Shown piece by piece: positions 1 through 64,000 of a DNA stretch of 64,000 nucleotides. The stretch lies in NCBI GenBank assembly GCA_047967505.1, contig CM106538.1. One strand, given 5' to 3'. A program made the translations under genes and the position numbers. The notes beneath the pieces were generated by a model. The model did no database searches, had not been told where the DNA came from, and was given only the letters and a program-made list of their open reading frames with translations. This DNA is from Dipteris shenzhenensis (taxonomy: Eukaryota). Every line of letters begins with the position of its first letter. The first letter of the stretch is position 1.

Positions 1-1025
1 TAAGCACAAGCTTATGCTTTCTCTCTTTTTCTCTTATGCTCATATGTTCATGCATAAGTATAAGCATATGCTTTCTTTCTTTTTCATAAGCATATGCCTA
101 TGCCTATGCTTATGCTTATGCTTATGCATGAGCATATGCTCATATGCTTATGCATAAGCACAAGCATATGCTTTCTCTCTTTTTCCCTCTCTTTTTCTCT
201 TCTTTTCATAAGCATATGCCTATGCCTATGCCTATGCTTATGCTTATGCTTATGCATGAGCATCTGCTCATATGCTTATGCATAAGCACAAGCACATGCT
301 TTCTCTCTTTTTCTCTTATGCTCATATGCTCCTGCATAAGCATAAGCATATGATTTCTTTCTTTTTCTCTTATGCTTATGCTCTTTTTCCCTCTTCCTTC
401 TCTTATGCTTATGCTCTTTTCCTCTCTTCTTTTTCCCCTCTTTCGATCTCTTTTTCCCTCTTCCTTCTCTTCTTTTTCCCTCTTCTTTTTCCCCTCTTAT
501 GCTTCTCTTTTCCCCTCTTCCTTCTCTTATGCTTATGCTCTTTTCCCCTCTTCCTTTTCCCCTCTTTCAATCTCTTTTCCCCTCTTTCAATCTCTTCCCC
601 CTCTTTCAAACATGTGCTTTCTCTCTTTTTCTCTCATGCTCATATGCTCATGCATAAGCATAAGCATATGCTTTCTTTCTTTTCTCTTATGCTTATGCTC
701 TTTTTCCCTCTTCCTTCTCTTATGCTTATGCTCTTTTCCCCTCTTCTTTTTCCCTTCTTTCAATCTCTTTTCCCCTCTTCCTTCTCTTCTTTTCCTCTCT
801 TATTTTTCCCTTCTTTTAATCTCTTTTCCCCTCTTTCAATCTCTTTTTCCCCTCTTTTAATCTATTTTTCCCTCTTTCAAACATATATTTTCTCTCTTTT
901 TCTCTTATGCTCATATGCTCATGCATAAGCATAAGCATATGCTTTCTTTCTTTTTTCCTTATGCTTATGCTCTTTTCCTCTCTTCTTTTTTCCCTCTTTT
1001 GATCTCTTTTTCCCTCTTCCTTCTT
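1..1025. repeat. Low-complexity CT-rich minisatellite with TATGCT/AGCATA hexamer runs
   Basis: Recurrent blocks such as 'tgctcatatgctcatgcataagcataagcatatgctttc' at roughly 270-320 bp spacing, separated by 'ttttcccctct' units. Perfect palindrome TGCTTATGCATAAGCA at 145-160. Confidence 0.85.
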
Positions 1026-1544
1026 GAGTTTGAATTTCATAATTGTCTCAAGTAATTAATTGTCTTTTCGCTTCTCACCCACTCTTGTTTTTTGTTTTCG
1101 TGTTTGTGTCTACGTTTGTCCAATCCCCCCAAATTAGACCGAGGACCATGTCGCACGTCTAACAAGTACAGAAACCTTCGTAGGAGGAGACATCATGATC
1201 TCTACTCTCCAGAGGACTTTGATTCCACTCAAGCGACACCTCAGAAGCCTACCCTTGTGACTACTCCTGATCGATGCCTCTCGGATGTAGCACTGTGACT
1301 ACCCTCTGGGAACTCCTTTGCTAGTAGCCCATGGCTTTGTTGGGAGTCCCGACGAGTTTGTCGCATAGATGACTGATGCGGAGGCAATGAGATTCTTCTC
1401 TTTGCTATCCCAAAGGACCTCAGCAAACCCTCTCTTACATCGATGGTTGGACCTATTGTCCAACCGTCCCCTCTAGCCCCTTCGACTGAGGGGTCATCAC
1501 CTAGGCATGCCCATCGTAAGGGAAGGAATTGTAGGAACATACAT

Positions 1545-2450
1545 GCATCACAACTCTTCTAATGCTTCTAGTGGAGACTGTGGCAACTCTTATGATGCTT
1601 CCAATGGAGGCTGTGGTGCTCTAGATGTACACTCAGTCTCTACTTCTTTCTGTAGTATGTAGTGCTTTCAGAGTAGACTTAGTATCCTCTTCCTTAAATG
1701 CAAAAGCAGAGGCTGTGGCAACTCTTCTGATGCTTCCAGTGGAGGCTATGGTGCTGTAGGTGTACACTGAGTCTCTACTTATTCTGTAGTGTGCAGTGCT
1801 TCCACAGTAGACTCAGTCTCCTCTTCCTTAAATGCAAGCTCTGATATTGCTTCAGTTGCACGTTCTATTCTAATGGCAGCAATTAGGTCTCGAATGATTT
1901 CAGCCCTAAACAATTATATATCCTCCTTTGAATATTTGAGCTCCAAAGAGTTTTCCAATGAGACCTGTGGCTTAAGTGAGAAAATTTCTTTGAAAATCAA
2001 ATGCAGTTATATGCAACTCTCCACCACAACTATGCCCATCTTCTTGCTCTACTACTAAACGCTTTTGGAAGTCTAGCGAGTTTTTGTACTATCCTATTTC
2101 TTTGATAGTAGATACCAACTTCTCAACCGACCTGCTCATCATGACATATTAAAAAAACTTAGTGTGTCTATTACATAAGGTACATAATATAGAAGTAACA
2201 ACAGATTAATAGAATACTTACGTTTGCACTGAGCCATGAAAGCTTGCAATTGAGTTGACAAACCAGTAATACTTGCCTTCAAGGTCCCAAACCACCAGAC
2301 TCCAATGTTCCCTACATGAAAAATTAAGAACCATTATTATTTAACACAATGTTGCCAGTATAAGATGAAAATAAAGGTTGCCATGATACTTACATCTTGT
2401 GATATGCCATAAATAGGACTCGCACGCCATGTAAATGTAAAGACTGTAAC
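1545..2450 (-). pseudogene. 3' part of a spliced Ulp1/C48-like cysteine protease gene (second protease domain)
   Basis: GT-AG-bounded minus-strand exons translate to LQSLHLHGVRVLFMAYHK / EHWSLVVWDLEGKYYWFVNSI (about 2220-2311) / VVEQEDGHSCG-(frameshift)-WRVAYNC (about 2005-2055). HW and QxDxxxCG are C48-type motifs. A duplicated segment of about 135 bp lies at 1575-1830. Confidence 0.65.
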
Positions 2451-2747
2451 TATTGGAAAACTGAAGGAAAAGAGTAGAGTGGACACAAACTCAGAATACT
2501 TGCATTACTTGCTTGTAGAATGAAGAAGAGTGAGGTCCTTAAGTAGGCACCTCATACATGCTCACTGACATCACTGATGACCTCAGAGCTCCACAATCAT
2601 CTCCTCAATCTGCTCCTAGATTCTCTCAATCATCCTATGTGGCTCTCCACCACCTAACTGTGCTTGTGGGCACCTAACTGTGCCTCTAGCACTCACACAT
2701 AGAAACATAAGGTGTGCCTGAGGCATACACCTTGAGATATCCCAACA
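2451..2747 (-). repeat. 3' LTR (297 bp) of the gag-only element
   Basis: Plus strand reads tattgg...cccaaca. Adjacent to the PPT (minus strand GAGGGGGGGTT). Matches 9357-9635. Confidence 0.85.
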
Positions 2748-3121
2748 AACCCCCCCTCAAGGAAATGCCTCAGACTATGTCAAGGATACATCTAGTCTCA
2801 TAGTTTCTCATGCCATCTCATGGTGGTCAAGGATAAATCTATGGCTAGGTTCTCATGCTAGCAAGGGTTCCCTTGGGTGTAAGGTAAACAAAAAGGGATA
2901 CAGAAAGACCTTCGAATGGTTATCTCCCCTACATGTACATGCACACAATGTCTACAGGAGGTACCATGGAACAAAACATACACATGGCCTACATCATAAG
3001 GTGACCAGAGGTGTTTACAAAACACACAAAAGACAATAGTTTATTTTCATTCATTTTGGAGGACTATCCAGGCTGAGTACCTTGACATAAAAAGAGAGAT
3101 CTGGAGCATACATAGAGATGT

Positions 3122-3949
3122 TTAAAATGCATAATCTTCATGGGATGCCTCATCTTGTGGAGGCTCAACTGAAAGTAGATTTGCATTTTCTTTCTTTGCT
3201 TTGGCTCTGCAAAACTTCTCATTATGGTTGTTCTTGCCACAGTGCTTGCATGGATTAATTTTGAAGCAGTCCTTTGAAAGGTGATTTGTCTTTCCACAGT
3301 GATTGCAAGGAGTATACTTGCCCTTCTGGACTTTTATAGCATAAGCAGTGTCATTGCCTTTCCTGAGCTCCATATGCCTTTCTTCTTCTTGGAGAGCAAA
3401 GATAATACCTTCAAGATTAGGATTAGGAAGATTTTTCAAAGTGGTAACTATGTGATCATAATCTTCAGGCATGCTCTTAAGTAACACTGCCATAGCATCA
3501 TCTGGAGAAATAGGAGAGTTGATAGAAGCTAATTGAGTCATAAGACTCTGCATATAGTTGACATGAGCTGCTAAAGTAGTACCACTAGTCATCTTCAATT
3601 CAAAGAAAGAGATTTTAAGTGATAGTTTAGAGATGTGAGAGCTAGCACCAAAAATCATGTCAAGCTTCTGCCAAGCTTCCGAAGGAGACTCCAAGTCAGA
3701 GATATGGTGTATATAATCATCTCCTAAAGCAAGAGCAATGATACCATATGCTTTTTCTTCTCTAGCTGGATCCCTTGTCGGTCGTGTCAGAGTTGAGGAT
3801 TCTCCAGCATTGGAGGCCGTAGAAGAAGCGGTAGGAGTAGGTTTGACAAGTCCCCATAAGTTCTCCCTCATCAATGCAAATTTCACCTTCATCTGCCATG
3901 TATGGAAGCCCTTTCCATTGAACTTTTCTAGATTCAATAGGGTAGCCAT
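3122..3949 (-). CDS. gag: Copia-type Gag with two CCHC zinc knuckles
   Basis: MATLLNLEKFNGKGFHTWQMKVKFALMRENLW N-terminus, UBN2-like core (AWQKLD...LLKSMPEDYD...LQEEE), and knuckles CNHCGKTNHLSKDC and CKHCGKNNHNEKFC. The stop follows directly, with no protease or pol. Confidence 0.85.
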   Translation of the reverse strand: MATLLNLEKFNGKGFHTWQMKVKFALMRENLWGLVKPTPTASSTASNAGESSTLTRPTRDPAREEKAYGIIALALGDDYIHHISDLESPSEAWQKLDMIFGASSHISKLSLKISFFELKMTSGTTLAAHVNYMQSLMTQLASINSPISPDDAMAVLLKSMPEDYDHIVTTLKNLPNPNLEGIIFALQEEERHMELRKGNDTAYAIKVQKGKYTPCNHCGKTNHLSKDCFKINPCKHCGKNNHNEKFCRAKAKKENANLLSVEPPQDEASHEDYAF

Positions 3950-4797
3950 GAGAGGGTCTAACCCAGATATTGGGCAGTGTCTATCTCTCTTACAAGGCAA
4001 AAAAAAAAAAACTGAAAGACTTCCAAAATATGAGCACTTGATGTAGCAAAGACTAGTGACCAATATTCAAACAATGATGCTTCTTCTTACATGCTTCACA
4101 GAGGTGGCTTAAAATGAGAACTTTCCAATCAAAACCAGGTCTAGTAATTCAAAACAAAACTGAAGCCACACTTGTACTGAAGTTATTGAAAGCTTCAAAA
4201 TACCAGAATTGCTAGAGTAGCATTTTATGTAGCATCATCTTCAACAGCTTATCAAAACTGTCAAAACTAAAGAGCTGAACTTGGAGGGCTTATAGCTCAC
4301 TCTTCAAAGCAAAAGAAAGGGGGATTTTTGAGGCAAAAGAAAGCTGGTATACCACAGTAGATTCTCTGGGAAGAAGAGGCACAAAAACGCATCAGGTCAC
4401 CTTCTCTTTCTTCTACAAAGTCGACTAGTTTTTCTCTGTTTTCTCCTTCAATATGCAGCCATTGCTGCTCAAATTTCAGCACAAGGTAGCCCAAGGATGG
4501 AGAAGCTTCCCCTAAAAGGAATTAGAGAAAGAAGGAGCAGGCGCAGAGAAAACACAGGAAGAGAAATCGACGAAAACCTTGTAATGGCGATCAGCAGAGA
4601 TGGAGGTTCTTCAATTCCTTGCAGTCAAAAGTTCGCCCCTTCAAGGTGGATCTCCAGCAGGAAGGGCATGGGAAATGGTTGAGAACCTGAGGAGAATAGG
4701 CTTAAGCAAATTTTGGGAAGAAGAGGGAGAGATGGTGAAGAAGAAGAAGATGATGATGATGATGATGTGGTAGAAATGGGCTCAAGGGGGATCAAAT

Positions 4798-4810
4798 GGC
4801 TCTGATACCA
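4798..4810 (-). promoter_or_regulatory. Primer-binding site (tRNA-iMet type)
   Basis: Reverse complement is TGGTATCAGAGCC, directly adjacent to the LTR terminus tgttggaaa at 4811. Confidence 0.9.
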
Positions 4811-5007
4811 TGTTGGAAAGCATATGTGTCTACATGTTGTCTATAATAGGGTGCACACTCCCTCTTCTCCTTCGAGGAAAATCTCTCCTTCCTTGCTCAA
4901 ATCGTCCTCCTTTCGTTCCTCCATTATCTTCATTTTCTTTGAAATTCTCTCCTTTCCTTTGATATTCAAGCCCCTCTCATCTTCCCCTAGCATCCATGGA
5001 CCCTACA

Positions 5008-5057
<50 letters not shown>

Positions 5058-5690
5058 TGAACCACATACAAACATTCTATAAAAATCCCCCCCTCCCCCC
5101 CCCCCACACACACAAATAAAAACACACACACACACTCTCTCTCTCTCTCCCCTCACTCTCTCTTGCCATCTCTGGCCTTCCACTTTAGCCCGCTGCCCTA
5201 TCTCCCTTCATTGTGCACACCATGTCTACCTCAGCTGTCTTCTACATCAAATAGCCTCAATAGCATTTTGGAGTGCTCTTGTGAGCCATTTGGAGGGGTT
5301 TGGACCTGTTGTAGCACTCTTTTTCACACTTTGAGGCATATCTTTGCTGCTCTTTGATTCGGGTTCACATTTGGAGCATCACTAGGCATTTATATATGCT
5401 CTTTTGCACACAATGAGAATGTTGTTTTGTTTTGAAGACTGTGACCAGCCCATTTATTTTCTGGTTCTTCATCTTAGCTTGCCGCCCACCTTCACACAAG
5501 TCTTTGCTATCATGACCATTGTCTTCTACTTCCTTGCTCGTGGAGAACTCTGAGGGGGATGGTTTTGCTGCAGCAAACCAAATTGCTAATGTATTGCTGT
5601 GGATTGAGAAAACTTATTAGTTGTACTGCATGAATGGACTCCATCATTAAGCTAATGTATTGCTGTAGAGAATAGTCCATATCTCAAGAC

Positions 5691-6295
5691 ATGAGCTCAC
5701 CAGCAAAAAGGCAATGCATAAGATCAAATATATTTGAATGTGATGATAAGTCTAATGTAGAAGATGATGGAGATGGTTTCAAACACCCTCCTATCATGAA
5801 AGATGCTTCCTTGTGGAGACTACACAGATGTATAGAAGTACCTTACTATCTAAATCCACTCTTGCAGCTTGGGAGAAAGAGATTGTTTGAATTAATATGA
5901 AGTTGAATGCAAGGAAAGTATCAAGAGATGATAATTTTGAGCTATTAACAGAGGATTTAGATGGGAAGCCAATGGTTCGAGTATGGTGTCATGAATGCGG
6001 TATACCATATGGTTCTGGCTCTATTGAAGGAAAGCAAGCAGCCTATAACTATCCCTCAAACTTCATGAGAACTCATATATTGGAAGGAAAGGGACATGAA
6101 AGAAGATATCTGATTAATCGTGGCTTAAAATTAGAAGCATCAACACACAATAAAACCATCAAAATAAAATACATCAATGTCTTCAATGTCCTCCAAGTCA
6201 TGAAGAAAACCTTTGCAAATGCCAAATTCCCAACCTACAATTTTTGGACAGCTTGTACTACTCAAACACATTGTTTGATGTTACATGAGGGATAA
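5691..6295 (+). pseudogene. Frameshifted ORF pair with a C2H2/BED-like zinc-finger motif, probably TE-derived
   Basis: VWCHECG...NFMRTHILEGKGH spacing in ORF 5897-6295; the upstream ORF 5691-5900 overlaps it in another frame. Confidence 0.35.
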
Positions 6296-6724
6296 AATAT
6301 AAAATTTTCATGCATTTCTCTAAATGCTTGCCTACCTTTTCACCATTTCAAGTAAAGTTGAAGGGCTATACATGTCATTATCCATGACTAAAGGGTATTC
6401 CTACACATAACTTAGAGACAGTCCATTGTTAGTAATATCAAAGATTCCACTACTTTTCACCCCTATGTTGAAATAGGCTCTTGAGACCCCCACTTGTAAA
6501 GAATATAGGCAAGGAAGGTACATACACTTGTTGCAACTTGGGAAGAGATACTTCCTCTCCTTGAAGTTCAAGATGTGGCAACACATCCTTCCTCTTGGGA
6601 AGCTTATGTGGACCCTTACCAAAACCTTCTGACTATATTTACTTAGTCAAACTATAAGTTCAAGTCATCCAATGCATTTTAAGAGTTCTAGAACATACTA
6701 GAGTTGATAATATTGTCAACTTCT

Positions 6725-7050
6725 GTCACTTTCTTCTTGATCTTACCTCTACAACACATTAGAGCACACAATATTGCCAGCTTTGGTCACTTTGTTCATA
6801 ACCATGCCTCTACAACACATTGGAGCTCACAATATTGCCAGCTCGTGTCAGTTTCTTCCTGACCATGCCTGCAAAACACACTAGAGCTCACAATATGGCT
6901 AGCTTTGGTCACTTTGTTCCTGACCATGCCTCTACAACACACTGGAGCTCACAATATTGCTTTTTGTGTCACTTTCTTCCTTCCCATGCCTCTCGAACAC
7001 ACTAGGGCTCACAACATTGCCATCTTTTGTCACTTTGTTCCAAACCATGC
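6725..7050. repeat. 61-bp tandem repeat, about 5.4 copies
   Basis: Units starting gtca(c/g)ttt at 6725, 6786, 6847, 6908, 6968 and 7029. Confidence 0.85.
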
Positions 7051-7771
7051 TTGTTGGGAAAACAATAGATGTAGGAGGGGAAAGAGCTATTGTATCCTAT
7101 GTGACATGGAAAAGCAAGAGGAAAAAAGCACCCATAGGGGGGCAAAGAGTTGATGTAGCAAAAGGAAAAGCACTGTAGAAGGGAAATAGCATCTATAGAA
7201 GGGAAAGAGCACTTGTAGTAGCAGAGGGCTGAGCAAGAGGCCATAGTGCAAAAGAGGGTAGATCAAGAGAGGAAAGAGAAGGCAACGGTAGAGCATGAGG
7301 GGATAGAGTAGGAGGAGACACAAAAATAGTGGTAAGAGTAGGAGAGAGAAGATGAGCTGTAGGAGGTGCTGCAACCCAAATTTTGAAAAATGGAGGGACA
7401 TAACAGTTGGACCAGAGCAGAGGAGAAGAGAGAGAGGGGGGCAGGCCTACAATAGCCTAGAGGACAATAGAAATTCGTCCAAAAGGTCCCACAATGCAGT
7501 TGGACCAGAGCAGAGGAGCAAAGAAAGAGGGGGTAGACCTGCAATACACCCAAGGAGAAGAAACATTTACCCACAAGGGCCCCCAAAGACTTAAATGAGA
7601 TTTGGGGCTGATCTAGGGTGGGTGCACATGGAAGGGTGGTCAAGCAAGGGTTAAAGGAAGGGAGGATGGTTTGGGTGGTCCCCAATGTAACAGGGATAGA
7701 CAATAGGGGATCTTTGCATGCCTGCCATCCCTCCACCTCAACATACCATTGCCCCACACAAATGAGTACTC

Positions 7772-8560
7772 TCATTGGTACACCTCAAATCCCTCTCTAA
7801 TCCCTTGAAATTTAGAAACACTAATTGGAGGCTCTTTTGAGACGCCATTTCTCTCGTAATGTTTTCTTTGCTTTAGTTTTAGAATTTGCTTTAGAGTTCT
7901 TGTCTTTTCCATTTTTCTTCCTCTTTTTCCCTTCTGCTTCCTCATCCAAATATTTGTCGAAACTGTCATCCTCTGAACTATGACTTTCCTCGGTCTTTGA
8001 GTCAAAATCCTCCTCCTCATCAGACTCTGAGTCAGAATCACTATGCTTTTTCTTCTTGACCTTCTTTTCTTTGTTCTTTTTCACACCAAATCTTCTCTCC
8101 GCTCTTTGAATTCAACTAGGTTATTGAAATCATTTTCTCCAACAAGTTGGTCACGGTGCTACTGCAGTCTGCAACTCCTTGTTGAGTCCTTTGCAAAAAT
8201 AGTCTCCCAACTGTTCTTTAGAGGATTTTTGCCATGTTGCAAGTCTTTTATTTAGGTTTTTGAATTTTTGTTCATAGTCTTTCACCAATAAGTCTTTTTG
8301 CTTCATGTTGTGAAGTCTTTTAAGCACTGTCTCTGGCGTCTTTTCCTTCCAAAGGCTTTTGAAGAATGATCCCTTCAAAGTATCATATGTAGTAAAGTGT
8401 GCTAGCCCATACTGCATGAACTAACTCATTGGCTTCCCTTCCAATGTGGCTACAAACTAATCCTTTACATCATCAGTTAATCCCTAGAAACCACTTGCAA
8501 TCCATCAGGTTTCAAACTACCCTACATGATTGTCAGGGTCTTGTTCTTTTTGCGTGCAAA
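7772..8560 (-). pseudogene. Decayed Ty3/Gypsy gag fragment
   Basis: DPDNHV..FET, then YDTLKGSF...LHNMKQKDLLVKDYEQKFKNL...YFCKGLNKELQ (retrotransposon gag pattern) and a K/E/D/S-rich tail. Contains stops and frameshifts. Confidence 0.65.
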
Positions 8561-9356
8561 CTTTGCATCTTTAACCAATTGATTTTGGTTTGGGTGTGCG
8601 TTTGGGTTTTGGCTTGGCTTCGGAATTGGATTTGGATTTGGGTTTGCCATGATGACAGGTACTGGGACAAGTTGTCTCCTTCTTGGTTGAGGTGGCAATG
8701 GATTGAACCTGCTTTTTTGAGTTGCTACACAAACTCTTGCTGCCAGATAGGATCCATAGGTAGTTCTGATAAATCACCTAAAGTGCTGGATGCACTGTGG
8801 CATGTATCTCTGCATGCGGCAGAAGATGTGAGTGCCTTGTACTGATGAGGGCTTATGTGTTGAATAATTGCATGATCATAGGTAAACTCTTGCTGAGTAT
8901 CTGCATCTGTGGCAAAAGATGGAGTCAAATCCATGCATAAGAGTGATGATGATTGTACATTACTAGAATCAGACTGAGTTGATGTAGATGGGACTACCTC
9001 ATATTGAGGATTTATTATCAAATATGCCTTATGCTGAGGGCTTATTGCCAAATGTGCCTCATGCTGAGAGCTTACCAAGAAGTGTGCCTCATGCTGAGGG
9101 CTTACCAAGGAATGTGCATGATCAAAAACTGCGGGATGATCCATGCTAACATGTGAAGAATCTCCATTTGATCTGTCAAGGCCAATGAGGCTCGAGTCTG
9201 CATCATATACTGGTACATACCTTGTGGCAAAAAATGGTTGAAGAAGGTTCTCTTTCCACTCACAGATCTCATTTGGATTCATGACTGGTATATCATCAAT
9301 TGTGTGATGTGGATAACTCCATGCTGGAGGCAGTCTCGGCTCTATGCAAGAGGCTT

Positions 9357-9635
9357 AAAGAGTAGAGTGGACACAAACTCAGAATACTTGCATTACTTGC
9401 TTGTAGAATGAAGAAGAGTGAGGTCCTTAAGTAGGCACCTCATACATGCTCACTGACATCACTGATGACCTCAGAGCTCCACAATCATCTCCTCAATCTG
9501 CTCCTAGATTCTCTCAATCATCCTATGTGGCTCTCCACCACCTAACTATGCTTGTGGGAACCTAACTGTGCCTCTAGCACTCACACATAGAAACATAAGG
9601 TGTGCCTGAGGCATACACCTTGAGATATCCCAATA
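9357..9635 (-). repeat. Major part of the 5' LTR of the gag-only element
   Basis: Near-identical to about 2469-2747, followed by TSD GTAAC. The missing terminus is at 4811-4820. Confidence 0.85.
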
Positions 9636-11110
9636 GTAACCATTTACAAACATCAACTATCGTCTTTCCACTATCACTATGTATAGGAGAAAGGAGGGAA
9701 TCCAACATATACACATGGTTTTGTACAGCTCTACAAAATCGTGAGATAACTATACTGCACAACAAATAAATGAATATTAGCTTATTAGATTTAATCAAAA
9801 TATTGAATTATCAAGCAGAGAAAAATTTTGTATCAAACCTGAGAATGGCCATCATAACATTGTTATTGACCTCATTTGAAGCTCTAAAGAAAATTGAAAT
9901 CTCCTCTCCACCAAATTCAAGATATTGAGGTCTATGTTGAATCATAACCCTAATAATAAAAGAGCTTCCCAATTCTTCCAATGAAGCCATGTTTGTAGAG
10001 TTGCGGTCTTCCATCCCCTTTGACTCTTTGACGGCATTCATTTCGCACTTCTCAAAGCCATTATCTATTTGACTTGTGGGAGGGTCCATAATGTTCCCCT
10101 TAATGATTGCTTGAATGGTACATGGTATAAATGCATAGAGATGCAAGTCCGTATATGTTGATAGTGTGGTGTCATTTTGTATCTCAAAAATTTGACCAAG
10201 TACCAAAAAGCAATTGTAGCCCACCCTCCATCCACAATTATAGATGTGGCTATCCTCTTGATGTGATACCTGACATGTTATATACTCTATTTGTTGTGCC
10301 AAGTCACGTTGCTTCATTACTGTGTCGATAGAACCTACCAACTTTTGAGCCGATCTACACATCAAAACATATAACAATAGTGAATATGTGCATTGCATAT
10401 CAATCTACTTGTCAAGAAGTGACAACAAGTGTAGTCTATACTTACTCTAACATAGTGCCATGGATGGATGTCATTGAGTTTGCAAAGAAGCACTTCTTAG
10501 AAAAGACGTCCACGACCACCAAACTCCAATGTGAGCTGCATTATCAATAAAGAATAATTACTATGTTTGAGACAATTCTAGCAACGCAATAGAAAAAAAC
10601 AAGTAGGGTTTGATGCTTACTTCTCATAATATGCTGTAAAGATAACTCGTGCCTCATTCATAGGAACGTGCTTCAACCACTTGCAAACATCCTCTATGGT
10701 TTCTTTTTTGTTTCTAAGCACTTCCGAAATAAGAGGATCAAGCATATATTAAACTCTTTGTATATTTTGAGGAAAATCTGCTATAACATTACTATATTTT
10801 TTTAAAAAAGTATTAGCTTCTTGGGTTTAATCAAAATAAGCAAAGTATAAAGCCAAGGAAAAGGCTACATCAAACTTGAGGATGGTTGTAATGACTTTGA
10901 CATTAACCTCTTTCTTAGGATTCAAGAGATTAAAATCTCTTCTTCACCAAATTCAAAAAAATGAGGTTGTTGTCGAATTAACAACATAGCAGTGAATGAA
11001 CTTCCAATCTGCTACAATAGAGTCATATTTTCATGACTCATCTTATTGAGAGAGTAGTCTACATCATATTCTTCTTCACTTGCTATGTCTTCTACATCCT
11101 CCTTTTGCTA
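9636..11110 (-). pseudogene. 5' part of the tandem Ulp1/C48-like protease gene (domain 1 and start of domain 2)
   Basis: Exons DVCKWLKHVPMNEARVIFTAYYE / HWSLVVVDVFSKKCFFANSM (about 10446-10535) / QVSHQEDSHIYNCGWRVGYNC. The segment GSSF...P.(Y/F).EFG.EEI...EVN occurs twice (about 10860-11010 and 9830-9970). Confidence 0.65.
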
Positions 11111-11419
11111 TAAAAATATAAAAAAGTTATGAGATGTACACATCCCAAATAAAGGCTTAAACAAGCATAGAAATATAAAGATAAGATTTCATACATGCTA
11201 CAATGTAGTCATATTTTTAGGTTGGGGAAGAGAAAGAAAAAGATCAAGTACTTCTATTGCAACAAGGCAAGGTACAAGTAGAATGAGTGCCGAAAGAAGA
11301 TTGCAGATGAGAAGAACGGAGTGAAGAAAGAGTCTAGCAATAGCGCGCAGATAGTACCTATAGAGCTATTCATAGCAATTGAGGAGATTTGCATGGAGGC
11401 AGTTCATGTACCTGCGGAT

Positions 11420-13520
11420 GAACCTTAGATCATGACAGTGGTGCATCGTGCCACATGACTAGTCAGAAGGATTGGTATACCTCTCTACAGCTGGTAGGGA
11501 ATGACATCATGGTAGCAGTTGGCAATGATGCAAAATGTCTAGCAAAAGGAAAAGGTACGATTGCTCTCAAGTCAGATGGAGTTGTAAAATAGTTGTCCGA
11601 TATTCTTTATGTGCCAGATATCAAGAGGAACTTTTTGTCCATTTCTGCGATCACGGATCGGGACCTCAAAGTTCAATTAGATAAGAATGGTGCACAAATC
11701 CTGGATCTTTAAGGAAAGGTCATTGGTAAAGTTACACGGTGCAACAACATTTACGAACTCTTAGCTTTCAGTGCTCAAGTGGATGTGAAGAACACTAAGA
11801 TGTGGCATGAGAGGTTTGGTCATCTTAACCTTAGTTCTTTGAAGGAGATGCATAAAAGTGGAATGATTGCAGACCTACCAGAAATTTCAGATCTGCCCAA
11901 TGTATGTGAAGCTTGCATGATGGGCAAGCAGCATCGGCAGCCCTTTCCTAAAGAGGCCAACAAGGCAAAGGCTCCTCTAGAGCTCGTTCACATGGACCTC
12001 TACAGAAAGATGGAGATGGAAGCTTTGGGTGGTTCCTTCTACTTCATGACGCTGATCCATGACTACAATAGAAGGATATGGGTATACTTCTTGAAGACGA
12101 AAGACGAGGCTTTCAATAGGTTCAAGGAATGGCATGTAATAGTCGAGAAAGAATTTGGGAGGAAAGTGAAGAAGCTGAGATCAGATAGAGGTGGAGAGTT
12201 CACATCAACTGAATTCGAAAGTTACTACAAAAGTCATGGAATCAAGAGGCAAAAACCCCTGCCACATACATCACAGCAAAATGGAGTAGCAGAACACAAC
12301 ATGCGCGTCATCTGCGAAATGGGCTGGAGTATGATGAAAGGGAAAATTTTGCCAAAGTCTTTCTGGGCTAAATCATGTAACACTACAGTTTACATCCTCA
12401 ATCGTAGCTACACGAAGGCTGTGAACGGGATGACTCCACTACAAGCTTTCTCTGGTAAGAAACCTTCAGTTGCACATTTCAGAGTTTTTGGATGTGATTG
12501 TTTTGTGCATGTCCCTAATGCTACCAGGACCAAATGGGAACCGAAGAGCCAGAAGTGTATTTTCTTGGGCTACAGTGAAGAGGCAAAGGATTATCGTCTC
12601 TATAACCCTGTTACCAAGAAGGTAATTGTAAGTCACGATGTGGTCTTCTCAAAACAGCCACATCAATTGGAGGAGGATGCTTCCTTCCCAGACAACGAGG
12701 ACCAGGATATCCATCCAGTACCGCCACCAATAGCAAACCGAACTCCCCCAATGGTGCTTGGGAGGATTCAAGACAAAGAAGATGAAGAAGAGCCTGCAGA
12801 ACCACAATGGCAATGGCCATTCTTGAAGTGGGTAAAGCAACTTTTGGATGGCAAAGAACCTCTAGCCATTGAGGAGAAACCATCCAAACACCACCGGTCC
12901 AGGAGATTAGAGGAGCAAAGAAGGGCGCAGAAACACTTAGTCAACTATGCTTTGATGACAGAAGTGATCCGTGCTGATGAACCCAAGTGTCTTAAAGAGG
13001 CATAGGGCGATGATAGGTGGACGAAGGCTATGCAGTTGGAGTATGGCTCCATAATGAAGAACAACACTTGGGACCTTGTGGTTCGACCACCAAAATGCAA
13101 GGTAATCGGGACCCACTTCAAATACAAGTCCAACAGCACGTTGGATAAGTACAAGGCTTGGCTCGTGGCAAAAGGATTTGCACAGGTACATGGTTTTGAT
13201 TATCAAGATACTTTTGCTCCCACAGCTCAACTAACCACAATTCGCAGTGTTTTGGCATTAGCTGCCTAGGGAAGTTGGCCCGTGTTTCAGATGGATGTGA
13301 AATCTGCCTTTCTGAATGGAGATCTCAAGGAGGAGGTATACATGGAACAACCACCAGGTTTTGAGATCCCCGGTTCAGAAGGTAAAGTCTGCAAGCTAAA
13401 GAAGGCACTTTATGAGCTGAAACAGGCCCCATGAGCGTGGTACCAATGAATTGATGCCTACTTTCTACAAAACAGGTTTAGGAGGAGTCCATCTGATGCA
13501 AATTTGTATATCTTCAGGGA
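11420..13520 (+). mobile_element. Decayed Ty1/Copia pol fragment (protease, integrase, N-terminal RT), no LTRs seen
   Basis: [75 protein letters not shown]. Several in-frame stops. Confidence 0.9.
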
Positions 13521-13879
13521 TTTTCTCTCTCTCTCTCTCTCCTCCTAATTCTCTCTATAGCCATAGTCAAGACACCTCATTCTCTCTCTTAATCTCTCTC
13601 TCTCTCTCTGACAACTCTTATGTCTTTCCCTCTCTCTCCTCATCCCACTCATTCTCTCTCTTACTTTATCTCAAGTCTCTCTTTCTCTCCCTCCCATGGC
13701 CGCTAGGATTTATCATTCTCTCTCTTCATCTCTCTCTCTCCCCCTAGGATTTGTAATTATTTCTCTCTCTCTCTCTCCACCTCTCTCTCTAGAGATTTAT
13801 TATACTCTCTCTTGATCTCTCTCTAGGATTTGTAATTTTCTCTCTCTCTCTACCTAAGATTTATAATTCTCTCTCTTCA

Positions 13880-13954
<75 letters not shown>

Positions 13955-14164
13955 TACCTTCTCTACCTCCCTCCCTCTATCCTCTTGGCCGCTAGGATTT
14001 GTCATTCTTTCCCTCTCTATGTCTCTCTCTCTCTCTCTGAATTCTCTCTCTTAATCTCTCACTGCCTTCCTCCCTCCCTCCCTCCCTCTTCTCTCTCTCA
14101 TCTGTCCCTCTTCTCACTCTTAATCTCTCTTTCTCTCCCTCCCCTCATCTCTCTCATTTCTTAT

Positions 14165-14195
<31 letters not shown>

Positions 14196-14817
14196 CTCCC
14201 TCCCTCGGCGGCCACGAATAAATTTGAATTTTTAAAAAGAGGGAAATTTGAATTCATTCTTCTAGATAAATTTGAATTCAAATTTGTATTCAACATTCTT
14301 CTTGATACTTTCTTCTCATACGTCCCTTTTGAATTCAAATTTGTGCTCAACATTCTTCTTGATACTTTCTTCTCGTACGTCCCTCTTCATTCTTCTCGTA
14401 AGTCAAATCTTATTTGTTGCTCTTGCTCGTGATTGTTCTACTCTTAGTTGTAAGAATTCAACCTCTCTCCCTCTACTCCTCTCCTCTTCTCTATGTAGTG
14501 GGCTCTCTCTCTCTCTAATGGAGCTCCCTCTCTATGCGATGGAGCTCCCTCTCTAGTCGCATATCTCTCTCTCTCTAGTCGCATACCTTCCCAACCTTCC
14601 TCTAGTTGCGTACCTTCCTCTCTCCCTCAAGTCTTCTCATCTCTCCTCTCTCTCTAGTCACTTACCTTCCCCTCTCCCTAAAGTCTTCTCATCTCTCTTC
14701 TCTCTCTACTAGTGTTTCCCTCTCCATCACGTCTTCTCACCCCCCTCCCTCCCTCACTCCTCTCCCTCCCTTACTCCTCTAACTCTCCTCTCATCCCTGG
14801 GGGCCGTGGCCCCCAGG

Positions 14818-14858
<41 letters not shown>

Positions 14859-15081
14859 CTCCCTCCCCTCACTCCTCTCTCTCTCTCCCCTACCTTTTCC
14901 TCACTCCTCTCACCCTAGGGCTGTGGCTGCCAGGACCCCCCTCTCTCTCTCTCTCCCTCCCCTCCCTCTCCTCACTCCTCTCACCCTCCTCTCTCTCTCT
15001 CTCGCTCTCTCTCTCCCTTCCCTCCCTCCTCTCTCTCTCTCCCTCCCCTCCCTCTCACCCTGGGGGCCGCGGCCGCTAGGA

Positions 15082-15132
<51 letters not shown>

Positions 15133-15173
15133 CTCCCTCCCCTCCCTCTCACTCGGGGGTCGTAGCCACCAGG

Positions 15174-15247
<74 letters not shown>

Positions 15248-15429
15248 CGCTCGCTCCCTCCCCTCCCTCCTCTCTCTCTCTCCCTCCCCTCCCTCTCACC
15301 CTCGGGGCCGCCAGGACCCCCCCTCTCTCTCTCTCGCTCTCGTTCTCTCTCTCCCTCCCCTCCCTCCCTTCCCTCTCTCACCTCCCTCCCCTCCCTCTCA
15401 CCTTGGGGGCCATAGCTGCCAAGACCCCC

Positions 15430-15485
<56 letters not shown>

Positions 15486-15670
15486 CTCTCTCTCGCTCCT
15501 CTCTCTCTCTCCCTCCCCTCCCTCCCCTCCCTCTCACCCTAGGGGCTGTGGTCGCCAGGACCCCCCCTCTCTCTCTTCTTTCTCTCTCGCTCTCTCTCTC
15601 CCTCCCCTCCCTCCCCTCTCTCTCTCCCGTCCCTCCCCTTCCTCTCACCCTGGGGGCCACAACTGCCAGG

Positions 15671-15727
<57 letters not shown>

Positions 15728-15775
15728 CTCCCCTCCCTCCCCTCCCTCTCACCCTGGCGGTCACGGCTGCGAGGA

Positions 15776-15824
<49 letters not shown>

Positions 15825-15899
15825 CTCCCCTCCCTCCTCTCTCCCTCCCCTCCCTTCCCTCCCTCTCACCCTGGGAGCCGCAGCCGCCAGGACTCCCCC

Positions 15900-15943
<44 letters not shown>

Positions 15944-16232
15944 AGGGGCCGTGGCTGCCATGAACCCCCTCTCTCTCTCTGGTGCTCTCTCTCTCTCTTT
16001 CCCTCCCCTCCCTCCCCTCACTCCTCCCGCTGCCCCCTCACCCTCCCGCTGCCTCCCCCTACCCTTGCTCCCCCCTCTCGCCTCCCCCTACCCCGTCGCC
16101 CCCTACCCCGCCTTCCCCCCTCCCGCCTCCTGCCTCCCCCTACCCCACCGCCCCCTACCCCCGCTCCCTCCCCTCCCTCCTCTCTCTCTCTCCCTCACCT
16201 CCCTCTCACCCTGGTGACTGCGGCTGCTAGGA

Positions 16233-16269
<37 letters not shown>

Positions 16270-16329
16270 CCCTCCCTCCTCTCTCTCTCCCTCCCCTCCC
16301 TCTCACCCTGGGGGCCGCGGCTGCCAGGA

Positions 16330-16363
<34 letters not shown>

Positions 16364-16412
16364 CCCCCCCTCCCTAGGGGTTGCGACCGCCACGACCCCC
16401 TCTCTCTCTAGT

Positions 16413-16480
<68 letters not shown>

Positions 16481-16880
16481 CCTCCCTCCCCTCACTCCTC
16501 CCGCCGCCTCCTCACCCTCCCACTGCCTCCCCCTACCCCCACTCCCCCTACCCCCGCTCCCCCTACCTCGCCGCCCCCTACCCCACCTGCCCCCCTCCCA
16601 CCTCCTGCCTCCCCCTACCCTACTGCCCCCTACCCCCGCTCGCCCCTCCTGCCTCACCCTACCCTCGCTCCCTACCCTGCCTCCCCCCTCCCGCCTCCCC
16701 CTACCCCTGCTCCCTACCCCGCCGCCCCCTACCCCGACTCCCCCCTCCCTACCCCCGCTCCCTCCTTTTGCCTCCCCCTACCCCGCCGCCCCCTACCCTC
16801 GCTCCCCCCTCCTGCCTCTCTACCCCGCTGCCCCCCTCCCACCTCCCCCTCCCCCCGCTCCCTACCCTGTCGCCCCCTAC
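13520..16880. repeat. (CT)n microsatellite/minisatellite tract with a GC-rich core motif and CCCCTACCCC repeats
   Basis: Long (CT)n runs; about 14 copies of 'ctcaccct(g/a)gggg.....gc.gccaggacccc' in 14790-16400; many cccctacccc units in 16020-16880. Confidence 0.9.
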
Positions 16881-16932
16881 AACTTTTGGAATACAAGCTC
16901 TCTCATTCTCTCTATCTTCTTGTGAGTTGTTG

Positions 16933-19900
16933 CCTTGTGATTGCCATTCCTACCCCCATGCACCTCAACCTAGTTTAGCTTGACTGGGGTGCAAAGTGGA
17001 GCCCCCATCCGATAAGTTCTTGTTTGAATAACACACCTATTACCGTGTTTTTTTATGGTTGTGCATTACACTAAGGCAAAAACGGTGTTTTATGCTTGAT
17101 CGACAATGCAAAGCATATTCGATGGACATAATACTTTGCACACCTTAAACTAAGTGAAATTGACTTACATGCAAAGTGGAGCACCCATCCCATAAGTACT
17201 TGATCGAATAACATATCTAGCAGCGTGTATTTTTACGGATGTGCATGACACGAGCAAAAATGGCATTTAATGCTCGATCGACCATGCAAAGCATATCCGA
17301 TGGGCACAATACTTTTCCTATGCCTCAACCTAGGTGGTATTGAAATGTTCTCAAAGAGGCATACCCATCCGATAAGTACTTGGTCAGATAACATACCTAA
17401 GGGCGTGTTTTTTTGTGGATGTGCATATCACTATAGCAAAAACGGTGGATAATGTGTGCTCGACCATGCAAAGCATATCCGATGGTCACAATAGTTTGCA
17501 CGCACCTCAACCTAGTTGAAACAGACTTGTGTGCAAAGTGGAGCACCCATCCCATAAGTACTTGATCGAATAACATACCTAGAAACGTGTTTTTTTACGG
17601 ATGTTACCTTGTGATTGCCATTCCTACCCCCATGCACCTCAACCTAGTTTAGCTTGACTGGGGTGCAAAGTGGAGCCCCCATCCGATAAGTTCTTGTTTG
17701 AATAACACACCTAGGACCGTGTTTTTTTATGGTTGTGCATTACACTAAGGCAAAAACGGTGTTTTATGCTTGATCGACAATGCAAAGCATATCCGATGGG
17801 CATAATACTTTGCACACGCCTTAAACTAGGTCAAATTGACTTACATGCAAAGTGGAGCACCCATCCCATAAGTACTTGATCGAATAACATACCTAGCAGC
17901 ATGTATTTTTACGGATGTGCATGACACTGGAGCAAAAATGGCATTTAATGCTCGATCGACCATGCAAAGCATATCCCATGGGCACAATACTTTTCCTATG
18001 CCTCAACCTAGGTGGTATTGAAATGTTCTCAAAGAGGCATACCCATCTGATAAGTACTTGGTCAGATAACATACCTAAGGGCGTGTTTTTTTGCGGATGT
18101 GCATATCACTATGGCAAAAACGGTGGATAATGCGTGATCGACCATGCAAAGCATATCCGATGGTCACAATACTTTGCACGCACCTCAACCTAGTTGAAAC
18201 ATACTCGTGTGCAAAGTGGAGCGCCCATCCCATAAGTACTTGATCGAATAACATACCTAGAAATGTGTTTTTTTGCGAATGTGCATGACACTATGGCAAA
18301 CACGGTGTTTTATGCCTGATCGACAATGCAAAGCATATCTGATGGGCATAATACTTTTCACACACCTTAAACTAGGGGAAATTGACTTACATGCAAAGTG
18401 GAGCACCCATCCCATAAGTACTTGATCGGATAACATGCCTAGCAGCATGTTTTTTTATGAAGGTGCATGACACTAGAGCAAAAATAGTATTTAATGCCCG
18501 ATCGACCATGAAAACGATATCCGATGGACACAATACTTTTCCTACACCTCAATCTAGGTGGTATTGAAATGTTCTCAAAGAGGCACACCCATTCGATAAG
18601 TACTTGGTCAGATAACATACCTAAGGGCGTGTTTTTTTGCAGATGTGTATATCACTACCGGAAAAACGTTCTATAATGTGTGATCGACCATGCAAAGCAT
18701 ATCCAATGGTGACAATACTTTACACACACCTCAACCTAGTTGAAATAGACTTGCGTGCAAAGTGGATCCCCCATCCGATAAGTACTTGTTTGAATAACAC
18801 ACCTAGGACCGTGTTTTTTTATGGTTGTGCATGACACTAAGGCAACAATGGTGTTTTATGCTTGATCGACAATGCAAAGCATATCCGATGAGCACAATAC
18901 TTTGCACACACCTTAAACTAGGTGGAATTGACTTACATGCAAAGTGGCATTCCCATCGCATAAGTACTTGATCGGATAACACACCTAGCAGTGTGTTTTT
19001 TTACGGATGTGCATGACACTAAGGCAAAAATGGTATTTAATGCTCGATCGACCATAAAAAGCATATCTGATGGGCACAACAATTTTCCTATGCCTTAACC
19101 TAGGTGGTATTGAAATGTTCTCATAGTGGGATTGACTTACATGCAAAGTGGCATTCCCATGGCATAAGTACTTGATCGGATAACACACCTAGCAGCAGGT
19201 TTTTTTAGGGATGTGCATGACACTAAGGCAAAAATGGTATTTAATGCTTGATCGACCATGAAAAAGGATATCCAATGGGCACAATACTTTTCCTACGCCT
19301 TAACCCAGGTGGTATTGAAATGTTCTCAAAGAGACACACCCATCCGATAAGTACTTGGTCAGATAACATACCTAAGGGCGTGTTTTTTTATAGATGTGCA
19401 TATCACTATAGGAAAAACATTGTATAATGCGTGATCGACCATGCAAAGCGTATCCGATGGTGATAATAATTTGCATACACCTCAACCTAGTTAAAACAGA
19501 CTTTTTTGCAAAGTGGAGCCCCCATCCGATAAGTACTTGTTTGAGTAACTCACCTAGGAGTCCGCTGTTTTTTTATGGTTGTGCATGACACTAAGGTAAA
19601 AATGGTGTTTTATGCTTGATCGACAATGCAAAGCATATTCGATGGGCACAATAATTTGCACACACCTTCAACTAGGTGGAATTTACTTACATGCAAAGTG
19701 GCATTCCCATCGCATAACTACTTGATCGGATAACATACCTAAGGGCGTGTTTTTTTATGGATGTGCATATCACTACTAGAAAAACATTGTATAATGCGTG
19801 ATCAACCATGCAAAGCATATTTGATGGTGACAATACTTTGCACACACCTCCACCTAGTTGAAATGGACTTGTGTGCAAAGTGGAGCCCCCATCCAATAAG

Positions 19901-22900
19901 TACTTGTTTAAATAACACACCTAGGACCGTGTTTTTTTATGGTTGTGCAATACACTAGAGTCAAAATGGTGTTTTATGCTTCATCGATAATGCAAAGCAT
20001 ATCTGATGGGCATAATACTTTGCACACACCTTAAACTAGGTGGAATTGACTTACATGCAAAGTGGCATGCTTATCTCATAAGTACTTGATCGGATAACAT
20101 ACCCAGTAACCTGTTTTTTTACGGATGTGCATGACACCAAGGCAAAAATGGTATTTAATGCTCGATCGACCATGCAAAGAATATCCGATGAGCACAATAC
20201 TTTCCCTACCCATTAACCTAGGTGGTATTGACATGTTCTCAAACAAGCACACCCATCCGATAAGTACTTGGTCAGATAACATACCTAAGGGCGTGTTTCT
20301 TTGCGAATGTGCATATCACTAGGGAAAAAACGGTGTATAATGCATGATCGACCATGAAAAGCATATCCAATGGTCACTACACTTTGCACGCACCTCAACC
20401 TAGTTGAACGATACTTGCATGCAAAGGGGAGCCCCCATCCGATAAGTACTTCTTTGAATAACACACCTACGACCGTGTTTTTTTATGGTTGTGCATTACA
20501 CTAAGGCAAAAACGGGGTTTTATGCTTGATCAACAATGAAAAGCATATCTGATGGGCACAATACTTTGCACACATCTTCAACTAAGTGTCATTGACTTAC
20601 ATGCAAAGTGGCGCACCCATACCATAAGTACTTGATCGGATAACATACCTAGCAACGTGTTTTTTTTTGGATGTGCATGACACTAGAGCGAAAATAGTAT
20701 TTAATGCTCAATCGACCATGCAAAGGATATCTGATGGGCACAAGACTTTTCCTATGCCTCAACCTAGGTGGTATTGAAATGTTCTTGAAGAGGCACACCC
20801 ATTCGATAAGTACTTGGTCAGATAACATACCTAAGGGCGTGTTTTTTTGCGGATGTGCATATCACTACGGGAAAAACGGTGGACAATGCGTGATTGACCA
20901 TGCAAAACACATCTGATGGTCACAATACTTTGCACGCATCTCAACCCAGTTGAAATAGACTTGCAGGCAAAGTGGAGCACCCATTCCATAAGTACTTGAT
21001 CGGATAACATACCTAGCAGCGTGTTTTTTTACGGATGTGCGTGACACTAAGGTAAAAACGGTGTTTTATGCTTGATCGACAATGCAAAGCATATCCGATG
21101 GGCACAATACTTTGCACACACCTTCAACTAGATGGAATTAACTTACATGCAAAGTGGCATGCCCATCCCATAAGTACTTAATCGAATAACATACCTACCA
21201 GCATGTTTTTTTTATGGATGTGCATGACACTAGAGCAAAAATGGTATTTAATGCTCGATCGACAATGCAAAGGATATCCGATGGGCACAATACTTTTCCT
21301 ATGCCTCAATCTAGGTGGTATTTACATGTTCTCAAAGAGGCACACCCATCAAATAAGTACTTCGTTGGATAACACACCTAAGGGCATGTTTTTTTGTGGA
21401 TGTGCATATCACTAGGGAAAAAACAGTGTATAATGCGTGATGGACTGCGCAAAGCATATCCGATGGTCACAATACTTTGGACACACCTCAACCTTGTTGG
21501 AACCATCTGAGAAGTACTTGTTTGAATAACACACCTAGGACTGTGTTTTTTTATGGTTATGCGTGACACTAAGGCAAAAATGGTGTTTTATGCTTGATCG
21601 ACAATGCAAAGCACATATGATGGGTACAATACTTTGCACACACCTTAAACGAGATGGAATTGACTTACATGCAGGTGGCATGCCCATCCCATAAGTATTT
21701 GATCGGACAACATACCTAGCAGCGTGTTTTTTTACGGATGTGCATGACACCAAGGCCAAAATGATATTTAATGCTCGATCAACCATGCAAAGCATATCCG
21801 ATGGGCACAATACTTTTCCTAAACCTCACCCTAGGTGGTATTGACATGTTTTCAAATAGGCACACCCATCCAATAAGTACTTGGTCAGATAACACACCTA
21901 AGGGCTTTTTTTTTTGCAAATGTGCATATCACTAGGGAAAAAACGGTGTCTAATGCACGATCGGCCATGCAAAGCATATCCGATGGTCACAATACTTTGC
22001 AAGAACCTCAAGCTAGTTGAAACTGACTTGTGTGCAAAGTGGAGCCCCCATCTTAGAAGTACTTGTTTGAATAACACACCTAGGACGTGTTTTTTTATGG
22101 TTGTGTATGACACTAAGGCAAAAATAGTGTTTTATGCTTGATCGACAATGCAAAGCATATCCAATGGGCACAATACTTTGTACACACGTTCAAATAGGTG
22201 GAATTGACTTACTTGCAAAGTGGCACACCCATCCCATAAGTAATTGATCGGATAACATACCTAGCAGCGTGTTTTTTTACGAATGTGCATGACACTAGAG
22301 CAAAAATAGTATTTAATGCTCGATCGACCATGCAAAGGATATCCGATGGGCACAATAATTTTCATATGCCTCAATGTAGGTGGTATTGAAATTTTCTTAA
22401 AGAGGCACACCCATCCGATAAGTACTTGGTTAGATAACATACCTAAAGGTGTGTTTTTTTGCGGATGTGCATATCACTATGGTAAAAACGGTGGATAATG
22501 CGTGATCAACCATGCAAAGCATATCTGATGGTCACAATACTTTGCACGCACCTCAACCTAGTTGAAATAGACTTGGGTGCAAAGTGGAGCACCCATCCCA
22601 TAAGTACTTGATCGAATAACATACCTAGCAGTGTGTTTTTTTACGGATGTGCATGACACTAAGGCAAAAACGGTGTTTTATGCTTGATCAATAGTGCAAA
22701 GCATATCCAATGGGCAAAATACTTTGCATACACCTTCAACTAGGTGGAATTAACTTACATGCAAAGTGGCACACCCATCCCATAAGTACTTGATCGGATA
22801 ACATACCTAGCAGTGTGTTTTTTTACGGATGTGCATGATACTAGAGCAAAAATGGTATTTAATGCTCGATCGACAATGCAAAGGATATCCGATGAGCACA

Positions 22901-23845
22901 ATACTTTTCCTATGCCTCAACCTAGGTGGTATTGGCATGTTCTCAAAGAGGCACACCCATCAAATAAGTACTTGTCTAGATAACACACCTAAGGGTGTGT
23001 TTTTTTACGGATGTGCATATCACTAGGGAAAAACGGTGTATAATGCGTGATGGGCCATGCAAAGTATATCTGATGGTCACAATTCTTTACATGCACCTCA
23101 ACCTAGTTGAAATGGAATTGCATGCAAAGTGGATTCCCCATCTGAGAAGTAATTGTTTGAATAAAACACCTAGGACCGTGTTTTTTTATGGTTGTGCATG
23201 ACACTTAGGTAAAAACGGTGTTTTATGCTTGATTGATAATGCAAAGCATATCCGATGGGTACAATTCTTTGCAAACAACTTAAAATAGGTGGAATTGACT
23301 TACATGCAAAGTGGCATGTCCATCCCATAAGTACTTGATCGGATAACATAACTAGCAGCGTGTTTTTTTAGGATGTGCATGACACTAAGGCAAAAATGGT
23401 ATATAATGCTCGATCGACCATGCAAAGCATATCCGATGGGCACAATACTTTTCCTATGCCTCAACCTCGGTGGTATTGGCTTGTTTTCAAAGAGGTACAC
23501 CCATCCAATAAGTACTTGGTCAGATAACACACCTAAGGGTGTGTTTTTTGTTTATGTGCATATCATTAGGGGGAAAACGGTGTATAATGCGTGATTGACC
23601 ATGCAAAGCATATCTGACTTGTTTGCAAAGTGGAGCCCCCATCCGATAAGTACTTGTTTGAATAGCACACCTAGGACCGTGTTTTTTATGGTTGTGTATG
23701 ACACTGAGGCACAAAAGGTGTTTAATGCGTGATATACCATGCAAAGCATAGACGATGGGCACAATACTTTGCACGCACCTCAACGTAGGTGTTATTGAGT
23801 TGCATGCAAAGTGGCGTGTCCATTTGATGAGTACTTGATCAGGTA
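16933..23845. repeat. Tandem array of about 182-bp monomers (roughly 38-40 copies) with higher-order structure
   Basis: Monomer heads gcaaagtgg/tcaaagagg at e.g. 18211, 18393, 18575, 18757, 18939 (182-bp spacing). Three recurring subtypes occur in fixed order. Confidence 0.95.
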
Positions 23846-23943
23846 ACTTCTCCCACCAATAAATTAAGTACTAATTAAAAATTATAATAAATGAGTAGAT
23901 TATTAAAAAGAGACTAATATTTATGTAATTGTTGCTACTGCAG

Positions 23944-26900
23944 CTTAGCTTGCTTGCAAAGGACTCTCACAAAGGAGATGGATATAGATTTTGTTCTAGG
24001 GATGGATGTGATTTTATGTCGCAAAAGAGAAGTAGTTGCATTTGCTACAATCCATGATAGTGATCCCAATTCAGTTTGCCACTTTCGAAGACTTGGCGAA
24101 GATAAGGTGGCAGTTACTGTATCAAATATTCTTAGCACACATGTTGAGCTAAAGTATAAATGTGGAGATATGGAAACACTTGGAGATGTTATGCCCTACG
24201 ATACATCCAACAAATCATTTATAGCATGGGACAAAGATGAGACTTATGCAACAGACATTATCAAGAATACAAAGCCACCACTTGGATTTTACTATAGGGG
24301 ACATTTTACAAATGAGATCTTTTGCAAATAAGACTGTAGTAGAAGGTGAAGTATTAGGATTTGAACAAGTGGAGCAATGGTCATTTGCACAGATGAGGAT
24401 TCTAAAAGTCACTGATGATGGTATCGTTGATAACATAACATCCTTATGTAATCCCTACTATGAGGTAGGCAAGAATATGAGATGGAGCATGCAATTTTTA
24501 AACATGAGAAAGAGGCACGTGGTTTTCAATGATAAAGACAAAGTATACTACAATATCAAAGGACCTAAAAAGCATGCCATGTGCTAGGCTCTATCACTTC
24601 AAATGTGGATGATTTCAATGTACTCAATTATAGAACTGACATCCTATCTGGAGTGGATGAGTTCATTGGTTCCAAGAAACAAAATGATTTTAAAAGCGAA
24701 GCCTTATCTAGGGTGGATGAATTCTTGCACAGTGAGAAGGGCAAAGGTTTCAATAGCGATGTCTTGTCAAGTGTGGATGAGTTCATGCATATTAACAAAC
24801 CTGGTGTCAATCAAGCTTGTGGATTTGTGAAAGCCATGCAAGATGTCCCAATGAGCGATGTTCTCTCAGGAGTAGAAGAGTTTCAAGGTTCTCAATACTC
24901 TCATACAATATTGAATTCATTCAATGGTCCTAAGAGTATGTTAAAAATGAGGATGAGATCAACAGAGGATTATTCAATATTTAACTTTGATTGTGATATG
25001 GCCAAGGATGCAACGACCAATCATGGATGCTTAGTTACAAACAAATCTGAGGAGAAGAAATGCATAAATATAGATAACAACGTGCACGAGGAACGAAAAT
25101 GGTCATACATATGCATGAAGAGAAAGCGAATCGAGGCAGATCCACAAAAGCAACCAAAGAGGAAGAGAGTAATGAAGGAGGAGAACATGTTAAATGCATT
25201 GGGATATCTATGTTGCAAGTGAAGATGTATGCGCTTCATTGATCTTGCAGACATCAGGGAATGTAGAGGACACATGTGGCAAAGAAGAGGAAGCGAAAGA
25301 AATGAATACCTTCTCACAAGTCTCTCTTGCTTTCTTCAGAATGGCAACAAAAGGCTAAGTTCAAGACAAAAGGTAAAACCTCTCGTAAATGGAAAAAAGA
25401 TTTGCAATAAGGCATATCGCAATATTACTAGATTATCCCATGGTACATATTGGGATTTAGTCACCAAGGCAAAGGGTGGCAACAAATTTAGAATTCACAG
25501 TAATAGAGGAAGGTCTAAATCAAGAATCTCAACTGTCAGGGCAGCAACAATTTTGCAAGACTTCATAAATGAAAATGCTTTACCTCAACCCCATATATCT
25601 ACCAAACTCCCTAACATGACGCGATCACTGAAATGCACCTTCTAATGGGCTTGACAAAGCTCGAAGTATTTGACTCTATTGCAGAAAAGCAAGGCAAAGA
25701 GGGGATGCCATAGCTTCTTCTCATACTTTGTATACTCTTTGAAAGAAGAACTTTGGATATGTTAAAATCCCAAGGAGGAAAAAAATGTCAAAGTGCAATG
25801 TCTGTGATGATTTAAAGCGAGCGATTGAGAGTGCAACATGTCCAAATCAAAGGGAATTATACAAAAAAAACCGAAAATCTCATCATGACCTTATTCGACA
25901 TTCCAGACAAAAATATGCATTTTGGAAGGAGCAAGCTATTTCGCATCCCGATGACTATATGTGCCTTATTGTAGATGGCATGGATCAGAATACAACAACA
26001 TTGCTTCGTTTTGTTGCCACTCCACCTAAATTACAAGGAAAGCACTTTCTAAAGACACATCTATGTGGAGTGTTAGTGCATGGAATTAAGTTCTTTGCAG
26101 ATATATGGATTGATTCCTTACATCTACATGATAGCAATCAAGTTGTAACATCTATTATGAAGGCAATTTGCAATGTACATGCAAAAAAAGGTTGCCTACC
26201 ATCGACTTTGAGAATACAAGCTGATAATTGCTGGCGAGAAAATGAGAATGTACTCATGTTTGCATTCTGCTCCATGCTAGTTGCTCATCGAATCTTCAAT
26301 GAGGTCGAATGTGAATTTTTGTATGTTGGACATACACATGAGGATATCGATCAGGTTTTTAGTATAGTCTCAAGAGAACTTAAATGCAAGGATGTGGAGA
26401 CAATAGATGACTTAGTAAGAAGATGTGGCAGGCAAATTGGTGGTCGTAAGGAAAGTACAGTATGTGAGAGGCTCGAAAGAATGTATGATTGGAAGACCTT
26501 CATTCTACCTTTCATACAAATGGGTGGTGATGCATTGACAGGTCATACCAATCCACACTACTTTTGTTTTTTTTTTAAAGATGAAAAACCCGTAATGCAA
26601 TGGCAACAGTATTCGCATGATACAAAATGGGAACCTGAAGAACCTTACAGTCTCTTAACTTCAATTCTCAGCAAGGAAAGGTATCTAACATGGGCTCCTA
26701 TACAAGAATTCAATGAGAGGTCTAACTGTGAAATAGAAGGATTAAAAGCATTTATTACATACAAAGAGGAAATGCTCTGGAGATATCCTGTTTTGAAGCC
26801 TACTTGGAGAGAGCACACTACCACTGTAATTAACAAGACACAAAAATTAATAAAGGACCTTGAGAGAATGTGAGGCTCAAAGGATACAGCGGTATGGTAT

Positions 26901-27250
26901 GAGCCAAAGGGCAGGAAGGAGAATATGGATAACAACACATTTTATACCTCTTGTATACTAATTGTATAATGAAGCAGTGGGTCCCAAATGATGAAGCGGT
27001 CTCACAAGTTTCAATGGAGACAATCATAGTGTCTTGGCATTCAAGGGCAAAGAAATCAAAGAAGCACATGGGATATGAGGTAGAAGGAAAAATAAAAATA
27101 CCACAGCAAAGTATTTTGCATATACATGAATTTTTAAGGATGCTCGCCATGGAGGAAGTAGAAGGAGACAGCGCAAATGAAGAATGTCCATGATTAAAGC
27201 TTTGTATTGAAGTCCATTGAAGGATTTTATTTGGGTACTAGGCAAGAAGC
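23944..27250 (+). pseudogene. Decayed large gene ending in a DUF7869/Sola1-like putative DDE transposase
   Basis: Chain of same-strand ORFs (23954-24331, 24237-24587, 24581-25222, 25229-25645, 25785-26873, 26951-27193) broken by stops and frameshifts, preceded by a TGCAG acceptor at 23939-23943. Confidence 0.65.
25785..26873 (+). CDS. Putative DDE transposase core (DUF7869/Sola1-like)
   Basis: FGYVKIP..KMSKCNVC, CLIVDGMDQ, HLCGVLVHG, DSNQVVTSI, LRIQADNCWRENEN, FLYVGHTHEDIDQVFS. The family is recalled from memory and needs HMM confirmation. Confidence 0.75.
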   Translation: MSKCNVCDDLKRAIESATCPNQRELYKKNRKSHHDLIRHSRQKYAFWKEQAISHPDDYMCLIVDGMDQNTTTLLRFVATPPKLQGKHFLKTHLCGVLVHGIKFFADIWIDSLHLHDSNQVVTSIMKAICNVHAKKGCLPSTLRIQADNCWRENENVLMFAFCSMLVAHRIFNEVECEFLYVGHTHEDIDQVFSIVSRELKCKDVETIDDLVRRCGRQIGGRKESTVCERLERMYDWKTFILPFIQMGGDALTGHTNPHYFCFFFKDEKPVMQWQQYSHDTKWEPEEPYSLLTSILSKERYLTWAPIQEFNERSNCEIEGLKAFITYKEEMLWRYPVLKPTWREHTTTVINKTQKLIKDLERM

Positions 27251-28439
27251 CAATTGATAATTATAATCAGAGTCATCACCTCCTATGTCAAATGAGAGTC
27301 AAAAGATGCACTGGATATCACCCAAGGGTCAAGGCTTGGCAAGATAATAGGGAGTTAATGCAGATGGCACCTGGCAAGGGACTGTCACATTGAGCAATAA
27401 GACAATGGGGAGTCAATGCACCCAAGGGGCAGGCTTGGCAAGACAAGTGGGAGTTAATGCAGATGGCACCTAGCAAGGGACTGTCATGACATTGAGTAAT
27501 AAGACAATGGGGAGTCAAATTATGCAGATGGCACGAATTGAGGCTCTTTAAGAGCAACAATTTAAATTGTAAACATATGTTCAATCTATATCATTTTATA
27601 CAAAGACTCTAGCTGAGAGCAACGTCTCTCAATGTAAACATATAATGATAGCTATAATTGCTATTATAATTCTTTGGTTCAATACAAAACTTGGGTCTTA
27701 TGGCATCATGTCTTTTTTCTATTTATTAAAAGTTTTAAAACTTTTGTGCATATTGCGAATGACAATGTTATTTACATGAAATATATAAGTCTCCTTTCAT
27801 GGATTTATAAATTTATCACGTCAAGGAAAAATATTAAAAATAATTAAATTAACAAATAACTTAGGTATAGCTAGAATTACTAAAATAGGATTATTTCAAA
27901 TTCTTGCATGTTGGTGCAAAAGTATAGATTGAAAAAACAAGATTTTTATGTGAATATGATAGTGCCACAAAGTGAACTTTTGATTTGGGAAGAATATTTT
28001 CAGAAAGTAAAATTTTGATTTGGGAAGGATATTTTCACAAAGTAAACTTTTCATTTGGGAAGGATTTTTGGGCTTCGTCCAAAAACAATAGAAAAAGTTT
28101 AAAATCAATGAAATAGGTGTTATCCACCACCCATAAGTGGATGAGGGAGTCAACATGACCGAAGGACTTTGATGAGATGATGAAGAGGAGGAGTTCCTTT
28201 GAAACAACCCCAACATTTTTACTCTCTTCAAGGTGGACATACTCTCCAACAAGTACCACTTCCCTCAGGAAAGACCGATGCTAGATGATGATATACCAGT
28301 TGAGGATGATCCAAATTCATTATCATAAGTAATCAAAGATGCCTTGTTCGATATCTTGAACCTCGTTATGACAGAGGAAGATTTTGAGATGGAATTGCAA
28401 CACTCTCAAAGGGTGATCATGCCCTAACAAACATTAACC

Positions 28440-28990
28440 TTGGAATCGAGAACAACCCATGGATGGTTCGCATCAGCCACACGAGTTTGGGAAAAAACTA
28501 GAAGACCTCCTTGGGAGATTTGCTGACATCTTTACATGGAGATATATGGATATGAAGGGTATTGACCCTCGGTTTTATTAGCACAAGATTGTCCTTCAAG
28601 GTGATGCCAAACTGATCCGGCAATAGAATTACCAGATGAACCTGAACAATGAAAAACGGGTTAAGGAAGATATGTGGTTGCTTTCATATACCCCATTTAC
28701 AAGGTGACCTAGATCTCCCTGATTGTAATTGTACCCAAACAGAACAATAAGTTGTAGGTTTGTGTGGATTATTGCAAGCTCAACTTTGCAACCATGACCA
28801 ATCCATTCCCTCTCCCGTTCATGGATTCCATGGTAGATGTTGTCGCAGGTCATGAAATGTACTCATTTCTTGATGGGTTTAGTGGGTATAATCAGCTGCA
28901 AATGGGCAAAGAGAACCAATAAAAAATGGCATTCATAATTGAATGGGGGGTCTTTGCCTCCAATGTAATGATGTTTGGCCTAAAAAATAT
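28440..28990 (+). pseudogene. Decayed Ty3/Gypsy reverse transcriptase fragment
   Basis: DMKGIDP, VCVDYCKLN, PFPLPFMDSMVDVVAGHEMYSFLDGFSGYNQ, EWGVFASNVMMFGLKN, with stops. Confidence 0.85.
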
Positions 28991-29054
28991 GTATAAAAGG
29001 GATGTGTATCATCATGGTTGAGGTAATGAAGGCTTTCACCTTCACTGGGGGTTG

Positions 29055-29325
29055 TAGGGTTTAGGAGGAGTTTAAGGGTTTGGAGGAGGTTCCAGGGTTT
29101 AGAAGAGGTTCCAAGGTTAGAAGGGGTTCCAAGGTTAGAAGGAGTTCCAAGGTTTAGAAGGAGGTTCCAGATTTTAGAAGAGGTTCCAGGGTTAGAAGGA
29201 GTTCCAAGGTTTACAAGGAGGTTCCAGGGTTAGAAGGAGTTCTAGGGTTAGAAGGGGTTCCAATGTTTAGAAGGAGGTTCCAAGGTTAGAAGGAGTTCCA
29301 GGGTTAGAAGGGGTTCCAAGGTTTA
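29055..29325. repeat. 18-20-bp minisatellite (ggttcca(a/g)ggtt(t)agaagga)
   Basis: About 14 tandem units; some contain AGGGTT(T)AG. Confidence 0.85.
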
Positions 29326-29560
29326 GAGTAGAGTACATGGTGGAGAACTCGTCTCCCTCGTAGGTCATGGAGATTAAGGGTTGAGGAACTAAGGGTTTAG
29401 GGGGAGCATAGAAGTGGGAGAGGAAGAAGGTGTAAGAGCATGGGGGAACGAAGAGAGAGGAGGGAGGAGGAGGAGAGAGGAGGAGGAGGAGGAGGGAGGA
29501 GGAGGAGGAGGAGGAGGGAGGAGGAGGAGGAAGGAGGAGGAGGGAGGAGGAGAGGGAGAG

Positions 29561-30330
29561 GATGGGTTGCAAGGTTGGAGGAGAGGGGAGGAGGAGTTGC
29601 AAGGTTAGGACATGCTTTTGGACGTGGAGTGCAAGGAAGCATGGACAGTTGAGACAAATGCTTGGAATACCAAAGTAGACTCAACACAATGTCCCAAAGA
29701 GTGTGGGCTTCATTCCATTATGGGGTATTTGTACAAGTTGGAGAGCTTCTCTCTCTGCATGTAGGAATTATAACACATTCTCTCTCTACATGTAGAAGTC
29801 ATATGTAGAAGTTGTCACACATTCTCTTTCTACATGTAGAAGTCGTATGTAGAAGTTGATGGGTTGCAAGGTTGGAGGAGAGGGGAGGAGGAGTTGCAAG
29901 GTTAGGACATGCTTTTGGACGTGGAGTGCAAGGAAGCATGGACACTTGAGACAAATGCTTGGAATACCAAAGTAGACTCAACACAATGTCCCAAAGAGTG
30001 TGGGCTTCATTCCATTATGGGGTATTTGTACAAGTTGGAGAGCTTCTCTCTCTGCATGTAGGAATTATAACACATTCTCTCTCTACATGTAGAAGTCATA
30101 TGTAGAAGTTGTCACACATTCTCTTTCTACATGTAGAAGTCGTATGTAGAAGTTGTAACACATTCTCTTTCTACATATAGAACTCGTATGTAGAAGTTGT
30201 AACACATTCTCTTTCTACATGTAGAAGTCGTATGTAGAAGTTGTAACACATTCTCTTTCTACATGTAGAAGTCGTAACACATTCTCTTTCTACATGTAGA
30301 ACTTGCATATAGAAATTGATTGTAGAACTT
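29561..30330. repeat. 297-bp tandem duplication followed by 44-bp palindrome-containing repeats
   Basis: 29561-29857 is repeated from 29858. Then units 'ttgtaacacattctctttctacatgtagaagtcgtatgtagaag' containing the palindrome TTCTACATGTAGAA. Preceded by a (GGA)n tract at about 29455-29560. Confidence 0.9.
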
Positions 30331-32233
30331 GCATGTAGAACATGCAAATTGGATTTCTAAGAGGGATTATTTCTAGCCTTATGCAAGTACAAGTGGAGCT
30401 TTGCCGCTACTCTACACACACATTCTGTTCTACCTAAGTCCATGTTGGCACAGAGTCAACAGCCATTGTTAGAGGCTAGGTATCATGACACTACATAGTG
30501 TAGATACCTTAAGGCCCAAACCATAGCCCGTTATAGGCAAACCCTTGCCTTGCCCGCACCAGCAAATGCTCCCAATCAGCAAGGTGCCTAAACCATGAAC
30601 CCAGTCCATAGAGCTAGAGCATTCATGTTTCCAAACCTGTTACCACTACCCATCTTGCCACCACATTTGCCACCACCTACTATAACTCTAGTAAGCCAAA
30701 TGGTTACTAAAGAGATGGAGGAGTGGGATGGTGCTCAAAAATCATGGAGAGTAATTACCCCTCGGATGATGATGGCTTGTCTCAATTGATCTATGACATC
30801 ATCCAAGATGATGTTCCAATGCCCACATTTCAAAGTTCAATAGTTACAACTATGGCATGAGACATAAGTATCATCACCTTTGTTGTGGAATTAAGCATCT
30901 ATATGAGGATTGTCGCCTTAGGTCTCCATCAACATCTATATACCCCACCCTGGCAAGCCTTAATTGAGCAATGAAGGCAACTGGTTAGTGTCCCTTTGAA
31001 TGCAATCACCTGCTTTGTAGGCCACAACATTGGGTAAATCATCCAACAAGCACAAGGCCAAGGTTGGCACCTCTCATTGCAACTCAATTGAGCAAGGATT
31101 AACCACTGGCCTATAATGCAAGTAGTTAAAGAATAGGACCACACAATCCTTTAGAGCAGGTCCATGAGGATACAACCATTATGACATCACAAACATCAAG
31201 TGGAAAGTCCTCAGAGGGAGGTGTAATCAACCTCATAGCACAAGAACTATAAGGGTAGAGGGATTAGATACACCACCAACACTCAAGGGCCTTGGTGATT
31301 ATCCTAGCCCCCTTATTGAGAAACAAAGGTTAATTAAAAATCAAGACCCAGTTTGAGATGTTGCTTCCTGGGAAAGAGCATAAGTCGATGTGGGTGGCCA
31401 AACAAGTTCCAGTGACTGGGCCCCTTCAATGGCTTTGCAGGTCATTGGTGACTGGGGTGGCATTTGTTCTTCTTGGTCATGCACTGAATCCTTATGGAGC
31501 TATCGCTCTGGACCACAAATGGATGTGGTCACCGTGGTTAAGAGGATGTAAATGGCTGCGAACTATGGAGGGGGTCTCGTGGTTGAGGCAGTGGGCTCTT
31601 TCTGCGCATCCTCTTTAGTGACGGCATCTTTCTGAACCTGCATCCATGTGTATGAGGTGTACCATTGATCATTAGATTAGTTGGCATGACGGTATGACCT
31701 TTCTATGTGTGTGTGAGAGATCTTATTTTTATACATGCTTTGAGAGTGTTGGGCAATGATAGAAACATAATAAGGGTCCAAACACAATCCACCCTTATTA
31801 TTCACCCAATTCACCACCTAAGAGGCCAATGGATGTTCTAGGTAGAGTGGAGAAAGAAGAACGAACTTGGAACAAACAGACTTCCATCCCAACTTAATGG
31901 AACATATGTTTGAAGAAGATCTAGCAATCAAAGGACTGAAGGAGGAGGACAATATGTCCCTTATTGGTTTCTAGGAGCTAAAAAAACACAAATGACTACA
32001 TAGAATGACCTAGGGACATAGCAGGTCTCTAAGCCTTCTTGTCCATTGAGATAAAAATGCCAATGGCCACTTTGCCGAGAGGATTTCCCTCCCTTTGGAG
32101 AGATCTCTCTGATAGTATGAATGAACAACTTCTCATGGCCAAATTGCACAATGAGGTTAAAGAATCTTAGGTTGAGAACCTCAACTTACTCAAAGCATTA
32201 TCTTCTCATTGAAAGAGGCAAATATATTAAGGG

Positions 32234-34970
32234 GATGGTGAACAAGATAGGGTCATTATTTTGAGAGTGATAACACCAATGCAATGATTCCCATAACTTG
32301 CAAAGATGGGAAAGCTAAATCTATCTTGGATGGTGGGTTACGAGTCAAAATAATCACCAAGCAATGTTGGAAAAGGTAGGGTGAGCCTTTAACGTGATGG
32401 TGAATAAGATAGGGTCATTATTTTGAGAGTGATAACACCAATGCATTGCTTCCCATAACTTGTAAACATGGGAAAGCTACAACTATCTTGGATAGTGGGT
32501 TACGAGTCAAAATAATCACCAAGCAATGTTGGCAAAGGTGGGGTGAGCCTCAAATGGATGCTACAACCCTTGTTAAGGTAGCCAATGGCACAACCACATG
32601 CCACTTGGAATACTAAGAGGTGTTAGGATCAATGCCTCTTACCTATCATATAGGAATGCGTTTGTAATTATGGACTTTAAGAAATAGCTAGAATCATATG
32701 ACATCATTCTTGGCTATCCATTTATGAGACTATTTGACTCATTCATGGACGGTACCCAAACCACATCTATTTGACAAAGGGTGTGATACACAATGAAAGT
32801 GAACCTAATAACATAAAAGTATCGACCCACGAGTGGTAGCCTTTTTGTTGAAGAGTCAATGGCCACAACAAGAAAATGCCTCATTGAATACAATGCAAGT
32901 TAAATAATCACAAGGCAAGGATAATCAAGTTCTAATATATGCACAGCTCCCTGATCTCGAGGACCCACGGAATTGGATGTATCTCAAGAATGACAATGTC
33001 CCTCAATATGAGATATGTCTCTCAAATAGAGCTAGGGGTCGTTATTGTCGACTCATATTTCAAATAGTTAGAACACATGGGAGCCACTACCACTCACCAA
33101 GAATTCTCAACAGTTTGGGTCCTAAAACTCAGCAAGCTTACCATTCCAATTGGATACAAAGGAGCAAAGAGGGATGAATGTCCGAGGAATGTCCCAAGGC
33201 TACCCAAAATAAAGAGGCCAAATAGCCCAAGAAGCTAACAAAACTGGCATCCCTAGAAGAATTCAAGAACGACATAAGCTTAAAAAAGGAAAAGGAGGAA
33301 AATATGCAAAGCATTACTCCAAGCATGTTGAAAATATAAAGGGAAGGATGTAGTCGTCATTAAATAGTTGTCATTTCTATTGGTCCTATTCAATGTAATT
33401 CCAAGTACTCATTTGATAGAACAAAAGTAGAAGAATATATAGGTATTATCTTCTTGGTGGATCACATTCAACCAAAGCAAAGGGACAATTGCATTTAGAG
33501 TATCCAAATACTCATTTTCATAATGTTTGTAGTTACAAAGTATTTGTAGTATCTTGCTCAAAATCAAGTAAGAAATGTCAAATGAGTTCATTGAGTCAAT
33601 TTCTCTACATTTTATGCTAAAGTTAAATTTCAAAATTTTTATGATGTTATGCCTTTGAAATGCCAACGACTTTTGTTATCCTTTTGAAAATGCTAATGAA
33701 CTTTTTACGTTCATGAAGGCATAAAATTTAGATTCAAATTCAAGAGCACATGATGCAGCTCTTAAATTATGCAAACTAGAAGGTGTTGGTACAAGAGTAC
33801 CTTGAATCAAGAAAAATGAAGTGCCTTACTCTTTTCAATATGGTTTTCAAAAACATGAATGAAACATTTTCTATAACTTCATTATTAATTGTTCATTAAC
33901 TTGATTTCATTTCTAATCGTAATGTCTTTGCTCTCAGAAACATTCCAAATGTGGATAAGAAAATAAGGTTCCAAATAATTTTCAAAACTCGAAGGATGGC
34001 CAAAACCAGCAATCACCTACTACAACAACAAGTACATAATTCAATAAAAATAGCAATTGGAATGATTAATGATCACCATAAGCATTCGACTATATCAAAA
34101 GCGCCCAAATCCCATACAATGGTAATAGTTACCACAACAAAACTTGCAACTAACCAACAAACCACCTGCATGAACAATGTGCAAAAATCAAATACTAGGG
34201 GCAACTAAGCAAAAACTTTGCATCAATTTTCCCCAGAGCCGCTATATCTTACACTACTAAATCTTGCACTTCAACAAGATCTACTGTAGTGGTAACTACT
34301 CTAATTAAATTCTTGACGTGTTTGAGATTCAAGTCTATTCTAACGATGATTTTCTAGACTCCTTTGACAACCAAGTGATTCAAACGTTCATCTTCCAAAG
34401 AGGATAGTTTGACCCATCTAGCTTTTTGGCCTCCCCAAAGTTGGGGATCAACAATCAGCTAGCCATCTTGAGGTGAACCTTGTGAGCCGGTATGGATTCA
34501 GTACTTAACTAAATCATTGAGTTTTCTTGAACTAGAAGGAACTCTATAGTTTAAGCAAGTCCCTATTTACAAATCCTAAATGGTCTAATAATGCAAGATT
34601 GTCATCGCAAAATCCAAATGATGGATCAACTAAGGTAAAGGAAACACCCTCAATTGGGCTATATTGCCAAAGACTTGAAACCAAAAGAGGAGGAAGAGCT
34701 CATAACTCTCCTCAAGGATTTTAAGGATTTCTTTGCTTGGAAGTACACTGTTATGAAGGGTATATTGATAGAAGTCATAAAACATACCATTGGACCTTCA
34801 TTAAAAATGTCAAACCATCCCAATAATATCTTTATACAATGAATCCAAAAACCAAGACTGTTGTCAATGAAAAATCCAAAAGCTCATTGATGTAGGATCC
34901 ATTTTTGCTGTAGAGCATGCCAATTGGGTTCCCCAATCATAATTGTCCTAAAAAAGAACAAAAAGTGATA
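32234..34970 (+). mobile_element. Highly decayed Gypsy remnants (aspartic protease; start of RT)
   Basis: ILD(G/S)GL.VKIITKQCW..WGEP, present twice as a 162-bp duplication at 32234 and 32396. YDIILGYPFMR. LLKDFKDFFAWKYTVMKGI and IIIVLKKNK at 34650-34970. Confidence 0.6.
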
Positions 34971-37219
34971 TAGGTGTTGCAATACTTGGCTCAATACTCA
35001 CCTTTACTGTGTCCTTGCCAAGAATACTTGTTGCAACACTTTTTGTTTGGACCAAGCTTGCCTTAAATACCCGATTCCGTTAAGGCCTTCTTGATCTTGG
35101 ACTTCAACTTGCCTTTCTTGGACAAGGAATCTTCCTCATTGCTCTCTCATCCTTCTTCCTTGTCTTATTCATGGAATGTCCACTCTTCTCCAAAGCTACT
35201 GCTCAATTCAACAATTCTTCTTATGTCTTCACTAGATTGACAATTTTTGGGGGTCATAACTCCACTTGAGTCCAATCAATGATCAACCAAGCATGGAGTG
35301 ACATGTCATCTAATGGTGCGATCAGCTAATTGATGAGGGCCCACATTCATAACACAAAGGCTTAGATCGATGCATCATTCTTTTGCTTCAATTCATTGAG
35401 ATTAGTCAACATTAATCGCTTTTTTGAACCTTCCACATAAGGCCTCCCAACCTGTGAAATAACAAATTGGAAAGTGGTTGAACTATCACGGAGCTATCTT
35501 TTTCATGGCACAAGGGAAGTAATTCATATACTTCTCACTCGTCATGGCACCATTAATGTGACAAAATTGAAGGAAACTCTACAAATGGCTGTATGGATCT
35601 TCATCATCTACTCCCTTGAAATTCTAGAATTTCACTTTGATAGGCTGTGTAGTGTTTAACTTAACTGCCATTGGCTTGGATACCACATGGCCAACTCATC
35701 GGGTCAAGTGGCAGTAATCTTGGCCTCCCCAATCTAGCTCAATGAGCAATAGGTGTAGTGGGACAAATAGGCACATGAATATTTGGAATTGGTTGTCCTC
35801 TCCCAACCAAAGGTCTTGGTTGCAATCGTGTAGCCCAGGTAGGACTCGATACTAGGGTTTCAACATTGTGACAACCAACTAGAGCTAAGTATCCAGTTGC
35901 TCCATGTTGGCACCTATCATTGTGGACATGTCCACTATGTGTTTGACCTGATAGTGGTCCCTCCAAGGCCAAACACTCATAGGTGGGCTCTAGTATGTCT
36001 TCCTGGCAGACTCATTGTCTACCATTTGGATCAATTGGTGCATTTTTCACAAAGGCAAGTCTTCTCCTGATTCTGAGGATCATCGGCCTTAGGATTTGAC
36101 TCATGACTTTTAGGATGATGACCTTCCTCTACGAGAAGTATCTCACCTAAATGAACAATTTGTTTCTCTCTTTTGATGACATCCAATTGCACATATTCAT
36201 CAGGTAAGCGTTGAAACTAGCTTTTGCAATGAGAAGGAAAGTTAGACATGCACAATAAACCCTATGACATACCTTACAAATGTAGTGAGCTTGTTGATGG
36301 CATTCCTAACATCTGCAATACTATTAGTAACAATAATATATTAGTAAATTGAAACAAGAGATGAATTGAATTCAAAAGGAAACAATGTTACCTATTTCAT
36401 TTTGTGCCAATGACGAGACTTGAGAACACTTAACTTTCCACTCACTTTCCATCTGCATTAAAGGCACCCTTTACGTTGTGCATATACCTACTCTAGGTTT
36501 TCATAACTAGGACAACACTTTTCACATATATCTCTTCTATTTTTGTCAACACCCATGGTTCCCTTGGTAAAATCACCTTGCCATTGATGTTTTTTGGTCA
36601 TAAGGCTCTTTTGGTTTTTTTCATTGATGTTTTTTGGTCAGAAGGCCATTTTGGTTCCCATGTCTTTCAAGTCTTATTGTGTTTTCATGCTATCTCTATC
36701 GCCAGTCATATACTTTTGTATAATTTTAGCCAAATTTATGAATATATGCATTGGATCCAATAGATATGTGACTTTTAGATGCTTTGAATAAGGAAGAGTG
36801 TAAAATATGGAAAGAGGATTTGCTAGTTCAGGTGCTAAAATCATGCTGAAATTGCTTCCAATCTCTAGATCTAGTGACTAAAGCTACTCTTATAACACCA
36901 AGGTATGGATCCACTTGATATAGATGGTTCATAGAAAGATACATCCTGTTTCTCATATACCATCTTTGAAGGATCCTTGGAATGCCAACAACACAAGCTA
37001 CCTCCACAAGATGGACTCGCAACACTTGAAAAGTTTCTTGCCGGATGTTATTGCACATGACAACCTGGAGTTTGTCGGACCCTATTGGAGTGACAAGCAC
37101 ATGTTGAGATTGAAATCCGAGAAGCAACGTTCTTCATTTCTCTTGTGGTGAGTGAGAGAGTCATTGCCTTTTATGTGGGCGAAAGGAGGCATTCTGGGTC
37201 CGTCGCTCAGGTGCATGGC

Positions 37220-40200
37220 ATGGGCCTTTTTGGTAGCGGACATCCAAGCTTGGACTGCCTGGCAGCTTATCCGCGCAGGCTTTCGCCTTCCATGACTTCC
37301 CGCGAGGACAGTGGAGCGGTCGGGCATGAATGCTCGCGTGCAGGTAGCTGCCCTTCTGTAGTATATTTTGCAACGTCGAACTTAGGTGTCTACGTGGGTA
37401 GTTTAATTACAAAAGAGTTTTTACGCTTCTGGCAATTGGCTTTCATTGTGTTCACGCTTCTCAGGTAGCGCCGGGACCGAGAAGCAGTACTTCACGGATC
37501 CGTACAGACGAGAGAGCAAAGTAAGTGTGCTACGATTCTGAACTTACATAGGTAAAGCTATAGATTGGCTAGTCTGATGAGCCTGTTGTGAATCGTAATA
37601 CCAGACAAATGGAAGCTCTCCGGATTTCAAGCATCAGATTACTAAGGAGTCGCTGTCGATAGACGGCTGGTACGATTCAAGTTGGGTTAAAGGCATGCTG
37701 GAGAAAAAGGTCAAAGCATCCACTGGTCAGGCCCAAGACCCTGCCTCGGTGGAGGGGTCTAGAGTAGAGGTGAATAAATATAAGGCACAAGGACTCCCAG
37801 AAAAGTGTGGCTGGGGAACGCTCAGCTTAGAGGAGGCACTCACGTCTGTGGAACATATGCCCCATCCGCCTTCAGTTCAGGACCTTACATGCATCTTGCA
37901 TAAATGCAGAACAAAGAAAGACCAAGCCTATACCAAGCGCTTTTATGCCTACATATGCAAAATGGGGCTGGAAGATCATAGATCTCTTGGGAACTACCTT
38001 GTCCCAATGTTGGTTCAAGTGGGAAGCATGTGCCATGCTTGGCAGGTTTTTAACAAGTTGGTTGATCGGAATGTGTATTCTTGGACTTCGCTCATCATGG
38101 GTCATATTGAACGTGGGGAATCACGTCAAGCGCTCAATCTCTACCAGAAAATGCAAGAAGATTCTGTACATCCTAGCAAGTATACCTTTGTGGCCCTACT
38201 CAAGGCTTGTGCTCGGCTGCAAGATACTAAAAGAGGTCAAGATATACATGCAGACATTGCTAGAAAGGGGCTGGAAAGAGATCTTTTTATAGGCAACCCC
38301 TTGGTGGATATGTATATCAAATGTGGCTCTCTTGCAAAAGCAAGGGAGACGTTTGACAAGCTGCCAGTGCGAGACGTAGTCTCGTGGAATGCACTGATCA
38401 CAGGATATGCTGACCAAGGACTGGGTGTTGAAGCATTGACCTGCTTCGAACAGATGCAGCTGGATGGTTGCTCCCCAAATGCGATTACATTTGTTTGCAG
38501 CTTGAAAGCTTGTGGCACCATAGGAGCTATAGACAAGGGACAAGAAATACACACCAATATTGCCCGTAGTGGGATGGAAGGAGAGCTTTTTGTTGGCAGC
38601 ACCTTGGTGGATATGTATGTCAAATGTGGCTCACTTGCAAAAGCACAGGAAGCATTTGACAAGCTGCCAGTTCGAAATGAGGTCTCATGGACTGCACTAA
38701 TTGCAGGTTATGCTGAGCATGGTCTTGGTGAGGAAGCACTGAACTGTTTCGAGCAGATGCAACTTCAGGGTTTCTCGCCAGATGCTGTTGCATTTATTTG
38801 CAGCTTGAAAGCTTGTGGCAGCATAGGAGCCATAGACAAGGGCCAAGAAATACACGCCCAGATTGCTAAAAAGGGGCTGGAAAGAGATCTTTTTGTTGGA
38901 AACAGCTTGGTGGATATGTATGCCAAGTGTGGCTTGCTTGCAAAAGCACAGGAAGCATTTGACAAGCTGCCAGTTCGAAATCAGATCTCATGGACTGCAT
39001 TAATTGCAGGATATGCCGAGCAGGGGCTTGGGGAGGAAGCACTGATCTGTTTCGAAGAGATGCAACTGGAGCTCGCTCCGGATGCTGTCACATTTGTTTG
39101 CAGTTTGAGAGCTTGTGGCAGCATAGGAGCCATAGACAAGGGCCAGGAAATACATGCCAATATTGTCAGAAAGGGGCTAGAAAGAGATCTATATGTTGGC
39201 AACACCCTTGTAGATATGTATGCGAAATGTGGCTTGCTTGCAAAAGCACAAGAGCTGTTTGACAAGCTGCCAGTTAGAAATGAAATATCATGGAATGCAT
39301 TAATCACTGGATATGCTGAGCATGGGCTTTGTGAGGAAGCCCTGAACTGTTTTACACAGGTGCAACGGGAGGGTCTCTCTCCAAATGCTACCACATTTAT
39401 TTCCAGCTTGAAAGCTTCTGGCATCATAGGAGCCATAGATAAGGGCCGAGAAATACATACCGAGATTGCCAGAAAGGGGTTGGAAAGAGAGATTTTTGTA
39501 GGCAGCTCCTTGGTGGATATGTATGTGAAATGTGGCTCGCTTGCAAAAGCACTAGAAGTGTTTGACAACCTGCCACTTCAAGATGTAGTCTCGTGGAATG
39601 CACTAATTTCAGGATACGCTGAGCAGGGTCTTGGTGAGGAAGGGCTGACCTGTTTCAAGCAGATGCAACGGGAAGGTTTCTCTCCAGATGCTGTCACCTT
39701 TGTTTGCAGCTTGAAAGCTTGTGGTAGCATAGGATCCCTAGCCGAGGGCCAAGAAATACATGCAGAGATAGCCAGAAAGGGGCTGGAAAGGGATCTTTTG
39801 GTTGGCAACACCCTGGTGGATATGTATGTCAAGTGTGGGTCAATTGCAAAAGCACGCGAAGCATTTGACAAGCTGCCAGTTCATGATGTAGTCTCATGGA
39901 CTGCATTAATTTCAGGACACGTAGAGCACGGGCTTGGTGAGGAAGCACTGAACTGTTTCAAGCAAATGCAACTTGAGGGGGTCTCTCCAAATGCTGTCAC
40001 ATTTGTAGGCATCTTGAAAGCATATGGCAACATAGGAGCCATAGACCAGGGGCAACAAACACACACCGAGATAGCCAGAAAGGGGCTGGAAAGATATATT
40101 TTTGTTGGCAGCACTTTAGTGGACATGTATGCCAAATGTGGCTCACTTGCAAAAGCTCAGGAAGTGTTCGACAAGCTACCATGTCGTGACACAGTCTCAT

Positions 40201-40670
40201 GGAATGCACTAATGGCAGGCTATGCCCAGCTAGCTGAAAGTGAAACTGTTTTCCTTATGCTTGAGAGAATGTGTGGAGAAGGGAGTAAGCCAGATGAGGT
40301 AACATTCTCTATTGTGCTTACTGTATGCAGTCACATGGGTCTAGTGGATAAGGGCCAGAAATACTTTGAAGCCATGGGCAAAGACCATGGCATCACGCCA
40401 ACTATTGAGCACCACACTGGCATTGTTGATCTCCTTGGCCGTGCAGGCCAATTAGATGAGGCACTAGCAATGGTGAAGAATATGCCTTTCCCTCCAAATC
40501 TTGTGGCGTGGCATGTAATGTTGGGTGCTTGTCGAAAGTGGGTTAATGTGGACCTTGGAAGACTGGCCTTTGAACATGCAGTTCAGTTGGATGAAAAGAA
40601 TGCTGCATCTTATGTCTTGATGTGTAACATATATGCAGATGCTCACATGCAGGAGGAGGAGAGGAAATGA
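37220..40670 (+). CDS. PLS-class pentatricopeptide repeat protein (organellar RNA-editing factor type), ending in the E domain
   Basis: 991-aa ORF with repeated triplets (VSWNALI.GY / PDAVTFVCSLKACG / LFVGN.LVDMY.KCG) and E-domain motifs (VDLLGRAG, SYVLMCNIYA). An in-frame spliced 5' extension fits: exons 37220-37343, 37465-37520 and 37605 onward, with GT-AG introns and matching phases. The start codon is less certain than the main ORF. Confidence 0.92.
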
Positions 40671-40738
40671 GAGTGAAACAAGCATGGAAAAAGCCAGGAC
40701 AGAGTTGGTGGACTGACAATCATGGGATCGTGCATTCG
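40667..40738 (+). pseudogene. Out-of-frame start of the E+/DYW:WW region
   Basis: MRVKQAWKKPGQSWWTDNHGIVHS in a different frame, overlapping the PPR stop codon. Confidence 0.8.
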
Positions 40739-41392
40739 GTTTTAGGCAGGCAGCATAGTGCCATCAAACACAAATCCAAGCTCTCCTTGAGCCACGTGCC
40801 CCTCTATTTACCAACTCTGACAATAATGGGATCGTGCATTCATTTTTAGGCAGGCAGCATAGTGCCATCAAACACAAATCCAAGCTCTCCTTGAGCCACG
40901 TGTCCCTCTATTTTTAGTCCTTGAGCTCTATTTTCAGTTTCGATTCATCTAAATTCAGTTCCATGCCTCGCGAAATAAGGTGGTCCTTTGCTTTACTTCC
41001 TCTGTGTTTCGAGCTTTGTTGGTTATGTGCAAGCTTTCCGTCACCATAGCCAACCTCGCCATAGCCATTGCCATAGCTGCCGATGCCGAGGCAGAAATGC
41101 AGACTCGTCCATTTTTTGCCGCACCAATTTGGGCCCAATAATGCTCTCAAGGGCGAATTCCCCCTGGTCTTGGAGCCTCGCACGAATGGGTTGTCTTTAA
41201 GGGCAGAGAAGGCAACCGCATTTGCATTGAGCGATCCATCGCAGGGCGACAATTTGTCAGCGTTCTCTGCAATTGAATGATTCGGTGGATGCGGCGGTGT
41301 AAATTCGAATGGCAAAGATGCCCATGATGTTGGGTTGCAAACTTCGATTCAAAAAAACTCTGTAACTGAACATGACAATTTAGCTGGTTGTT

Positions 41393-42130
<738 letters not shown>

Positions 42131-43115
42131 TAAGCCATATACATTTGTTAATACACTCAATGCGTTGGACATAATATATATTAGCCATCTGAAAGTAATA
42201 AATTTTGGCGGAATGACAGAGGGTTCTTCTCCTAATCGACGTTTCCTGCCCTAATCTACATCCGTCTTGATCAGTGTCTCGTCCTCCCCTTTTGATCGTC
42301 TCCTCCTCCCCTAATCGACGTCCCTCTTGATCGTCAACCCTAAGAGGTAGAGATTTCCTCCCTCCTCCCCTCCTAATAGTGTCTTCTCCCCTCCTCTTGA
42401 TCGTCTCCTCCTACCCATAACCCCTTCTCCTTATCCCTATAATTCCCTCCCCTTACTCTCGCCAGTCAGTGAGGGGTAAGAGAAAGGGGGAAACCCCCCT
42501 ACCCTTACCCCTTGGTGGCCATGGCCGTCGAGGGGTAAGGGGAAGGGGGGAGACCACCTCCCCTTACCCCTTGGCGGCCGAGGGGAAGCAGGGAGACCCC
42601 CCCCTGGTGGCCACGGCCATAGCCTTGACCATGAAGCATTATGCAATGTCCAAAAAACATTATGCCATTTGTAAAATACACGATGCAAGATCGCAAGGAA
42701 CGCACATACATCATGCAATTTACAAAATACATGATGCAAGATCCCAAGGAATGGCACATCCCTTGGTCTTATAATTTTTGGAGAGAAACTGTGTCAACTC
42801 TCCCCTCACATGAACGTGAACATGTGGTTATATATAATGTGAAATTTGTGTCCATATGATCATGTTTTCACATTATTATATGGTTATAAACACTGTCAAC
42901 TTTTGGTGCACATGCCAACTCTCTATCCACATCAATGTGTGGTTATATACAAGACGTGAGCAATGCTATCTAAGTATACATAACAATAAAACAAAGATTT
43001 GTTATGCGAATAAGAAAGCATTTTCAATTGTGCTTCATTTCTTATATACCTTCATGACATATCTTTTTACTCGAACATCAACTCATCATTCACTTTCACA
43101 ATCTAACAGCTGCTT

Positions 43116-43487
43116 GCCAGGATATAGTTGGTGGGTGATGCAATACATTTGCAAAGAAAAAATATATATGCAAAGCTGGAAGAGCTTTCACTCAAAATGA
43201 GGGAGGGATGTTATAGTGAAAATTTGCATTGAGTCTCACAAAATATACCCGTTGATGCAAAAGAAGAATGCTTATGTGGGCACATTGAGCATCTAACTAT
43301 TGCGTGTGCCTTGATTAATACACCCAAGGGGACACCTATACGTGTTTTTAAGAATCTTTGGGTGTGTAATGACTGTCATGCGGCCACTGCACTGATATCA
43401 ATGATAGAGCAGGAAACTATTCTTGTTAGAGATGCAAACCACTTTGACGTCTTCAAGGCAGGTCAGTGTGCGGATGGGGACTATAGT
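43116..43487 (+). pseudogene. Detached DYW deaminase domain remnant
   Basis: LVGDAIH...IYAKLEEL...(TGA 43230-43232)...LCGHIEHLTIACALINTPKGTPIRVFKNLWVCNDCH...RDANHF...GDYS. HxE and CxxC are retained. Confidence 0.88.
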
Positions 43488-46400
43488 TGCTTCTCTTGCA
43501 TCTACAGTAGGCAGTGTGCTCTTATTTTTTAATATTATTGCTAGAATGACAGAAACATATGTGAGGTGTATTGAGAGAGCACGGATGAGTTTGAGTCAGA
43601 TCATGATCTTTATTAGGGAGTTGCCTTTACACGCTACTGCTAATTAAAAGGTCGTATGAAACTTTGAATTTAGCTGTGAATGTAGGTCTCAATTTCTTTC
43701 TAAAATTTCTGCAGACTATAGTCCATGACTTTTGGTGTGTTTTATGGATGTGTTGCTCACAACTTGTAATGTTCATGATTGTGTTACACACAATCTGATC
43801 TTTTCAATCGTATGATCATTGAATTGAGCTGAATATATAATGAGTGAATAATAATATTAACATATCAGGAATTTTCATAATAACTCAAAATCATGTGAGA
43901 ATCGCTTGATTCTGACATCCGATAATAGGATGTGCTAGGGGGTGTCAATAGCCTTAAATAAGGTCACTTTGCAACCTGCTACAAGGTGTTGTGAGGTGTC
44001 CAGAGTAAACTATAAATCCTCCACTTTGAGGTAGAATAAGGGCCCTTCCCCTTCATCTATAGCTTAATATGCAATGATGCTCGCTTGAGATTGTGACCTC
44101 ATCCCTTATGGAACTCATGTATCTCTTCCTCTTAGATTTGTAATACATCGATTCTCCCCTTATTCTCATCCTTTGAATTGATATTGCTTTTTTATCCTTA
44201 ATGTCAAGAAGAGTTTTAGCGTTTAGACTATCTAGAATCATGTTACTGCACAATCATGGACTAAACTCTTACTTCCTAGTGCTTCTACCACTAGACGGTA
44301 GCTAGGTGACCATTCAATTCTCTCTCTCTAAAGCCTTAAAACTTTTTTAAAACTCCCACCACATAGCATTGGCTCCTTACCCAAAACTTATTCTTAACCG
44401 GTCTCTTCTTGGATTTCCACGCTCGAGTCCCTCTGTTACAGTAGCAATATTGAACTAAGTTGCAGGATTCTTTGGTCCTCTATATCTTGTGTTGAGAGGG
44501 ATGTAGAGTCTTCCTCTTGCTGTATTGCAAACCTAATTATAATGGCCAATAGATAGGCAATGTAGCTTTTGTCGTTATGTGTAGTGGATACCCAATCGGT
44601 TAGTTTTACTCTGTAAAGGAGTGTAAATGTTTTTATTGACATGTAATTTTTTCTCACTCCTATATGATTGAAAATGTCAGCCAGAAACTTAGCTGCATCT
44701 TTACATATGGGATCCATAATCATATCATGGTGTATCGCCCCACTCTATGACTTTGTGTTAGGTGGAAATAAATCTTAAGTCTCAGAGAACCTTGCATCCA
44801 AATGTTTCTTTGGATATTCCTCTTGTGCCTCTAGGAATGAGAAAGCTTCCTATATAGTGAATCTACTGAGGTAGATCTGTAAGGGTTTTTCATTATATGT
44901 TACTATGCGATACTTACCTTTCTCCAACTCCCTACTTTTATGTGATGTTATGAATTGACAAATGTATTCTGTCATAGCTGGTGTTGGTAAGAAGGATTGT
45001 AGCTTCTCAAAAAGATTTCCTAGACGCTTTGATTGCAAGAGGTATGCATTGGTTGACATGGCGAAGGTTGAGACTCGTGGCCATACAAGTTGTATTGTTT
45101 CATCTATTGCTAGCTCTTTGTTAGTTTGGCCATCAAGCTGATCTACACCTGCATGTTGCATAGTGAATTGCTTTACCTTGATTTCTCCCAACTCTAGGAT
45201 CCTTAGGTTATGTGGCATATCTCCTTAGCATGTTGCATTTATTTGCTCATCATTATCACTATCTAGAACCACTAGCCGTGGTCATTTTGGTGCTGACCTT
45301 TTTCCCCTCCATTCCACCATAGTTTTGTCATACATCGGTCCTTTTGGGCCGTCGAATTGCACGTTTAAATGGGTTAGAAAAATCGTGGGACTATTACCAG
45401 TTGGACTTGCATTGCAAAATATCAAAACCATTCCTACCAGGGTAAACTCCTTTGAGATTGGTGTGGTCAACTTCGCTAGAGCCAGAAGCTGCTGGCATTG
45501 TTGCTGGCAAAAGGTTGTTACCACTTCAAGAGTTTTTGTACCGACATGTTGATTGCAAATCCTTCAATGGCTTCCACAAATTTTGCAATATCATTAGAAG
45601 CCGAGTCAATGCCAAAAGTAGGTTTCACGGCCATATTCTAGGTCCAACTCATTTCGCTCTAGGGGAGTATCTTTTTATCATTGGGTAGGGGTCTTTTTGT
45701 ATCTTGTGTATGTCTAGCACAACAAAAGAAGGCTACATATCTTTAACCCACTCTGTTACTATGGCACAAACTTCTTCTTGTGCTTGCCAAGCGATCGCCT
45801 TTGTATCTTTCTTGATGGCCTTTGTATCTTTCTTGATGGAATGCCCATTTAGCAATGTAGGATCTGGCATAATTTTCATCGCCCTTGTTACAACATTGGC
45901 AATGTCTTAGTTCTACCTTTCATCCAGATCAGCAATGTCCATTGGAACTACATGAGGAGCAACATGAGTAGTCATGGTGGCTATTTGAGCACTGAATTTC
46001 TCCTTCTCTTCCTGATGTCATTTGGACAACTCGCACTCTCAATCTAATTGTGATTGAGGACGTTGTAGTAGTAACAAATGATATGCCTAGGAGACTATTA
46101 TTAGAGGTCTGTTGCCGAGGGGGGTAAGGACGACTGCTAGCTTGGACGATGGCTATTACCTATTGAGATGCTCAACAAGAATCATACTGATAGGTGTCAG
46201 TCGTGTGCATGTCGGTCTAGCATATAGCACACCATACGTGGTTAAGGCCACACTCTTCATGTCCATGTTTGTTGTTGTGACAATTGCTACATCAAAAATT
46301 GGGTTAGAGATGCATAGTAGCACCTATACCCTCTTTGAAGATGTGAGATTTTGCCACGGACTCCACTAGAGTTACCGTATCACCCTTCTTACTTGAATGT

Positions 46401-49387
46401 CATTGCCCGTGATGCTTCTCAACTTCTTCGTTCAACTTGTTACTGTCTGATCCAAAATCTGATCCAAAAGTAGAGGACTCATCTGAGGAGTCCATGGGCA
46501 TGTGCCATCAACGATAGTCTAAAACCTCAAGGCCCCAATATATGTAGGATAGTCTAAGACCTCAAGGCCCCAATATATGTAGAAGCCATATCTTGTTTTA
46601 GTTTATGATTAAGACCATTAAAAAATAGGAGCATTAAAAAATAGGAGTGTAATACTTCCTACGCTGGCTGATTCACTTGGAGAGGTTGGTAGAGGAGCAT
46701 TCAGAACTTAGCGACAAAACATGGTTCTTCTAGTCCATCCAATCCAGCATGGTGAGGATGTGGACTATGGTGTTCTCGTCACAATAGTGGGCTAAGAATA
46801 TGACATTGAGGGCCGCAAAGTCTATAAAAGGGACAATGGCATACGGGCAACCTAGAGCAACACCTTTTTTTAGACTGTTAAAAGGAACTTGGCCATCTTC
46901 AATGCTTTACTTTTCTATATTGACGGGATGTTGGCATGCCAAGCATTCTCTTTCAACATACATGGGTGTCAAAATCATCAGTAGAGTGGCCTGAGAATTT
47001 AGGGTACTTTACTATCATGATTGGTTGAAAACAAGGTCGGGCATGAGCAACACATCGGTGAAACTAGAGTTATCGGATGCCTTGAGCAAACAGGAAGAGG
47101 TCGAATTATCCATGTTCCAAATGTAAGTCACTTGTGATGATCTTAAAAAGGAAGTTGTGCACTTAAATGAAAGATTGCCACTTAAAGAGGATCAACTCCA
47201 TGCCACAATAAACACAAAAAATAAGTTGCAGAACAGCCTCAAACAAGGTAAACATCAAATTCAAGCACTAGAGAAGGAATGCATGGCATCAAGGGAGACA
47301 CTTGTGAATACCAAAGAAGAATTAGATGCTCAAGAATAAGAGATACTCCAAATCCGTGTGCTTAATGATCAATTTCCAGGGCAGCCAAAAGAAGCTCAAT
47401 AATTCAATAGTCTAAATCTTAAATACATGTCAACACTGGGTAAGTATAAAGAAAAGTGCATAGAGTTGCAAAATCAAAAGGCAATAATTTTCAAGTTGAA
47501 ACTTCAACTACTAAGTTAAGTCGATGACGATGCGGAGAGGTCAGCACAAGATCTTTTGCTATAGGGCATCACTACATTATACCAAGAGCTTGTTGCAATC
47601 CTCCAGTAAGAGGAGCACCTTGAAGGAAGAATATGTATACCGTGAAAACACTTGTAAATTAAGATGTTACATGCAGTATTTGATCTAGATTGGACCCGGG
47701 CAGTAAGCACAAAGACTCTCTGAGATCTATGCCAACAGATAAATGAAGATGAGAAGAATGTGTTCTGCCTCTTCATGCATGAAAATCTCATACGGTTAAA
47801 GCCTGATGCAATACTACTACATGAATGCTTGATGGAAAGCCCCCCTCTTCGGGTAGTAGCCGGCCTCCTACCCTTACTGCAATAAGCAACTTCCTTGGGA
47901 TATAACTCCTAGAAAAATCCTACATTAAAGCTGACAATGCCTACCACAAGCGACAAGATCTACTAGAGGAATATGTGGTCTACCTTCAATCTAATCTCCC
48001 ATATCTTGCCACTCTTTTTTTATCTTCACACATCCCTCCCTAACTCCAATACCATCCTCTGTACCTTTCTAGAAATTCATGCTATCCCATATTCCTTGCC
48101 ATGCCTCTTCGCCCATGCCTCTCAACACCACTGCCAATTCAAGAATCTAACTCCTATCATCCAGTTACACCTAACTTTTTTCCTTCACTTGACAATCCAT
48201 CCCTTGAGGACTATCAAGTAATTAAATCCATTTGCCTTGCTCTCCCTCCACTTTCCACCAACATTCCTACTTCTACCTTCTCAAATTCACTACATGCTTT
48301 GACCTCATGATTTCTCCCTCTAACCTCTTCCTCTCCCCCAAGACCACATATTCCTCATATCTCCCTTGAGTTTTCAATGGAAGACACCATTAATGATTCC
48401 ATCAATGAGCTTCAAGAATTGGATAATTCAAATCATACACCCACACGAGAGTTACAACAGGATTCAGATAGGATTCCCATGCTTGGTAATCCCATTGGTG
48501 ATTTTGAGAGACAATATCCAGATATGCAGTCAAGAGGAGGATGGGACCTCTTTGGAATTTCAATGAGTATTCGCCAAACGCAAATCACTCCAGACATCAG
48601 CAACAAATTGGAGCCATAATCTACTTGACGTACACCAAAGCTAATCAACGAAAAGTACCTCCTTGATTACTTACAAGCTCCATCTTCCTTTAAAAATGCA
48701 TCCCAAATTTGATGCGGTACCCTGTATCCCTACCGATGGGATGCCAATCATCATGATCCAGATAGTGTAGATGCTCCTCGCAATTGGCCACTAATAAATA
48801 GAAACTCCAAGATCAAATAGCCAAGCCAAGAACACTCATCAAAACCTTGGACAAACATGAATCGATTATGTAAAGTAGTTATGACAAAACACTCAAGGAA
48901 AGTGCAAAATACAATGAAGTCTTAGCAATAATCCCGAAGGTGTCTCTACCATTTACCCAACCTCATCTTTAAACCAAATCAACAAATAGATGTTCAAACA
49001 ACAAAATACCTCTTTCAAAGAGCCATATCTCTTAAAGGGAATTATGTGTGTTTGTTTGAAGAAATGGTTGACACTGGCTTCTTAAAAACTGAGCAAATAC
49101 TCTACGGTGTTCATGGATTACAAGGAAAAGATCAACAACAAGCTCACTCCATCTATCACCGATGCCATCTTTAGCATATGCATTGGATAAAGAAAATAGT
49201 AGCACACAATTGTGTTTTAGCCTCAACCATAACCTAGAGATAGGTAATCAAATCGATCTAGGGGATTTATTAACCCTGTGGCAACAAGGGCTAGAAGTGT
49301 AGTCTAGGGCAACAACGATGAGAGCATTGTGTGTGTAGAGTAGCGGCAAAGCCATACTTGTAATATGTTGATCTTGAAAGATGGTAT

Positions 49388-51165
49388 TGTGAAGATAGTG
49401 GGAGAGAGGGAAGGAGTCTCACTTGCGGCTTTCTCACATGCACAATGGGGGAATACACACAAAGGTGGAGGCTGAAAACAGTTTTTCTCTTCTTAGTTGT
49501 GAAAGCCAAAAGAACTCAAGTACAAAGAAATAGAAGAACCCTATATGTGGGTCTCAAACCAAACTCAACTAACTAAGGTGGCATACTAACTGAGCCACAA
49601 ACTAGAGTAGATAAGGATAGCTGTCATCCAGCTATTATTCGTGGGCAGTGTACCAACTGCATCTACAGCTAACAAGTCGGTGACATAAATGCACAATGGT
49701 CACCCTGGCATATCGTGAGTGGAGCTCGATATCTCAACACTCCCCCTCGAGCTCAATCCCCATTCCTGCACACCAAGTAGGTCTCTGAACTTGCGCAGCT
49801 TCTCTGCGCCCAATGCTTTCGTGAATATGTCAGCTACCTGATCCTCTGTGCTGACATAAACTAGATCAATAAGACCTAGTAAAACCTTCTCCCGCACATA
49901 GTGATAATGCACCTCAATGTGCTTTGTTCTAGCATGAAAGACTGGGTTCTTTGCTAAGTGTATACTGCTCATGTTGTCACAATAAATGACAACTGGCCCA
50001 TCTGTAGACTGATGCATATCATAAAGTAGCTTATGCAACCAAGCTACCTCACATGCAGCCATTGTTGCACCCCTGTACTCAGCCTCTGTGCTCGACAAGG
50101 CAACTGTAGGCTGTTTCTTGCTGCTCCAAGTGACTGTAGCACTCCCAAAAGAGAACACATATCCACTGGTAGATCGTTTATTAGAAATACTACCATCCCA
50201 ATCAACATCAGTGTATCCATGCAACTGTGTCTGAACCCCAGCCTCATAAAATAGTCCATACTGCAATGTGGACTTCACATACCTGAGTATGCGTCTAGCC
50301 GCATCCAAATGCGGTTTCCTTGGAGCCTGCATAAACTGACTTACCAATCCAATAGCATAGCTTAAATCTAGCCTGGTAATAGTCATATAAATCAAACTTC
50401 CTACTATGCGTCTGTACATAGTAGGGTCTTCCAGAAGCTCACCTGCATCTGTGCTCAGCTTCATATTCTGCTCCAAAGGAACTGAAATAGGCTTACAGCC
50501 TGTCATCCCATATTTGGACAGCATGTCCAATCCATACTGCCTCTGCAAGAGCTATATCCCACTTGGTGATCTAATCACCTCAATGCCCAAGAAATAACGC
50601 AGCTCTCCCAAATCCTTCATCTCAAACTTTTGCCTCAATAGCATTTTCACATGAAGGATATCTTTATCACTATCACCTATGATGATCAAATCATCAACAT
50701 AAATGACAAGCAGCATAATCCCTTTCTCTATTTTTCTCACATAGAGTGAGAAATCTACCTTGGAAATCTGAAAGCCAATAGTGACAAGATACTGTCCTAT
50801 CTTGTCAAACCATGCTCTAGGTGCTTGCTTCAAGCCATACAAGGCTTTCTTCAACCTGCAAACAAACTCAGGATGAATAGCATCAACATAACCTGCTGGC
50901 TGCTCCATAAAGACCTCTTCTTGCAAATCACCATGTAAGAAGGCATTCTTTACATCCATCTGATGTAAAGACCATCCCTTTGATGCAGCCATAGCAATGG
51001 CTGCTCTTACGGTTGCCATCCTTGCAACCGGACTAAAAGTTTCTTCATAATCAATGCCATATGTCTGTGCATACCCCTTGACAACTAATCTTGCCTTGTA
51101 TCTATTCACAGAATTATCTGCATTGTGCTTGATCTTATAAACCCACTTACAGCCAATTGCATTCT
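49388..51165 (-). mobile_element. 5'-truncated Copia copy (RT-RNase H, PPT, 3' LTR at 49388-49739)
   Basis: ORFs 50552-51109 (YVDD) and 49700-50548 are nearly identical to the pol at 57638-59105. 352-bp TG...CA LTR; PPT AGGGGGAG. Homology stops at 51165. Confidence 0.93.
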
Positions 51166-54100
51166 ATTTGGCTTACCATCATAGCATTGTCTCCTTTAAT
51201 TGTGATTATTCTCTAAAACTTTTCCTCTCTTCCAATGTTCATTGACCTTTGCATGATGCAAGCAAGAATAATCTGTTCTTTGGTGGCTTCTGTAGGGAGA
51301 ATGTAAAAGTGTATATCCACAGCTTGGCGAACAACCATTAGACTTAGATTTACATAACCCAAGGTTTGCAGAATTCGGCCATTTATAGCTCTTATTGAGG
51401 TGGGGGTTAGGGGTAACTGCAACTTCTACCATACCTCTCGAGAGATGAAATTATGGCTCGCAACTGGGTCCATGAGTGCTTTGATGCGCATGCATGGTAC
51501 TTGTAGCTAAACAAGCAACCTGGCTGGCTCTATTGTTAGCTCATCTATTAGTTGCATCTATTCAATCATTGCCCTAAAGAGGGTCATTTGTCTACACTAT
51601 CAAATCTTAGCATTACGGATTCTGGCTTCCTCCATGGCCTGGCGCTTCATTCTAGCCACCTCTGCCTTGAGCTCTTTTTCTCTATGCATGGCTTGAAGGG
51701 TAGGGATAGTGAGTGGTCCGTAGTATATTTTCAATTTGCTTCCATTTAGGTAGCCATCCATTTTCATCCCATCAAGGGTGGCTATTCGGCACGCCCCTTG
51801 GGGGGTGATCTCAACTATGCGGTAAGGACCCATACCTCATTACTTAAGCTTACATTTGGTGTTGCGGACACTATACAGGAGTATCAAGTCTCCTTCTTCC
51901 AAGTCCTTGTTCTTGAGGTTGCGGTTGAACCAATTTTTACATCAGGCCTTTTCTACTCGGAGAGCATATGCTGCTCGCAACCTTTTCTCCTCCAGCTTTT
52001 CGAGGTCAACTAGCCTTTCGGCTAGCGTGTTTTCAGTGAGTCTTTCCCTTACAGCAAGATAGAGGCTAGGCACTACATACTCCATTGGCATTACTTCCTC
52101 TACCCCAAAGGCTAACTTGAAGGGGGTACAATGTGTTGCCACCTTGTAGGAGCTCCTGTAGGCCCATAATGCTGCTATGAGCTTATGCGCCTAGTCAGTA
52201 CGATTGGCTTCTACCATACATGTGATAATCTTATAGCAAGTTTTGTTGGAGCTTTCGGCCAAGCCATTTGCTCTGGGGTAATATGGCATTGAATTCCTAT
52301 AAATGATCATAAACTCGCTTGTTAGGATTGCTATGGTTTCATTGAGGAAGTGGGTTCCTCGATCACTGACTAACTCCAACGGCCATCCAAACCGCGTGAT
52401 GACTTGTTCATATAAGAACTTGGCGGTGGATCTTGTGTCAGCCTTTACTGTAGCCCTTCCTTCTACACACTTGGTGAAGTAGTCAGTGGCTAGGATGATG
52501 TATCAAGCCCCAGTCCCCTTAGTGGTTGGGCTTATGGGAACCAGTGAAATCGATGCCCCACTTCTCGAAGGGTTGGTCCAACCAGGATCCTAGTCAGGGG
52601 CATCATGTCTGCCCAGTGTGGGATTTGTATGCGTTGGCAGGGGTCACATTGTTTGACGAATTCGGCTGCATCTCTAAAGAGTGTTGGCCACTAGAGACCA
52701 GCTTGTACCACTTTACGTGCTATAACCTCAGCGGCGAATGACCTCTTGTGATTCCTGAGTAGGCTTCTTCAAGCACCTCGATATATTTGTGTTTGCATAC
52801 GCACCTTCATAGTATGCCATCCTTACCCATGCAGTAGAGTTGGCCTGCTATCAGCTGATATGGCGCTATGTCCTTAATGAGTTTACAGGCTCTATCCTTC
52901 TTAAGGTCTTGGCTTAGGGGTAGCCCATTGGCCAAGTAGTGGCCGATTTCGGTGGCCCATTCTGGAATGATGTCGAGGAAGAAGAGGGAAGTGTCGGCGA
53001 GATCGTCTTTTACTCCTGTTGGAGCTTCGCCCTTAGGGATTCTCAATACATGGTTGGCTAAAACGTGGGCTTTGCCCTTGTGCACCGCAACTGTAAAGTC
53101 TAATTCTAGCAAGATCAACATCCACCTAGTGATGCATCTAGTCTTGCAGGGTTTGTTGACCAAGTACAACAGTGCTTGATGGTCCACGAAGAAGACAAAC
53201 TTGTTAGCTAACAAGTAGTGCCTGAATTTCTTGACTGCATAAACCATGGCGAGACCTTGTCTCTCGATGGTGGTGTAGTTAACTTTGGCCTCATTTAGTT
53301 GACGGCTTGCAAAGTATACAGGTTAATCCAAATTATGCTCCCCAAGCTAAGCTAACATGCATCCAATGGAAAAGTTAGAGGCATCAATGCGGACGTGGAA
53401 TATTAAATTCCAATCAGGAGACCTCAGTACTAGAGCAATGGCTAGAGCTAGCTTGAGAGTTTCAAAGGATGTTTGGCATTCTTTGGTCCACTCAAAGGAT
53501 ACTAGCAGTTTGTATAACGGGTAGGCTATGTTGGCGTTAAACAAAATAAATCTCCGATAATAGCTCGTATGGCCAGTAAATCATTGGACTCCCTTAGCGT
53601 TGTTGGGAGGCGGTAACTCCAAGATGAGTGATTTTATTGTGGTCCGTAGAGATTCCATTTCGAGACACTATGTGGCCTAGGATGACACCATGTTTGACCT
53701 AAAATTGGCACTTAAGGGGGTTGAAAGATATGCAGTATAAGCAGCACTTCTCGAGGACAAGCCTAAGATACTTCAGGTGGTCATCCCATTTCGAGTTCAC
53801 GTAGATATCGTCCAAGGAGACTTCCACAAATTCCCTTAGATATTCCTTGAACACCGTGATCATCATACGTTGAAAAGTAGCTGGGGCATTGGTTAGACCA
53901 AAGATCATAACCCTAGCTACATATACTCCCCATTCGGTTGCAAAGGCAGTCTTATGTTGATCTTGGGGGGTGATTGAGACTTGGTTGTAACCCAAAAATC
54001 CATCTAGGAAGCTGTACGCTTCCTTTTTGGCTACCCTTTCTAGAACATGTTCCATGAATGGCAAGGGGTACGGGTCACATCTCATGGCCACATTAACTTT

Positions 54101-56946
54101 CTTCACATCCACGCATACTCTAATTTTTCCATTCTTCTTTAGGACTATCACAATGGGTGATACCCAGTTTGTATGCTCAATCTCGTAGATGAATCCTGCA
54201 TCTATGAGTTTCTAGATTTCTTCCCTCACTATGAGTGCGTATTTAGGATTCATAGGATAGGGGTGTTGCCATACTGGCCTGGCATCATCCATCATGGGGA
54301 TTGTATGCTGCACTACTGTGGCCAGTACTCCTTTCATGTCCGTGCAATCCTTACATTCCCGTAGGAGAGCTATTAGGGCATTCTCCTCACTAAGAGTGAG
54401 GTCATCGATGACAAATATAGGTTGTGGGTCCTGGTCATCCAAGGCTAAGTGTACTTCCTTGACCGGGGCTAGTCCATTGTATCCTTGAGAACAACCATCC
54501 TCTCGAGTTATTTTGGCTGTTGGTATAAGATCTTGCAATCCTAAATAGTATAGGCCTTGTAGTGGGTTGGCACTTGCCATAGGTCGTCTTTATCCTCAAT
54601 CTCCTTCTCAGTGTCTACTGAGGTTGTCTACTAAGGTAGCAGACTTTTTGGCCTTTGCCTTGCCTTTGGAGAAGTCAATGGGGGTGGTTACCTTACTCAC
54701 TCTATTTCCCCAGTTAGAGGAGAACTCGTGGTGGGCGGTCGTGGCAGGTCATCTAGTGAAGATCTGATTTTACCCTTATTGTTCCCTTGCTTACCTCTTG
54801 TGGTTTGAGCATATTGAACATCCTTAGGGGAACTATCAGGATCAGGACCCTCGAGCTCTAGGGTGGTGATATGAAACCCTGCTCTTTTGGGAACATCTAT
54901 GTTGGCTAAGATGTGCACCCACTTCTGCAAGAATTCTGGCTCTGGGAGGGGTGCATACCAGAAGTCATCAGACTACTTCTCATCCTCTCCCTTGTCACAG
55001 GGTTGAAATAGCTTCACGGAGGTGGTTTGGGTGGTGGTGTCGGACCCGTGTTGGACTCCACAGCAAAGAGGTGTCCTAACAATGCTAGGGCCTTGTAGGA
55101 ATGTAGGTCTGCTCTCATGGTTTGCTCCTCGTGCCATAAGTAGATATTATCATTATGCCAATCATGCATGAGTCTAGGCATTCGTAATAATGGTTTGCCT
55201 AGGATTGCTTCATATCCAAGCTGTCATGTGAAGTCCATGACCACGAACCTGATAGGGTACATGAATCCAAACACCTTAATGTTGATGCCCGTCAGTACTC
55301 CCAGAGGTTCAGTGATTCCTCCATCGGCTAGCTTTACTACTAGGTGGGTTTGCTTGAGTGCGGGCTTTCCCCACTTCTCCCAACATTCCTTGGTGCAGAC
55401 ACTCACTCCTGCTCCCCCATCTAGGATGGCTTCTACCTTTTGGTTCTAGTAGACTATGGGGATTGAGGCATTTGTGTCATCACCCTCGAAATACTGGCCT
55501 AGCTTGTTGATGGGAATCTTGGGTAGGTTTGGCCCCTTATCTAGTGTTGATTGGTTGGGCTTAGGGATGGCAAGGGCTAGAGGTAGGAACGGCCTATTCA
55601 TCCAATTGGACAAATCATGCCATAGGATGGAATTTCCTTTCAGCAGAGATGCGATCCACATTTTCACTTCAGTAGATAGGAAGGCAGCCTATCGTAGGGT
55701 TCTGGTGAAGCTTCTTCCTCCATGGATAACATATCATCAAATCCGCACAGGTCTCCTTCGTCTTGGAGGTTTTGCAACACTAGGTCCTCTTGGAACATCT
55801 TCTGCATCAGATTCGGAGCTTCCGACTGCTCCAAGATGAGGTCTTCTTCTTCTTCCACTCTTTTCAGACCTTGAGAGATTTCGCTCCTTGATGCCCCATC
55901 AGGTGGGCTGGATGGATAGTATATGATCCCCTATTGGTGATGCTCGAACTTATCCTAGCACTCATGCACCAAGTCCTAGGCATCCTTTATGTATTGCTTT
56001 TCTAAGACCAGGTCAAAGTCTCTTTATAGGTGGGAGCCCGGTGCCAGGCCCCTTGAGCTTGCACTGGTGTGTTTACTTCTAGAATAGGGTACCTTAGGAT
56101 CACCCTAGATGGAAGACTGTTCGGAGGTGGAGGAGGTGGCAAGGGTAGCTATCTCCTCATCGGAATAGTCAACACTGGATCGGAACTGTCACCTACTCGA
56201 ATTGATTTCTTGGAACGAGCTAGAGGCTATGGAGGAATTTTAGGACCAGGCAGCGAAGATACCTTACCCCTCTTGGTGAACTTCTTCATGGCTTTACCTA
56301 GTGCCTTAGCTTGCATCCTTGTAATGACTTGTAGTGGCACTGTGGCCACATGGCCTTGTTCGATGCTAAGCAGATTGAGGCTGGTGCTCTTTGGTAGGGT
56401 AAGTGCGGTGGTTGGTCTCCTTGTGGGATAGTCCTGGAATAGATTCTCTATGCCACATCCTATGCACAAGGGGGCGGGGTTGGTTGTGGTTGGGGCGGTG
56501 GGCATACAATCCCTATATGGACAGTCCTTCAAGAAGTGTGGGCACTAGCATCTAAAGCAAGACACTAGTGGGCTCGATGTGCCTCGATAGGGGCATTCAT
56601 TTGCTCTATGGGGACCTTGGAAGGTATAACATTGGAGCGGGGTCCTCTGAGCAATTGAGTTCATATCTCTTGCCCTTGCATTTATGGGGTTAGTCTGGAA
56701 TACGAGGACTTGTTGATCCTCTGGTGGGAGGTAATGAGCTAAGGCTCCACTTCCCTCCTCGTAAGGGTAATAATCATGAGGTCCATTATCAAGGTCCGTT
56801 TCCTCCTAGTCGTTGGGAAACTCTTCGACCAACACTTGATTGACTGGGATGATGCGAGGTAGAGGGTTGCAGGCCTAGTATGGGTGGAGGTAGTGGATTT
56901 GGCTGAGCATAGTACTGGCTAAAGCTGGCTACAGGGCCACCTTGCA
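51166..56946 (-). mobile_element. Decayed Ty3/Gypsy internal region (gag-PR-RT-RH-INT)
   Basis: Domain order on the minus strand: gag knuckle remnants at about 56.4-56.6 kb, AILDGGAG protease at about 55.4 kb, RT 53699-54151 (FLDGFLGYNQ, SLDD), RNase H (IDASNF, FVDHQAL), integrase (SDRGTHF, YYPRANGLAE, GPY). Boundaries are approximate and no LTRs were resolved. Confidence 0.88.
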
Positions 56947-57326
56947 TGTGAAGATAGTGGGAGAGAGGGAAGGAGTCTCACTTGCGGCTTTCTCACATGA
57001 CAATGGGGGAATACACACAAAGGTGGAGGCTGAAAACAGTTTTTCTCTTCTTAGTTGTGAAAGCCAAAAGAACTCAAGTACAAAGAAATAGAAGAACCCT
57101 ATATGTGGGTCTCAAACCAAACTCAACTAACTAAGGTGGCATACTAACCGAGCCACACTGCGAAGGGCATCTCAATCTGAGACAATGCACTCTTGCACTT
57201 CTGGTTGTGCTACCTACAGAGATTTGCTCCCAAACTCCAAATAGGAAAGCAACACTGGTCCTCTTACCAGGACACCGCGAACTTGGTTTGCTTTCTTGAG
57301 CTCCTTACCACGAACAAGGCTCTGAT

Positions 57327-60300
57327 TGTGAAGATTGTGGGAGAGAGGGAAGGAGTCTCACTTGCGGCTTTCTCACATGCACAATGGGGGAATACACACA
57401 AAGGTGGAGGCTGAAAACAGTTTTCCTCTTCTCAGTTGTGTAAGCCAAAAGAACTCTAGTACAAAGAAATAGAAGAACCCTATATGTGGGTCTCAAACCA
57501 AACTCAACTAACTAAGGTGGCATACTAACTGAGCCACAACTATAGTAGATAAGGATAGCTGTCATCTAGCTATTATTCGTGGGCGGTGTACCAACCGCAT
57601 CTCCAGCTAACAAGTCGATGACATAAGTACACAACGGTCACCCTGGCATATCTCGAGTGGAGCTCGATATCTCAACACTCCCCCTCGAGCTCAATCCCAA
57701 ATCCTGCACACCAAGCAGGTCTCTGAACTTGTGCAGCTTCTCTGCGCCCAATGCTTTCGTGAATATGTCAGCTACCTGATCCTCTGTGCTGACATAAACT
57801 AGATCAATAAGACCTAGTAAAACCTTCTCCCGCACATAGTGATAATGCACCTCAATGTGCTTTGTTCTGGCATGAAAGACTGGGTTCTTTGCCAAGTGTA
57901 TACTGCTCATGTTGTCACAATAAATGACAACCGGCCCATCTGTAGACTGATGCATATCATAGAGTAGCTTATGCAACCAAGCTACCTCACATGCAGCCAT
58001 TGTTGCACCCCTGTACTCAGCCTCTGTGCTCGACAAGGCAACTGTAGGCTGTTTCTTGCTGCTCCAAGTGACTATAGCACTCCCAAAAGAGAACACATAT
58101 CCACTGGTAGATGGTCTATCAGAAATGCTACCAGCCCAATCAGCATCAGTGTATCCATGCAACTGTATCTGAACCCCAGCCTCATAAAATAGTCCATACT
58201 GCAATGTGGACTTCACATACCTGAGTATGCATCTAGCCGCATCCAAATGTGGTTTCCTTGGAGCCTGCATATACTGACTTACCAACCCAACAGTATAGCT
58301 CAAATCTGGCCTGGTAATAGTCATGTAAATCAAACTTCCTACTATGCGTCTGTACATAGTAGGGTCTTCCAGAAGCTTACCTGCATCTGTGCTCAGCTTC
58401 ACATTCTGCTCCAAAGGAACTGAAATAGGCTTACAGCCTGTCATCCCATATTTGGACAGCATGTCCAATCCATACTGCCTCTGCAAGAGCTGTATCCCAC
58501 TTGGTGATCTAATCACCTCAATGCCCAAGAAATAATGCAGCTCTCCCAAATCCTTCAGCTCAAACTTCTGCCTCAATAGCATTTTCACATGAAGGATATC
58601 TTCATCACTATCACCTGTGATGATCAAATCATCAACATAAATGACTAGCAGCATAATCCCTTTCTCTGTTTTTCTCACATAGAGTGAGAAATCTGCCTTG
58701 GAAATCTGAAAGCCAATAGTGACAAGATACTGTCCTATCTTGTCAGACCATGCTCTAGGTGCTTGCTTCAAGCCATACAAGGCTTTCTTCAACCTGCAAA
58801 CAAACTCAGGATGAGTAGCATGAACATAACCTGCTGGCTGCTCCATAAAGACCTCTTCTTGCAAATCACCATGCAAGAAGGCATTCTTTACATCCATCTG
58901 ATGTAAAGACCATCCCTTTGATGCAGCCATAGCAATGGCTGCTCTTATGGTTGCCATCCTTGCAACCGGGCTGAAAGTTTCTTCATAATCAATGCCATAT
59001 GTTTGTGCATACCCCTTGACAACTAATCTTGCCTTGTATCTATTCACAGAACCATCTGCATTGTGCTTGATCTTATAAACCCACTTACAACCAATTGCAT
59101 TCTTGCCTTTAGGCAAAGGCACCAATTCCCATGTAGCATTAGCATCCAAGGCATCCATTTCTTCATCCATGGCTTTCTCCCATTTTTCATTTCCCATGGC
59201 TTGCTCAAAAGAAGTGGGTTCTGGTTCCTGTATCACTTTGACCATATAGGCATAGTGAATGGCTGTAAATCCATCATATTTCAGCCTATCCACAGGATAC
59301 CTAACCCTGGTAGACCTGCGCAAAATAGGCTCACTTCCAGGTGCTCTCAAAACATCCCTGGTCTTCCTTACTCCAAGTGTAACAACAGAAGGAATACCCA
59401 ACTCATCATCAATGCTCTGTTCTGAGCCACTGGATTCACCATCCACACAAGAGTGACCTGCATTCACATCATACATGGGCTGATCTACCTTCTCTTTTCC
59501 TTTTCGTGATACCTGCGTACCACTCTCTGCATTGCTTTGAGGGGATTCTCCTGATTTCAATCTGCCTGTCCATGGCGAAGTATGTGAACCACTGGTAAAG
59601 GACACTCCAGGTCCACTGATATTTTGTGATTGCTGCTGTGCATTCTGTGCAGCATTACCATTTTGTGCATCTACATCAATCATCACATTTACTGGTTTAT
59701 ACCAGCTGCTCATCTCATTAAAAAAAACATCTCTGCTCACTGTGAACTTACGTGTAGAAGGGTTATAGCATCTATACCCTTTCTGCTGCAGAGAATAACC
59801 AATAAAGACGCACTTCTCAGCTTTTGGATCCAACTTGGACCTCAACTCATCTGGCACATGGACATAGGCAATGCAACCAAAAATCTTCAAATGAGAAATA
59901 TCTGGTTTCCTACCAGTATACATCTCCTCTGGCGTCATGCCATGTATTGCTACAGTGGGAGTCCTGTTCATTATATAGACTGCTGTAGCAACTGCTTCAG
60001 CCCAATAATAATCTGGTAGACCTTTTTCATTTAGCATAGCCCGAGATACCTCTCCAATATGCCTGTTTTTTCTTTCTGCAATTCCATTTTGTTGTGGGGT
60101 ATGACTGCATGAATATTGCTGCTTTATACCATGCTCCTGCAAGAACCTTGCAAACTCATTTGAGAGGTACTCTCCCCCTCCATCTGACCTTAGGCATTTT
60201 ATTTGCAGGCCTGTTTCTTTTTCAACCATAGCTTTGAAATCTTTGAAGTGCCCAAACACTTTACTTTTCTTTTTCATAAAATACACCCACAGTTTTCTGC

Positions 60301-62888
60301 TGAAGTCATCAATAAATGTGACAAAATAGTGACAGCCTCCAATAGATGCAGCTTTTGTAGTCCACACATCAGAGTGGATTAATTCCAATGGCTTTTTACT
60401 CTCTTGAACATGCCTAGGAAAAGGTTTCCTTGCCTATTTCCCAAATTGACAGGCTTCACAAACCTTGTGCATTTCTGCAACCTTGAATTTAGGCAATCCT
60501 GCAACAATATTTTGGGCTTGCATTGATTTTAGTCGCTATATATTAACATGACCAATGCGTTTGTGCCAGATATCAATATCTGCAACTACACCGGTCCCAT
60601 GTGCAAACATTGCTGCACTCAATTCAGGCATGTCTGCATCCAACGTAAACATCCTGCCCTTCTTCTTTCCTTTTGCTATCAAGCGACCGTTATTTTTCAT
60701 ATCCTCAACAAAGCATCCATGAGGATTAAATCTAACGTGCAAGCCCTGCTCAACCATTTGACCAATAGAAACTAGGTTCTTGGTGATGTTCGGGACATGA
60801 AATACATCAGACAAGTATTTCTTTTTCCCATCCTACATAGACAAAGGAATTTTGCCAATCTGCACAATAGGATGTGCAGTATCATCACCAGTCTCCACAA
60901 ATCCTAGTTTTTCCATTTTTCTTGCATCCTGCATCCATTCAGCGTGACCTGTCATGTGGTTTGACGCACCCAAGTCAACATACCACACATCATTGCTTTC
61001 TTCTGCACTTGTTACAGAATTTGTCATATGCTGCACCATAAACAAATGCTCATTTCTGTCATCGCCCTGTCTACTAGAGGATGTATAATTGCCTTGCTGC
61101 AATTTTCCACTCATAATGTCATTCTGCTTTTTGCAGCAGTCTTTAGCCATATGACCCATTTTGCCACAATAGTAGCATTCAACATTGCTGTTTGCATTTT
61201 GGCTTCTCTGCCATCCACCACGGCCTCTTTGGCTCCCCCTGCCTCTAGAGTTACCACGTCCTCCTGCATAGGACTGGTTTTCTTGCGTTTGCTGCATATT
61301 CTGATTTTTACCACGGCCTGCAGATCGGCCTCCTCTACCTCTGCCTCTACCTCTGCCAGCATTTGAGTAGAAGACAGTTTCTTTTGAAGTTCCTGCTGAA
61401 GAAGATGCACCCCCATTTCTCTGCTCTTCAGAAATTAGAAGAGCAATCAACTCCTCAAAATCAGGAAAGTTTTCACGGACGGCAATGGATGTCCAGAACT
61501 GTGCATAATCCTTTCCTAGACCATTCAAGGTCACAGAAACCAAATCATCATCATCCACTGGCGACCCAATGGAAGCAAGTGCATCTGCAATTTTCTTCAC
61601 TTTCATGTGGTAGTCATTTATGCTCAAATTTTCTCTCTGCACATTGTGCAACTCCTGTTTGAGTTGCATTTTCCTGGCTTGCGTATTTGTGCTATACATT
61701 TTTGCCAAAGTATCCCATGCCTCCTTTGGCGTATTTGCATCCTGAATATGCACAATCATGGAGTCCGAAATACTGATAGACAGTCAGTACATAACTTTCC
61801 TGGCTCTCTCATGCCATCCTTTGAATGCCTGCATTTCCTGTTGACTGGGAACATTAGGAAGAACAAGTTCTTCTTTATTTCCTGTAATGAATTCCCAATA
61901 GCCTTTTCCCATCAAGAAATTCGTCATTCTAAACTTCCATGCTTGGAAGTTGTTCTTGTCAAGCTTTTCAGTGACAATCTGTGAAAGAGAATCAGATGCC
62001 ATTACAGAACACTGCAAAATATTCTGTCACTGCAAAAAACACAGCTTTTGCCTCACACGGGCAGATCTGCAAAACCGACGAGAGTGGTATTTCACCACAC
62101 AGTCACTTCCTAGTGACGATTTTGCATCAACAGGCAATAGGCATGAATCTACAACTCCTAATATCTCTACACACAGGCATACGATGCAATTTCTGCGGCA
62201 CCTTTTCACCGACTAGCCGCGCAGTGGTCGCACAGCAAAAATTAGGGCCTTTTTCTGAGTGCCTGCGAAGAACTTCCGCCTTCAAAACGGGCCCCGAAAC
62301 GGCCTCAAATCAGAAAAATAAAGTCACTCTCGCCACACCGCGAAGGGCGTCTCAATCTGAAACACCGCGAAGGGCGTCTCAATCTGAAACAGTGCACTCC
62401 TGCACTTCTGGCTGTGCTACCTGCAGAGATTTGCTCCCAAACTCGAAATAGGAAAGCAACACTGGTCCTCTTACCAGGACACCACGAACTTGGCTTGCTT
62501 TCTTGAGCTCCTTACCACGAACAAGGCTCTGATACCATGTGAAGATTGTGGGAGAGAGGGAAGGAGTCTCACTTGCGGCTTTCTCACATGCACAATGGGG
62601 GAATACACACAAAGGTGGAGGCTGAAAACAGTTTTCCTCTTCTTAGTTGTGTAAGCCAAAAGAACTCTAGTACAAAGAAATAGAAGAACCCTATATGTGG
62701 GTCTCAAACCAAACTCAACTAACTAAGGTGGCATACTAACTGAGCCACAACTATAGTAGATAAGGATAGCTGTCATCCAGCTATTATTTGTGGGCGGTGT
62801 ACCAACCGCATCTCCAGCTAACAAGTCGGTGATATAAGTACACAACGGTCACCCTGGCATATCTCGAGTGGAGCTCGATATCTCAACA
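57327..62888 (-). mobile_element. Full-length young Ty1/Copia retrotransposon
   Basis: 351-bp LTRs at 57327-57677 and 62538-62888 (5 differences by my count, all transitions). PBS TGGTATCAGAGCC at 62525-62537, PPT at 57678-57685, and TSD CTGAT on both sides. Confidence 0.96.
57638..62002 (-). pseudogene. Copia gag-pol polyprotein with four premature stops
   Basis: Single frame: gag (CYYCGKMGHMAKDC), protease (WYVDLGASNHMT), integrase (LRSDGGGEY), RT (YVDD), RNase H (DADWAG, ADIFTKAL). Stops near 61784, 60833, 60536 and 60434. Confidence 0.93.
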
Positions 62889-64000
62889 CTGATACCATGT
62901 GAAGATAGTGGGAGAGAGGGAAGGAGTCTCACTTGCGGCTTTCTCACATGCACAATGGGGGAATACACACAAAGGTGGAGGCTGAAAACAGTTTTCCTCT
63001 TCTTAGTTGTGAAAGCCAAAAGAACTCAAGTACAAAGAAAATAGAAGAACCCTATATGTGGGTCTCAAACCAAACTCAACTAACTAAGGTGGCATACTAA
63101 CTGAGCCACAAACTAGAGTAGATAAGGATAGCTGTCATCCAGCTATTATTTGTGGGTGGTGTACCAACCGCATCTCCAGCTAACAAGTCGGTGACATAAA
63201 TACACAACGGTCATCCTGGCATATCGCGAGTGGAGCTCGATATCTCAACAAAAGGCCTTAGTTTCACTCAGGTCACTGTTTTGAGTCCTAGTTGCGGAAA
63301 CCAAAATTAATTAATAACTCATGATGCGTGTGTGAGTTTGAGTTGAAATAAAGAGAAAGTTGCATTTATTTTCTATTACAATGAATTCTGTGTAATCAGA
63401 CAGTGGTTTCTGACAAAAGAGAAAGGACTTGCCTTGTAAACTGGTCATTTTTAGTCCTAATTATTAAAAATAATGTATTGAGTCATATCTCTGGGTTGGT
63501 GTGTCAAAATGCAATGAAATAACAAGGAGGTGCTGTTTATTTTTTGAGAGAAATAATAATTTCAAATCAAAAGGGTGCATTGAAGAAAAGGTCAATAAGT
63601 AAAATACCTAATTAAATGCTCATCCAAGATATGATGTCTAGTGATGATTACATGTGAAGGTGTTTCGAAACATGGTGAAATAAAAAGAGAGTGCCATTCA
63701 TTTTCTGTTTTAAATCTGAATATTAAGTTATATTTCAAAGATGTTTAATATTGATAGTGGCTCCTTTGTAAAAGTCATGGAAGGCAATGTGTGATAAGAG
63801 TAATGAGATTGGACTACATTAGTGCTATTTAGGATTTCTCTAGCCTAGTATTACCCTTTTTAATGTGCAATAGCCTAATACTTGGCTAGTCAGATACCCA
63901 TATTTGAGGATACCTTTAGGGTTCTCCAAAGGTTCACCTCTCTACACAACAATCTTGGAGGTGGTGTATTCAATACTCTACAATAAGAAATCCACCAAAA

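Follow-up and report, generated by a model that had tools for sequence, protein, structure and literature searches.

Organization of the 182-bp array

A long tandem array and a decayed transposase gene lie side by side on the plus strand of the window, by which we mean the whole 64-kb stretch of DNA that was analyzed. The array (16990..23845, plus strand) is 6.9 kb long and comprises 38 monomers of about 182 bp, all arranged head-to-tail on the plus strand, of which 37 are full or nearly full and the last (23801..23845, plus strand) is a 43-nt partial copy corresponding to monomer positions 1-43. This count and this end agree with the original prediction of about 38-40 monomers ending at about 23845. 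Position 16933, given there as the start, does mark an edge of the array, but it falls in a lead-in (16933..16989, plus strand) made up of a non-repeat edge and a partial monomer spacer, and the monomers begin at 16990. TRF reported arrays with periods of 182 and 364 across 16992-23614, the best of which covered 17666-23614 (period 364, 16.4 copies, score 5548). When one monomer was used as a BLASTN query, 38 matches were obtained, all on the plus strand and spanning 16990-23790, with no match outside the array in the 64-kb window. The interval from one monomer to the next was 180-185 bp in 33 of 37 cases.

Comparison of the monomers with one another revealed a longer period. Mean identity was 0.75 between neighbors (lag 1) and 0.83 at lag 3, and the value of 0.83 recurred at lags 6, 9 and 12, while all other lags gave 0.75-0.78. 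The monomers fall into three types, A, B and C, with an identity of 0.86 within a type and 0.75 between types. The array is thus an old higher-order repeat with a three-monomer unit of 546 bp (A-B-C). It has the features of a satellite with higher-order structure, namely a long head-to-tail array, a single monomer family and a multi-monomer period. The original prediction did not mention the A-B-C organization. At the left end of the array, a young tandem duplication of 674 bp (16928..18282, plus strand) consists of two copies that each hold the array's left edge and 3.7 monomers. In a local alignment of 16928-17604 with 17602-18282, 655 of 677 aligned bases were identical (96.8%), and the lead-in edge is seen again within the duplication at 17605-17663. 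The motif ATCCGAT occurs 39 times in the window, compared to 4 occurrences expected. The array accounts for 37 of these, which are found on both strands, and the remaining two lie at a great distance. Neither the motif nor the monomer is present in the body of the transposon or at its 3' end.

The transposase gene and the transposon family

Downstream of the array, stop-to-stop reading frames on the plus strand begin at 23918, and the first ATG lies at 23978, 133 bp past the end of the array. A same-strand coding region about 100 bp beyond the array had been predicted and is present. The transposase gene (23978..27187, plus strand), traced from its open reading frames and from tblastn matches of related proteins, passes through frames 2, 0, 2, 2, 0 and 2. 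Two in-frame TGA codons (25220 and 25740) interrupt it, and an internal stretch is deleted at about 26885. Contigs of the same transposon family, assembled from public sequencing runs, carry 1-nt insertions relative to the window at 24274, 24280, 24576, 25615 and 25690, which are the numbers of bases required for joining the frames of the gene, together with an A>G difference at 25742. Compared to full-length relatives and to the public-run contigs, the gene lacks about 0.4-0.5 kb at the internal deletion. Approximately 140-160 residues of the relatives had no tblastn counterpart between 26783 and 26954, and contigs of two runs, X1 and X2, have loose ends flanking 26885 on both sides. Beyond the deletion, homology to the C terminus of the relatives (residues ~965-1053) resumes in a different frame at 26954..27187 (plus strand; tblastn). 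Judged from the frameshifts, stop codons and internal deletion in its sequence, the transposase gene of this copy is dead. Its broken state had gone unnoticed in the original prediction.

The catalytic core is encoded by an open reading frame of 376 codons (25743..26873, plus strand), within which the previously proposed ATG at 25785 falls and which contains the motifs LIVDGMDQ, RIQADNC and VGHTHEDIDQ. The core matched the Pfam family PF25273 (DUF7869) with an E value of 4.9e-51 (173.5 bits, cut-off 26), residues 97-292 corresponding to profile positions 3-191 of 192. Conserved acidic residues are D78 in DGMDQ, D161 in QADNC and E200, D201 and D203 in GHTHEDIDQ. In an alignment of 47 sequences D201 was invariant, and D78, D161, E200 and D203 were conserved in at least 90%. 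DUF7869-type transposons range over protists, animals and a fern-like plant, and a full-text literature search under the name DUF7869 returned no match.

An AlphaFold model of the core was obtained with a pLDDT of 90.0 and a pTM of 0.88. Its strands (72-79, 103-112, 116-123, 155-160 and 187-192) and helices (131-149, 170-181 and 200-215) follow the order b1-b2-b3-a1-b4-a-b5-a of an RNase H-like fold, and the acidic residues occupy the canonical places at the end of b1, after b4 and at the start of the helix following b5. Structure comparison with VIA-align matched the model to SIV integrase (6rwl_A, Z 10.5, rmsd 2.5, 131 aligned residues) and to the Mos1 transposase (3hos_A, Z 10.1, rmsd 3.8, 184 aligned), followed by IstA, TnsB, Sleeping Beauty, Tn5 and Hermes (Z 7.1-9.4); a Z of at least 8 was reached by 22 of 48161 chains. 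A Foldseek search of the PDB found no structure with E <= 0.001; Argonaute PIWI, IstA, EndoV and RNase HI appeared as weak matches. The core had no sequence match among solved structures, and a search of the ESM Atlas returned DUF7869 clusters only. On the strength of the model, the core is an RNase H-fold DDE/D transposase with predicted catalysis. The earlier reading of the motifs as a DDE/RNase H-fold core is borne out by the Pfam assignment, by the predicted fold and by the matches to transposases and integrases.

The transposon body extends over 23846..28174 (plus strand), its right end lying before a gypsy-type pol fragment that is readable from ~28300 (RT motifs at 28300-29050) and was used solely as an outer bound. 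The 3' non-coding part (27319..28069, plus strand) contains small tandem repeats, two of 100 bp at 27319-27518 and three of 35 bp at 27966-28069, which are unrelated to the 182-bp monomer. The stretch 28175-28898 is without contig cover in X1 and X2 and carries no weight as evidence. At least two diverged contig variants were found per run, with pairs covering the same stretches in X1 (records 1/2, 3/4 and 5/6) and in X2 (records 8/9). Records 2 and 1 of X1, which cover 24028-24947 and 24028-24513, contain 23 and 76 other letters, respectively. The body differs from the main family contigs by about 2.5% (23 of 923 and 22 of 939 letters), and the family variants are about 16% apart (76 of 486 letters). 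The presence of two diverged contigs per stretch within one run indicates that the transposon is a repeat family. The X1 contigs sum to only 1.95 Mb, from which we judge that only repeats assembled in that run. No second copy of the transposon and no second array were found in the 64-kb window.

To the left of the array lies a C/T-rich low-complexity block of 3.3 kb (13590..16880, plus strand; TRF rows at 13676-16880; GC 0.55-0.56, GC skew -0.47 to -0.68), situated behind a truncated copia RT whose integrase/RT reading frame stops near 13590. The block is treated as the left flank and is at most a candidate part of the element. A neighboring PPR gene has its best named relatives in Adiantum and Ceratopteris, which makes the fern origin assumed in the original prediction plausible.

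Relationship between the array and the transposon

Contigs from two runs cross the boundary between the array and the transposon, in both cases joining the last partial monomer, from 23812 onward, to the transposon body. In X2, a 253-nt contig (record 7) covers the junction from 23812 to 24050, 34 of its letters falling in the array and 205 in the transposon; its 7 other letters and 5 gap letters indicate that it is a sequence other than the window's own. Its depth was 11.6, compared to 12.8 for the main body contig, and it could stem from this very locus in a different individual or species if X2 is a related plant sequenced at about 12-fold depth. The X1 contig has a loose end at 23812, beyond which 54 more letters upstream do not align to the window but, compared to the monomer consensus, read as monomer sequence in another register. 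These junction contigs, one in each run, reach 19-54 letters into the repeat, a length at which long arrays elsewhere are not visible and loci are not countable.

The window yielded no terminal inverted repeats and no target-site duplication, all inverted matches being within shuffled controls or at E >= 0.04. When candidate left ends were compared with 27190-28320, the scores of 20 (16850-17060), 26 (23780-24060) and 20 (13300-13800) were all below the respective shuffle maxima of 28, 30 and 36, and the best match between the left 17 kb and the right end of the transposon was 15 nt long (E 0.043) and fell within a gypsy-like part. The 9-bp direct repeat TTTGATGAG at 23823-31 and 28158-66 was rejected as a target-site duplication because its left copy runs on into monomer sequence and so does not flank the transposon body. 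Likewise, the C/T-rich left block and a G/A-rich block at 29.4-29.6 kb were rejected as long inverted ends, their complementarity of 70-89% being that of low-complexity matches. The monomer was also considered as a MITE of the transposon. The first 60 nt of its consensus and the whole dimer were compared with 23900-31000 and with the right end, and the best scores of 18-19 stood against a mean of 15.9 and a maximum of 26 for shuffles, so that this reading was rejected.

Related transposases were found on metagenome contigs, among which L001 and L002 are 94% alike and L003 and L008 are 72-78% alike to L001. In all four, an array of 23-27-nt palindromes lies exclusively 5' of the transposase and stops 1.41-1.49 kb short of the catalytic core, compared to 1.9 kb in the window. 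The L001/L002 element has perfect terminal inverted repeats of 38 bp (L002 722-759 and L001 4133-4170). Its array in L002 (5263-5667) lies between the terminal repeats (722 and beyond 9353), and an intact DUF7869 open reading frame of 829 aa follows 0.8 kb downstream of the array. This element resembles the window in its DUF7869 transposase, which is 32-33% identical to the window's core, and in an inverted-motif array that lies on the 5' side only and on the same strand. It differs in that its array is about 0.4 kb long, consists of perfect 23-nt palindromes and has no sequence similarity to that of the window, in that the element is intact and has recognizable termini, and in that it carries three divergent open reading frames, one with a DNA methylase domain. 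In other relatives, L013 and L038/L044, repeated motifs flank the gene on both sides. Among 80 loci, the sole convincing case of terminal inverted repeats (26 nt) together with a duplication (4 bp) was a distant relative, L018. An upstream array was present in 9 of the 58 relatives' loci having at least 800 bp of upstream sequence.

These observations suggest that the array and the transposon probably belong together, although this is unproven. With a probability of roughly 0.55, we favor the reading that the locus is a decayed copy of a multicopy DUF7869 transposon in which a 182-bp repeat of the element's 5' region has grown into a satellite-like array. The window would then hold one non-autonomous copy of a cut-and-paste DNA transposon whose enzyme is an RNase H-fold DDE/D protein of the DUF7869 family. 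The 182-bp repeat would be a piece of the 5' region just upstream of the transposase start codon, and unequal exchange of the three-monomer unit, along with larger duplications, may have extended it to 6.9 kb. The array would lie within the termini of the element and move along with it. Its monomers, which carry degenerate inverted motifs, may descend from putative transposase-binding or promoter-proximal repeats like those of the relatives, and copies of this kind may be able to seed satellite DNA. That the array is part of the element, as originally proposed, is favored by the junction contigs of two runs, by the older age of the array and by the internal array of L002; the termini that it calls for were not seen in the window. 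More tentatively, DUF7869-type transposons, possibly related to Sola1, might share a one-sided upstream array of inverted motifs as a putative binding or control region, which here would have become a mobile 182-bp satellite spread by the transposon.

The array may instead be an independent, older satellite at whose edge the transposon landed or was placed by rearrangement, the pairing then having no function. We consider this appreciably less probable than the growth of the array from the element's own 5' region. Divergence is about 14% among monomers of one type and about 2.5% between the transposon copy and its family contig, so the array predates the transposon copy by far and was either carried along or already there. 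No termini were found enclosing the array, and the surroundings are a mosaic of truncated copia and gypsy fragments in which adjacency could easily arise through rearrangement. Monomer-like contigs of many variants were present in X1-X3, with up to 16 contigs at one place in an arrangement that is not visible. In three runs their summed depth exceeded that of the transposon contigs, which would allow for arrays elsewhere, contig depth not being equal to copy number. Arrays (period >= 40, >= 2.5 copies) were not enriched near the transposase in 78 relatives' loci, with 0.76 per 10 kb upstream, 0.51 downstream and 0.89 farther away. Against an independent satellite, the non-identical contigs of X1 and X2 link the same partial monomer to the 5' part of the transposon, and the upstream continuation in X1 is monomer-like in a different register. 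The 3' side of the transposon is free of monomers by BLASTN of the window, with no direct or inverted monomer match in 27319..28069, and this argues against the transposon having landed in the interior of an array that already existed. The array also ends shortly before a same-strand ATG, at the distance noted above, an arrangement that recalls the internal 5' arrays of L001, L002, L003 and L008.

It is unlikely that the array and a dead transposon were copied as a block through segmental or tandem duplication, such as might occur in pericentromeric heterochromatin, rather than by transposition. Such copying would fit a junction that is common to several copies and yet lacks detectable termini, the duplications above monomer scale in the window (the 546-bp higher-order unit and the 674-bp duplication) and large 3' indels between copies, such as a joint in X1 from 27194 to 28001 that skips 806 letters. 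However, there is a single transposon copy and a single array in 64 kb, the ~16% divergence of the variants fits an old dispersed family equally well, and relatives include real elements bounded by terminal inverted repeats that hold internal arrays.

A conserved structured RNA encoded by the monomers, or a single-stranded DNA hairpin, is highly improbable: each monomer boundary does carry an imperfect inverted repeat (arms of 29-35 nt, 72-77% complementary) and two of four boundary segments gave more stable DNA folds than shuffled sequences did (z -3.25 and -2.55), but the other two did not (z -0.83 and +1.03), the whole higher-order unit as RNA gave a z of -1.57, both arms are changed and pairing is lost at the B-to-C junctions, and RNAalifold of 33 of the 38 monomers, five truncated or irregular ones being left out, gave a consensus fold of -4.0 kcal/mol with 12 pairs, none compensatory, and with the inverted arms outside the structure. 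The structured-RNA cassette offered as an option in the original prediction is not supported by these results.

Comparison with known transposons and satellites

The Sola1 superfamily of DNA transposons was reportedly described by Bao, Jurka and Kapitonov in 2009 and by Yuan and Wessler in 2011. The element in the window resembles Sola1 as a eukaryotic cut-and-paste transposon with an RNase H-fold enzyme, in which D78, D161 and D201 or D203 could form a DDD triad. Further points of likeness are the long transposase (about 1050 aa in the window's relatives), the bivalve and sea urchin origin of the named relatives, and the 26-nt terminal inverted repeats and 4-bp duplication of L018. The hallmark of Sola1 is given as a 4-bp AWWT target-site duplication (PMC3845634), the elements are long, with a reported mean of 5445 bp in bivalves (PMC10294476), and a 'Physcomitrella Sola1' appears in Table 1 of a plant listing (PMC9033089). 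In contrast, the duplication of L018 is AAAA and lies in an A-run, E200 is conserved as strongly as the aspartates in the window's family, and the window has no visible termini or duplication. The likeness to Sola1, and with it the Sola1-like label of the original prediction, is a candidate one drawn by description and not from a reference sequence, and a protein motif description of the superfamily was not found in those parts of the literature that the search covered.

The subterminal regions of En/Spm-CACTA and Ac/Ds elements contain many short transposase-binding motifs in both orientations. The window is similar in having short motifs in both orientations near the end of an element and beside a transposase gene. 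Those regions, however, span a few hundred base pairs and occur at both ends, whereas the window array is 6.9 kb long, one-sided and built of 182-bp units in which the sites are putative. If the element does carry the array, a transposon control region would here be turning into a higher-order satellite, and the inverted motifs beside the gene would provide a handle on the DNA sites of an uncharacterised transposase. If the two are mere neighbors, the locus would be ordinary repeat-rich plant DNA.

The closest parallels are DNA transposons that carry tandem repeats and give rise to satellites, such as the Xenopus miDNA4 and Xstir MITEs and Helitrons or Helentrons with central satellite-like arrays (PMC12628747). 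As described there, such carriers are like the window in having a short array of varying copy number within a class II element or at its end, and the array can expand into a classical satellite as the ends of the element decay. In the window the element that adjoins the array has decayed, and the array, whose internal position is inferred, greatly exceeds those of the relatives in length. The window differs from these carriers in that its element is a DUF7869-type DDE/D transposon and not a Tc1/mariner MITE or a Helitron, in the three-monomer higher-order structure, and in the position of the array directly upstream of the transposase gene. Transposons have well-documented links to satellites in the case of MITEs, Helitrons and LTR elements but, as far as the searches reached, not in that of DUF7869 transposases or of ferns. 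If real, the pairing of array and transposon described here would represent a further case of mobile elements carrying or seeding satellite DNA.

Internal order of the 182-bp array and its surroundings

Tandem Repeats Finder reported period-182 and period-364 arrays in the window at 16992-23614 (top row score 5548), and a single monomer used as a BLASTN query returned 38 matches, all on the plus strand, from 16990 to 23790. With this monomer, no match was found outside the array in the rest of the 64-kb window. The spacing of monomer starts was 180-185 bp in 33 of 37 intervals. The array closed with a partial monomer (monomer positions 1-43) that ended at 23845, which agrees with the original prediction of a tandem array reaching about that position.

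Three monomer types in the order A-B-C formed a 546-bp higher-order unit of about 12 copies; this period was missed by Tandem Repeats Finder because the longest period allowed in the run was 500. Mean monomer identity was 0.75 for neighbours and 0.83 at lags of 3, 6, 9 and 12 or, by type, 0.86 within and 0.75 between types. The left edge and 3.7 monomers were duplicated in tandem (16928-17604 versus 17602-18282, 655 of 677 bases identical), an event later than the higher-order arrangement. An imperfect inverted repeat was located at every monomer boundary, with arms of 29-35 nt that were 72-77% complementary. The 7-mer ATCCGAT occurred 39 times in the window versus 4 expected, and 37 of the 39 lay inside the array, on both strands.

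The window consists of plant DNA rich in repeats, with a single transposon copy and a single array. A copia integrase-RT frame runs from 11713 to about 13590, where it breaks off at a 3.3-kb C/T-rich low-complexity block (13590-16880) that separates the truncated copia RT from the array. The block is made of CT, CCCT and CCCCTAC-type units with strong strand asymmetry (GC skew down to -0.68), and a shorter G/A-rich block was observed at 29056-29606. Located to the right of the transposon are a gypsy-type protease-RT fragment (about 28300 to 29050) and a nested repeat block (29561-30346) in which a 297-bp unit, present twice at 99% identity, contains five 44-bp units that are themselves partly palindromic. 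A long PPR gene of the PLS class occupies 37599-43529 (plus strand); among its named relatives, the best are sequences of the ferns Adiantum and Ceratopteris (44-53% identity), which makes a fern origin of the window plausible. It consists of a 1023-aa open frame with an E motif at its end and, 2.5 kb on, a DYW deaminase domain (43233-43529); its interior (38238-40225) carries 6.6 copies of a 303-bp unit, one P-L-S triplet, at 81% identity.

Decay of the transposase gene and fold of its product

The ORF at 25743-26873, to which residue numbers refer, matched Pfam DUF7869 (E 4.9e-51). Its relatives numbered 99 among proteins of comparable length and 25 among longer proteins; few of them were named, and these were uncharacterised proteins from bivalves and one sea urchin. 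Full-length relatives have about 1050-1070 residues. Piecewise alignment to the window placed their residues ~186-391 at 25034-25630 (frame 2), 417-785 at 25701-26783 (frame 0) and ~965-1053 at 26954-27169 (frame 2); about 140-160 residues between the latter two pieces had no counterpart in the window. In-frame TGA stops were located at 25220 and 25740. Contigs from public sequencing runs differed from the window by 1-base insertions at 24274, 24280, 24576, 25615 and 25690 and by a G in place of A at 25742, and their loose ends flanked 26885 on either side. The insertions numbered exactly the bases required to unite the successive ORFs (frames 2, 0, 2, 0). Since they restore one frame, the main form of the family very likely has a single long reading frame without introns, from ATG 23978 to about 27190. 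The window copy is decayed and lacks about 0.4-0.5 kb through an internal deletion. With the frame starting at this ATG, the array thus ends 133 bp short of the start codon, confirming that a coding region lies close behind it.

In an alignment of 47 DUF7869 family members, Q159, H197, H199, D201 and I202 were invariant, and D78, G79, D81, Q82, D161, N162, E200 and D203 were kept in at least 90%. The AlphaFold model of the core (pLDDT 90.0) has an RNase H-like order of strands and helices, and places D78 where strand 1 ends, D161 just past strand 4, and E200/D201 where the helix following strand 5 begins. Structural alignment of this model with 48161 PDB representatives gave retroviral integrases as the best matches (6rwl_A, Z 10.5, rmsd 2.5, 131 aligned); Mos1 mariner transposase (3hos_A) reached Z 10.1 with 184 aligned, and Metnase, IstA, TnsB, Sleeping Beauty, Tn5 and Hermes came next. 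Foldseek against the PDB returned weak rows only, every one RNase H-like, and a sequence search of the PDB gave no match. The Pfam assignment, the model, its structural matches and the conserved residues support the predicted DDE/D transposase of the RNase H fold, as had been proposed from motifs. On the putative Sola1 label, the available sources offer only a 4-bp AWWT duplication (PMC3845634) and element lengths (PMC10294476); according to PMC5751038, Sola RNase H domains lacked a Pfam family in 2017.

Association of the array with the transposon and its relatives

Contigs of four public runs were compared with positions 23650-29050. In two runs, X1 and X2, 24028-27170 was covered by two diverged contigs per stretch (in X1, 23 of 923 letters differed in record 2 and 76 of 486 in record 1), which indicates that the transposon is a family. 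The junction of array and transposon is bridged by one X2 contig (record 7) that covers 34 letters on one flank and 205 on the opposite flank. The corresponding X1 contig extends a further 54 letters past 23812 on the upstream side; these find no alignment in the window, and the 30 of them that are displayed match an internal part of the monomer consensus. These junction contigs are short, and the X2 contig may derive from this very locus in a related plant; they indicate that other copies also carry monomer-like sequence before the same partial monomer, arranged differently. The X1 contigs total 1.95 Mb, which suggests that only repeats were assembled. Summed contig depth, which does not equal copy number, was higher for the monomer than for the transposon in three runs. 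Same-type monomers diverge by about 14%, several-fold above the roughly 2.5% between the window transposon copy and the family main form, so the array was not built after this copy arose.

BLASTN of the window found no monomers 3' of the transposon, which was counted for the array as part of the element; that no monomer was found at the transposon 3' end in the window was counted against it. Neither terminal inverted repeats nor a target-site duplication was found in the window.

Distant DUF7869 relatives (24-39% identity) are encoded at 80 metagenome loci, 78 of them non-redundant. One group, L001/L002 (94% identity) with L003 and L008 (72-78% to L001), carries an array of 23-27-nt palindromes only 5' of the gene, ending 1.41-1.49 kb ahead of the catalytic core. 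The palindrome sequence varies among sub-families and the arrangement is constant. The array of L002 sits 0.8 kb ahead of an intact 829-aa transposase ORF, within an element about 8.6 kb long that has a perfect 38-bp inverted repeat at its ends (L002:722-9353; L001:4133-4170). At L013 and L038/L044, repeated motifs flank the gene on both sides. Across the 78 loci, arrays were not enriched beside the transposase (rates per 10 kb of 0.76 on its upstream side, 0.51 on its downstream side and 0.89 farther off). Of 58 loci with sufficient upstream sequence, 9 had an upstream array, and some of the nine arrays resemble coding repeats.

Several further features of these loci were observed. The motifs of L038 and L044 (~5880-7110, 12093-12426) are clusters of the palindrome TGGTGGCCACCA on either side of the transposase gene. 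In the 15548-base contig of L034/L035, a perfect inverted duplication of 3192 nt surrounds the transposase match and is probably an assembly palindrome. The L002 element has three divergently oriented further ORFs of 558, 156 and 258 aa; the last matched the N6_N4 DNA methylase family (E 1.3e-10), and the first has a 47%-identical counterpart in L007, likewise upstream and on the opposite strand. A 45-residue remnant in the window (33438-33572, plus strand; motif Y.Y..GGSHST.A..QL) matched this 558-aa ORF (40% identity, E 9e-6 against the window) and, lying 5 kb downstream of the transposon, may be accessory-gene debris of the same kind of element.

Origin of the array

We favour, with a probability of about 0.55, the reading that the 182-bp monomer arose from a repeated module, for control or binding, 5' of the transposase gene, as in the relatives. 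Unequal exchange would have expanded the monomers first, the A-B-C unit next and the 674-bp piece last; the element would have decayed afterwards, so that what is left is a satellite-like array joined to a dead gene. We infer that the transposase binds motifs of the array. The junction contigs, the age of the array and the relatives argue for the array as part of the element, as in the original prediction; the lack of terminal repeats or a duplication in the window, and of general enrichment among the relatives, argues against it. An older, unrelated satellite beside which the transposon came to sit is unlikely, though the leading competitor. Still less probable is the copying of a larger block, array and transposon together, by segmental duplication. 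The proposed structured-RNA cassette is scarcely credible: 0 compensatory pairs were seen in 33 monomers, the consensus fold reached -4.0 kcal/mol and the z-scores were mixed.

Full-text search returned no paper on DUF7869, the matches listed for satellite and DNA-transposon tandem repeats included no fern title, and a search on Sola subterminal tandem repeats with a transposase gave no relevant paper as judged by title. Arrays carried by transposons, and satellites derived from transposons, are already known (PMC12628747). What is new here is a further case of this known link between transposons and satellites.
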